Notes: generated by a model from the letters alone, not told the origin. Counted from the first letter of the stretch, positions 1-64,000 are shown. The stretch is DNA of 64,000 nt from Macrostomum lignano (GCA_002269645.1 NIVC01000040.1:310001-374000), one strand, 5' to 3'. Numbers and translations: made by a program.

Positions 1-1875
1 CACGGATTTGTCACTGAAGAGTGTCACTGATTTGTCAGTCAAGAGTGTCACTGATTTGTCACTGAAGAGTGTCACGGATTTGTCACTGAAGAGTGTCACG
101 GATTTGTCACTGAAGAGTGTCACGGATTTGTCACTGAAGAGTGTCACTGATTTGTCGCTGAAGAGTGTCACTGATTTGTCACTGAATAGTGTCACTGATT
201 TGTCACTAAAGAGTGTCACTGATTTGTCACTGAAGAGTGTCACTGATTTGTCACTGAAAAGTGTCACTGATTTGTCACTGAAGAGTGTCACTGATTTCTC
301 ACTGAAGAGTGTCACTGATTTGTCACTGAAGAGTGTCACTGATTTGTCACTAAAGAGTGTCACTGATTTGTCACTGATTTGTCACTGATTTGTCACTAAA
401 GAGTTTCACTGATTTGCCACTGAAAAGTGTCACTGATTTGTCACGGATTTGTCACTGAAGAGTGTCACTGATTTGTCACTGAAGAGTTTCACTAATTTGT
501 CACTGAAAGGTGTCACTGATTTGTCACTAAAGAGTGTCACGGATTTGTCACTGAAGAGTGTCACTGATTTGTCACGGATTTGTCACTGAAGAGTGTCACT
601 GTTTGTCACTGAATAGTGTCACTGATTTGTCACTGAAAGGTGTCACTGATTTGTCACTAAAGAGTGTCACGGATTTGTCACTGAAGAGTGTCACTGATTT
701 GTCACTGAAAAGTGTCACGGATTTTTCACTGAAGAGTGTCACGGATTTGTCACTGAAGAGTGTCACTGATTTGTCACTGAAGAGTGTCACTGATTTTTCA
801 CTGAAAGGTGTCACTGATTTGTCACTGAAGAGTGTCACTGATTTGTCACTGAAGAGTTTCACTGATTTGTCACTGAAAAGTGTCACGGATTTGTCACTGA
901 AGAGTGTCACGGATTTGTCACTGAATAGTGTCACTGATTTGTCACTGAAAGGTGTCACTGATTTGTCACTGATTTGTCACTAAAGAGTGTCACTGATTTG
1001 TCACTAAAGAGTGTCACTGATTTGTCACTGATTTGTCACCGATTTGTCACTAAAGAGTGTCACTGATTTGCCACTGAAAAGTGTCACTGATTTGTCACTG
1101 ATTTGTCACTGAAGAGTGTCACTGATTTGTCACTGATTTGTCACTGATTTGTCACTAAAGAGTGTCACTGATTTGCCACTGAAAAGTGTCACTGATTTGT
1201 TACTGATTTGTCACTGAAGAGTGTCACTGATTTGTCACTGAAGAGTGTCACGGATTTTTCACTGAAGAGTGTCACTGATTTGTCACTGAAGAGTGTCACT
1301 GATTTGTCACTGAAAAGTGTCACTGATTTGTCACTGAAGAGTGTCACTGATTTGTCACTGATTTTTCACTGAAGAGTGTCACTGATTTGTCACTAAAGAG
1401 TGTCACTGATTTGTCACTGATTTGTCACTGAAAAGTGTCACGGATTTGTCACTGAAGAGTGTCACGGATTTTTCACTGAAGAGTGTCACTGATTTGTCAC
1501 TGAAGAGTGTCACTGATTTGTCACTGAAAAGTGTCACTGATTTGTCACTGAAGAGTGTCACTGATTTGTCACTGATTTTTCACTGAAGAGTGTCACTGAT
1601 TTGTCACTAAAGAGTGTCACTGATTTGTCACTGATTTGTCACTGAAAAGTGTCACGGATTTGTCACTGAAGAGTGTCACGGATTTGTCACTGAAGAGTGT
1701 CACGGATTTGTCACTGAAGAGTGTCACGGATTTGTCACTGAAGAGTGTCACGGATTTTCACTGAAGAGTGTCACGGATTTTCACTGAAGAGTGTCACTGA
1801 TTTGTCAGTGAAAAGTGTCACGGATTTGTCACTGATTTGTCACTGAAGAGTGTCACTGATTTGTCACTGATTTGT
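1..1875. repeat. Tandem satellite, ~24-bp unit GTCACTGATTTGTCACTGAAGAGT with 11-bp subunit variants
   Basis: Periodicity is directly visible; the 8-aa-periodic ORFs (SLKSVTDL) are its translation. Confidence 0.95.
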
Positions 1876-2294
1876 CACTGATTTGACACTGACTTGTTAA
1901 TATAAGTGTCAGTGATTTCACATTGCTTTGTCACTGATTTTTCTCTGATTTGTCACAGACTTGTTAATAAAAGTGTCACTAATTTGTTACTATATGCGTA
2001 TTACTCATTTAAATCTACAAAGTTCACTTTTTCATTCGTTAGAAAATTTTAACCTACGTTATCAGACTCAATACCTTTAGTTGCTTTTTATAAAAATTTC
2101 TCAAAAAGTGAGCTAATCCTTACTCAAGCATATTTTCTGCTTTTAATCTTTTCACAGCATTCGAGACTGACGGGGTATCAACTGCAGTTCCTGGGAGTCT
2201 GTAAGATAGCTTTGGTTCCATTAGAATCTTGGACCTAGAGATCTCATCCAAAATCATGAGAGTTCACCTGAAACCATGAGATCTAACCGAAATT

Positions 2295-2850
2295 GAGACT
2301 CTCTGAGATGTGATTCTTTTGAAATGATATTCTTGGGGATTATATTCTCTGAGATGAGACTCTCTGAGACGAAATTCTCTGAGATTAGATTCTCTGAGAT
2401 TAGATTCTTCTGAGATGAGATTCTTCTTAGATAAGATTCTTATAAGATGAGATTCTCTGAGATGAGATCCTCTGAGATGAGATTCTCTGAGATTAGATTC
2501 TCTGAGATTAGATTCTTCTGAGATGAGATTCTCTGAGATTGAATTCTTCTTAAATATGATTCTTATAAGATGAGATTCTCTGGATTGAGATTTTTCTTAG
2601 ATAAGATTCTTATAAGATGAGATTCTCTGAGACGAGATTCTCTGAGATTAGATTCTCTGAGATTAGATTCTTCTGAGATGAGATTCTCTGAGATTGGATT
2701 CTTCTTAAATATGATTCTTATAAGATGAGATTCTCTGAGATGAGATTCTTCTTAGATAAAATTCTTCTAAAATGAGATTCTCTGAGATGAGATTCTCTGA
2801 AATGAGATTCTCTGAAATGAGATTCTCTGAGATGAGATTCTCTCGGTTAA
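2295..2850. repeat. Degenerate ~15-bp minisatellite (GAGATGAGATTCTCT)
   Basis: Repeated gagat(g/t)agattctct units. Confidence 0.85.
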
Positions 2851-3108
2851 GATTCAGAGAATGGAATGGAGAATATAGATTTTTTTAGGGTTAAAAAAAC
2901 TTGGAAGACAAATTGTTTGCACAGAAATGTCCATAGAAACACACATTTAGAATCTGTTTATTATTGTAGGCAAAAAATATAAAAAACGGCACAGAGATTC
3001 CCTCATGAATATTTGTCGAACACTTCAATTTTTACGGTACGGCGCTTTCTGTAAAAAATGTTCACAAAATTTTTAAATCTTCATTCTTCTGTCGGCGCGC
3101 GATGAAGT

Positions 3109-6100
3109 TCACTTTAATTTTCTAAAAAAGTGAACAGCACCAATGGCTGCACAAGCAACGGCGGTAACGATTATCACCACCACCCAAGCAACTCGGCCGG
3201 GACTGAAAATATTTAATTTAGATGCTATTTTCCTGACTGCTCTACTGATTTAAGCAAATTTAGTAGGATAAGAATAATTTGAGAATATAATTTCCTTTTA
3301 AACTATAATCATAAATCTTATATTAAGATGTATAATACTACATACCATATACTATATACAAGATTTGAGTATCTCCATCTGGGCACCACTATCTGTAGGT
3401 AATTATAGATATGCGAAATCCCAATCTCCAGGTATGTTAGATGTGGGAAATCCTAATCATGGTATCTTAGACATGGGAAATTCCAATCTGCAGGTATCTT
3501 AGACACGGGAAATCCCAATCTTCGGGTATCTCAGACATGGGAAACCCCAATCTGCAGGTATCTTAGACATGGGAAATCCCAATCTGCAGGTATCTTAGAC
3601 ATGGGAAATCCCAATCTCCGGGTATCTTAGACATGGGAAATTCCAATCTGCAGGTATCTTAGACACGGGAAATCCCAATCTTCGGGTATCTCAGACATGG
3701 GAAACCCCAATCTGCAGGTATCTTAGACATGGGAAATCCCAATCTGCAGGTATCTTAGACACGGGAAATCCCAATCTTCGGGTATCTCAGACACTTACTT
3801 GTCCCAGAAGGTGCAGCAGTACTCAGCAGTCTCGGGTCCGCAGCAGTACTTCTTGTCGCCCCTGTCATCCAGCGGGCAGGCAAAAATTCCCAGTACAGTT
3901 TCGTTTCGATAGAGCCACGGTTCAACAACAGAATTGTTGAGGTCCGCGGTGATCGGGTCCAGCAGGTTCACGCACAGAGTGGGCTGCTCATTGTCATCGT
4001 AGTGCCTCCGGTAGCGCGAGCGGGAAAAGAATATGCCTCGCGTCAGGGCGAAGGCTTGGACATAGACGCTGAAGACCGGTGGTTCATGGTCTGTACACTA
4101 GTCATAACCCAATCTGTACACTCAGTCATGATCCCAATCTGTACATGATACCAATCTGTACATGATCCCAATATGTACATGATCCCAATCTGTACATGAT
4201 CCCAATCTGTACATGATCCCAATCTGTACATGATCCCAATCTGTACATGATCCCAATCTGTACATGATCCCAATCTGTACATGATCCCAATCTGTACATG
4301 ATCCCAATCTGTACATGATCCCAATCTGTACATGATCCCAATCTGTACATGATCCCAATCTGTACATGATCCCAATCTGTACATGATCCCAATCTGTACA
4401 TGATCCCAATCTGTACATGATCCCAATCTGTACATGATCCCAATCTGTACATGATCCCAATCTGTACATGATCCCAATCTGTACATGATCCCAATCTGTA
4501 CATGATCCCAATCTGTACATGATCCCAATCTGTACATGATCCCAATCTGTACATGATCCCAATCTGTACATGATCCCAATCTGTACATGATCCCAATCTG
4601 TACATGATCCCAATCTGTACATGATCCCAATCTGTACATGATCCCAATCTGTACATGATCCCAATCTGTACATGATCCCAATCTGTACATGATCCCAATC
4701 TGTACATCATCCCAATCTGTACATGATCCCAATCTGTACATCATCCCAATCTGTACATGATCCCAATCTGTACATCATCCCAATCTGTACATCATCCCAA
4801 TCTGTACATCATCCCAATCTGTACATGATCCCAATCTGTACATGATCCCAATCTGTACATGATCCCAATCTGTACTTGATCCCAGTCTGTACACTCAGTC
4901 ATGATCACAGTCTGTACACTCAGTCATGACCCCAATCTGTACACTCAGTCATGATCCCAATTAGCAGCACGAACTCACGAGAATCTGCTTCGCACAACGT
5001 TGGACACGGAGCCTGAGTACTTGATGGAGCGGTACCCTCCGCTGCGGTAACTCATGGACCTGGAGGAGTACCCGCCACCGTACCTGCCGCCCGACCTTCC
5101 GCCGCCACCCCTCGCAGCGTCAACTGGGTCGACTAAAAACATGTAAGTTAAGTCTGGAGTGCTCAGAGGTTTGGATGGACCAGAAAGGCACATGAAGGTT
5201 CAGGGAGATAGCGAAGAGCCAAGCGGTGAAGACATCAGAGTGATAAGAAAGACATCAGAGTGATAAGAAAGACATCAGAGTGATAAGGAAGACATCAGAG
5301 TGATAAGGAAGACATTAGAGTGATAAGGAAGACATCAGAGTGATAAGAAAGACATCAGAGTGATAAGGAAGACATCAGAGTGATAAGGAAGACATTAGAG
5401 TGATAAGGAAGACATCAGAGTGATAAGGAAGACATCAGAGTGATAAGGAAGACGTCAGAGTGATAAGAAAGACATCAGAGTGATAAGGAAGACATCAGAG
5501 TGATAAGGAAGACATCAGAGTGATAAGGAAGACATCAGAGTGATAAGAAAGACAACAGAGTGATAAGGAAGACATCAGAGTGATAAGGAAGACATCAGAG
5601 TGATAATAAGGAAGACATCCGAGTGATAAGGAAGACATCAGAGTGATAAGAAAGACAACAGAGTGATAAGAAAGACAACAGAGTGATAAGGAAGACATCA
5701 GAGTGATAAGGAAGACGTCAGAGTGATAAGGAAGACATCAGAGTGATAAGGAAGACATCAGAGTGATAAGGAAGACGTCAGAGTGATAAGGAAGACATCA
5801 GAGTGATAAGAAAGACATCAGAGTGATAATAAGGAAGACATCCGAGTGATATGGAAGACATCCGAGTGATAAGGAAGACATCAGAGTGATAAGGAAGACA
5901 TCAGAGTGATATGGAAGACATCAGAGTGATACTGAAGACATTAGAGTGATAAGGAAGACATCAGAGTGATAAGAAAGACATCAGAGTGATAAGGAAGACA
6001 TCAGAGTGATAAGGAAGACATTAGAGTGATAAGGAAGACATCAGAGTGATAAGGAAGACATCAGAGTGATAAGGAAGACGTCAGAGTGATAAGAAAGACA

Positions 6101-6859
6101 TCAGAGTGATAAGGAAGACATCAGAGTGATAAGGAAGACATTAGAGTGATAAGGAAGACATCAGAGTGATAAGAAAGACAACAGAGTGATAAGGAAGACA
6201 TCAGAGTGATAAGGAAGACATCAGAGTGATAATAAGGAAGACATCCGAGTGATAAGGAAGACATCAGAGTGATAAGAAAGACAACAGAGTGATAAGAAAG
6301 ACAACAGAGTGATAAGGAAGACATCAGAGTGATAAGGAAGACGTCAGAGTGATAAGGAAGACATCAGAGTGATAAGGAAGACATCAGAGTGATAAGGAAG
6401 ACGTCAGAGTGATAAGGAAGACATCAGAGTGATAAGAAAGACATCAGAGTGATAATAAGGAAGACATCCGAGTGATAAGGAAGACATCAGAGTGATAAGG
6501 AAGACATCCGAGTGATAAGGAAGACATCAGAGTGATAAGGAAGACATCAGAGTGATATGGAAGACATCAGAGTGATATGGAAGACATCCGAGTGATAAGG
6601 AAGACATCAGAGTGATAAGGAAGACATCAGAGTGATATGGAAGACATCAGAGTGATATGGAAGACATCAGAGTGATACTGAAGACATCAGAGTGATAAGG
6701 AAGACATCAGAGTGATAAGAAAGACATCAGAGTGATAAGAAACACATCCGAGTGCCAAGTCAAACAATCTTGAATGAAAAGATCAAGCAGCAACTTACGC
6801 AGTTGTCCCAGCAGTACAAGACCGCAAATTAGCAGTAAAATATTCTGCATCAGCCGCAT
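3109..6859 (-). CDS. 192-aa single-pass membrane protein: signal peptide, Shadoo-like RGG/GY-rich N-terminus, Shisa-like (STMC6/CX-type) six-Cys domain, C-terminal TM helix
   Basis: Exons 6859-6799 (MRLMQNILLLICGLVLLGQL), 5132-4979 (DPVDAARGGGGRSGGRYGGGYSSRS...VRSRF), 4068-3799 (VYVQAFALTRG...LCVN...FACPLDDRGDKKYCCGPETAEYCCTFWD), 3202-3109 (PGRVAWVVVIIVTAVACAAIGAVHFFRKLK*). All introns are GT-AG, phases 1,2,2 are consistent, total 579 nt. AATAAA at 2962-2957. The exon 3 acceptor was chosen by phase; an alternative AG at 4091 is out of phase. Confidence 0.85.
3415..3792. repeat. 32-bp intronic minisatellite (ATGGGAAATCCCAATCTGCAGGTATCTTAGAC)
   Basis: About 12 units, abutting the splice donor at 3798. 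Confidence 0.9.
4090..4960. repeat. 17-bp intronic minisatellite (GATCCCAATCTGTACAT)
   Basis: Near-perfect array; 17-aa-periodic ORFs in three frames. Confidence 0.95.
5228..6754. repeat. 20-bp intronic minisatellite (GACATCAGAGTGATAAGGAA)
   Basis: Direct periodicity; fills intron 1 of the Shisa-like gene. Confidence 0.95.
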
Positions 6860-7307
6860 GTTAATTTCCAATGGGTAGGAGATAGGTTAGCTGTAGTTGG
6901 CTCTTGCAAATTACTTTGTATTGCGTCTATGCTTGAGAAAGGCTGTATTAAAGTGTCTTGCGTCAATGCCACTCAAAAAACAAACCTAAGAAGTGTTCTT
7001 TTCTCTTTTGTACACTGAACTCAACGCACAATGATGTTGAGAGTACACATGCACAGTTAAAGCTGAGCATTAGTGCTCAGTTGTGCGTGCAGATTTTCTG
7101 GAAAGAAAATTGCTTTATCTTATAGTTAGCAATACTTTTCTTCTCTTCTAAACCTGTGACGCCAGCAGCCCTGCTCTATCTAATGCCTTATTTGGCTCGA
7201 GCGATATTTCTTATGAGTTGCGTACTGGGGCGTTGTCACTAATGCTTGAATTAACGTTCCACGGGTACATGTAAAATCCTAAACTAGGTATAAAGTTCTT
7301 TTTGCTT

Positions 7308-8542
7308 TTCCCCATACCCCTGTGCCCTTGCCCATACCCATGTGTCTTTGCCCATACCCCTGTACCCTTCCCCATACTCCTGTGCCCTTCCCCATACTCC
7401 TGTGCCCTTGCCCATACCCATGTTTCTTTGCCCATACCCCTGTACCCTTGCCCATACTCCTGTGCCCTTCCCCATACCCCTGTGCCCTTGCCCATACCCC
7501 TGTGTCTTTGCCCATACCCCTGTACCCTTGCCCATACTCCTGTGCCCTTCCCCATACTCCTGTGCCCTTCCCCATACTCATGTGCCCTTGCCCATACTCC
7601 TGTGCCCTTCCCCATACCCCTGTGCCCTTGCCCATACCCCTGTGTCTTTGCCCATACCCCTGTACCCTTGCCCATACTCCTGTGCCCTTCCCCATACTCC
7701 TGTGCCCTTCCCCATACTCATGTACCCTTCCCCATACCCCTGTGCCCTTCCCCATACCCCTGTGTCTTTGCCCATACCCCTGTGCCCTTCCCCATACCCC
7801 TGTGCCCTTCCCCATACCCCTGTGCCCTTCCCCATACCCCTGTGTCTTTGGCCACACCCCTGTGCCATTCCCCATACTCATGTGCCCTTCCCCATACCCC
7901 TGTGCCCTTCCCCATACCCCTGTGTCTTTGCCCATACCCCTGTGCCCTTCTCCATACCCCTGTGCCCTTCCCCATACCCCTGTGTCTTTGCCCATACCCC
8001 TGTGCCCTTCCCCACACCCCTGTGCCCTTCCCCATACTCCTGTGCCCTTCCCCATACCCCTGTGCCCTTGCCCATACCCCTGTGTCTTTGCCCATACCCC
8101 TGTACCCTTGCCCATACTCCTGTGCCCTTCCCCATACTCCTGTGCCCTTCCCCATACTCATGTACCCTTCCCCATACCCCTGTGCCCTTCCCCATACCCC
8201 TGTGTCTTTGCCCATACCCCTGTGCCCTTCCCCATACCCCTGTGCCCTTCCCATACCCCTGTGCCCTTCCCCATACCCCTGTGTCTTTGGCCACACCCCT
8301 GTGCCCTTCCCCATACTCATGTGCCCTTCCCCATACCCCTGTGCCCTTCCCCATACCCCTGTGTCTTTGCCCATACCCCTGTGCCCTTCTCCATACCCCT
8401 GTGCCCTTCCCCATACCCCTGTGTCTTTGCCCATACCCCTGTGCCCTTCCCCACACCCCTGTGCCCTTCCCCATACTCATGTGCCCTTCCCCATACTCCT
8501 GTGCCCTTCCCCATACTCCTATGCCCTTCCCCATACCCCTGT
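7308..8542. repeat. 20-bp C-rich minisatellite (CCCATACCCCTGTGCCCTTC)
   Basis: Direct periodicity; open in several frames on both strands. Confidence 0.95.
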
Positions 8543-8549
8543 GGGGTGC

Positions 8550-8790
8550 TTTCACAAGGTCGAAATTTCACAACATCGAAAACTTTAGCAAGAGACTTCA
8601 CAAGGTCGAAACTTCATAAGCTCGAAATTTCACAAAGTCGAAAATTTGATATATCAAGAACCATACAGTAGTTTTCTACGTTTTGAAGTTTCGACCTTGT
8701 GAAAGTGGCTGCTATTTGAGTTTTCGATGTTATGAAATTTCGACCTTGTGAAAGAAGGTGCTTTCGACGTTGTGAAATTTCGAGTTTGTG
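8550..8790. repeat. Degenerate short repeat (TTTCACAAGGTCGAAA-like, both orientations)
   Basis: Repeated ttcacaaggtcgaaa / tttcgaccttgtgaa; resembles the array at 60935-61342. Confidence 0.6.
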
Positions 8791-9280
8791 AAACCCCCCA
8801 CCCCTGTGTCCTTTCCCAAACCCCTGTGCTCTTCCCCAAACCCCTGTGCTCTTCCCCAACAGACGGAGAGGAGAGGAGAGAGGTAGAGTGGGAGAGGGAG
8901 AGGAGGCGCAGTGAGAGGTTTTGGTTACAGGCGGCAGCCCAGTGATTCAGCATTAGTCTAATATTATGCAACTCAGTGGCTCCCAAAGTCTCAGTTTACA
9001 CGTCAGCGCTTCGTAAGGCAGTAAAAACCAGGAGCCAAAGTTTATGGCTGCAACTCTTTGTTATAGTAGCTAATTAGCATATTCTGCTATGTTAATTTGT
9101 AGCTGAATTCGAAACAGTAAGCAATTCAGTGACGCGAAATTGGTATCAGGTATACATATTGGACTGGTTTTGTTTCCTGCAATTCGATACCATTTGCTAC
9201 TAGGGTGAGTAATTTCTCTCAGGGGTTAAAATCACTTTACGCTAATAGTCAAAATGTCTGTCTGTTTTGACTATTAGCGT

Positions 9281-9294
9281 AGACAGACAGACAA

Positions 9295-9365
<71 letters not shown>

Positions 9366-9366
9366 G

Positions 9367-9414
<48 letters not shown>

Positions 9415-9432
9415 TGCAGACAGACAGACAGG

Positions 9433-9498
<66 letters not shown>

Positions 9499-9572
9499 TG
9501 CAGACAGACAGACAGACATGCAGACAGACAGACAGACAGGCAGACAGACAGACAGACATGCAGACAGACAGG
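9281..9572. repeat. (GACA)n microsatellite
   Basis: Direct. Confidence 0.95.
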
Positions 9573-10009
9573 TACATACAGTGCTCTGGCTAGAATCAAA
9601 ATCAGAAGGAGAGCAATGCCCCTGCCTGCATGGTCCAGGATTCCAGGAAGAAGGAAGTTAAGTCTGAATTTCCTTTAAAAATAGCAACATGAGTCATTTT
9701 ACGATGGAGCGCGTGAGTTGATGGGGTGTTCAGAATACAAAGGTTAATGTAAAGGGCAGATCGAATTTCAAGGGTTTTTCTATAGTTCCCTATAAAACAC
9801 ACCGGTTTCTGTCCTGTCCAATGGTCTGCCGCCTTGGACCCTCAGCCCCCACCCACCCACACAGCCTATGCGGAAATGACTTTGAATTTGAATTACTCAA
9901 GGAGACCCAACATCAGTGCCTGGAGTGGAGTCTGCACATTCTCAGACAGCTGTGGGGTGGGCTGAATATTGTAACTCTTCAGTTTATGACACGTGAAAGA
10001 AAGGAGAGG

Positions 10010-12240
10010 GGGGACAGAGGGAAGAGAAGAGGAGAGATGGTATGAGAGAAGAGGGCAGGAGAGAAAATAAAAAGGGAATTGCGAGAGAATTGATGAAGAG
10101 ATTAGACTGATGCGAGATGAAAGGAGATAAGAGATCAGCGAAGATCAAATGAGAGAGCAGAGGGGAGTGTGGAGAGAGGAGACGATAGAGAAAGAAGAGA
10201 AAATAAAGGAGAGAGGGGAGAGGAGAGGAGAGGAGAGGATAGGAGAGGAGAGGAGTGGAGAGGAGAGGAGTGGAGAGGAGAGAGGAGAGAGGAGAGGATA
10301 GGAGAGGAGAGGAGAGGAGAGGAGAGGAGAGGAGAGGAGAGGAGAGGACAGGAGAGAGGAGAGAGGAGAGGAGAGGAGAGGAGAGGAGAGGAGAGAGAGA
10401 GAGAGAGGAGAGGAGAGGAGAGGAGAGGAGAGGAGAGGAGAGGAGAGAAGAGGACAGGAGAGGAGAGGAGAGGAGAGGAGAGAAGAGGACAGGAGAGGAT
10501 AGGAGAGGAGAGGAGAGAAAAGGAGAGGAGTGGAGAGGAGAGGAGTGGAGAGGAGAGGAGAGGAGAGAAAAGGAGAGGAGAGGAGAGAAGAGGAGAGGAG
10601 AGGAGAGGAGAGGACAGGAGAGAGGAGAGAGGAGAGGAGAGAAGAGAAGAGGAGAGGAGAGGAGAGGAGAGGAGAGGAGAGGAGAGGAGAGAGGAGAGGA
10701 GAGGAGAGGAGAGGAGAGGAGAGGAGAGGAGAGGAGAGGACAGGAGAGGAGAGGAGAGGAGAGGAGAGGAGAGGAGAGGAGAGGAGAGGAGAGGACAGGA
10801 GAGAGGAGAGAGGAGAAGAGAGGAGAGAAGAGGAGAGGAGAGGAGAGGAGAGGAGAGGAGAGAAGAGGACAGGAGAGGATAGGAGAGGAGAGGAGAGAAA
10901 AGGAGAGGAGTGGAGAGGAGAGGAGTGGAGAGGAGAGGAGAGGAGAGAAGAGGAGAGGAGAGGAGAGAAGAGGAGAGGAGAGGAGAGGAGAGGAGAGGAC
11001 AGGAGAGAGGAGAGAGGAGAGGAGAGAAGAGAAGAGGAGAGGAGAGGAGAGGAGAGGAGAGGAGAGGAGAGGAGGAGAGGAGAGGAGAGGAGAGGAGAGG
11101 AGAGGACAGGAGAGGAGAGGAGAGGAGAGGAGAGGAGAGGAGAGGAGAGGAGAGGAGAGGACAGGAGAGAGGAGAGAGGAGAAGAGAGGAGAGCAGAGGA
11201 GAGGAGAGGAGAGGAGAGGATAGGAGAGGAGAGGAGAGGAGAGGAGAGGAGAGGAGAGGAGAGGAGAGGAGAGGAGAGGAGAGGAGAGGAGAGGAGAGGA
11301 GAGGAGAGGAGAGGACAGGAGAGGACAGGAGAGGGAAGAGGAGAGAAGAGGAAAGGAGGGGAGAGGAGAGGAGAGAAGAGGAGAGGAGAGGAGAGGAGAA
11401 GAGAGGAGAGGAGAGGAGAGGAGAGGAGAGGAGAGGAGAGGAGAGGAGAGGAGAGGAGAGGAGAGGAGAGGAGAGGAGAGGAGAGGAGAGGAGAGGAGAG
11501 GATAGGAGGAGAGGAGAGGAGAGGAGAGGAGAGGAGAGGAGAGGAGAGGAGAGGAGAGGAGAGGAGAGGAGAGGAGAGGAGAGGAGAGGAGAGGAGAGGA
11601 GAGGAGAGGAGAGGAGAGGAGAGGAGAGGAGAGGAGAGGAGAGGAGAGGAGAGGAGAGGAGAGGAGAGGAGAGGAGAGGAGAGGAGAGGAGAGGAGAGGA
11701 GAGGAGAGGAGAGGAGAGAGAGGATAGGATAGGAAGAGAGGAGAGAGAGAGGAGGAGAGGAGAGGAGAGGAGAGGAGAGGAGAGGAGAGGAGAGGAGAGG
11801 AGAGGAGAGGAGAGGAGAGGAGAGGAGAGGAGAGGAGAGGAGAGGAGAGGAGAGGAGGAGAGGAGAGGAGAAGAGAGGGAGAGGAGAGAGGAGAGGAGAG
11901 GAGAGGAGAGGAGAGGAGAGGAGAGGAGAGGAGAGGAGAGGAGAGGAGAGGAGAGGAGAGGAGAGGAGAGGAGAGGAGAGGAGAGGAGAGGAGAGGAGAG
12001 GAGAGAGGAGAGGAGAGGAGAGGAGAGGAGAGGAGAGGAGAGGAGAGGAGAGGAGAGGAGAGGAGAGGAGAGGAGAGGAGAGGAGAGAAGAGAAGAGGAG
12101 AGGAGAGGGGAGAGAGGAGAGAAATGAGACCATAGATACAATGCAAAATGAAAGGAGAGAAAATATAAGAGTGAGGATAAAAGACGAAGAGCAGAGGGCA
12201 CTGGGAGAAAGGAGAAAAGAGATGGAAGAGAGGATTAGAA
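10010..12240. repeat. (GGAGA)n pentanucleotide polypurine tract
   Basis: About 2 kb almost purely G/A on the + strand; core 10210-12120. Confidence 0.95.
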
Positions 12241-12849
12241 AGAAGAGAGCTGAGAAGAGCTGAAAATATTGTAAAGTTTCAATCGAATTAACCCGAAGAC
12301 TCGTATACAAGCAAAAGTGAAAGAGTTGGCGAGTTTCTGTGTCATCAACTCATCTTTTGATATTTTTTTAACAAATAACTTTCCACAACGATAGGAAATC
12401 TGTCAAGAGTTGCTGAATTTCCAAACACTCCAAGTTGCCAGTCCTCCTTGGCGCGGAGGTTGGGGTGGATGTCGAACCCAGCTAATGCCCATAAATTCTC
12501 AGACTCGACCGGGGGTCAAGCAAGGGTTGGTCCCGTGAGGAGGCCAAAGTGTTGATTTCCGCTAAGGTTATAAAGAAGGCCCCTCGGCCCCAGTTTACAG
12601 ACGTCAAAAAAACCCACACTGTTCAAACTTTGTCCCTAATCTGTATTGGAATTTCATTTCCTATCCACAGGTAAAATAGAATTGGTAACTACGACAGACA
12701 GACTGACACACACAACAGCCGTGAGAGTAGGGGGACAGCTTCTTGATGACGCCGCGAAGTTATTGACAAGAAGTCTTTGGTGTCATGGAGCTGCTCTCCT
12801 GTTCTCAGCGTCTTTGGCTGCAACCTGCGTTTGGATAGTTCAATTGTTC

Positions 12850-13290
12850 CTACCTACCTACTTCTCTTTACTATCTCCCTGTCTATCTACTTCTCAAGCT
12901 ACTTACTACTTACTACACTATCTATACTTACTGATACTTCTAGTTCTATCTACGCTCGTATCTACTTTTTAGCCTCTGTTAATCTACATCTCAACTTACT
13001 CCTTACCCTGTATATCTAATTCTCAACCTACTCTGTCTATCTACTTCTCAAACTACCGTCTATCTACTTCTAAAACTACCATCTGTCTATCTACTTCTCA
13101 AACTACCCTGCCTATCTACTTCTCAACCTATACCTGGTCTATCTACTTCTCAGACTCCTCTATCTATCTATCATACCTATCTACTTCTCAACCTACCCTG
13201 TCTATCTACTTCTCAACCTACTCTGTCTATCTACTTCTCAACCTACCTGGTCTATCTACTTCTCAGACTCCTCTATCTATCTATCTATCA
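12850..13290. repeat. Degenerate repeat (CTATCTACTTCTCAACCTA-like)
   Basis: Repeated ctatctacttctca core. Confidence 0.75.
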
Positions 13291-13621
13291 TACGACAGTC
13301 CACAGATATAAACTTACGAAAGCAAATAAACAAGAAAATAAACTTTCTCATTTAAATCTGGAATAGAAATGTCTCGCTGTTTGATAAACAAGTTCAATAT
13401 CAGTTCTTTTAATGCAGCGATTTGAATTCAAACTTTCTTTTATGTCAATTACAGTAACTTACGGTAGGAGACAATTATTGTATCATTATTTACGGCATTC
13501 CATAGACACAAATGACGTCATACTTGAAAAAGGATATGGTGTCATTCTGTACGCTCACAATTTGTCTTGATACTGTAACTTGGGGACATTAAAGTTAAAA
13601 TAGTAAACAGTAAGTTCGAGA

Positions 13622-14172
<551 letters not shown>

Positions 14173-14180
14173 TTGCGTCA

Positions 14181-17100
14181 TCAGCACAGCTGACCACATG
14201 TGTGCCTACTGGCCGCCAGCTCGTCAAACGACAAATCCTCGTCTCCATGGTTACCATCCTTGTTTATATTAAAATCGTTGCCAAGGCGACTGCCATCGTG
14301 AGTCGTGTGCCGCAGTTCCCCACAACCAACAACAGCGACAGCAGCTTCTTGCGCATCAAATTTCGAGCAGACGCCCAGCAACAGAAAGTTGGCCAAGCGA
14401 CCCCGGGTCAGCTGAGACTTTTGAGTACGACAGCCAAGAGTGGCCAGGGAGAAGCACAGGACCAGAGCCAGGATGACAAACAGGGAATGAAATATGGGAT
14501 AAACCTGCAGACTCATCTGCTGCATGGCCTGCGGGTATCAAATGCGACACAATGGGTTCGTGTTAGATTCCTGTCTATCACCTGTTAGATACAGATTCTA
14601 AACTTTTAAATACATATTTTCACCTGTTTGATGCAGATTCTAAAGTGTTAGATACAGATTTTCACCTGTTAGATTCATATTCTTAACTGTTAGATACAGA
14701 TTTTCACCTGTTAGATACAGACTTTCACATTGTTAGATACAGATTCTTAACTGTTAGATACAGAATTTTAAGTGTTAGATACAGATTTTTAACTGTTAGA
14801 TACAGATTCCTAACTGTTAGATACAAATTTTTAACATACTTCAGCAGAGAAACAGTTGGTACTCACGGTCACCATGGCAACGGGCACAACAGCTTCGCCA
14901 AGTGCAGCAGACGCAACCAACGCTGTGGCTCTGCTGCCTGTTGACATTTTTATCAGGGAATGCAAGATCGAACTACAGGCTAGGTATGCTATAAGTATGA
15001 CCATTATCCCAAATCCCAAATTACATGTACATTGATCCCATATCAAATTGCTCCCATACACCCCATCGATCCCATATCCTATCGAACCAATATCCCATCG
15101 ATCCCATATCCTATCGATCCCATATCCTATCGAACCCATATCCCATCGATCCCATATCCTATCGATCCCATATCCCATCGATCCCATATCCTATCGATCC
15201 CATATCCTGTCGATCCCATTTCCCATCGATCCCATATCTCATCGATCCCATATCCCATTGATCCCATATCTCATCGATCCCATATCCCATCGATCCCATA
15301 TCTCATCGATCCCATATCCCATCGATCCCATATCTCATCGATCCCATATCCCATCGATCCCATCGATCGATCCTATATCCATCAACCCATATCACATCCA
15401 TATGATCCCACTCTATGCACGAAATCCCCAGAATCCCACCGACAAACCTGTCAGATGGACGAATTGCTCAGTCACAGCCAGCAGTGCAGGCATGCAATGG
15501 CTAATAAAAAATCCGGTGAGCAGCGTGCTCAAAAACAGCAAAGTCACGCTTCCCCAGCCCGTTGAAAACAGCGCAGCCGCGACAAGGAGACCTGTCTAAA
15601 AAACATGCGCTAATTTAGCTACTGGAATTGTAAGTAGTGTAGTAAGAAAGTTCAACTAATAATTATGACAGCCAAATTGCTCACCAGATCGAAAAATAGA
15701 ACATAGATTGAAGCGACTTTTAAGGTGAGAAAAATTCCGACCAGCCGTCCCAACAGAGTGAAGCCCTGGAAATTCCAGGAAATGTCAGGTAGCTAATCTT
15801 CCTAATTAGGAACTAGAAATTTAAGGCTTCAAGTCGCCTCACGATAAAATGGTTTTATTATTTAAAAAAATACTTTCGCCTAACATGATCCAAAAGACAA
15901 TACAAACTATGCCAATAAAGTTGATTACGCTACATATCGGCTAGCTGATTCAAAGTCAAGACAAACTATTCCAGTAAAGTTTATTACGCTACATATCGGC
16001 TAAGCTGATTCAAAAGTCAAGAAACTATAAGCCAGTAGAGTTGATTACGCTACATATCGGCTAGATGATCCAAAGGCCAATACAGACTATGCCAGTAAAG
16101 TTGATTACGCTACATATCGGCAAGCCATCCGAATTCCAAAGACAAAGGGCCGTATGAATAAAAAAAAGAAATTTTTTTCTTGCAAGAAATCCAAGAATTT
16201 CTTGCGTTTATAAGAATAAAAAACTGCGAGTTTCTTGCAAGATTTTCTCGCTCTCCCCCTTCTCTCTTTTTATCTCTGAGCTTTCTAAGAAACACTCACC
16301 CAGAAAGTGGCGGACAGGTAGGCAGTTTGGGATTTCTCACTAGGCAAGCTGACAGACTCGAGCGAGAACGCATAGATCAGGCTGCCGAAGCTGCCCTGCA
16401 ACAATGAGGAGCACTTTTATATTCTTGATATTAAGCAGGATTGTGACGCCAAATGATTCTAAAAGTGGCGCCGGATGATTCTGAAAGTGGCGCCAGATGA
16501 TTCTAGAAGTGGCGCCAGATCATTCTATAAGTGGCACCAGATGATTCTAAAAGTGGCGCCAGATCATTCTATAAGTGGCGCCAGATGATTATAAAAGTGG
16601 CACCAAATGATTTTAGAAGTGGCGCCAAATGATTCTAAAAGTGGCGCCAAATGATTCTAAAAGTGGCGCCAGATTATTCTAAAAGTGGCGCCAGATCATT
16701 CTAGAAGTGGCGCCAGATGATTCTAAAAGTGGCGCCAGATGATTCTAAAAGTGGCGCCAGATCATTCTAGAAGTGGCGCCAGATGATTCTAAAAGTGGCG
16801 CCAGATGATTCTAAAAGTGGCGCCAGATGATTCTAAAAGTGGCGCCAGATGATTCTAAAAGTGGCGCCAGATCATTCTAGAAGTGGCGCCAGATGATTCT
16901 AAAAGTGGCGCCAGATGATTCTAAAAGTGGCGCCAGATGATTCTAGAAGTGGCGCAAGATGATTCTAGAAGTGGCGCCAGATGATTCTAAAAGTGGCGCC
17001 AGATCATTCTATAAGTGGCGCCAGATGATTATAAAAGTGGCACCAAATGATTTTAGAAGTGGCGCCAAATGATTCTAAAAGTGGCGCCAGATGATTCTAA

Positions 17101-20100
17101 AAGTGGCGCCAGATGATTCTAGAAGTGGCGCCAGATGATTCTAAAATTGGCACCAAATGATTCTAGAAGTGGCGCCAGATGATTCTAGAAGTGGCGCCAG
17201 ATCATTCTAGAAGTGGCGCCAGATGATTCTAAAAGTGGCGCCAGATGATTCTACGCTCTTAAAATCGTGGCTAGATGTTTCAACAGAGAGCTCCAATCCC
17301 CTCTCACAAGAATGCCGTCCAGGACAAAGGCGCTAAACGAAGCGCAGACGAGAACCAAGAAGATCAGGGTGCCTTCGGCCTTGTCGAAGCTCTGCTGCCG
17401 CTGCCGCTGCCGATGCTCAGTCTGATTGGCGTCAGCTATGATAGGAAAAATGGTAGAAAATCAAAATTAGGATTGATAAAAAACAACGGAAATAAGTGTC
17501 AATAGATTCAAGCCACACCTGAGACGGCTCGGTCGTCAGTCTCGACAATGTCGTTCCAGCCTTCCCTGTAGGCCAGCCAGAGTGCCGACATTGCTATGGG
17601 GATCTGAATTTGGCAGAGCAGATATTTATAAAGTAGCTTAGCCATTGATGAATTCGGGGGTCAGGTGACTCCCTTAATGACTTATTTTTATGACCAGAAA
17701 AAAGACAGCATACTACTAACTTAATTACGAGTATTAAGCATATGAATTGGTCAGATGACTTCTCTGATGAAGTTGAAACACCGGAAAGGGGTCAACGACT
17801 CTCGCACCCAAATTTTCATGAGAGCATCCACATTGGGGGGGTCAACTGACTCACCCACCCTACTGACCCCTAAAGCATCCAAAAAGGGGGGTCAACTGAC
17901 TTCCCCAACCTATTGACCCCTAAAGCATCCAAAAAGGGGAGTCAACTGACTCCCCACCCTACTGACCCTTAAAGCATCCGAAAATGGGGGGTCAACTGAC
18001 TCACCCACCCTACTGACCCCCAAGGCATCCAAAAGGGGGGTCAACTGACTCCCCCATCCTACTGAACCCTAAAGAATCCAAAAGGGGTTCAACTGACTCC
18101 CCCATCCTACTGAACCCTAAAGAATTCAAAAGGGGTTCAACTGACTCCCCCATCCTACTGAACCCTAAAGAATCCAAAAGGGGTCAACTGACTCCCCCAT
18201 ACTACTGACCCCCAAGGCATCCAAAAAGGGGGGGTCAACTGACTCCCCCACCATACTGACCCTTAAAGCATCCGAAAAGGGGGGTCAACTGACTCCCCCA
18301 CCCTACTGACCCCTAAGGCATCCAAAAGGGGGGGTCAACTGACTCCCCCACCCTACTGACCCCAAGGCATCCAAAAGGGGGGTCCCATCCCGGAACTCGC
18401 CTGCAGCACAGCGATCAGATAGAATGGCATTCGAACCCCCTCAGCCAGGCTATCGGCGTCCTCAGCCGTACAGTTGCCCCCACCAGCCGGGTCAACCCCA
18501 GCCGCCGTCCTGTCCGACATGAAGGCGCCAACAATTAGCGGCGCTAAAAAGGCGCCAAAACTTTGACAGCAGAACATGGCCTGCAGGAAAGGGGCGGCCT
18601 GGTTCCGATAGATGGCCAGCAGGCGGGCGTTGCACAGGAACTCCAGACAGCCCTCGGCCAGCCCCATCAGGCTGAGCACAGCGGCCAGAGCTGGCAGGGT
18701 TCGACTTTGACCAGCCAATGCGAAACAGATTGGCAGCGCCGTGGCAACAATGGCCAGGATCAGGTTGGCTGGCAACCTGTTGAGTTTGAGTAAATTATTA
18801 CACTAATTGAATAGTTCATATTTTCTATTGAAACTGCAGGTTAGTTAAGAAAAGTACTTTATTATTAACTTTATACGTGTAATGCGCTACTATCTCTACT
18901 GTCAGTAAAGTATCAAGAATAAAGTAAGCATTTGTAATTTCATTTAATATATCAAATTATCGATCGTACATCGTAGACTAGAGAAGACCTGACCGGAAGG
19001 TACTGTAGGATAAATATCCCCTTGTGACTGACTGACTAGAAGTACACTAGTTTCTGTAGGATAAATATCCCCTTGTGACTGACTAGAAGTACACTAGTTT
19101 CTGTAGGATAAATATCCCCTTGTGACTGACTAGAAGTACACTAGTTTCTGTAGGACAAATATCCCCTTGTGACTGACCAGAAGTACACTAGTTTCTGTAG
19201 GATAAATATCCCCTTGTGACTGACCAGAAGTACACTAGTTTCTGTAGGATAAATATCCCCTTGTGACTGACCAGAAGTACACTAGTTTCTGTAGGATAAA
19301 TATCCCCTTGTGACTGACCAGAAGTACACTAGTTTCTGTAGGATAAATATCCCCTTGTGACTGACCAGAAGTACACTAGTTTCTGTAGAATAAATATTCC
19401 CTTGTGACTGACCAGAAGTTACTGTAGGATAAATATCCCATTTTTTGAAGGCCTGCCCGGAAGCAGATGAACATAGTACGCGTTCGTTAAGCAAATGCAC
19501 AGCGCACTAACCTACACAACAGGAAATCAGATTTAGTTGAGACCAACAATGAAAGCGCATAAATCTGATGGTAAATAGTCGATTATGGCCATTATCTAGA
19601 ACACAGTAAAAATGAGTTCATATTTTATATTCCATTACGGGGCTATTAAACTGCTACTTTCGTCTTTCAGCTAATTACCGCTAATTGTCCCGTAAGAGTT
19701 TTACAGCTAGGCTTAATGCCTTAATAGCGCTTGGCAAATTTTATAAGTAAACAGAAAAATATGCTGTGAAGTCAAATTGCGGACAAAGTAGGGACTTCCT
19801 GTACTTTTAAGCATTTCAATAGAAGAATCTTCGATTAAATGAAATGGCATCCCCTTAAATGAAATGGCATCCCCTCAAATGGCATCCCCTCAAATGAAAT
19901 GGCATCCTATCAAAATGAAATGGCATCCTCTCAAAATGAAATGGCATCCTCTCAAAATGAAATGGCATCCCCTCAAATGAAATGGCAGCCCCTCAAATGA
20001 AATGGCATCCCCTCAAATGAAATGGCATCCCACCAAATGAAATGACATCCCCTCAAATGAAATGGCATCCCCTCAAATGAAATGACATCCCCTCAAATGA

Positions 20101-22954
20101 AATGGCATCCCCTCAAATGAAATGGCATCCCCTCAAATGAAATGGCATCCCACCAAATGAAATGACATCCCCTCAAATGAAATGGCATCCCCTCAAATGA
20201 AATGACATCCCCTCAAATGAAATGACATCCTCTCAAATGAAATGGCATCCCCTCAAATGAAATGACATCCCCTCAAATGAAATGACATCCCCTCAAATGA
20301 AATGGCATCCCCTCAAATGAAATGACATCCCCTTAAATGAAATGGCATCCCATCAAACTGAAATGGCATTTTCTCAAATGAAATGGCATCCCCTCAAATG
20401 AAATGGCATCCTCTCAAATGAAATGGGCAGTTCTCTGAAAGGAAATTATTAACCAGTCTACATGGGTCTGAGCAAAAATGTGCAATGTGTTTTAAGCAGG
20501 TACTCGTACATGTACTTCAATAAGTGCTTTCAACAAAATTGAAATTAGTAATTCTTTCACGGGCATCCCGACAGGACGAAAGGCTTTCAGAAAATTGAAT
20601 TTACAAAGCCATAAAAACAGGGGGATTTCAAGCTTTAAGAAAAAGTCTGATCGAACGAGTTCGTGATTCTCGTGATTTACTGCCCATCGTCTCTTCTGCT
20701 GCTGGACCTAATGCTAATATTTTAAGCCGTTTCTGTCTTGATTTTATCTGGCCAGATGCTCATTTCTGAGTCCCATGCATTTCAATTTATTAGTCTCTCA
20801 GTTTATTATCTTCTTCTCAAACTAGGTCTACTCTTGCTACCTCTCATCTCCTCTAATCTCTTCTCCTCTCCTCTCGTCTCCTCCCCGTCTCATCTCATAT
20901 CCTCTCATCTCATCTCCTCCTTTCCTCTCCTCTCCTATCCTCTCCTCTCACTTTTTTTTTCTCCTCTCCTCTCCTTTCGTTGCATCTCCTCTCCTCTCCT
21001 CTCATCTTATCTCGTTACATCTTCTCTTCCTTCTGTGTTTTGTCTCATCTTCTCGTATCTCTCATCTCTAATTTTATCTCCTCTTATATTTTCTCTGCTC
21101 GTACTCTATCTCCACTTCTCTCCTCTTCGTTCCTCAGTCAGTACGCATTAACTGCAGCGGAGCTATATCAAGATATAACCTACGGCCACCAAAGATCCAA
21201 GCAATCCATTGAGGATAGATAAAAATCCTCAGAAACTGCCGCTGAACTCTTATCATATTCCGAATTCGCAAACATTTCAGCAATCCATTTCTGTTGACAA
21301 CTGTTTGCCAAAAGCCGCCAAAATTGGACTTTGAAATTGCACTCCCTCTGTCCCCCCACGAGGCAATTCCTCACTGCACAGAGTCTGGATGCCAGAAACT
21401 AAGTGCTGCAAAGTCAACATCAACTGCCCCAATCCCGCTAGATCAAAATGGAGTTCTGTTTTAAAAATGAACTTTCGACGTTTCTCATTTCTCAAGTTCT
21501 CAACTTTTATGAGACTCAAATCAACTCCAGCATAGAGCAGTATGGAAGCAAGTCCTGCATGCAGATGTAATGATGTGTTTTACAGTCCAATAATAAAGGT
21601 TGTGATACGCTGACTTAATCAGAAGTATTCACTGGCGGCAAAGATCAAAGGGGCAATCCCCCTAAAATTAATGTGAAGCATTGATTGGCGGCAAAGATCA
21701 AAGGCGACAGTTCCCTAATTAATAATCAAAAGCATTCACTGGCGGCAAAGATCAAAGGCGGCAACCCCCCCCCCCATAATCAATAATCAGAGAATTTCAC
21801 TGGCGGCAAAGATCAAAGGCGACAGTCCCCTAATTAATAATCAGAAGCATTCACTGGCGTCAATTAGATCAAAGGCGGCGACCCCCCATAATAAATAATC
21901 AGAGACATTCACTGGCGGCAAAGATCAAAGGCTTGATACACATAACAGGTCATATATAACCTTCATAAGATTACCCACCTGCGATTAAGCAGTCCGGCAG
22001 ATAGTGCTGTAGCCAACACAGCAGCCTCGTGACAGAACAGCACCAAAGGCGCCGCTTCCAGCATCCGTGACTCCTCGGCTTCATCATCTCGCATCAGGCA
22101 AGCCAGCCCGGGCAGAGCCGCCCCAATGCTGGAGTCGGACATGCCGACCAGAACGAACATTAGACAGCAATTGACAGTCTTCATAGAATTCTCTCGAAAC
22201 AATGGCCACCAGAGCACTCCACGCTTTGGTAAGTCATTGGAGACTGCGGCATTGAGAAGTCCTGCAGACTCGAGCAGTGGCTGCTGCATCAGCGGCTTCT
22301 GCTGCTCCTCCTGCTTCTGCTGCCGGGCACTTTGCTCCGCTGAGCTCAACGGCTGTTCAAATAAGCAAAGTTGGGAAATTTTAAAACAAGCGCGAAATTT
22401 GGCGCCACGGCCAGTTGACATGAAATTTTGGCGCCACGGCCAGTTGACATGAAATTTTGGCGCCACGGCCAGTTGACATGAAATTTTGGCGCCACGGCCA
22501 GTTGACATGAAATTTGGCGCCCTGGATGACATGAAATTCGGCGCCCTGGATTTGACATGAAATTTGGCGCCACGGCCATGGCCAGTTGACATGAAATTGG
22601 GTGCCATGGCCAGTTGACATGAAATTGGGTGCCATGGCCAGTTGACATGAAATTGGGTGCCATGGCCAGTTGACATGAAATTTGGCGCCCTGGATTTGAC
22701 ATGAAATTTGGGGCCACGGCCAGTTGACATGAAATTCGGGGCCACGGCCAGTTGACATGAAATTCGGGGCGATGGCCAGCTGACATGAAATTTGGCGCCC
22801 TGGATTTGACATGAAATTCGGGGCCACGGCCAGTTGACATGAAATTCGGGGCCACGGCCAGTTGACATGAAATTCGGGGCGATGGCCAGTTGACATGAAA
22901 TTCGGAAAGTTTCCATGTAAACAGTAGCCCTTTTCTACTCACATCAGAAGCCAT
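14181..22954 (-). CDS. MFSD4: MFSD4-like (SLC60 family) major facilitator superfamily transporter, 564 aa
   Basis: Exons 22954-22943 (MASD), 22352-21979 (KTVNCCLMFVLVGMSDSSIGAALPGL), 18776-18401 (MGLAEGCLEFLCNARLLAIYRNQAAPFLQAMFCCQSFGAFLAPLI), 17603-17519, 17435-17308, 16395-16300 (GSFGSLIYAFS...AYLSATFW), 15765-15685 (GFTLLGRLVGI), 15595-15448, 14937-14867 (ALGEAVVP), 14504-14181. Phases are all consistent, total 1695 nt. Motifs recalled as matching MFSD4A/B; family call not run against a database. Confidence 0.88.
14575..14830. repeat. ~22-bp intronic minisatellite (TGTTAGATACAGATT...)
   Basis: Repeated tgttagatacagatt. Confidence 0.8.
15035..15400. repeat. 16-bp intronic minisatellite (GATCCCATATCCCATC)
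   Basis: Direct periodicity. Confidence 0.9.
15895..16120. repeat. ~58-bp intronic repeat, 4 copies (AAAGTTGATTACGCTACATATCGGCTA...)
   Basis: Four aligned copies. Confidence 0.8.
16445..17253. repeat. 22-bp intronic minisatellite (GTGGCGCCAGATGATTCTAAAA)
   Basis: Direct periodicity. Confidence 0.95.
17830..18386. repeat. ~50-bp intronic minisatellite (GGGGGGTCAACTGACTCCCCCACCCTACTGACCCCTAAAGCATCCAAAAA)
   Basis: About 11 copies, ending about 15 nt from the GC donor. Confidence 0.9.
19000..19440. repeat. 47-bp intronic minisatellite (CTGTAGGATAAATATCCCCTTGTGACTGACCAGAAGTACACTAGTTT)
   Basis: About 9 copies, 47-bp period. Confidence 0.92.
19845..20425. repeat. 20-bp intronic minisatellite (TCAAATGAAATGGCATCCCC)
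   Basis: Direct periodicity. Confidence 0.95.
20835..21130. repeat. CT-rich low-complexity tract
   Basis: ctcct/ctcat repeats. Confidence 0.75.
21625..21932. repeat. ~60-bp intronic repeat, 5-6 copies (CACTGGCGGCAAAGATCAAAGG...)
   Basis: Aligned copies of the core. Confidence 0.85.
22390..22905. repeat. ~28-bp intronic minisatellite (GGCCAGTTGACATGAAATTTTGGCGCCAC)
   Basis: Fills MFSD4-like intron 1. Confidence 0.9.
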
Positions 22955-23377
22955 TTTCTGCAGTCAAATATTTGATGAAAAAGTGAATTGTTTATGCCTG
23001 CGAGTTTCCAAGAAACGCTTGTCTTGCACGCGATCGCCGATCAATCGATTCTAATAAACTTCGAAGCTCTCGAGCTGACAACGCGTTTTGAAAGTCAATT
23101 CGTAGCCTTATGGTTGCAAATGCGAGTTGGCTAATCTAGATGTGGTCGAGTTGGTCGATTTCTACGAATACTGCTTTATGAAACACACTTTCCTGTCTTC
23201 TTCTTTTCGATTGGCTGATAACGGTGGGAAAGAAATATGCTTTCTCGGGAGAGAGTTCTTCTGTAGTTATCCGAGAGGAATGAGTTGAACAAAATCTTTC
23301 CTGCCTTCTTCAGTGTACTGACTTATGTCTATGGTCCAATCGTGTCTTTCACCCCATGGTAAAACCCAATCAAAGAC

Positions 23378-26300
23378 ATATCAGCTATGCTCAGAGACAG
23401 ACATCAGCTATGCTCAGAGACATCAGCTATGCTCAGAGACAGACACCAGCTATGCTCAGAGACATCAGCTATGCTCAGAGACAGACACCAGCTATGCTCA
23501 GAGACATCAGCTATGCTCAGAGACAGACACCAGCTATGCTCTGAGACATCAGCTATGCTCAGAGACAGACATCAGCTATGCTCAGAGACAGACATCAGCT
23601 ATGCTCAGAGACATAAGCTATGCTCAGAGACAGACACCAGCTATGCTCTGAGACATCAGCTATGCTCAGAGACAGACATCAGCTATGCTCAGAGAAAGAC
23701 ATCAGCTATGCTCAGAGACATCAGCTATGCTCAGAGACAGGCATCAGCTATGCTCAGAGACACACATCAGCTATGCTCAGAGACACACATCAGCTATGCT
23801 CAGAGACACACATCAGCTATGCTCAGAGACACACATCAGCTATGCTCAGAGACACACATCAGCTATGCTCACAGACACACATCAGCTATGCTCAGAGACA
23901 TCAGCTATGCTCAGAGACAGACACCAGCTATGCTCAGAGACACACACCAGCTATGCTCAGAGACATCAGCTATGCTTAGAGACACTCACCAGCTATGCTC
24001 AGAGACAGACACTAGCTATGCTCAGAGACAGCATCAGCTACGCTCAGAGACATCAGCTATGCCCAGAGACACCAGCTATGCTCAGAGACACCAGCTATGA
24101 TCAGAGACATCAGCTTTGCTCAGAGACATCAGCTATGCTCAGAGACACCAGCTATGCTCAGAGACATCAGCTATGCTCAGAGACATCAGCTATGCTCAGA
24201 GACATCAGCTATGCTCAGAGACACACATCAGCTATGCTCAGAGACAGACACCAGCTATACTCAGAGACAGACATCAGCTATGCTCAGAGACATCAGCTAT
24301 GCTCAGAGACCGACAGCAGCTATGCTCAGAGACATCAGCTATGCTCAGAGACACACATCAGCTATGCTCAGAGACACACACCAGCTATGCTCAGAGACAT
24401 CAGCTATGCTCAGAGACACACACCAGCTATGCTCAGAGACATCAGCTATGCTTAGAGACACACACCAGCTATGCTCAGAGACACTCACCAGCTATGCTCA
24501 GAGACAGACACTAGCTATGCTCAGAGACAGCCTCAGCTATGCTCAGAGACATCAGCTATGCTCAGAGACAGCATCAGCTATGCTCAGAGACATCAGCTAT
24601 GCTCAGAGACACCAGCTATGCTCAGAGACACCAGCTATGCTCAGAGACATCAGCTTTGCTCAGAGACATCAGCTATGCTCAGAGACATCAGCTTTGCTCA
24701 GAGACAGGCATCAGCTATGCTCAGAGACAGACACCAGCTATGCTCAGAGACAGGCATCAGCTATGCTCAGAGACAGACATCAGCTATGCTCAGAGACATC
24801 AGCTATGCTCAGAGACATCAGCTATGCTCAGAGACAGACATCAGCTATGCTCAGAGACAGACATCAGCTATGCTCATAGACATCAGCTATGCTCAGAGAC
24901 CGACAGCAGCTATGCTCAGAGACATCAGCTATGCTCAGAGACACACAGCAGCTTTGCTCAGAGACATCAGCTATGCTTAGAGACACACACCAGCTATGCT
25001 CAGAGACACTCACAAGCTATGCTCAGAGACAGACACTAGCTATGCTCAGAGACAGCCTCAGCTATGCTCAGAGACATCAGCTATGCTCAGAGACAGCATC
25101 AGCTATGCTCAGAGACATCAGCTATGCTCAGAGACACCAGCTATGCTCAGAGACACCAGCTATGCTCAGAGACATCAGCTTTGCTCAGAGACATCAGCGA
25201 TGCTCAGAGACACACATCAGCTTTGCTCAGAGACAGACACCAGCTATGCTCAGAGACACACATCAGCTATGCTCAGAGACAGGCACTAGCTATGCTCAGA
25301 GACATCAGCTAAGCTCAGAGACAGACACCAGCTATGCTCAGAGACAGACACCAGCTATGCTCAGAGACATCAGCTATGCTCAGAGACAGACACCAGCTAT
25401 GCTCAGAGACACACACCAGCTATGCTCAGAGACATCAGCTATGCTCAGAGACACACACCAGCTATGCTCGGAGACAGACATCAGCTATGCTCAGAGACAT
25501 CAGCGATGCTCAGAGACACACATCAGCTATGCTCAGAGACAGAAACCAGCTATGCTCAGAGACATCAGCTATGCTCAGAGACATCAGCTATGCTCAGAGA
25601 CAGACACCAGCTATGCTCAGAGACATCAGCTATGCTCAGAGAAATCAGCTATGCTCAGAGACATCAGCTATGCTCAGAGACAGACATCAGCTATGCTCAG
25701 AGACATCAGCTATGCTCAGAGACAGACACCAGCTATGCTCAGAGACACACACCAGCTATGCTCAGAGACATCAGCTATGCTTAGAGACACTCACCAGCTA
25801 TGCTCACAGACAGACACTAGCTATGCTCAGAGACAGCCTCAGCTATGCTCAGAGACATCAGCTATGCTCAGAGACACCAGCTATGCTCAGAGACACCAGC
25901 TATGCTCAGAGACATCAGCTTTGCTCAGAGACATCAGCTATGCTCAGAGACACCAGCTATGCTCAGAGACATCAGCTATGCTCAGAGACATCAGCTATGC
26001 TCAGAGACATCAGCTATGTTCAGAGACATCAGCTATGCTCAGAGACACACATCAGCTATGCCCAGAGACAGACACCAGCTATGCTCAGAGACACACATCA
26101 GCTATGCTCAGAGACATCAGCTATGCTCAGAGACATCAGCTATGCTCAGAGACACACAGCAGCAATGCTCAGAGACATCAGCTATGCTTAGAGACACACA
26201 TCAGCTATGCTCAGAGACCGACAGCAGCTATGCTCAGAGACATCAGCTATGCTCAAAGACACACACCAGCTATGCTCAGAGACATCAGCTATGCTTAGAG

Positions 26301-29300
26301 ACACACACCAGCTATGATCACAGACACTCACCAGCTATGCTCAGAGACAGACACTAGCTATGCTCAGAGACAGCCTCAGCTATGCTCAGAGACATCAGCT
26401 ATGCTCAGAGACAGCATCAGCTATGCTCAGAGACATCAGCTATGCTCAGAGACATCAGCTATGCTCAGAGACAGCATCAGCTATGCTCAGAGACATCAGC
26501 TATGCTCAGAGACATCAGCTATGCTCAGAGACATCAGCTATGCTCAGAGACACACATCAGCTATGCTCAGAGACCGACAGCAGCTATGCTCAGAGACATC
26601 AGCTATGCTCAGAGACACACACCAGCTTTGCTCAGAGACATCAGCTATGCTTAGAGACACACACCAGCTATGCTCAGAGACACTCACAAGCTATGCTCAG
26701 AGACAGACACTAGCTATGCTCAGAGACAGCCTCAGCTATGCTCAGAGACATCAGCTATGCTCAGAGACAGCATCAGCTATGCTCAGAGACATCAGCTATG
26801 CTCAGAGACACCAGCTATGCTCAGAGACACCAGCTATGCTCAGAGACATCAGCTTTGCTCAGAGACATCAGCGATGCTCAGAGACACACATCAGCTTTGC
26901 TCAGAGACAGACACCAGCTATGCTCAGAGACACACATCAGCTATGCTCAGAGACAGGCACTAGCTATGCTCAGAGACATCAGCTAAGCTCAGAGACAGAC
27001 ACCAGCTATGCTCAGAGACAGACACCAGCTATGCTCAGAGACGTCAGCTATGCTCAGAGACAGACACCAGCTATGCTCAGAGACACACACCAGCTATGCT
27101 CAGAGACATCAGCTATGCTCAGAGACACACACCAGCTATGCTCGGAGACAGACATCAGCTATGCTCAGAGACATCAGCGATGCTCAGAGACAAACATCAG
27201 CTATGCTCAGAGACAGACACCAGCTATGCTCAGAGACATCAGCTATGCTCAGAGACATCAGCTATGCTCAGAGACATCAGCTATGCTCAGAGACAGACAT
27301 CAGCTATGCTCAGAGACATCAGCTATGCTCAGAGACAGACACCAGCTATGCTCAGAGACACACACCAGCTATGCTCAGAGACATCAGCTATGCTTAGAGA
27401 CACTCACCAGCTATGCTCACAGACAGACACTAGCTATGCTCAGAGACAGCCTCAGCTATGCTCAGAGACATCAGCTATGCTCAGAGACACCAGCTATGCT
27501 CAGAGACACCAGCTATGCTCAGAGACATCAGCTATGCTCAGAGACATCAGCTATGCTCAGAGACACAGCTATGCTCAGAGACATCAGCTATGCTCAGAGA
27601 CATCAGCTATGCTCAGAGACATCAGCTATGTTCAGAGACATCAGCTATGCTCAGAGACACACATCAGCTATGCCCAGAGACAGACACCAGCTATGCTCAG
27701 AGACACACATCAGCTATGCTCAGAGACATCAGCTATGCTCAGAGACATCAGCTATGCTCAGAGACATCAGCTATGCTCAGAGACACACAGCAGCAATGCT
27801 CAGAGACATCAGCTATGCTCAGAGACAGCATCAGCTATGCTCAGAGACATCAGCTATGCTCAGAGACACCAGCTATGCTCAGAGACACCAGCTATGCTCA
27901 GAGACATCAGCTATGCTTAGAGACACACACAGCTATGCTCACAGACACTCACCAGCTATGCTCAGAGACAGACACTAGCTATGCTCAGAGACAGCCTCAG
28001 CTATGCTCAGAGACATCAGCTATGCTCAGAGACAGACATCAGCTATGCTCAGAGACATCAGCTATGCTCAGAGACATCAGCTATGCTCAGAGACAGCATC
28101 AGCTATGCTCAGAGACATCAGCTATGCTCAGAGACATCAGCTATGTTCAGAGACATCAGCTATGCTCAGAGACACACATCAGCTATGCCCAGAGACAGAC
28201 ACCAGCTATGCTCAGAGACACACATCAGCTATGCTCAGAGACATCAGCTATGCTCAGAGACATCAGCTATGCTCAGAGACACACAGCAGCAATGCTCAGA
28301 GACATCAGCTATGCTCAGAGACACACATCAGCTATGCTCAGAGACCGACAGCAGCTATGCTCAGAGACATCAGCTATGCTCAAAGACACACACCAGCTAT
28401 GCTCAGAGACATCAGCTATGCTTAGAGACACACACCAGCTATGATCACAGACACTCACCAGCTATGCTCAGAGACAGACACTAGCTATGCTCAGAGACAG
28501 CCTCAGCTATGCTCAGAGACATCAGCTATGCTCAGAGACAGCATCAGCTATGCTCAGAGACATCAGCTATGCTCAGAGACATCAGCTATGCTCAGAGACA
28601 GCATCAGCTATGCTCAGAGACATCAGCTATGCTCAGAGACACCAGCTATGCTCAGAGACACCAGCTATGCTCAGAGACATCAGCTATGCTCAGAGACATC
28701 AGCTATGCTCAGAGACATCAGCTATGCTCAGAGACAGACACCAGCTATGCTCAGAGACATCAGCTATGCTCAGAGACAGACACTAGCTATGCTCAGAGAC
28801 AGACACCAGCTATGCTCAGAGACAGACACCAGCTATGCTCAGAGACAGACATCAGCTATGCTCAGAGACAGCATCAGCTATGCTCAGAGACATCAGCTAT
28901 GCTCAGAGACAGACACCAGCTATGCTCAGAGACACACATCAGCTATGCTCAGAGACATCAGCTATGCTTAGAGACCGACAGCAGCATCAGCTATGCTCAG
29001 AGACCGACCGCAGCTATGCTCAGAGACACACCAGCTATGCTCAGAGACATCAGCTATGCTCACAGACATCAGCTATGCTCAGAGACACACATCAGCTATG
29101 CTCAGAGACATCAGCTATGCTCAGAGACATCAGCTATGCTCAGAGACAGGCATCAGCTATGCTCAGAGACAGACACCAGCTATGCTCAGAGACACATCAG
29201 CTATGCTCAGAGACACACATCAGCTATGCTCAGAGACATCAGCTATGCTCAGAGACCGACCGCAGCTATGCTCAGAGCCACACACCAGCTATGCTCAGAG

Positions 29301-32300
29301 ACATCAGCTATGCTCACAGACATCAGCTATGCTCAGAGACACACATCAGCTATGCTCAGAGACATCAGCTATGCTCAGAGACATCAGCTATGCTCAGAGA
29401 CAGGCATCAGCTATGCTCAGAGACAGACACCAGCTATGCTCAGAGACAGGCATCAGCTATGCTCAGAGACAGACATCAGCTATGCTCAGAGACATCAGCT
29501 ATGCTCAGAGACACCAGCTATGCTCAGAGACAGGCATCAGCTATGCTCAGAGACAGACATCAGCTATGCTCAGAGACATCAGCTATGCTCAGAGACATCA
29601 GCTATGCTCAGAGACATCAGCTATGCTCAGAGACAGACACCAGCTATGCTCAGAGACACACACCAGCTATGCTCAGAGACATCAGCTATGCTTAGAGACA
29701 CTCACCAGCTATGCTCACAGACAGACACTAGCTATGCTCAGAGACAGCCTCAGCTATGCTCAGAGACATCAGCTATGCTCAGAGACACCAGCTATGCTCA
29801 GAGACACCAGCTATGCTCAGAGACATCAGCTATGCTCAGAGACATCAGCTATGCTCAGAGACACCAGCTATGCTCAGAGACATCAGCTATGCTCAGAGAC
29901 ATCAGCTATGCTCAGAGACATCAGCTATGTTCAGAGACATCAGCTATGCTCAGAGACACACATCAGCTATGCCCAGAGACAGACACCAGCTATGCTCAGA
30001 GACACACATCAGCTATGCTCAGAGACATCAGCTATGCTCAGAGACATCAGCTATGCTCAGAGACATCAGCTATGCTCAGAGACACACAGCAGCAATGCTC
30101 AGAGACATCAGCTATGCTCAGAGACAGCATCAGCTATGCTCAGAGACATCAGCTATGCTCAGAGACACCAGCTATGCTCAGAGACACCAGCTATGCTCAG
30201 AGACATCAGCTATGCTTAGAGACACACACCAGCTATGATCACAGACACTCACCAGCTATGCTCAGAGACAGACACTAGCTATGCTCAGAGACAGCCTCAG
30301 CTATGCTCAGAGACATCAGCTATGCTCAGAGACAGCATCAGCTATGCTCAGAGACATCAGCTATGCTCAGAGACATCAGCTATGCTCAGAGACAGCATCA
30401 GCTATGCTCAGAGACATCAGCTATGCTCAGAGACATCAGCTATGTTCAGAGACATCAGCTATGCTCAGAGACACACATCAGCTATGCCCAGAGACAGACA
30501 CCAGCTATGCTCAGAGACACACATCAGCTATGCTCAGAGACATCAGCTATGCTCAGAGACATCAGCTATGCTCAGAGACACACAGCAGCAATGCTCAGAG
30601 ACATCAGCTATGCTCAGAGACACACATCAGCTATGCTCAGAGACCGACAGCAGCTATGCTCAGAGACATCAGCTATGCTCAAAGACACACACCAGCTATG
30701 CTCAGAGACATCAGCTATGCTTAGAGACACACACCAGCTATGATCACAGACACTCACCAGCTATGCTCAGAGACAGACACTAGCTATGCTCAGAGACAGC
30801 CTCAGCTATGCTCAGAGACATCAGCTATGCTCAGAGACAGCATCAGCTATGCTCAGAGACATCAGCTATGCTCAGAGACATCAGCTATGCTCAGAGACAG
30901 CATCAGCTATGCTCAGAGACATCAGCTATGCTCAGAGACACCAGCTATGCTCAGAGACACCAGCTATGCTCAGAGACATCAGCTATGCTCAGAGACATCA
31001 GCTATGCTCAGAGACATCAGCTATGCTCAGAGACAGACACCAGCTATGCTCAGAGACATCAGCTATGCTCAGAGACAGACACTAGCTATGCTCAGAGACA
31101 GACACCAGCTATGCTCAGAGACAGACACCAGCTATGCTCAGAGACAGACATCAGCTATGCTCAGAGACAGCATCAGCTATGCTCAGAGACATCAGCTATG
31201 CTCAGAGACAGACACCAGCTATGCTCAGAGACACACATCAGCTATGCTCAGAGACATCAGCTATGCTTAGAGACCGACAGCAGCTATGCTCAGAGACATC
31301 AGCTATGCTCAGAGACCGACCGCAGCTATGCTCAGAGCCACACACCAGCTATGCTCAGAGACATCAGCTATGCTCACAGACATCAGCTATGCTCAGAGAC
31401 ACACATCAGCTATGCTCAGAGACATCAGCTATGCTCAGAGACATCAGCTATGCTCAGAGACAGGCATCAGCTATGCTCAGAGACAGACACCAGCTATGCT
31501 CAGAGACAGGCATCAGCTATGCTCAGAGACACACATCAGCTATGCTCAGAGACATCAGCTATGCTCAGAGACCGACCGCAGCTATGCTCAGAGCCACACA
31601 CCAGCTATGCTCAGAGACATCAGCTATGCTCACAGACATCAGCTATGCTCAGAGACACACATCAGCTATGCTCAGAGACATCAGCTATGCTCAGAGACAT
31701 CAGCTATGCTCAGAGACAGGCATCAGCTATGCTCAGAGACAGACACCAGCTATGCTCAGAGACAGGCATCAGCTATGCTCAGAGACAGACATCAGCTATG
31801 CTCAGAGACATCAGCTATGCTCAGAGACACCAGCTATGCTCAGAGACAGGCATCAGCTATGCTCAGAGACAGACATCAGCTATGCTCAGAGACATCAGCT
31901 ATGCTCAGAGACATCAGCTATGCTCAGAGACATCAGCTATGCTCAGAGACAGACACCAGCTATGCTCAGAGACATCAGCTATGCTCAGAGACAGACACTA
32001 GCTATGCTCAGAGACAGACACCAGCTATGCTCAGAGACAGACACCAGCTATGCTCAGAGACAGACATCAGCTATGCTCAGAGACAGCATCAGCTATGCTC
32101 AGAGACAGACACCAGCTATGCTCAGAGACACACATCAGCTATGCTCAGAGACATCAGCTATGCTTAGAGACCGACAGCAGCTATGCTCAGAGACATCAGC
32201 TATGCTCAGAGACCGACCGCAGCTATGCTCAGAGCCACACACCAGCTATGCTCAGAGACATCAGCTATGCTCACAGACATCAGCTATGCTCAGAGACACA

Positions 32301-32670
32301 CATCAGCTATGCTCCCAGACATCAGCTATGCTCAGAGACACACATCAGCTATGCTCAGAGACACACATCAGCTATGCTCAGAGACATCAGCTATGCTCAG
32401 AGACCGACAGCAGCTATGCTCAGAGACATCAGCTATGCTCAGAGACACACATCAGCTATGCTCAGAGACATCAGCTATGCTCAGAGACACACATCAGCTA
32501 TGCTCAGAGACAGACACCAGCTTTGCTCAGAGACAGACATCAGCTATGCTCAGAGACACACATCAGCTATGCTCAGAGACAGACACCAGCTATGCTCAGA
32601 GACAGACACCAGCTATGCTCAGAGACACACATCAGCTATGCTCAGAGACACACATCAGCTATGCTCAGAG
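23378..32670. repeat. 9.3-kb modular satellite: core CAGCTATGCTCAGAGA plus short variable linkers (19/23/22-bp units), with higher-order duplications
   Basis: Direct. Identical ORFs recur at offsets of 1674 bp (24996/26670) and 2299 bp (28441/30740). Confidence 0.97.
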
Positions 32671-35600
32671 CCCAGTGGCAAAGCCCAGCTCGGCCTGAGC
32701 TCGGTCCGCCGAGATCGGGCCGAGATCGGCGGGTTGACGGCGGTTCTAGCTTGGGTCGAGGTCGGCTGACCGTGGTAATGCCGAGTAGCTTTGCACTATA
32801 CTTTCTATTTAGCTTATTATAAAGCTTATATTGCTTCTTACAGATTGACTACATGTAGGTGGTGCCACTTTCACTTTCTATAGACTTGTACTGTACATGT
32901 ACAATTCGGTATTACATGAAAAAGAAAAGGTGAATGGGAAAACGACATGACACGAATTGAAACCACCGAGTTAAAGATCCCATGTCATTCCTAGCATGTT
33001 AGTGCATTGCAGTTGCAGTGGTAATGTATATGAGCCTAGTTATGGTGAGCCTCTAGTATATCTAGTTTAATTGATTTCCCCTCGAAATTAGATACATATC
33101 CACCAGACTCAGTTCTCTGACCCAACAACTATACAACCAACAACCATGTCCATTGTCCAGGATTAAATGATTGTGAAATAAGACAACGATTTAGAACTTA
33201 AAATAATTGAATTAAAAGAACACCGCAACAGTAAATCCACCACAAGCACACTAGTGTATTATCAAATGCTAATAATGATACAAGATTAACTTTTCAACCA
33301 ATAAGCAAGAAAACAAAGAGAAAAAGTAGCTAAACAGCTGAAAACAGAGGTTGAGTTAAGGGTTGTGATACGGATTTGGTTGAGCATTTATTAACATTAT
33401 AAACTGTAAAGACTTCACTTTAGATTGTAGAACGAGACGCTTGATACGAGGAAAGCGACTGCAATTTATATTGTAAGTATTGAGCACAATACATTGGGTG
33501 TAAGAGGCTTAAGGGTGGAAAGCAAGAGCGACCAGAATGCAGAGCGTATATAAGAATGTACAGCGAAATATCGCAGAAGGGAGCACGCAGCGAAACTGGT
33601 AAAACACCACCTCAAAACACGGAGTAAAAAAAGCTAACAAAACAAACAATTTGCTCAGCCAAGTCACCACACTCCTCCCCACAAAGATTAAGCGTTGGAT
33701 AAAAACGGGAATAAAAGACGCAAATCAGTTCACAGTCCATAGAGGAACAGTCCATAGTCACTGGTAGCGCAGCCGGTCAGCTTAAGCTCTTGCCCTGGTC
33801 GAACGTCAAAGTGGCGCCGCAGAGCTCAACTCTGGCGCCTGGACAGGCGTCTCCGCAGGGGCCTCTGGTTGATCGTCAGGCACCTCGGCACATAGCGGTT
33901 GCTTAACTCTGGAAGGCGCCGCAGGCACTTGATTGATGTGCCGATGGACCTCTCGACCATCGTCAAACTGGCAAGAGACACAGCCCTGGAGCAGTCGGTC
34001 AGAACAGCAGGCTTCCAGCTGCCATCAGCAGCAAAGTCCCTCGCAACGACTGCATTGCCCATCTCAATGCGGTGGTCATGGGCATGGGTGTTGTGCTGCT
34101 GCTTCTGCATCGCTTGTGGGGAGGCTTAGAATCTCACTCCATTTTCTTAGAGTGTTGTATCTAGAACACCAAGGGGGTTAGAAATGAAGCCATATGATGA
34201 CAAAGTAAAAAAAAACTGGAGTCAAATCATAAATGGAAAAACACAAAAATGATACCCAAATCTGGCCTGTAGTGCAAAACTGATGCCAAATGTGGCATAG
34301 GGCCCTAGTATATAAAAATAGCATCAAGATCTAGTCTATAGTGCAAAAATAAAGTAAAAACCTATTATAGTAATATAAGTATACTATAGTTATACTAAAA
34401 AGTCATTAGAAAAATAATATAGTATAATATGAATACTGTGAATCAATTCAAAAAAGTAAAAAATGGCATATATAGCAAATTACATTAAATTGCCTGCCAT
34501 AAAATGTACAATTGGCATTATATTCTGGCCTATAGTACATAAACAATGCCTTAAATTAACTGATTGTATGTAATTCATGATGGCATTGCCATAGACAAAT
34601 GAACAAATAAGAAACTTAAATATAGTAAGGATAAAAATATCATAGGAGCTTAAAAACCTGGCTTTATTTAGGCCATTTTAGACTTCAAATCACAGGATTT
34701 ATGACCTAAGCTAGATATCATTCCTACAGTTAAGTTATGGTAACTCCTTTTGCAATCCTATACTTTTCAACATTTTATCATGAAAATATGCTTTTTGTAG
34801 AAATTTATTCACTTTTAACTCCTAGATAACAATTTGATGGCCATTCTGAAAATAGCTGGTGAATTGCCATCGTAATATGTCTTATTATTATTTATGGAAA
34901 CATATTACACCTATTCATAAATTGTAAGCAAATCTCCATTAAACCCAAAAAAGAAGCAAGTTTACATTGCATTACAGTGTAGTTAACTTCAACTAGCTAT
35001 AGTTCAATTAGTTTTGGCTTAACTGTAAGACTAAGTATGTCTCCTGAATTTTTGCTAAAACATCTAAATGCTTCCAAAGAACGTGTAATAAAAATAATAG
35101 AAGCTAAATGAATTGCCACGTTAAAAAGAGCCAGACACTGTTTACAATTGACTAAAAAACCACCATGATACGTCGACTACATGGGAGCAATATATTGAAA
35201 TGAATGGCAAAAAATGAGCAATAATTGCGCCTTAAGTAAATTCTGAAGCAGTTTATTATTTATTTATATTTTTACTAACGAAGCTATGTTCTTTTATTTG
35301 GTAAATTACTCATTTATATAATTGTTAAAATCCAGTACTTCGAATTTTCCGTACCTATAACGCTTGCACTTCATGGTCGTCTCGAAGGAAAATAAATCCA
35401 TAAAAGTCAAATCGCCTACTAAACGAGGAAACTAATTCAGTAAAAACAGAATTAGTATGTATAAAAAGCACATTGAACCACTTTGGTGGATCAAAAGTGC
35501 TGTATGATTGCGTTGTTTTTGTTTATTGCAAAAGAGTCACTTTTTCAGTGTAAATTATTCATCTATATTTATGCGGTGTTCTTTTTTAATCATATCAAAT

Positions 35601-35779
35601 TGATTATCGTAGGTAAATTCTGCTTAATTAATTAAAAATTTTAATCGGTTAACGGCGCGGCACCCCGAGGTTCTCCCGAGCTCGGGCCGACGTCGGCTGG
35701 CCGACTTTAGCATGGCCGATCGAATGCCGAGTGGCCGACGTCGGCCCGAGCTCGGACCGAGCTCGGCTTTGCCACTGGG
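32671..35779. mobile_element. Non-autonomous CMC (EnSpm/CACTA-like) DNA transposon, 3109 bp
   Basis: Termini CCCAGTGGCAAAGCC ... GGCTTTGCCACTGGG; 2-bp AG target duplication (32669-70 and 35780-81), whose removal restores the satellite unit; subterminal palindromes CCGAGCTCGG/CCGACGTCGG/CCGAGATCGG; no transposase ORF seen. Confidence 0.85.
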
Positions 35780-36390
35780 AGACAGACATCAGTTATGCTC
35801 AGAGACATCAGCTATGCTCAGAGACACATCAGCTATGCTCAGAGACAGACACCAGCTATGCTCAGAGACACACATCAGTTATGCTCAGAGACACACATCA
35901 GCTATGCTCAGAGACAGCATCAGCTATGCTCAGAGACATCAGCTATGCTCAGAGACAGACACCAGCTATGCTCAGAGACATCTATGCTCAGAGACCGACA
36001 GCAGCTATGCTCAGAGACATCAGCTATGCTCAGAGACCGACAGCAGCTATGCTCAGAGACAGACAGCAGCTATGCTCAGAGACCGACAGCAGCTATGCTC
36101 AGAGACCGACATCAGCTATGCTCAGAGACATCAGCTATGCTCAGAGACCGACAGCAGCTATGCTCAGAGACCGACAGTAGCTATGCTCAGAGACCGACAG
36201 CAGCTATGCTCAGAGACGTCAGCTATGCTCAGAGACCGACAGCAGCTATGCTCAGAGACAGACAGCAGCTATGCTCAGAGACAACAGCTATGCTCACAGA
36301 CACACATCAGCTATGCTCACAGACATCAGCTATGCTCAGAGACATCAGCTATGCTCAGAGACCGACAGCAGCTATGCTCAGAGACATCAG
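35780..36390. repeat. Continuation of the CAGCTATGCTCAGAGA satellite beyond the transposon
   Basis: Same core and orientation. Confidence 0.95.
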
Positions 36391-36885
36391 CCACACTCTA
36401 CAGGTGTACATTTTTGTCTGCCAAAGCAGCTCCTCATAGTTTTTTGAGCGAGTAGATTTTCCGTCTTAGTTTGAGTCCTGCGTTTTTCAAATGTTTGTTC
36501 ATCAAAATCACAACGGATCAGAAAGACAGCGATGACGGCCTTTCAATCAGGACTGCTTTTATTCCTCGCGTGTGGAACTACCTACTAAAAATATCAATCT
36601 TCGATCCCTTCGGAAAATATTACTTTGTGCTAATCTCTTCGGTCTCTCAATTCGAAAGTATTGCAATAGCTTCATAATAATCCTTTTATATCCTTAAGCC
36701 ATTCTAAAATCACGCGCTCGCGGGACAAATGAAAATATCGAATAAAGATTAAAAAATGAAACGACTGATGATGCAGGAATAATTCAATTCTTTCACTCGA
36801 GATGACTGCATGTACTTTTGCCATGACTGAGTCGATTAATTTCAATTCCTTAACTAGCTTTCGAGCGTATAAACAGATTGTGTGC

Positions 36886-37410
36886 AGACTCCATAGTGAC
36901 TGAATGCTCAGCTGAGTGCTCACTCCATAGTGACTGCGTGCTCAGCTGAGTGCTCACTCCATAGTGACTGAATGCTCAGCTGAGTGCTCACTCCATAGTG
37001 ACTGAGTGCTCAGCTGTGTGCTCAACCCTATAGTGACTGAGTGCTCAGCTGTGTGCTCAACCCTATAGTGACTGAGTGCTCAGCTGTGTGCTCACTCCAT
37101 AGTGACTGAGTGCTCAGCTGTGTGCTCACTCCATAGTGACTGAGTGCTCAGCTGTGTGCTCAACCCTATAGTGACCGAGTGCTCAGCTGTGTGCTCACTC
37201 CATAGTGACTGAGTGCTCAGCTGTGTGCTCAACCCTATAGTGACCGAGTGCTCAGCTGTGTGCTCACTCCATAGTGACTGAGTGCTCAGCTGTGTGCTCA
37301 ACCCTATAGTGACCGAGTGCTCAGCTGTGTGCTCACTCCATAGTGACTGAGTGCTCAGCTGTGTGCTCAACCCTATAGTGACCGAGTGCTCACTGCTTAG
37401 CTGTGTGCTC
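36886..37410. repeat. 34/35-bp minisatellite (CCATAGTGACTGAGTGCTCAGCTGTGTGCTCACT) with alternating variants
   Basis: Direct; 69-bp dimer in the distal part. Confidence 0.92.
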
Positions 37411-37954
37411 ATACATTTACTAAAGCAGTTTATGATGCATGTATGTAAATCATTATAGGACGCAAAGAAAGTCGTGAAACCAGCGGTACATGTATTTATT
37501 GACGCTAGTCCTTAAACCCGGTCGGACGATTCAACCAATAGAAACAAAACAACGAGCGTGTATATATCAAAATAGTCGGAAAAATAATTACAATGATTAG
37601 CAATTTTAAGTAAGCGAGATCAACAGAGCGGGCAAGCGGCTCTAGGCTTCATTATAAATAAGCCACACATGCAAAGCGGGAGGAAGAGGCAGGCTCAGAG
37701 CCAGCCCCAGCGGCACCAACCCCTCAGCAGCCAATCACAGTGCAGAGCCCGAGAATCAGATGGCAAGACAATTAATCGAACGCATGTGCGAGTAAGGAGA
37801 GTCAGGCAAGTAGGAGACGAGACGCATGGGCGCAACTTTCAGCAAGCGGTAAAATTGAATGTAAAATGGAATATTCTGGTTTGTGTTTTTTTTAAAAACA
37901 TGGAATGATTTTGTTTAATCGCATTGCGAATAAGCACAGAAAAAAGGAAGGATA

Positions 37955-38015
37955 GAAAGACAGACGGACAGACACTAAGGCACCAGACAGACTGAGACAG
38001 ACATACAGACAGAAC

Positions 38016-38077
<62 letters not shown>

Positions 38078-38078
38078 C

Positions 38079-38113
<35 letters not shown>

Positions 38114-38255
38114 CAGACAGACAGACAGACATATGGACAGACGGACAGACAGACAAATAGACAGACAGACACTAAGGCACTAAGCCAGACAGACAGACAG
38201 ACAGACACTAAGGCACTAAGCCAGACAGACAGACAGACAGACAGACAGAGATAGG
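37955..38255. repeat. (GACA)n microsatellite
   Basis: Direct. Confidence 0.9.
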
Positions 38256-38303
38256 AAACAGATGCATGTTCATCAATTATCAGCCTAAAAAAGGCTATCC
38301 CCA

Positions 38304-38789
38304 TCAAACAGTAGTAGTTTTCCAACGCTTCTTGCAAGCCTGACAACTCGCATAGCGCCGTCTTCTCAGAAAGGCGGGGCTCGTAAGTACAATGTAGAAA
38401 ACCGCAAGGCCAGTGGAGCAGCCTAAAACGCATGCAGCAATTCTATATGGTCGAATGGCCTCGCTACAGTCATTCTGGACAGCGCCTGCGCTAGGGTTGG
38501 CTGTAGACTCAACGACACTACTAGCAGCGGCAGTAGTAGCTGCGGATTCGACAGCCGCTTTAGATTGTTCCCAGAAATCTGAGCAAGCGGACTTAATTAA
38601 TGGCCTGTCGCACCTGGCTGCCCAGGCTCTGCCAAAGTCGCCGCGGCAGTGGGATAGACTTGGACAGTCCTTGCAATTGTTGGCTCCTTCGCTGTCGCGA
38701 TACTGGCCAGGGGGACAGGCAGGCAGGGGAACCGCCAGCATGGGCAGCACCAGCGACAATGTTATTAAAAGTGCCAACTGCAGCTGCAT
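38304..38789 (-). CDS. TNFR-like single-CRD type I membrane protein, paralog A (161 aa)
   Basis: Signal peptide; CPPGQY-x8-C-x2-CP-x4-C-x11-C-x8-C; S/T/A-rich stalk; hydrophobic segment IAACVLGCSTGLAVFYIVLTSPAFL; RRRR stop-transfer. Confidence 0.82.
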   Translation of the reverse strand: MQLQLALLITLSLVLPMLAVPLPACPPGQYRDSEGANNCKDCPSLSHCRGDFGRAWAARCDRPLIKSACSDFWEQSKAAVESAATTAAASSVVESTANPSAGAVQNDCSEAIRPYRIAACVLGCSTGLAVFYIVLTSPAFLRRRRYASCQACKKRWKTTTV

Positions 38790-38879
38790 AAAGGTTGGTG
38801 TGACATAAATTTGATGCAGACTGTCTATGAATGCTTTTTCCTGTGTCTGTTTGTCATAGTTTCCGCATTAGTATCTGCC

Positions 38880-38906
38880 AGTCTGTCTGCCCACCTGCCT
38901 TGTGTG

Positions 38907-38963
<57 letters not shown>

Positions 38964-39013
38964 TTGTGTCTGTCTGTCTGTCTGTCTGTCTGCCTTTGTG
39001 TCCGTCTGTCTGT

Positions 39014-39047
<34 letters not shown>

Positions 39048-39262
39048 TGCGTCTGTCTGTCTGTCTGTCTGTCTTTGTGTCTTTGTGTCTGTCTGTCTGT
39101 CTGTGTGTCTGTCTGTCTGTCTATGAATGCTTGTTTCCAGTGTCTCTGTCAGTCAGTCAGTCAGTCAGTCAGTCAGTGTCTACCTGTCTGTATGTCTGCC
39201 TGTCTGTCTGTCTGTCGGTGACTGTCTGTCTGTCTCTGTCTGACTGTGTGTCCGTCTGTCTA
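38880..39262. repeat. (TCTG)n microsatellite upstream of paralog A
   Basis: Direct; paralog C has the same arrangement. Confidence 0.9.
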
Positions 39263-39694
39263 CTTGGTTGGCCATCTCCTATCACATAATATTTCAAAGG
39301 ATACTTAGAATATACCTTCTATAGGCATAGAAAAACCAATAACAAAAAATATTAATCTGTCATCAGAGAAGTTTTATTTCAACGATTAGGACTTGTCACA
39401 GACATCTTGTTCGAGAATATAAATAAATAAACAAATCAATTTAAAGGTGTCAGGAAGAATTTTGGCATTCAGGTTTTCTGCAATTATCAGTTAAAATTAT
39501 GGAATCACATGCTGCGTGTAAGTCGCAGATAAACTTTGTGAAATTTGACAAAGGTAAAAATCCGAATGGCAAGGAATTATACTACTGTATAAATTTAGCT
39601 ATACTACTGCATTGAATAATTATGTCACAAAAATGGTAGAGGCACTTGTTTTAGAAAGACCGGAAGGAGAATCCTAAAAATATAGGAGCCAGGC

Positions 39695-40325
39695 GCTCAT
39701 TTTGGCGCCGCAGACACTCATTTTGGCGCCGCAGCCAGGCTCTCATTTTGGCGCCGCAGCCAGGCTCTCATTTTGGCGCCGCAGCCAGGCTCTCATTTTG
39801 GCGCCGCAGCCAGGCTCTCATTTTGGCGCCGCAGCCAGGCTCTCATTTTGGCGCCGCAGCCAGGCTCTCATTTTGGCGCCGCAGCCAGGCTCTCATTTTG
39901 GCGCCGCAGCCAGGCTCTCATTTTGGCGCTGCAGCCAGGCTCTCATTTTGGCGCCGCAGCCAGGCTCTCATTTTGGCGCCGCAGCCAGGCTCTCATTTTG
40001 GCGCCGCAGCCAGGCTCTCATTTTGGCGCCGCAGCCAGGCTCTCATTTTGGCGCCGCAGCCAGGCTCTCATTTTGGCGCTGCAGCCAGGCTCTCATTTTG
40101 GCGCTGCAGCCAGGCTCTCATTTTGGCACCGCAGCCAGGCTCTCATTTTGGCACCGCAGCCAGGCTCTCATTTTGGCGCCGCAGACACTCATTTTGGCGC
40201 CGCGGCAAGGCACTTTATTTTGGCGCCGCAGCCAGCCACTCATTTTGGCGCCGCAGCCAGGCTCTCATTTTGGCGCCGCAGACACTCATTTTGGCGCCGC
40301 GGCAAGGCACTATATTTTGGCGCCC
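39695..40325. repeat. 25-bp minisatellite (GCAGCCAGGCTCTCATTTTGGCGCC)
   Basis: About 25 near-perfect copies. Confidence 0.95.
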
Positions 40326-40632
40326 TGAAGTAAAATGATTGATTTCGATAACAGTTCAAAAAGTGGGACTGCCCATTCCGCTGACTCCTAAGCACACACA
40401 ACCGCGCCAATATAGTTATGCCCCTAAGCGAGAACGTTACATAATCAAAAAATAAATTATAAAATACAATTATCAAATTGTCAGTAGCTGTTTAAGTCGA
40501 GCAGAATCGGTGATCAGAAGCAATCCACGATAAACTGACCAGGCCAATCCGATCCATATATTGATTTTCAATTCGTTTTATGGCGCTGAAATTTTATTCA
40601 GGGTAGGTGGGCAACGCTGTTCTGCAGTGAGA

Positions 40633-43600
40633 CTCACACCCTATGATTAACCATAATAGGAGATCCCACACCCTATGATTAACCATAATAGGAGATCCCA
40701 CACCCTATGATTAACCATAATAGGAGATCCCACACCCTATGATTAACCATAATAGGAGATCCCACACCCTATGATTAACCATAATAAGAGATCCCACACC
40801 CTATGATTAACCATAATAAGAGATCCCACACCCTGTGATTAACCATAATAGGAGATCCCACACCCTGTGATTAACCATAATAGGAGATCCCACACCCTAT
40901 GATTAACCATAATAGGAGATCCCACACCCTATGATTAACCATAATAAGAGATCCCACACCCTATGATTAACCATAATAGGAGATCCCACACCCTGTGATT
41001 AACCACAATAGGAGATCCCACACCCTGTGATTAACCATAATAGGAGATCCCACATCCTGTGATTAACCATAATAGGAGATCCCACACCCTGTGATTAACC
41101 ACAATAGGAGATCCCACACCCTGTGATTAACCATAATAGGAGATCCCACACCCTGTGATTAACCATAATAGGAGATCCCACACCCTATGATTAACCATAA
41201 TAGGAGATCCCACACCCTATGATTAACCATAATAAGAGATCCCACACCCTATGATTAACCATAATAGGAGATCCTACACCCTGTGATTAACCATAATAGG
41301 AGATCCCACACCTTGTGATTAACCATAATAGGAGATCCCACACCCTGTGATTAACCATAATAAGAGATCCCACACCTTGTAATTAACCATAATAGGAGAT
41401 CCCACACCCTATGATTAACCATAATAGGAGATCCCACACCCTATGATTAACCATAATAGGAGATCCCACACCCTATGATTAACCATAATAAGAGATCCCA
41501 CACCCTATGATTAACCATAATAGGAGATCCCACACCCTATGATTAACCATAATAGGAGATCCCACACCCTATGATTAACCATAATAGGAGATCCCACACC
41601 CTATGATTAACCATAATAGGAGATCCCACACCCTATGATTAACCATAATAGGAGATCCCACACCCTGTGATTAACCACAATAGGAGATCCCACACCCTAT
41701 GATTAACCACAATAGGAGATCCCACACCCTGTGATTAACCATAATAAGAGATCCCACACCCTATGATTAACCATAATAGGAGATCCCACACCCTGTGATT
41801 AACCACAATAGGAGATCCCACACCCTGTGATTAACCATAATAGGAGATCCCACACCCTATGATTAACCATAATAGGAGATCCCACACCCTGTGATTAACC
41901 ACAATAGGAGATCCCACACCCTGTGATTAACCATAATAGGAGATCCCACACCCTGTGATTAACCATAATAAGAGATCCCACACCCTGTGATTTACCACAA
42001 TAGGAGATCCCACACCCTGTGATTAACCATAATAGGAGATCCCACACCCTATGATTAACCATAATAGGAGATCCCACACCCTATGATTAACCATAATAAG
42101 AGATCCCACACCCTATGATTAACCATAATAGGAGATCCCACACCCTATGATTAACCATAATAAGAGATCCCACACCCTATGATTAACCATAATAGGAGAT
42201 CCCACACCCTATGATTAACCATAATAGGAGATCCCACACCCTATGATTAACCATAATAGGAGATCCCACACCCTATGATTAACCATAATAGGAGATCCCA
42301 CACCCTATGATTAACCATAATAGGAGATCCCACACCCTATGATTAACCATAATAAGAGATCCCACACCCTATGATTAACCATAATAAGAGATCCCACACC
42401 CTGTGATTAACCATAAAAGGAGATCCCACACCCTATGATTAACCATAATAGGAGATCCCACACCCTATGATTAACCATAATAGGAGATCCCACACCCTGT
42501 GATTAACCACAATAGGAGATCCCACACCCTGTGATTAACCATAATAGGAGATCCCACACCCTGTGATTAACCATAATAGGAGATCCTACACCCTGTGATT
42601 AACCACAATAGGAGATCCCACACCCTGTGATTAACCATAATAGGAGATCCCACACCCTGTGATTAACCATAATAGGAGATCCCACACCCTGTGATTAACC
42701 ATAAAAGGAGATCCCACACCCTATGATTAACCATAATAGGAGATCCCACACCCTGTGATTAACCATAATAGGAGATCCCACACCCTGTGATTAACCATAA
42801 TAGGAGATCCCACACCCTGTGATTAACCATAATAGGAGATCCCACATCCTGTGATTAACCATAATAGGAGATCCCACACCCTGTGATTAACCACAATAGG
42901 AGATCCCACACCCTGTGATTAACCATAATAGGAGATCCCACACCCTGTGATTAACCATAATAGGAGATCCCACACCCTATGATTAACCATAATAGGAGAT
43001 CCCACACCCTATGATTAACCATAATAAGAGATCCCACACCCTATGATTAACCATAATAGGAGATCCCACACCCTGTGATTAACCATAATAGGAGATCCCA
43101 CACCTTGTGATTAACCATAATAGGAGATCCCACACCCTGTGATTAACCATAATAAGAGATCCCACACCTTGTAATTAACCATAATAGGAGATCCCACACC
43201 CTATGATTAACCATAATAGGAGATCCCACACCCTATGATTAACCATAATAGGAGATCCCACACCCTATGATTAACCATAATAAGAGATCCCACACCCTAT
43301 GATTAACCATAATAGGAGATCCCACACCCTATGATTAACCATAATAGGAGATCCCACACCCTATGATTAACCATAATAGGAGATCCCACACCCTATGATT
43401 AACCATAATAGGAGATCCCACACCCTATGATTAACCATAATAGGAGATCCCACACCCTGTGATTAACCACAATAGGAGATCCCACACCCTATGATTAACC
43501 ACAATAGGAGATCCCACACCCTGTGATTAACCATAATAAGAGATCCCACACCCTATGATTAACCATAATAGGAGATCCCACACCCTGTGATTAACCACAA

Positions 43601-44980
43601 TAGGAGATCCCACACCCTGTGATTAACCATAATAGGAGATCCCACACCCTATGATTAACCATAATAGGAGATCCCACACCCTGTGATTAACCACAATAGG
43701 AGATCCCACACCCTGTGATTAACCATAATAGGAGATCCCACACCCTGTGATTAACCATAATAAGAGATCCCACACCCTGTGATTTACCACAATAGGAGAT
43801 CCCACACCCTGTGATTAACCATAATAGGAGATCCCACACCCTATGATTAACCATAATAGGAGATCCCACACCCTATGATTAACCATAATAAGAGATCCCA
43901 CACCCTATGATTAACCACAATAGGAGATCCCACACCCTATGATTAACCATAATAAGAGATCCCACACCCTATGATTAACCATAATAGGAGATCCCACACC
44001 CTATGATTAACCATAATAGGAGATCCCACACCCTATGATTAACCATAATAGGAGATCCCACACCCTATGATTAACCATAATAGGAGATCCCACACCCTAT
44101 GATTAACCATAATAGGAGATCCCACACCCTATGATTAACCATAATAAGAGATCCCACACCCTATGATTAACCATAATAAGAGATCCCACACCCTGTGATT
44201 AACCATAAAAGGAGATCCCACACCCTATGATTAACCATAATAGGAGATCCCACACCCTATGATTAACCATAATAGGAGATCCCACACCCTGTGATTAACC
44301 ACAATAGGAGATCCCACACCCTGTGATTAACCATAATAGGAGATCCCACACCCTGTGATTAACCATAATAGGAGATCCTACACCCTGTGATTAACCACAA
44401 TAGGAGATCCCACACCCTGTGATTAACCATAATAGGAGATCCCACACCCTGTGATTAACCATAATAGGAGATCCCACACCCTGTGATTAACCATAAAAGG
44501 AGATCCCACACCCTATGATTAACCATAATAGGAGATCCCACACCCTATGATTAACCATAATAGGAGATCCCACACCCTGTGATTAACCACAATAGGAGAT
44601 CCCACACCCTGTGATTAACCATAATAGGAGATCCCACACCCTGTGATTAACCATAATAGGAGATCCTACACCCTGTGATTAACCATAATAGGAGATCCCA
44701 CACCCTGTGATTAACCACAATAGGAGATCCCACACCCTGTGATTAACCACAATAGGAGATCCCACACCCTGTGATTAACCATAATAGGAGATCCCACACC
44801 CTGTGATTAACCACAATAGGAGATCCCACACCCTGTGATTAACCATAATAAGAGATCCCACACCCTGTGATTAACCATAATAGGAGATCCCACACCCTAT
44901 GATTAACCACAATAGGAGATCCCACACCCTATGATTAACCACAATAGGAGATCCTACACCATAAAAGGAGATCCCACACC
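40633..44980. repeat. 32-bp satellite, ~4.3 kb (GGAGATCCCACACCCTATGATTAACCATAATA), with a 1792-bp higher-order repeat
   Basis: 32-bp period; identical ORFs at 41895 and 43687 (offset 56 x 32). Confidence 0.97.
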
Positions 44981-45178
44981 TGGAGGCATACCTTAAACCT
45001 GAGAATGTCACTAAACAAACGTTTTCAACCACATGTATAAGAGGCTTTCAAGGCAGTTTTAATCCAATACAAATATCAACCGACCTTGCCTCGCTTACGA
45101 TGACGAGCGCCACCATTTTTACCAGAATTTGGTGTCTGCCGCATAAGCAGCCCATTCTTGTCGTCATGTCTGCCATTT

Positions 45179-45568
45179 TCAAAATTTCTCGTAGTTTTCG
45201 GTCTGTTTTCGGGTTCTGGCTATGCCAATCTGACATTGTAGAACATGTTCGCAGTTACAATCATAGGTAGCACTTGTGTTCATATCAGAGACACTGTTGA
45301 AATTATAAGACGATGAAGTTGTCTCAGCATCTTGAGTTTTCTCCCAGTATTCCTGACAGCCAGATTTAATAATCTCTTGCTCACATTGAGCTCGCCAAAA
45401 TTTATCTGTGCCGATGCACTGCTGCCAAGTTGGGCACTTATCGCATTTACCAGTCGCCTCTTTGTTATGATAGGTGCCCATTGGGCAGTTGATTGACGGC
45501 AGCGCGACCGTGAGACATACCACTCCTGTCAAGACTATAAATGACTGGATAATTTTAATCGACGACAT
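45179..45568 (-). CDS. TNFR-like single-CRD protein, paralog B (129 aa), with no transmembrane segment
   Basis: ttcag|ATG start (MSSIKIIQSFIVLTGVVCLTVA); CPMGTY-x8-C-x2-CP-x4-C-x9-C-x8-C; S/T stalk; ends hydrophilic. Confidence 0.72.
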   Translation of the reverse strand: MSSIKIIQSFIVLTGVVCLTVALPSINCPMGTYHNKEATGKCDKCPTWQQCIGTDKFWRAQCEQEIIKSGCQEYWEKTQDAETTSSSYNFNSVSDMNTSATYDCNCEHVLQCQIGIARTRKQTENYEKF

Positions 45569-45614
45569 CTGAAATTTTTGCATGATTGGTAAAAGTAACT
45601 GAAAATTATGAGGG

Positions 45615-46385
45615 TATAGATTAGCAATTCATTCTATTCTGTTTTGTAACTAAGGGAATAGATTAGCAATCCATTCTATTCTGTTTTGTAACTAAGGGAA
45701 TAGATTAGCAATTCATTCTATTCTGTTTTGTAACTAAGGGAATAGATTAGCAATTCATTCTATTCTGTTTTGTAACTAAGGGAATAGATTAGCAATTCAT
45801 TCTATTCTGTTTTGTAACTAAGGGAATAGATTAGCAATCCATTCTATTCTGTTTTGTAACTAAGGGAATAGATTAGCAATTCATTCTATTCTGTTTTGTA
45901 ACTAAGGGAATAGATTAGCAATCCATTCTATTCTGTTTTGTAACTAAGGGAATAGATTAGCAATCCATTCTATTCTGTTTTGTGACTAAGGGAATAGATT
46001 AGCAATCCATTCTATTCTGTTTTGTGACTAAGGGAATAGATTAGCAATTCATTCTATTCTGTTTTGTAACTAAGGGAATAGATTAGCAATCCATTCTATT
46101 CTGTTTTGTGTTTAAGGGAATAGATTAGCAATCCATTCTATTCTGTTTTGTAACTAAGGGAATAGATTAGCAATCCATTCTATTCTGTTTTGTAACTAAG
46201 GGAATAGATTAGCAATCCATTCTATTCTGTTTTGTGTTTAAGGGAATAGATTTGCAATCCATTCTATTCTGTTTTGTAACTAAGGGAATAGATTAGCAAT
46301 CCATTCTATTCTGTTTTGTAACTAAGGGAATAGATTAGCAATCCATTCTATTCTGTTTTGTGTTTAAGGGAATAGATTAGCAATC
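45615..46385. repeat. 42-bp minisatellite (GGGAATAGATTAGCAATCCATTCTATTCTGTTTTGTAACTAA)
   Basis: About 18 copies just upstream of the paralog B acceptor. Confidence 0.95.
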
Positions 46386-47191
46386 CACTTTATGAAAACG
46401 TTTTTTATTATCGCTAAATGTGATAAAAGCGCTATCTTTCTAATCGTAATATCAAAAACAAGTTGGAACTTATCAAGAGTTGTAAAGCCTAGTTATTTAA
46501 AACAAACACACAATTGCAAAAAAAGCTAAAATGAGTAATTATGTGTAGAACACAGTTTTGTAAGAAAGACAGCTGTCTACCTTTAGCTGGATAACACAAA
46601 TTGTTGATGTGCAAGCAATATTGAAACAAGGACTACTCAAGTAACATGTATATATATACTTAAGGTTGTCCTTGGTATTAAAAGCTACTAAAAATACTAA
46701 AAAATAAATATAAGATTAAATGAGCGCAAAAGAAGTGCCAATAAGACGCAAAAATGCCTCATGGAATGCATTGTGTATACGAATATGTTGGTTCCAATGA
46801 GTCAAAAACAATCAGAGAAACAACAATGCTATATATTAGTCACGCATAAAAACATCCGTGAAAAATAATTACAGAAATTCTACAATTAAAAAAACATTTC
46901 CTTTACTAGCAGTGACAAAAATATCAGAAAAATTCAAGCAATAGCCATAATACTAGTAGTGAAACTAGCGGAAAATTGCAAGCACGGAATCCATAATTGC
47001 AAAAAACAATTATAAATATATACTAGGATACAAAAGTTAAATAATGAGTATTAAGTTGAGTTAATATTAAGCAATTGATAAAATGTTTGGCAGTCGCAAT
47101 CAAAGTCAGTTAGATGGAGATTAATCCCCATCATTATAGACAGCATCTTCGGCATCTGTGGGTCCAGTGGGTCCAGTCGGGTTGTCATCCG

Positions 47192-47653
47192 TCAGCAGCT
47201 GGATACAGAGTTTTCGCCTCTAATAACACAGGCTACCACGACAATAACGATCAAGCAGACCAATAAAATGACGAATAAAATCCAGACAATTGGCCAAGGA
47301 TCTACTTTGCCAGCCGCACCTTCATTTGATCGTTTAGTGGTAGCATTGAATGCGTTAGAACAATTGCTCACAGCAACGCCACTGGTGTCAAAGCCGTTAC
47401 CTGGCACATTCTCAGCGGAATTAGGCGGCTGATTAATAATTTCCCAAAATTGCGAGCAAGCCAATTTAATCGACTGCCACTCGCACCTGGCTGCCCAGGC
47501 TTCGTCAGAGCGGCACTGTGAAAGGCTCGGACAGAGCCGGCAATCGTTGGCTCCAGGGTGGCGATATTTGCCAGTCGGACAGGCAGACAGGAGATCTGCC
47601 GGCATGGGCAGCACCAGAATAAATATAGCGAGCAACGGCATTGCCTTTAGCAT
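47192..47653 (-). CDS. TNFR-like single-CRD type I membrane protein, paralog C (153 aa)
   Basis: ttcag|ATG; signal peptide; CPTGKY-x7-C-x2-CP-x4-C-x9-C-x8-C; strong TM IVWILFVILLVCLIVIVVVACVI. Confidence 0.85.
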   Translation of the reverse strand: MLKAMPLLAIFILVLPMPADLLSACPTGKYRHPGANDCRLCPSLSQCRSDEAWAARCEWQSIKLACSQFWEIINQPPNSAENVPGNGFDTSGVAVSNCSNAFNATTKRSNEGAAGKVDPWPIVWILFVILLVCLIVIVVVACVIRGENSVSSC

Positions 47654-47694
47654 CTGAAATTTGATGAAGAGTGTCTATAAATGCTTGTTTCATG

Positions 47695-47787
47695 TATCTG
47701 TCTGTCTGTCTGTGTTTCTGTTTGTCTGTCTGTGTTTCTGTTTGTCTGTCTGTCTATCTGTCTGTCTGTATGTCTGTCTGTGTTTCG

Positions 47788-47859
<72 letters not shown>

Positions 47860-47870
47860 GCCTGTGTGTG

Positions 47871-47937
<67 letters not shown>

Positions 47938-47960
47938 TTGTCTGTGTGTCTGTCTGTCGG
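47695..47960. repeat. (TCTG)n microsatellite in the putative 5'UTR intron of paralog C
   Basis: Lies between the acceptor at 47654 and a candidate donor AG|GTACGT near 48020. Confidence 0.9.
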
Positions 47961-48593
47961 TCTGCCCTTCTTCGCGCACCCTGATAGATATACTTGTTCA
48001 TTATCACAGAAAACGTACCTATCTAGGAAGTTTATTTAATCTTTAAAGTGCTTAACTTAATAATAACACTATACGAACACAATAGGAACACAATGCGATT
48101 AAAACTCATTACCCAATTTCTAGATTTTGAAACTGAATTGTTGCAATAACTAGTCAAATAACTAATCGACTAAGCTATTCTATAAGCTTTTTTGTATAGA
48201 AAAAAATAAGGACACAATAAAACATGATTCCAAAAAATAAAATGACAAGTACGTGTACTTTAGAATTTCGGAATAAATATGAATAACAGCCTTCGATTTT
48301 GGTACAAGTGGAGATTTTGAAGATTGTTTGTTAAAAAGATTGTTTTAGCAAGCGTGGCGAATTGTAATGCAAAAATTCTATTTTATTAAACCGGTAAAAA
48401 CAGATTAGAACAAAAAATATCTATTTACCAAATATATAACTGTATAAAAGTTGTTATTTCAAAAAGTTATGTTAAAAAATTGTATTGGGACACCAGAAAA
48501 TAATTCTGATTTAAGGTCCAACCCATGCTGTTGGTAGCACAATAGGTTTCTCATGGTTGCAAAGTTATACAATATTATTCAATAAATTTACAG

Positions 48594-49523
48594 TTACAAC
48601 GCAGTTGTCAGGATGTCTTCCTTAGAATACGGTTGTTCTTTAATCTTAGATGACTCATAGCCGACATTCGTTTGATTATCATCAGACGGCATCAAATTTT
48701 CTAGCTCATTGCGTGTCAACTCACTATTTGAGGATGGACTTCTCTTACGGTTTCCAGCGGAACGCTGCGGTTTGTTGGTAGACAGACTTGAAGCCTGTTT
48801 CAGTTGCTGTTGAAACTTCTGCTTTTGTTTATTGTTCTTTGACCATTTGTAGAAGAAGGCGAGGAAAGAAATTAGGATGAGCATCAGAAGGATCGTCATT
48901 AGTACGCCCAAACCAATTTTTATCTTTTCGTAGACCGGAAAGGTAAAACCCGCAGGCTTATCAGTAGAACCAGCGGGTTTATCAGTAGAACCAGCGGGTT
49001 TATCAGTAGAACCAGCAGGTCTATCAGTAGAACCAGCCGGTCTATCAGTAGAACCAGCCGGTCTATCAGTAGAACCAGCCCGTCTATCAGTAGAACCAGC
49101 CCGTCTATCAGTAGAACCAGCCGGTCTATCAGTAGAACCAGCCGGTCTATCAGTAGAACCAGCCGGTCTATCAGTAGAACCAGCCGGTCTATCAGTAGAA
49201 CCAGGCATTTCTGTCGTGGATTGGATAGCAGCCTGTTTAGTTGGTTCAACAGAGGCGTCGCTGGTGCCAGCCATCCGCGGCTGCAGCTCATCCAAGGAGA
49301 ACTTGCAGTATTCACGGACATGGCTCCGTCTGCACTCGTGCCCTACAGTGGGATTGCTGCGGCACCGGTCAAGGCTAGGACAGCGCTTGCAGTCATGGGT
49401 GCTCATGTCAGGGTATTCGCCTGGCTGACACTTTGGAGGCCAATTGCCCATGGTTCTGGCATCAGGGTTGACGGACAACCATAACAGTACAATCACAGCC
49501 AGAGAAAGCAAAATTGCCTTCAT
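48594..49523 (-). CDS. TNFR-like single-CRD type I membrane protein, paralog D (309 aa), with a 12 x GSTD(R/K)(P/R)A stalk
   Basis: MKAILLSLAVIVLLWLSV signal; CQPGEY-x7-C-x2-CP-x4-C-x9-C-x8-C; 21-bp coding repeat; TM IGLGVLMTILLMLILISFLAFFY; ~85-aa tail; AATAAA at 48387-48382. Confidence 0.87.
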   Translation of the reverse strand: MKAILLSLAVIVLLWLSVNPDARTMGNWPPKCQPGEYPDMSTHDCKRCPSLDRCRSNPTVGHECRRSHVREYCKFSLDELQPRMAGTSDASVEPTKQAAIQSTTEMPGSTDRPAGSTDRPAGSTDRPAGSTDRPAGSTDRRAGSTDRRAGSTDRPAGSTDRPAGSTDRPAGSTDKPAGSTDKPAGSTDKPAGFTFPVYEKIKIGLGVLMTILLMLILISFLAFFYKWSKNNKQKQKFQQQLKQASSLSTNKPQRSAGNRKRSPSSNSELTRNELENLMPSDDNQTNVGYESSKIKEQPYSKEDILTTAL

Positions 49524-49779
49524 ATTTGTTTGTTTGCTAAAAAATAAAAGAAATGCTTTCATTAGTTTGAAGTGATGTTTCTTGGAAAAATTCCTAAAAG
49601 CTTTACGCAAAATACACTGGCTATAGAAATTCCTTTTCTTTCAGCAAAATTAGCAGCACTTTCTAATTGTTTCACTTTCAGGTATGACTTGCCTGTCTTA
49701 TTGTCACTAAAACCTATTTTGCTAACCAATTACTAGCAATAGTAAAAATCGTGTGCATTTTTACCTGCACAATGAGAAT

Positions 49780-50545
49780 CATCCTCCGATGAGATCTCAC
49801 ACCATAAGAATCATTCTCCGGTGAGATCCCACATCATGTGAATCATCCTCTAATGAGATTTCACACCATGAGAATCATCTACCGAAGAGATCTCACACCA
49901 TGAGAATCAGCATTCAATGAGATCTCACACCATGAAGATCAGCATCCGATGAGATCTCACACCATGAGAATCAGCATCCGATGAGATCTCACACCATGAG
50001 AATCAGCATTCAATGAGATCTCACACCATGAGAATCAGCATCCAATGAGATCTCACACCATGAGAATCATCCACCGATGAGATCTCACACCATGAGAATC
50101 AGCATTCAATGAGATCTCACACCATGAGAATCAGCATTCAATGAGATCTCACACCATGAGAATCAGCATCCAATGAGATCTCACACCATGAGAATCATCT
50201 ACCGAAGAGATCTCACACCATGAGAATCAGCATTCAATGAGATCTCACACCATGAGAATCAGCATCCAATGAGATCTCACACCATGAGAATCATCTACCG
50301 AAGAGATCTCACACCATGAGAATCAGCATTCAATGAGATCTCACACCATGAGAATCAGCATCCAATGAGATCTCACACCATGAGAATCATCTACCGATGA
50401 GATCTCACAACATGAGAATCAGCATCCAATGAGATCTCACACCATGAGAATCAGCATCCAATGAGATCTCACACCATGAGAATCAGCATTCAATGAGATC
50501 TCACACCATGAGAATCAGCATTCAATGAGATCTCACACCATGAGA
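49780..50545. repeat. 32-bp minisatellite (GAGATCTCACACCATGAGAATCAGCATTCAAT)
   Basis: About 23 copies. Confidence 0.93.
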
Positions 50546-50888
50546 TCCTACATCCGGATTTTAATCCTACCAGGAGATCCCTTAGATAACTTATCCTTAT
50601 AAGAGGCCGTTTAACCGCGAGTCCTACAGCTTCCTGCACTGAAGATTTCACTAATTCTAATAGCTATTTTAAAACTCACAAGGGCCAATCGCATTGAATA
50701 AAAAACGCATAAATATTCAGACTACGAATGATAAATATATAGATCATAGATATATTTCTACCTTTGTACAGACATTTTACTCAGGAGCAACACACATTAG
50801 GTCGTTTGCTATTGAAAAGGAGGCACACGAACAACAGTTCAGATGAAAAAATTAATTGTAATTTTGTGTAGGGCAGAGCAGGTACTCA

Positions 50889-51177
50889 GAAAATATACTC
50901 AGCATCATCGGAAAGTCGCCATCACAGAAGATTCCGTCTGGGGTCGCCACTTTTGAGAGTGCAGGTAAAGTCTCTCAATCTTTGCGAGTGACGCAACTTT
51001 AGCTACGCCGCGGCAGACTTGAGTTGAGGAATGGAGTGGGGGAGCGGTGTGCGAGGGTTGGACGGATTAAAGCTACCCCGATCAGTTTTCTCGTACCTTT
51101 TATTGTAGAACAGTCCAAGAGAAACTGCTCACTGGAGCATAGAGTGGCGACTTTTCAATGTTGCTGAGTATATTTTC
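50889..51177. mobile_element. Possible MITE-like element with 33-bp imperfect inverted repeats
   Basis: GAAAATATACTCAGCATCATCGGAAAGTCGCCA versus the reverse complement of TGGCGACTTTTCAATGTTGCTGAGTATATTTTC; no clear TSD. Confidence 0.45.
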
Positions 51178-51933
51178 AGGAATAAAAAAGACATGCTACT
51201 TACGAGATAGATTAATTGATTGATTGATGATAATTGAGTGCAATGACGCACTCATGCACACGCTTACACAGGGTGTACAGCGGCCATGTGACTTTCTAAT
51301 CGTCAGGCATGTCTTGGGGGTTGGCCCTGATGAGTGTGTATCGCCAGACTACATGTACCCCTCCCCCCCCCCGGACTAATGTTTACTGCACAAGCCACTT
51401 TAGAGCTTGCAGCGACCAGTCAAGTGTTAACAGGGACATGGGGGGAGGGGAGACACCGCGTTGAATGGAAAGCATGCCTCAGCCCCACCACCCCACAGCC
51501 CTACCTATCGATCGACAGCCAATCCGGGTGCTAGAGAGAGGGATAGATAGGGAAACACGACAGAGGACCAGTATGCCAGCCAATCAGGACGCAATAAAAA
51601 ACAATAGCATACAGCAAAGAGATGATAAAACCGGAGCTTATAAACGATGAATTTGCTATGATACCAATAGTATGAAACAGGCTAAATTAGCACTTCCAGA
51701 GAATTCGGAGATGAAATGCGTTACGCATAGCAGAAATGGCATGATACACGGGGGGGGGGTGGCTGCAGGGGTGCTAAAATACATCACTACGGAGTTCGAG
51801 GCTACCAACTAAAATGTTTATTTAAAATACAGAGAAAATGTGCGGAACACTAAACAGTTTATAAAAACTTTTCTGCGGTCATTATTACATTAATGCTAAG
51901 TAAGAGTTAAAGAAAAGTGAAATATATCCGCAA

Positions 51934-52600
51934 TCATCCAGCAGGCTCGCCATCAGCTGCAGAAGGCAATCGATCTAGTATTTCATTTAGAGACTGATGT
52001 TCTTCGACAACTGACATTTGAGGATCTGCCATCAGCGACTGCTCTTGCGCCGCGAGTTCAACTTGTTCTGATGGAGAATCAATCCCGTTAATAGCGTTGG
52101 TTGTGCTGACCACCGAATCCTTGTCAGATTCGACTGTAGTAGAGTGCTTTGATTTACGGGCTCGAACATGTACATGATAGATTGTGAAGACTACAAGCAA
52201 AACAAACATAAGTCCAAGGCAGCTTGAAAGCGTCGCGATGATGCTACGAAGCTTGTGGATTTCATCATGAAGCTGCTCAATTTTACTTTCAGACGCTGAA
52301 CTTGACTCAGTTGTCGATGGAGTGCCACACGGAGGACATGCCGCACGTGTCGGCCCGGGACAGGTGCTTTGGCCAGAAAGATTTTCTGGCTTCCTGTTGG
52401 TTGTCACAGCGTCAGGACTGGCGGTGGTTGGCATGTTCTGCCAAGTGGAACAGTTGGGAAGAAGACACACGCCTTGATCCCAAAGTTGTTTGCACTTCGA
52501 GCCCCAATATTTCTCCATCAATCGGTGCGCCTGACTACAATCGTAGCACATACGTGGACAGGCTCTCTTCTGCCGAGTGCTTTCGTCCCAGTACGTAGGG
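51934..52600 (-). CDS. TNFR-like CRD membrane protein, paralog E; 5' end (signal peptide and first Cys) not found
   Basis: The frame reads PTYWDESTRQKRACPRMCYDCSQAHRLMEKYWGSKCKQLWDQGVC..., T/S/P stalk, TM IIATLSSCLGLMFVLLVVFTIY, ~70-aa tail. There is an in-frame TAA just upstream. AATAAA at 51822-51817. Confidence 0.65.
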
Positions 52601-54316
52601 AAAAATTAACATAGAATCCTAATTTTCTGAACGGAAAGCTTTATAAATATCGATAGAGCAATAAAAAAGGCACAACATATCAAAAGATCAACACTGGATC
52701 TGCCTCCTATCAAAAGTTATAGCAATTTTTGTGCTGAAAAATGAAAATTTCCTATCTCCGTAGTGTATTTTTTTCGGGAAAAAGTGCCTTCAAAACTTTT
52801 CTAAGAAACGAGGTTTCCCGTCCTTCTACTTAAGTCGTCCTTGGTGTGTGCATTGTTTTATTAATTAACTATATTGATTGCCATAGACAAAGTTTCCTGC
52901 AGTTTGGCCATAGATTATTAATTGCCATACGGTACAGTCGCATTATTTACATGTAGGATTCACAGGGCGCGTCTCAGGCTTCAACGCATTGCGGCAGTGA
53001 TCAGGCGTGACCTTTGAGGCGTATATATCGCGTTGTATACTTCAACACGATTGATTATTGAGCAACATGTACATGTATAATTGCATATTTAGATCAACTT
53101 TCATTTTGGCAACCGGAATTTCGACATTGGATGCCAAATACTGTAGGGATCCCAAGTTTCTTCATACTGGAAAAGTAATTAGTTGAAGTTCATATTTATT
53201 AGCTGTAACTTCCGCCAGAGGCTCATCAGCGAAAAGGTAGAGTAGAGACGCGTACGCGTTGGTATTTTATTTGACTTTAAACATTTTCAGATGCTTAAAA
53301 ATTTGATTTGATTACGTTTACGATTTGAACCCAGGATGTCAAATGTCACTGCGCAATTCTGAACTTAAAAATTTTGGGCTGAAGTTAAACATACTTGATG
53401 TAACCGCCCTTGTCGCCTGTCCGCTCCTATTGAGAGACGAACGCTTGGCTAGAGGGGGCGATGACCGTAGGCTGCCTATGACCGGGCAATGACCTGACGG
53501 ACCTCCAGCACCAGACTGTCCCGCCCACATGATTAGTAGCTTTGGTAGCGCTTCGTGACCAGAGGGCCAAGGACCCACATGGACCCCACCTGTAGCCAAG
53601 GTGCAATAGTTGGCTGCCACCACTCTATGTGACCTGGCGCACCTGGATCTTTCTACCAGACCTCTCGAGGCTAGAGCCCCGCCTGGATTGGTTACCAGGG
53701 GATTTAGGCTAACAGGGGAGACGCATGCAGCCGAGTACAGGGACTCTGCTTGGGGCATGATCGGGAACTCTGGGCTCAATCCTGGAGGATTTCTCAGCAG
53801 GGGATCCTTAGTGGCTGTGAGCGAGGCTGGCTTGCGACTTTGATTACTAAGAGTAGTATGAGGCGAACATGTACTGTCTCTAGTTTAGATTGCTCAGGGC
53901 GAAGGGACGCGTTAGCATGGGGTTGCAACCTTCCTACTGCCATTCTGTGCCAAGACTCGCTAATCCCTCTACTGCACGCACACGCGGCCCCGCAGCACGC
54001 ACTCACAGGCGGGCTTTGCACGGGGAGAGGCCATTAGCTTACCCAAACTTCCTTATGCTTTGCCACCCCGGGAGAAAGGCTTAGCAAGCCATGAGTTAAA
54101 TGATGGTGAAAGATTGAATAATGATGAAGTTAGTTAATAGTTAATAATTAGGCCCTTAGGCGAATAATCAGGCGATTAGGCGACTTCACTATTGAGTAAA
54201 ATACAGCAAAAGATACGGTATCACAATTGGCTCAGCTCTCTAATCAGACAATGGAAAATAGGCAAACCCCGGATAAGCAAAGGCAATTAGAGCACAAATT
54301 AGTAACAGGAACTTAC

Positions 54317-54729
54317 CGGCAGCTGCCCAGAGAGAGAGAGAGAGGCGGAGTGACCGAGGGTGGCTGTAGGCTGCAGTCAGGCAGACAGTGAAGCGGCGAT
54401 GCGCTGGAGCGGCGAGGCGCTGATGTAGATCAGGCGATGCTGATGATGCTGAGCGGTATCAGACCGCTGGCCGATAGGCGAGCTCACTTGGGGAGCTAAG
54501 GATAACTTGGCAGTAACAGACCGCGGACCGGCAGGGATTCGTCTTATAGACGAATGGGTCAGAATTCAGTCTGACGGCAAGCCCAAAGAGGCGCCAAGGT
54601 GGAAGAGCTTGATGATTCTCATGCCGAAATCGCTTCCTTTTATAGACCTCACAGCCGCCTCCTCAAGGTCGTTACCATGGCTCCCTCTCTCTGATTGGCT
54701 GCCGGCAGAATGACGTCAGAATGAGTCAT
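54317..54729 (-). promoter_or_regulatory. Promoter-like module (AP-1, CRE, CCAAT, TATA) followed by a putative non-coding first exon with a splice donor
   Basis: ATGAGTCAT 54721-29, TGACGTCA 54711-18, CCAAT 54698-94, TATAAAA 54644-38 and CCG|GTAAGT at 54317, all in the correct order for leftward transcription. Confidence 0.55.
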
Positions 54730-55611
54730 GATGAGAAGCATGAGACCGGCATAGCAACATGAGAAATAGGGAAATTGCGCAATCCGGAGGTGGGGTGGGG
54801 GGATAATTGGCGCAGCGGGTGGTTGCGAAAGTGTTGCGCAAGCAAACATTGAGAACAATAGGGCTGGGGTCGAGAACAAAGGAATTGGAAATCGGGGATA
54901 ATTGGGGAGAACTGAGAACAATGGAAACGTAAACATTGGGGAAAAGTTGATAATTAGGTGCGAAAACGAGAACAAAAGAAAGAGAAAATCGGAGAAAATG
55001 TGATAATTGGTGGGGGTCGAGAGAACAAAAGAATCAAAAACGAGAACAATAGAAGCGGAGGTGGGGTGGGTGTCGCATGAGAAATTTGGGGAGGAGAACA
55101 ATGGCATGAGAAAAGGTTGCGCAAGAGAGGGGGGTGAGTCATCGGGGGGAAGAAGGGGTCACACGACTTGCGTCACCGTTTGGGAGTTTGGGAAAGGATG
55201 GGAGGACGGTGAGCACACAACATACTGTAAGTAGACGTAGAGAAAGAGGGGACAGCGCAAGAAAAGAGTGCAGAGAGAGACAAAAAGAGGGGGGGATAGG
55301 GGAAGTACCAGAAGAATAGGGTGGAGTGCAGCGGAGATAAGGTAGAGGGGAGGGTACAGAGAGGGACAGGGAGCTCCGGAAAGGCAGGTGTGGCGGCAGG
55401 GGAGACCGAACCAAGGCAGCAGGGGGGTGCAGCAGAGCGGGAGTCTCCAGGCCTGGTCGGAAACCTGGCCGAGTCTCGACGGCTCTGTGCAGGGGGGTAC
55501 ACGGGATAGGAGGCACTTACGAAAAAGTTCCCATGCCCTATCCCGCGACCAGAGCGTGGTTACATCATACTCATGAACATACATGTAAATCCAATGTAGT
55601 TCATAATAATA

Positions 55612-55835
55612 CACCTTTTCACGTTCGATCCCGAACAAAGTCCAGTTCTAAAAAAACTAGCGGAAATTCAATTCAGACAATTCAGACTGGGGCAACAAAA
55701 CCCAGTTCAAAACATTCTGCTACGGAAGCGAGGTTTAGCCATAGACAAAATTGTCCCCAGTCGGAATTGTCTGAATTGAATCTCCGCTAGTTTCTTTAGA
55801 ACTGGACTTTGTTCAAAATTGAACGTGAAAAGGTG
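55612..55835. mobile_element. 224-bp MITE with ~82-bp terminal inverted repeats, flanked by TA
   Basis: CACCTTTTCACGTTC...GACTGGGG matches its reverse complement with about 7 differences; TA at 55610-11 and 55836-37. Confidence 0.85.
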
Positions 55836-56354
55836 TAGTACAATAGTATGTGAATGACTGATTACACCTGCCATAATTGGGCCAGATGTGCAACCAACAG
55901 CTCAGCCGAAGCTATTGCGTGGAGCATCTGACGGCTGCGTGCGACTGTTCAGTCCAAGGACTGGGGGGTCGCTACACACACGCTCAATTACTAATTTTAC
56001 AATTTTACACTTATGGGACTGATTAATAAACATTAGTATACGAGTGTCTATTGTTGATAGCCAATATTTCTTAATAGAACTGTTAATCAGATAATTGCAC
56101 TTGCACAGGTACACGTTTTAGTAAATGTTTAAGATCTGTCTCTGCTTTATTTAGAAAGCAGTATATGAATGTAACTTTATATTTTTATGACACTAGTGGC
56201 AAACTAACGAGCGTATCGTACATTGTACAGTACATAGTTGGTAAAAAAACTAAGACAATTTCAAAATCTGTCATAATTTCTTGTGATTAATAATTTTTAA
56301 AATATTTAGAAAAGCAATCGAATTTTTTTTCGAAAGAAGTATAATTTTACAGCG

Positions 56355-57413
56355 AGGGTCCCTGATAGGCTAAACGAAAATGGGCTGGCGGCGGCTTTGT
56401 AGGCAGGAGTGTACCCAGCTGCGCATGGAAGCGACGCCTGTGGAGGAAGGGGCCAGCAGGGGAATCCCATTGTGGCAGCTGGTGAGAAAGTGTGTGAACC
56501 TGGCGGAGATCGGGCAGAAGGAAAGAGCGGCTGATGAAGAGAGACAGCGGGCGGAGGCATGGCTGATGGACAACAAAGCGGAGCTGACGGGTGTACACGG
56601 AGGGCTCGGTGGGAATGGACCGGAACGGAGGAGCAGGAGTCACGGTGTATAGAGGGGAGCGGCTGACGGATTTCAGTGGGCCGGCTGGACCGGACTGCCC
56701 ATCGATACAGGCCGAGGTGCGGGCGTTGTGGTTGGTGATCGAGTGGCTGGAAGAACAAGAGTGGAGGTCGACAACCATTGTCAGCGATAGTCAGGCAGCG
56801 CTGCAAGCGCTAGCGAAGAGGGGCCCCAGCGAGTGGGAAGACGTTGCCCGCTGCTGGGAGATCGCCAGAGGTGGCCGGACAGGATGCTGCAGTTGAAGTG
56901 GATGGCAAGGGCACGTGGGCATCGAGGGAAACGAAAGGGCGGACAGGAGAGCGGCGGAAGGGCGGGAGAGCAGGTACAACAGGTGGTCGCGGAAGGGCGC
57001 ATTAAGAGCAGGTTGAAGAGCGCAGAGTGGCAGCACGAGAGGCAGGACGCATCAAGAGGAACGGACGCATCAAGTGGCAGGTGGAGTGTGGGTGGCAGAG
57101 GACGGAGCGGCGTAACTAAGCCAGATTCAGGACTGGCCACAACCCGGAGTTCGCGGACTACGGCAGAAGGATAGGGCTAAGGCAGGAGGGCACATGCCAG
57201 CTGTGCGGTATTGAGCCGGAGACGAACGAACACGTGCTGCTGCAGTGCCTCCTGACCGAGCAGCGGCGGATGGCGGGTATCATGAACCTTAGCACTGTGT
57301 GTCAGCAACCCCAGCAGTGCTACTCCTTGTGGAGGGATTTCCGGGAGAGAGTGGGGTTGCTTAAGGAAGAGAGAAGTAAGGATTAGATTCCGTCGGTTGG
57401 CAACAACAACAAC
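56355..57413 (+). mobile_element. 5'-truncated, decayed non-LTR retrotransposon (I-group type): RNase H, C-terminal CCHC finger and (CAA)n tail
   Basis: VYTEGS...GGAGV...SIQAEVRAL...TIVSDSQAAL, then frameshifted GHVGIEGNERAD; ARFRTGH...CQLCGIEPETNEHVLLQC; stop at 57384-86; CAACAACAACAAC tail. Confidence 0.88.
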
Positions 57414-57517
57414 AGCAAAGGGTGAATAATGGCAGAAGCATAAGCAAGAGGTATGATATAAGCGGTAGCGGTAACTATAGGTGTGAAGGTTCAAGGCTAA
57501 AGCGAGCAGCAATTTCC

Positions 57518-57820
57518 ACTTCCCACTTCCAATTATACTTAGATTAACTTAACCCAAATTTAATAGCCCTGCACATTTGAGCACCACAGGACATACCGAT
57601 ATATTCTTTCCTGGGGGTCTTTAACCACAATGACCTCCACTAGATGAGTCCCCCCTTCCCACGATTCCCACAATTTTGACTTCCCACTTCCAATTATACT
57701 TAAATTAACTTAACCCAAACTTAATAGCCCCACACATTTGAGCACCACAGTACATACCGATATATTCTTTCCTGAGGGTCTTTAACCACAATGACCTCCA
57801 CTAGATGAGTCCCCCCTCAC
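57518..57820. repeat. Two-copy direct duplication, ~161-bp period
   Basis: acttcccacttccaattatactt...ctagatgagtcccccc at 57518 and 57679. Confidence 0.85.
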
Positions 57821-60800
57821 TGTTTGAGATGGGGCAGCTGCCCTCTCCGTCCATCCACCTGTTCTGCGACAGCTCGTATGTGTTAATGACTACTAAAAGT
57901 AGAAAGATATGCCAGGTCTCTTTTTTTATAAAGCTTTCAAGGAAGTTCCAGGAAGTCAGAAACACTAACTCCCAGAGATAGAGAATAATGGTAACAAAAT
58001 CCCATCTATTAGAAACAAACCATGCCACCAATTAATCAACAATTTACAACATAACCATTTTTGGCAACAGAAATCGGTAAACCAAATGCAAACAAAACAT
58101 TCTATCGAGTGGCCAAGTGGTAACAGCTGAATCATAATGTTTTCTTAGTAGCTATCAGTTCTTTTGTTTTTCTAATTCTTTTAGCTACCATCAATGCTTA
58201 ATGCTTAGATTTTTTGTGCAAAATCAATAAAAATCAATTTTTTAGAAATTATATAATTTTCATCTTAAATAATCATTCATAATTACAGTATAAAAATCAA
58301 AGGCCATAAAGGCTATCAAATAAGCTGCTTTCTAAATTAGTATGCATTAACACTGTATTAGTCTGAGTATAACAATCAGTTAAACATTCAATAAACATAG
58401 CTAGTGCAAGTGCAAAAACTATTAACAATTTTTAACAAAACATGGGCTAGCAACGAAACATTTGCAATCAATAACAGAAAAGTAACAAAAAATGGTTACC
58501 AAGTTACCCAAGTATCCATTATACTAAAAATGGTTTTATTTTTTTCTGAATTTTTAAATCTGAAATGATTGCATTCATAAATCATAATTGAGACAAAATC
58601 ATTGTTTATTATGGTTTTATGTAGAATATAGTTTTTGGACATTGTACAAACTCCAAAACTAGTGAAGTTTATCATTTTAAAAAATGAGATGAATGAAATT
58701 TTGGGAATATGAGGCTATGTCTATATGAACAAATAGTCATTTAATAATTTCAAATTCTTTTTTATCCCTAAATTTATTTTTAAGAGCACAGAAAAACAAA
58801 CAATAACTTACATTTTTAATGACACAGGAACAGACAGAACACTATAGGAACAGGAACAGCTTCAGTCAGCTAAAATATGAATTTTTTATTATAGGAACAT
58901 AGTCTTTTAATAAGCAACACTAAGATTAAGTTCATATTAGAATAACAATTAAAGCCTATTTATTGTATAACATTTTTATTGAAAAACTATAGTTAGACAC
59001 AGTATATTAATTGAGCTTACTAAATAAATAACATATATTAATTAAAAATGAATAAGCAAAATAGAAAAAATTGTCTTTCTATTATCCCAAAAATATGTAC
59101 AATGTTGTCCTTAGCATAAACATTATATTTTCTATGATTCCATCCATTGCTTACCAAGTTCCCCACTCATGCTTGGGTGCAACCTAGGGATTCACCTGGC
59201 AATTTCTATAGTAGGCAACACACACATGTAAGTTGCTATTGAGTATTGGATGAACATGGACTAGTAGTCATGTGACTACTCTTAGCCATTAGCAACTTAC
59301 GTAGTATATTGCCAATAGAAATGGCTGAGTGATTCATAAGGTTGCACATGTATGTTCCTACTAATCTTTTGTCTTCCTAATCTTTTCTAGCCACTAAGCT
59401 AATTGCCAACAGTGACCAAAGAGAAAAGGGAGATAGAGTTTGAGTTTTTATTGATTATATTATCTAACTTATTTTATTTAGAATCTTTCCTAAATAAAAT
59501 AGGCCTATCAAAAGCCTCATTTGGGTATGGCCAAAATTATCACTTCAAAATTGTCATATGATAATGACACCTTGAGCAAATCCATAAGACTTTAACATTT
59601 AAATATGACAATTTCTATCAAAAGCAATTAAGAGTGTATTTATAATTTATATAATTTAATATGATTAAAGTTTATATTTATATCATTTCTACCAATTTAT
59701 ACAGAGTCCTGCCAAAACCAAATTTTCCCATATATATATATATATATACATAGCTATATTTCAAAATTTTCCTATAGCCTAGGCCTATCTATAACCATAG
59801 CTAGTAAGCTAGTTAACTTTCCATAACTGTTGTACAATGCTAAGACCTAGACCCTGACAGATGCCTTAGAGATACAGCTAAATGCTGCATTTGTAGCCAT
59901 GCTGCATGTAGCATTTACAGTATGCAGCAATCTAGGCAACAAGACCAATACCACACTCTACACAGGGGTGTGCCAGATGCCACCTTCTGACTTGCTTTGA
60001 GGGTGACAACTTTAACTTTGACTGGCTGGCTATGTCATCTGGTTAGAGGTCCTTTGCCCTGATCTGCTACACAATGTACGGCTGCTCAAGATGCAAGAAC
60101 TGCACATTGCACAGGTGAGGCCTAGGGTGAATGGTGAGATTCTCTTCTCTGCCCCTTTTTCTATTCCCATTCTACCCACGGTTTCAACCCACTTCAGCAA
60201 AAGAATTTTTGGCAAAATTCAATAACAGCAAAAAATACTTTCGCAATGACCATTTCATCTAAAAGCTAGTAGTAGTAGTAATAGTAAGTTTGGCTCAGGC
60301 AAGAAGCCTGTTTGGCCAGTATAAGTCAGTATATTTAATAATAATTCAATAGGAGATATTTATGTATAAGTACGTGATGTGGCCCAAGTTTTGCAATAAT
60401 ATAGTATTTGAAAGAGCGCTTAATTTTTTTTCCTACGAAATTTCAAACGATCTTTAATGACTAACGAAGCAAAAAGTATTTAAGCAAGGAATTAAAAAAC
60501 AAGCATTGTATGATCTTGATGTATAGCAATTATTCATTTGTATAATTGGTGTATATATTATTATTATTATTGGTGCAATCAGGTGTGTATGTATTAATCA
60601 GACAATAAAAGATGAAAGAAAGAAATAACCACAAATAGAGCGCTTATCAAAATAAAGCGCGATTAGAAAAAAATTTGGTATACAAATAAACGCGTAGAAC
60701 GGAATAAATTTTACCGGTTTTGTTTAAAAGAAGCTGAGGAGCAGCTGACCATTTCAGCGAAAGATTTGTTTCAAGGTGAAGAGTTTTTGTTGTTTTACGC

Positions 60801-60934
60801 TCGTAGAAGTAAGTTAAGAAGAAACGAACTTTAAAAAAACTAATTTTAGTGTGACATATTTTTGTTCTGTCGCAGTTTAATTCCGTTGTTTTATTAAATG
60901 CCGTTCCGTTACGGCTTGTGTCGTGTGGGGGAGG

Positions 60935-61342
60935 CTTCACAAGCGCTAATTTTCATAAGCGCTAACTCAACCTACTTTCACAAGCACTAAACTTCACAAG
61001 CGCTAAACTTCATAACCGCTAACTTAATTACTTTCACAAGCGCTAAATTGCACAAGTGCCAAGCTTCACGTACATAGCTAAAAATTCACCACCTACTTTC
61101 ACAAACGCTATAAATTTCACAAGCGCTAAACTTCACAAGCGCTAAACTTCATAACCGCTAACTTAATTACTTTCACAAGCGCTAAATTGCACAAGTGCCA
61201 AGCTTCACGTACATAGCTAAAAATTCACCACCTACTTTCACAAGTGCTAAATTTCACAAGCGCTAAACTTCACAAGCGCTAAACTTCATAACCGCTAACT
61301 TAATTACTTTCACAAACGCTAAATTTCACAAGCGCTAAACTT
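60935..61342. repeat. Modular minisatellite with a TTCACAAGCGCTAAA core
   Basis: Repeated core with larger repeating blocks. Confidence 0.85.
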
Positions 61343-61437
61343 CAGAATAGCGAAACCAGGGGCAGACCGAGGGGGGGGGGCAAGGGGGCCATGTTCGTGC
61401 AGGACGACACGAGTGATGCATTCCAAGAAGGTTTTGA

Positions 61438-64000
61438 CCCAGTCAAAGCAATGCCGTTGCCTCGACGTCGCTAACACGTCGCAAAATAACGTCGCCAAAC
61501 CAGCCATTTTGTCGCGCGCGGCGACGTTGCCATTACGACCCCAGGCGACGTCAAAATTTTACGTACTGGCGACCAACTATTACAGATTGCTTAGCACCTT
61601 CAATATAGTGCGAATCTCGAAATCATAATTCAATTAATTTTTACTAAGATTATAGATGAAATTAAACGAAGATTAATAAGCTACCTTGCTCTGGTTAAAT
61701 ATCTTGATTGAATTTATAAATTATTCAATATAATTCAATTTAAAAAAGGTTTTTTGTTGGTTAATTTAGTTATTATTATCAGAAAAGTAATTTATACACA
61801 GTTACACTCAAAGACAAATGATTTTGAATTTACAAATGCATTTTGAAGTGCAGATATTTTACTCACTGAGAAGGGTCAAAGGGACAATAAAAAACAGTGT
61901 CAAACGAAAATAGTGTCAAACGAAATTGCTCCAGATTTTCCAGTTAAACCTTACAACATGTTTGCAGCATAATTATTACTTAAATCGAACCATTTCCTTC
62001 TCATCAAGTCCCCCTCGAATCAGACTGCAGAGAACTAGGTCCTGGAGCCAGCGACGGAACTGCACTGCATGCACAGCTTGTGGACAAGGCAATTATGCTG
62101 CAATGGAATTTATCAGTACATTTACATTAGTGACAATTGGACTACAATGCTGAACATTATCATTTTACAACAGGAAAGAAATTAAGTTTCATTTTTCTAA
62201 CTTGAAATATCTGACTTTAAGCATTAAGCATACTCACTATTCTTAAAAGGAAATGGTGGGACACTGAAAGCAGCCAACTTTGCCATGGTCCTCCACATCA
62301 TGACTCAGATGTATCAGGAAATACAGAAATAGAAGTTCCTGAAGTTATTGTCTTGCTGATGTCCTGATGGACCTGCTCAATGCTCATGAATGTTCATCAG
62401 GCTTTGTGTTGACATAATCTCTTTGGTATTCTGCTGTAATTAGCTGCAATTGCCTTATCTGGTGCACATGATGGGAGCATGACATTATTTAACTTCTTGG
62501 GCAAAGTATGCCATCTACAATGCAAAATTTGATAAAAATATATTATCTGTATATAAGAAACAAAAAATGAATATTTTTTCAAGGAAATACATAGAATAAA
62601 AGCTTATAAAAATCAATTTTTAATAATCTATAGGTAGCTATTATTTAAGATAAAGATTTATAGGCCTTTTAGTTAGTTACATTAATTTGATTAATAATTT
62701 ATTAGATAATTAGATAATTATTAAAGATTAAAAAAGGATTAGATATTTAATAATTTTATTAGATTTTATTAGAATTTTTTAATTTCTATCAATAAATTGA
62801 AGGATAAAAGGCAAAAAATAATAGGCTTACCAAAAAGCTAAGTTAGACATAGAAATTGGTTAAGTTTTCAAAGCAAAGTTTTCAAAGCATAAATTATAAA
62901 GCAATTTAAAATAAATAGACAAAATAGGGCCTAATCAATGGCATGCTAATGGCAATCCCAATACATAGTCATTATAAAAGTAGGCCTATAAGCCTAAAAA
63001 ATGCAAAAAAATTCTATAAACTAACCTTTTAAATTCCTAATTATTAGTACACTAGAATAATTTTCAAAATATGAATTTTGGCCAAAGATTAGATTAAATA
63101 AAGTTAGGGCCTAACTATCAACATTAATATGTATGTCATTATAAATATAAATAATTTTGTAAATCATATCTTATTAGATAGCCTAGGTCTAGTCAATGGT
63201 CTACATTATTAAATTAAGGCCTAACAATATAAAAGGCCAACTTAAGCTTATAAAATAAAGTCTCAATAATCCCCTTGCTTGTTTTCCCCAATTTAAAGTC
63301 CAATTTTTATTGCTTTTTTCCAACCCAGCTTTCTGTCATTGTAAGCAGAATGACACCATTTGTGTACATAGCATCATAGGTTACTAAGGAACAGGCTCCA
63401 CTTTATGAACTTGATTTGACAAGCCTTTTGGTTTGGCCAAAAACACAACACAATATTTATAGGTAGGTAGGCTGAGGCAAAATTAGGTTTGCTTGTTAAG
63501 ATGTAGACAGCACAAAGAAAATGATAAATTTGAATAATCGTTAAAGACAGTTGACCACAGACCTCTATCATCTTATAAATATAAGGTCATACAAAATTAT
63601 ACCACACAAGGTACAGAGATCAAATGCAGAATTAATTATTTAGCTACTTCTGTCACTATTAATCAGTAAATTTACTTATTGTCAAAAGAAACAGTTCGTA
63701 TTTTGCTACTTCGATCAAGAAAATTTTACTATCCATCGTATAACAAACGAACAAACAACCTTCGTGTAGAAATAAAGGATAGTTCAGCTCAACTAGTTTA
63801 AAAATTCATAAAAAAGTTATTCCGATTTAAGTAAGGATATAAAATCTTCTATAGCATATCAAATATTTTTTGAAAAGAGCCTACGTCGCAAGCCCTACTC
63901 TCCTTGCATGGATAAATCATGGATGAAGCATCCATGATGCCATGTATGGATCATACCTGAACATGTATGGAGCCATACCTGATCATACATGGTTCCACGT
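61438..64000 (-). mobile_element. Probable terminus of a second CMC/EnSpm element with a decayed transposase exon
   Basis: CCCAGTCAAAGC terminus; clustered GCGACGT/ACGTCGC subterminal repeats at 61460-61575; minus-strand LIHLSHDVEDHG..CF / FPFKN at 62317-62239 followed by GTGAGT. Confidence 0.4.

What the first reader, a model, noticed from the sequence alone, without database searches (positions are those of the whole stretch)
38304..52600. Tandem cluster of five highly diverged single-CRD TNF-receptor-like genes
Seen: five same-strand ORFs (A-E), each with one coding exon. A-D share a signal peptide and one six-Cys domain C-x2-G-x-Y-x7/8-C-x2-CP-x4-C-x9/11-C-x8-C, followed by an S/T-rich stalk. 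E has a related Cys domain. Stalks, TM segments and tails differ greatly, and A and C also share upstream non-coding sequence (aaatttgatg.aga.tgtctat.aatgctt plus (TCTG)n), showing local duplication. Established: this spacing is close to the TNFR cysteine-rich domain, and BCMA, BAFF-R, Fn14 and Drosophila Grindelwald are TNFR-family receptors with one CRD and no death domain. Inference: a lineage-specific, rapidly diversifying receptor/decoy array, possibly for TNF-like ligand sensing, immunity, wound signalling or allorecognition. This is the best candidate for an undescribed system here.
Basis: partly seen in the sequence, partly recalled or inferred. Interest (0 to 1): 0.82.

Follow-up and report, generated by a model that had tools for sequence, protein, structure and literature searches.

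The report
Flatworm-specific TNFR-like small receptor gene array
This stretch of the flatworm Macrostomum lignano genome carries a tandem array of small, lineage-specific cell-surface protein genes whose single cysteine-rich domain is conserved by selection and partly resembles TNF-receptor modules, but true TNF-receptor membership and any ligand remain unproven.

Summary
The window is Macrostomum lignano (Mlig_3_7, NIVC01000040.1:300001-364000). Window B has lost its TM through a 68-nt frameshifting deletion. E is a 5'-truncated copy (no signal peptide) of a divergent E/F subtype whose domain is only weakly similar (E 0.01-0.04).

Two further M. lignano loci carry intact copies. Several copies are RNA-seq-annotated genes. 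Between duplicated loci the Cys domain has dN/dS 0.16 (p=0.0009), while the rest of each protein drifts at about 0.96. No indel interrupts about 2 kb of CDS.

An exhaustive profile search finds full-domain relatives only in M. lignano. Outside it, only the first half (CPxGxY...CxxCP) matches, to Ephrin_rec_like/TNFR-like repeats. Pfam TNFR_c6 and Ephrin_rec_like hits stay below or at threshold. AF2 models (pLDDT 75-78) give a β-hairpin plus three helices. Almost all Foldseek hits are TNFR-type CRDs (4-1BB, BCMA, DR5, Fn14, ELAPOR1), but none is significant (E≥2). Tails lack a death domain and TRAF motifs.

Verdict: a real, lineage-specific, birth-and-death family of TNFR-like small surface proteins. 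TNFRSF membership is not shown. Moderate interest.

The parts
38304..38789 (-). Gene A: 161-aa type I membrane protein. Signal-like aa 5-23, six-Cys domain C25-C69 (38583-38717), TM about aa 117-135, 26-aa basic tail. It is the only member annotated in this window (P0002; the L001 copy is PAA86028.1, Mlig009270.g1).
45179..45583 (-). Gene B: 134-aa ORF with signal and six-Cys domain (C33-C76) but no TM. A 68-nt deletion (junction at 45217/45216) relative to the intact 191-aa L001 copy removes the TM and shifts the frame. It is either a pseudogene or a secreted form.
47192..47653 (-). Gene C: 153-aa type I membrane protein. Domain C25-C66, TM about aa 125-143, 10-aa tail. TTTCAG (a match to the trans-splice acceptor motif) lies directly before the ATG.
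48594..49523 (-). Gene D: 309-aa type I membrane protein. Domain C32-C73, stalk built of a 21-nt / 7-aa (STDRPAG) tandem repeat at 48959-49204, TM about aa 205-223, 86-aa tail.
51934..52605 (-). Gene E: open frame of 223 codons (first ATG at 52551) of the divergent E/F subtype. It has a Cys-rich N-terminal region, a CPPC stalk, a TM and an 83-aa tail, but no signal peptide. It is 5'-truncated relative to E3 in L003, is not annotated, and has no database homologue.
38807..38841 (-). Conserved upstream block of A (GGAAAAAGCATTCATAGACAGTCTGCATCAAATTT), shared with C.
47657..47691 (-). Conserved upstream block of C (TGAAACAAGCATTTATAGACACTCTTCATCAAATTT), shared with A.
38903..39261 (.). (TGTC)n microsatellite upstream of A. 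Its counterpart upstream of C lies at 47697-47964.
47697..47964 (.). (TCTG)n microsatellite upstream of C.
40635..44960 (.). 32-bp satellite, 135 copies, between A and B. It is distantly related (about 64%) to the 32-bp satellite upstream of D.
45611..46387 (.). 42-bp satellite directly upstream of B.
49768..50545 (.). 32-bp satellite upstream of D. It is also found upstream of D and D' in L001 and L003.

Best explanation
A-D and their copies at two other M. lignano loci are genuine, expressed, single-exon genes of a family so far seen only in Macrostomum. Each encodes a small type I membrane glycoprotein. A signal peptide is followed by one six-Cys domain of about 45-50 residues, then a variable and partly repetitive S/T/P-rich stalk, a TM helix and a short, unconserved tail.

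The domain consists of a TNFR/Ephrin_rec_like-type disulfide-braced β-hairpin (C-P-x-G-x-Y ... C-x-x-C-P) followed by a three-helix half. That helical half has no detectable relative.

Shown here: the domain alone is under purifying selection, and the remainder evolves at about the neutral rate. The array evolves by birth and death. This includes tandem and segmental duplication between satellite arrays, module swapping between neighbours (A' = A domain + B stalk; B' and E3 share a C-type stalk/TM/tail), copy-number change of the stalk repeat, and loss events (window B lost its TM, window E lost its signal peptide).

Inferred: the domain is an extracellular binding module held out on a stalk. 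The tails are 5-26 aa in A, A' and C and lack a death domain or TRAF motifs. The proteins therefore most likely act as non-signalling binders, co-receptors or decoys for an extracellular ligand rather than as autonomous signalling receptors. The hairpin loop, which is the most variable part of the domain among paralogues, would set specificity. The ligand is unknown. A TNF/Eiger-type ligand is one possibility and is treated as a rival.
For: Organism and copies:
- Window A equals an annotated M. lignano protein.
- Syntenic copies occur in L001 (A-D intact) and in L003 (F, E3, A', B', D', D).

Expression:
- The Mlig_3_7 annotation is built only from RNA-seq (PMC5730564).
- It contains A, A', B', D' and D copies.

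Constraint between window and L001:
- There are no gap openings in about 1990 nt of CDS, against about 29 in about 2500 nt of flanks. Substitution identity is similar in both.
- Pooled NG86 gives ω=0.16 in the Cys domain (6 nonsynonymous vs 9 synonymous changes; p=0.0009) and ω=0.96 elsewhere.
- All six Cys plus G, Y and P are invariant in 8 sequences.

Architecture.

Fold:
- Two AF2 models (pLDDT 75.1 and 77.8) give the same hairpin plus three-helix topology.
- Foldseek hit lists are dominated by TNFR-type CRDs.
- Pfam Ephrin_rec_like and TNFR_c6 hits recur across members.
- The profile retrieves Ephrin_rec_like/TNFR_ELAPOR1/TNFR_c6 repeat proteins through positions 3-23.

Restriction: full-domain hits among 1.84 billion representatives are all M. 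lignano.

Mosaicism. Loss events.
Against: - No single similarity to a TNFR-type domain is statistically significant. Foldseek E is 2 or higher, TNFR_c6 is far below its cut-off, and Ephrin_rec_like is at best marginal and covers only half of its profile.
- The AF2 models rest on an 8-sequence alignment, and the disulfide pairing could not be read.
- Window B, C, D and E are not annotated, so expression of these particular copies is unproven.
- The dN/dS result rests on 15 substitutions in the domain. Gene conversion between copies could distort it.
- Nothing tested here shows binding of any ligand. The 'binder without signalling' role is inferred from tail length alone.
- D and E have 83-86-aa tails that could signal.
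Confidence: 0.55

Rival explanations
1. One reading: the proteins are bona fide single-CRD members of the TNF-receptor superfamily (BCMA/TACI/Fn14/Grindelwald-like). They bind the endogenous trimeric TNF/Eiger-like ligands of M. lignano as receptors or decoys.
For: - The Cys order and first-half spacing are like the solved single-CRD receptors. C-x12-14-C-x2-C with an aromatic residue about 5 after C1 is seen in the PDB-verified BCMA, TACI and Fn14 sequences.
- Foldseek hits include the BCMA ECD (TM 0.51 normalised to BCMA), Fn14, 4-1BB and DR5.
- TNFR_c6 gives sub-threshold hits in 4 of 14 members.
- M. lignano has several TNF ligands (4 in the genome plus 6 reconstructed; 6 Eiger homologues) but only one canonical NGFR-like TNFR was reported by PMC7519573.
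- The type I topology fits.
Against: - All similarity scores are non-significant.
- There are no hits to the BCMA, TACI, BAFF-R or Fn14 Pfam families at E up to 10.
- C3-C4 and C5-C6 spacings (5 and 8) differ from BCMA, TACI and Fn14 (2-3 and 2-3).
- There is no DxL-type motif in the hairpin.
- A-D tails have no death domain and no TRAF motif.
- The best sequence relatives are Ephrin_rec_like repeats, which are not TNF binders.
- A preprint already counts 16 Wgn-like and 1 Grnd-like receptors in M. lignano, so the ligands are not necessarily orphans.
Confidence: 0.2
2. The resemblance to TNFR modules is only convergent, reflecting a generic disulfide-braced hairpin. The family would be an unrelated, taxon-restricted set of mucin-like surface or secreted glycoproteins with another role, such as epithelial coat, adhesion, gamete or partner recognition, or microbe binding. 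Its rapid turnover would be typical of such genes.
For: - Full-domain homologues occur only in M. lignano.
- The helical second half has no match anywhere.
- Stalks are S/T/P-rich and repeat-based with variable copy number.
- Evolution outside the domain is near-neutral or fast.
- Tails are very short.
- Gene turnover and mosaicism are high.
Against: - Sub-threshold hits to TNFR-type families recur by three independent methods: Pfam HMMs, the reverse profile search and Foldseek. This is more than expected for pure convergence.
- No expression-site data support any particular alternative role.
Confidence: 0.2
3. The ORFs are non-functional relics: decaying duplicates or fortuitous ORFs in a satellite-rich region.
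For: - Window B (TM deletion plus frameshift) and window E (no signal peptide) are damaged.
- B, C, D and E are not annotated in this window.
- Per-gene dN/dS is high for C and D.
- P0003 looks like a decayed C-B chimera.
Against: - A, C and D are intact in two or three diverged loci with no indel in the CDS, although flanks carry about one per 100 nt.
- The domain has ω=0.16, p=0.0009.
- All Cys are conserved.
- Several copies have RNA-seq-derived gene models.
Confidence: 0.05

Closest known systems
Ephrin_rec_like (PF07699) and related TNFR-like Cys-rich repeats (TNFR_ELAPOR1_6th PF23091, NCD3G PF07562)
   Same: The first half of the domain (C-P-x-G-x-Y-x7/8-C-x2-C-P) matches profile positions 12-34 of Ephrin_rec_like in 7 of 14 members (best E 6e-5). 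The family profile retrieves multi-repeat Ephrin_rec_like/TNFR_ELAPOR1/NCD3G proteins with whole-protein E down to 4e-18. ELAPOR1 is the top Foldseek hit for model B.
   Different: There is a single copy per protein instead of tandem repeats. Only half of the profile is matched, and scores are at or below the gathering cut-off. The C-terminal half is helical with two further Cys and has no counterpart. The proteins are tiny, stalked type I proteins.
Single-CRD TNF receptors: BCMA (TNFRSF17), TACI CRD2, Fn14 (TNFRSF12A), Drosophila Grindelwald
   Same: Both are small membrane proteins with one six-Cys ectodomain and no death domain. Both have a hairpin followed by helical elements. The C1-aromatic-C2-x2-C3 spacing is the same. 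BCMA ECD and Fn14 appear among the Foldseek hits.
   Different: No significant sequence or structure score was obtained (hhalign P about 0.1; Foldseek E 2.5-5.8). C3-C4 and C5-C6 loops are longer. There is no DxL ligand-binding motif and no TRAF-binding motif in A-D tails. Here a cleavable signal peptide and a long stalk are present. Ligand binding is untested. Grindelwald itself was not compared.
Canonical platyhelminth TNFR (NGFR-like, described as structurally remarkably similar to NGFR, with a predicted death domain; PMC7519573)
   Same: It occurs in the same organism. Both are type I membrane proteins with a Cys-rich ectodomain.
   Different: That receptor is described as NGFR-like with recognisable TNFR cysteine-rich domains and a predicted death domain, and is conserved across flatworms. 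The present family has one non-canonical domain, no death domain, and is found only in M. lignano.

Membership tests
TNF receptor superfamily (TNFR_c6, PF00020) | Sequence match to the TNFR/NGFR cysteine-rich region profile above the curated cut-off | tested here: not met
   A scores E 0.053 and 14.4 bits against a cut-off of 29.4. Only 4 of 14 family members hit at all, with best E 0.0064.
TNF receptor superfamily, single-CRD subtypes (BCMA, TACI, BAFF-R, Fn14) | Sequence match to the subtype-specific families or proteins | tested here: not met
   No Pfam hit to these families appears at E up to 10 for the five window proteins or in the top-25 list for 14 members. hhalign of the family alignment against PDB-verified BCMA, Fn14 and TACI gives P = 0.12, 0.13 and 0.09. 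A profile search of PDB sequences finds no TNFR.
TNF receptor superfamily | CRD fold superposable on solved TNFR CRDs | tested here: inconclusive
   AF2 models have pLDDT 75-78. About 26 of 28 Foldseek PDB hits are TNFR-type CRDs, but all have E 2.2-9.5 and probability 0.18 or lower. Most cover only 20-24 columns (the hairpin). For BCMA, TM is 0.38 normalised to the query and 0.51 normalised to BCMA.
TNF receptor superfamily | Six Cys forming 1-2, 3-5, 4-6 disulfides (A/B-type modules) | not testable with these tools
   Six invariant Cys are present in the right order.
TNF receptor superfamily | Membrane protein with extracellular N-terminal CRD | tested here: met
   A, C and D have a signal-like N-terminus, the domain, a stalk and a single TM. 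Window B lacks the TM and window E lacks the signal peptide.
TNF receptor superfamily | Cytoplasmic death domain or TRAF-binding motif | tested here: not met
   Tails are 26 aa (A), 10 aa (C) and 86 aa (D), with no [PSAT]x[QE]E or PxExx[Ar/Ac] motif and no Pfam domain. Only E has AAQE and PSEQVE, which are chance-level short motifs.
TNF receptor superfamily | Binds a trimeric TNF-family ligand | not testable with these tools
   No multimer prediction or experiment was available. M. lignano does have TNF ligands (PMC7519573; preprint).
Ephrin_rec_like (PF07699) | Profile match above the curated cut-off over the 48-position domain | tested here: inconclusive
   B scores 22.0 bits and A 19.4 bits against a cut-off of 23.1. 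The best member has E 6e-5. The match covers only profile positions 12-34 of 48. The reverse search retrieves Ephrin_rec_like repeat proteins.
Ephrin_rec_like (PF07699) | Occurs as tandem repeats in large extracellular proteins (as in the retrieved relatives) | tested here: not met
   There is one domain per protein of 134-309 aa, whereas the retrieved relatives have several matched stretches each (up to 10 in P0007).
Pacifastin inhibitor domain (UniRef name of P0003) | Match to the pacifastin domain profile | tested here: not met
   P0003 has no Pfam family at E up to 1. No pacifastin hit appears for the five window proteins at E up to 10.

The most novel reading that the evidence does not exclude
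The array is a previously unrecognised, Macrostomum-specific expansion of minimal single-CRD TNF-receptor-like proteins. They would act as decoys or co-receptors for the lineage-specific expansion of Eiger/TNF ligands in this regenerating flatworm, with specificity diversified by hairpin-loop variation and module shuffling. This would be an independent invention of a BCMA/Fn14/Grindelwald-style receptor tier in Platyhelminthes.
Probability: 0.15. Interest if true: 0.7.

Novelty: new variant of a known kind. Interest (0 to 1): 0.42.

Why it matters
If the TNFR-like reading is right, M. lignano would have a second, minimal tier of TNF-ligand binders. M. lignano is a transgenic regeneration and stem-cell model in which one canonical TNFR and several TNF ligands have been reported. 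That second tier would be relevant to wound, apoptosis and JNK signalling in regeneration.

Even without that, the locus is a clean example of birth-and-death evolution. A small, selectively constrained binding domain is combined with freely drifting and freely swapped stalk/TM/tail modules. The genes lie between satellite arrays in a recently duplicated genome. The family is currently labelled 'hypothetical protein', and one member carries an unsupported 'Pacifastin' name, so a correct description has annotation value.

Tried and rejected
- Pfam scans of the five window proteins and of 14 family members gave only sub-threshold Ephrin_rec_like and TNFR_c6 hits. Other hits (Stevor, PFF1_TM and similar) fall on TM or low-complexity segments and were discarded.
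- A profile search of PDB sequences found no TNFR. The WhiB3 and EndoIII matches come from CxxCP iron-sulfur motifs and are chance.
- hhalign against BCMA, Fn14 and TACI was not significant.
- Foldseek with two models gave no significant hit.
- A search for an upstream signal-peptide exon of E in 3.5 kb of three-frame translation found none. Alignment with E3 shows truncation instead.
- Word-indexed protein searches with the mixed alignment A8 and with E found nothing. The first such search found only P0001.
- Gene IDs Mlig009270, Mlig004480, Mlig028920 and Mlig011081 were not found in any paper text or in the supplements of PMC5816591, PMC12896417 and PMC5946080. No expression-site information was obtained.
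- TRAF-motif scans found nothing in A-D.
- The Pacifastin name of UniRef A0A1I8JGC1 is not supported.
- Overlapping antisense and microsatellite ORFs in the region (for example 38413-38808 +, 47661-48046 +) are repeat or antisense artefacts.

Full report
**Source and observation**

ORF A is identical, apart from its first two residues, to an annotated Macrostomum lignano protein. That protein lies on NIVC01000040.1 of assembly GCA_002269645.1 at 338304-338783. The window is therefore NIVC01000040.1:300001-364000 of this free-living flatworm.

The region is dominated by satellites and microsatellites. On the minus strand lie four ORFs:
- A: 38304-38789
- B: 45179-45583
- C: 47192-47653
- D: 48594-49523

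All four share C-x2-G-x-Y-x7/8-C-x2-C-P-x4-C-x9-11-C-x8-C, and nine columns are invariant. A six-frame scan of the whole window finds this motif only there.

A simple hydropathy scan gives each a signal-like N-terminus. It also gives A, C and D a single TM, with tails of 26, 10 and 86 residues. A and C share a block of about 35 nt just upstream of the ATG, preceded by the same microsatellite.

**Corrections to the observation**

Window B lacks a TM. Compared with its 191-aa counterpart in a second locus, a 68-nt deletion removes the TM and shifts the frame. Downstream the two sequences are almost identical.

E (51934-52605) has a TM and an 83-aa tail but no signal peptide. The intact E-type gene at a third locus (E3) has one. 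Homology between the two starts exactly at the PTYW codons, with unrelated DNA and an in-frame TAA upstream in the window.

E's Cys-rich region is only weakly similar to the A-D domain:
- hhalign gives E 0.034 and 0.011.
- BLASTP aligns 7 residues.
- The F-type domain of L003 gives E 0.043.

E is tied to the family mainly by position, by architecture, and because E3 carries a stalk/TM/tail module homologous to those of B' (61% over 244 aa) and C (47%).

**Related loci**

L001 (NIVC01000297.1) is syntenic. BLAST blocks are 89-92% identical, and substitution identity is 95-98%. It holds intact A, B, C and D.

L003 (NIVC01000298.1) holds, on one strand: F, E3, a FLYWCH-like ORF, A', B', D' and D. 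Its end overlaps the start of L001 at 93-95% identity. That haplotype or homeologue therefore carries a longer array (F-E3-A'-B'-D'-D-C-B-A), whereas in the window E is directly followed by D.

Copies are mosaics. A' joins an A-type domain to a B-type stalk. B' and E3 share a C-type stalk/TM/tail. The stalk repeat of D differs in unit sequence and number between copies.

**Are the genes real?**

The Mlig_3_7 annotation derives solely from RNA-seq assemblies (PMC5730564). It includes:
- A (both copies)
- A' and B' (Mlig004480.g5/g6; g2 on contig 297)
- D' (Mlig028920.g1/g2)
- D (Mlig011081.g1)

A' and B' are about 34% identical as proteins yet share one transcript prefix. This suggests, by inference, that they are cut from one transcriptional unit.

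The M. lignano spliced leader ends in ATG, and its acceptor motif is [T/C]TNCAG (PMC8629364). C has TTTCAG immediately before its ATG, and the annotated A protein starts right after ATGCAG. Both fit SL trans-splicing, but this is inference. Window B, C, D and E are not annotated.

**Selection**

Between window and L001, substitution identity is about the same in CDS (95.1-97.8%) and in flanks. However, there are no gap openings in about 1990 nt of CDS, against about 29 in about 2500 nt of flanks.

Per-gene NG86 ratios are noisy, ranging from 0.35 to 2.8. Pooling, after excluding the misaligned B tail and the D repeats, gives:

| Region | ω | Counts | Binomial p vs neutrality |
|---|---|---|---|
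| Cys domain | 0.16 | 6 nonsynonymous, 9 synonymous | 0.0009 |
| Rest of protein | 0.96 | 36 of 48 changes nonsynonymous | 0.74 |

The domain is thus constrained at the protein level, and the rest drifts. This rejects the 'neutrally decaying ORFs' alternative for A, C and D.

**What the domain is**

Pfam gives recurring but sub-threshold hits:
- Ephrin_rec_like: 7 of 14 members, best E 6e-5, profile positions 12-34 only.
- TNFR_c6: 4 of 14 members, best E 0.0064.
- No hits to the BCMA, TACI, BAFF-R or Fn14 families.

An exhaustive HMMER search of 1.84 billion representative proteins finds full-length domain matches only in M. lignano proteins (P0001, P0003-P0006). The remaining 50-odd hits match chiefly through profile positions 3-23. 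Six of the eight such hits I scanned are multi-repeat Ephrin_rec_like/TNFR_ELAPOR1/NCD3G/TNFR_c6 proteins.

PDB sequence search finds nothing relevant. hhalign against PDB-verified BCMA, Fn14 and TACI sequences is not significant. The Cys order and the C1-aromatic-C2-x2-C3 spacing do agree.

AF2 models of the A and B domains (8-sequence alignment; pLDDT 75.1 and 77.8) agree on a β-hairpin followed by three helices. Foldseek against the PDB gives:
- For A, only 4-1BB at E 8.8.
- For B, 28 hits at E 2.2-9.5, nearly all TNFR-type CRDs: ELAPOR1, the BCMA ectodomain (TM 0.51 normalised to BCMA), 4-1BB, DR5/TRAIL-R2, Fn14 and the mGluR5 Cys-rich domain.

No hit is individually significant, and most cover only the hairpin plus CxxCP (20-24 columns). 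Three independent methods nevertheless point to the same superfamily for the first half of the domain. The helical second half remains unmatched.

**Function**

Shown here:
- An extracellular, selectively constrained Cys domain on a drifting stalk.
- Very short tails in A, A' and C.
- No death domain and no TRAF motif in A-D.
- A birth-and-death, module-shuffling mode of evolution.

Inferred: the domain is a binding module, and most members act as non-signalling binders, co-receptors or decoys.

The TNF-ligand hypothesis is possible. PMC7519573 reports one canonical NGFR-like TNFR per flatworm and about ten TNF ligand sequences in M. lignano. A preprint counts 6 Eiger, 16 Wgn-like and 1 Grnd-like proteins. 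I could not test binding, and I could not see whether this family is among the preprint's homologues. I give the TNF-binding reading about 0.15-0.2.

**Novelty and score**

The family is annotated only as 'hypothetical protein'. One UniRef entry is named 'Pacifastin domain-containing', which Pfam does not support. I found no paper mentioning the gene IDs.

It is best described as a new, lineage-restricted variant built on a known kind of module, the TNFR/Ephrin_rec_like Cys-rich hairpin. It is not an established TNFRSF member. The finding is real but less striking than proposed: three intact genes plus two damaged ones in this window, with no significant TNFR match. Interest is about 0.4.

Noticed in passing
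window 45216-45217 (gene B): A 68-nt deletion relative to L001 B removes the TM helix and causes a frameshift. The sequence downstream still encodes, out of frame, the tail of the intact copy. This could be a pseudogene, a secreted variant or an assembly error.
   Followed up: yes
window 52551-52820 (5' of E) vs L003 3683-3900: Window E has lost the signal-peptide-coding part. Similarity to E3 begins abruptly at CCTACGTACTGG, which suggests a breakpoint or rearrangement there.
   Followed up: yes
L003 1464-2105 and 3683-4603: Two further unannotated family members (F3 of 213 aa; E3 of 306 aa) have a divergent Cys-rich domain (PTY...CP..C...W..C) and a CPPC stalk motif. Neither is in the protein collection.
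   Followed up: partly
L003 10010-16564 vs window 49524-51933: The L003 haplotype or homeologue carries an extra A'-B'-D' block between E3 and D. That block is absent from the window, so there is structural variation of the array between genome copies.
   Followed up: partly
L003 6578-7150: A 190-aa annotated ORF with a sub-threshold FLYWCH zinc-finger hit (E 9e-4) lies inside the array. It is possibly transposon-derived.
   Followed up: partly
P0003 (UniRef100_A0A1I8JGC1): An older gene model fuses a C-type domain fragment to a B-type signal peptide and domain in which C1 is replaced (NQLPNGPYHNK). It looks like a decayed fourth copy or a read-through chimera. Its UniRef name 'Pacifastin domain-containing protein' has no Pfam support.
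   Followed up: partly
window 48959-49204 (D stalk): A 21-nt repeat encodes STDRPAG about 12 times. The L001 copy has SAGRPVG units and fewer copies, and D' has TADKSAG about 17 times. This is a minisatellite-like, mucin-type stalk that changes between copies.
   Followed up: partly
window 23380-32670 and 36000-36391: A 9.3-kb array of a 19/23-bp satellite (ATCAGCTATGCTCAGAGAC[AGAC]) creates long spurious ORFs in all + frames. A short further block of the same satellite lies at 36.0-36.4 kb.
   Followed up: no
window 10207-12121: A 1.9-kb (AGGAG)n array has extreme GC and AT skew (0.96 and 0.92). It yields 700-aa pseudo-ORFs on both strands.
   Followed up: no
window 18353-18775 (-) and 21963-22460 (-); L001 14741-15202 and 19388-19789: Conserved hydrophobic exons of a neighbouring multi-exon gene look like a membrane transporter. 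They are present downstream of the array in both loci. There is no Pfam hit at E up to 1.
   Followed up: partly
window 37954-38249 and 38903-39261: The same tetranucleotide microsatellite flanks gene A on both sides in opposite orientation ((AGAC)n downstream, (TGTC)n upstream on the + strand). Every gene of the array is bracketed by tandem repeats, which are plausible substrates for unequal recombination.
   Followed up: no
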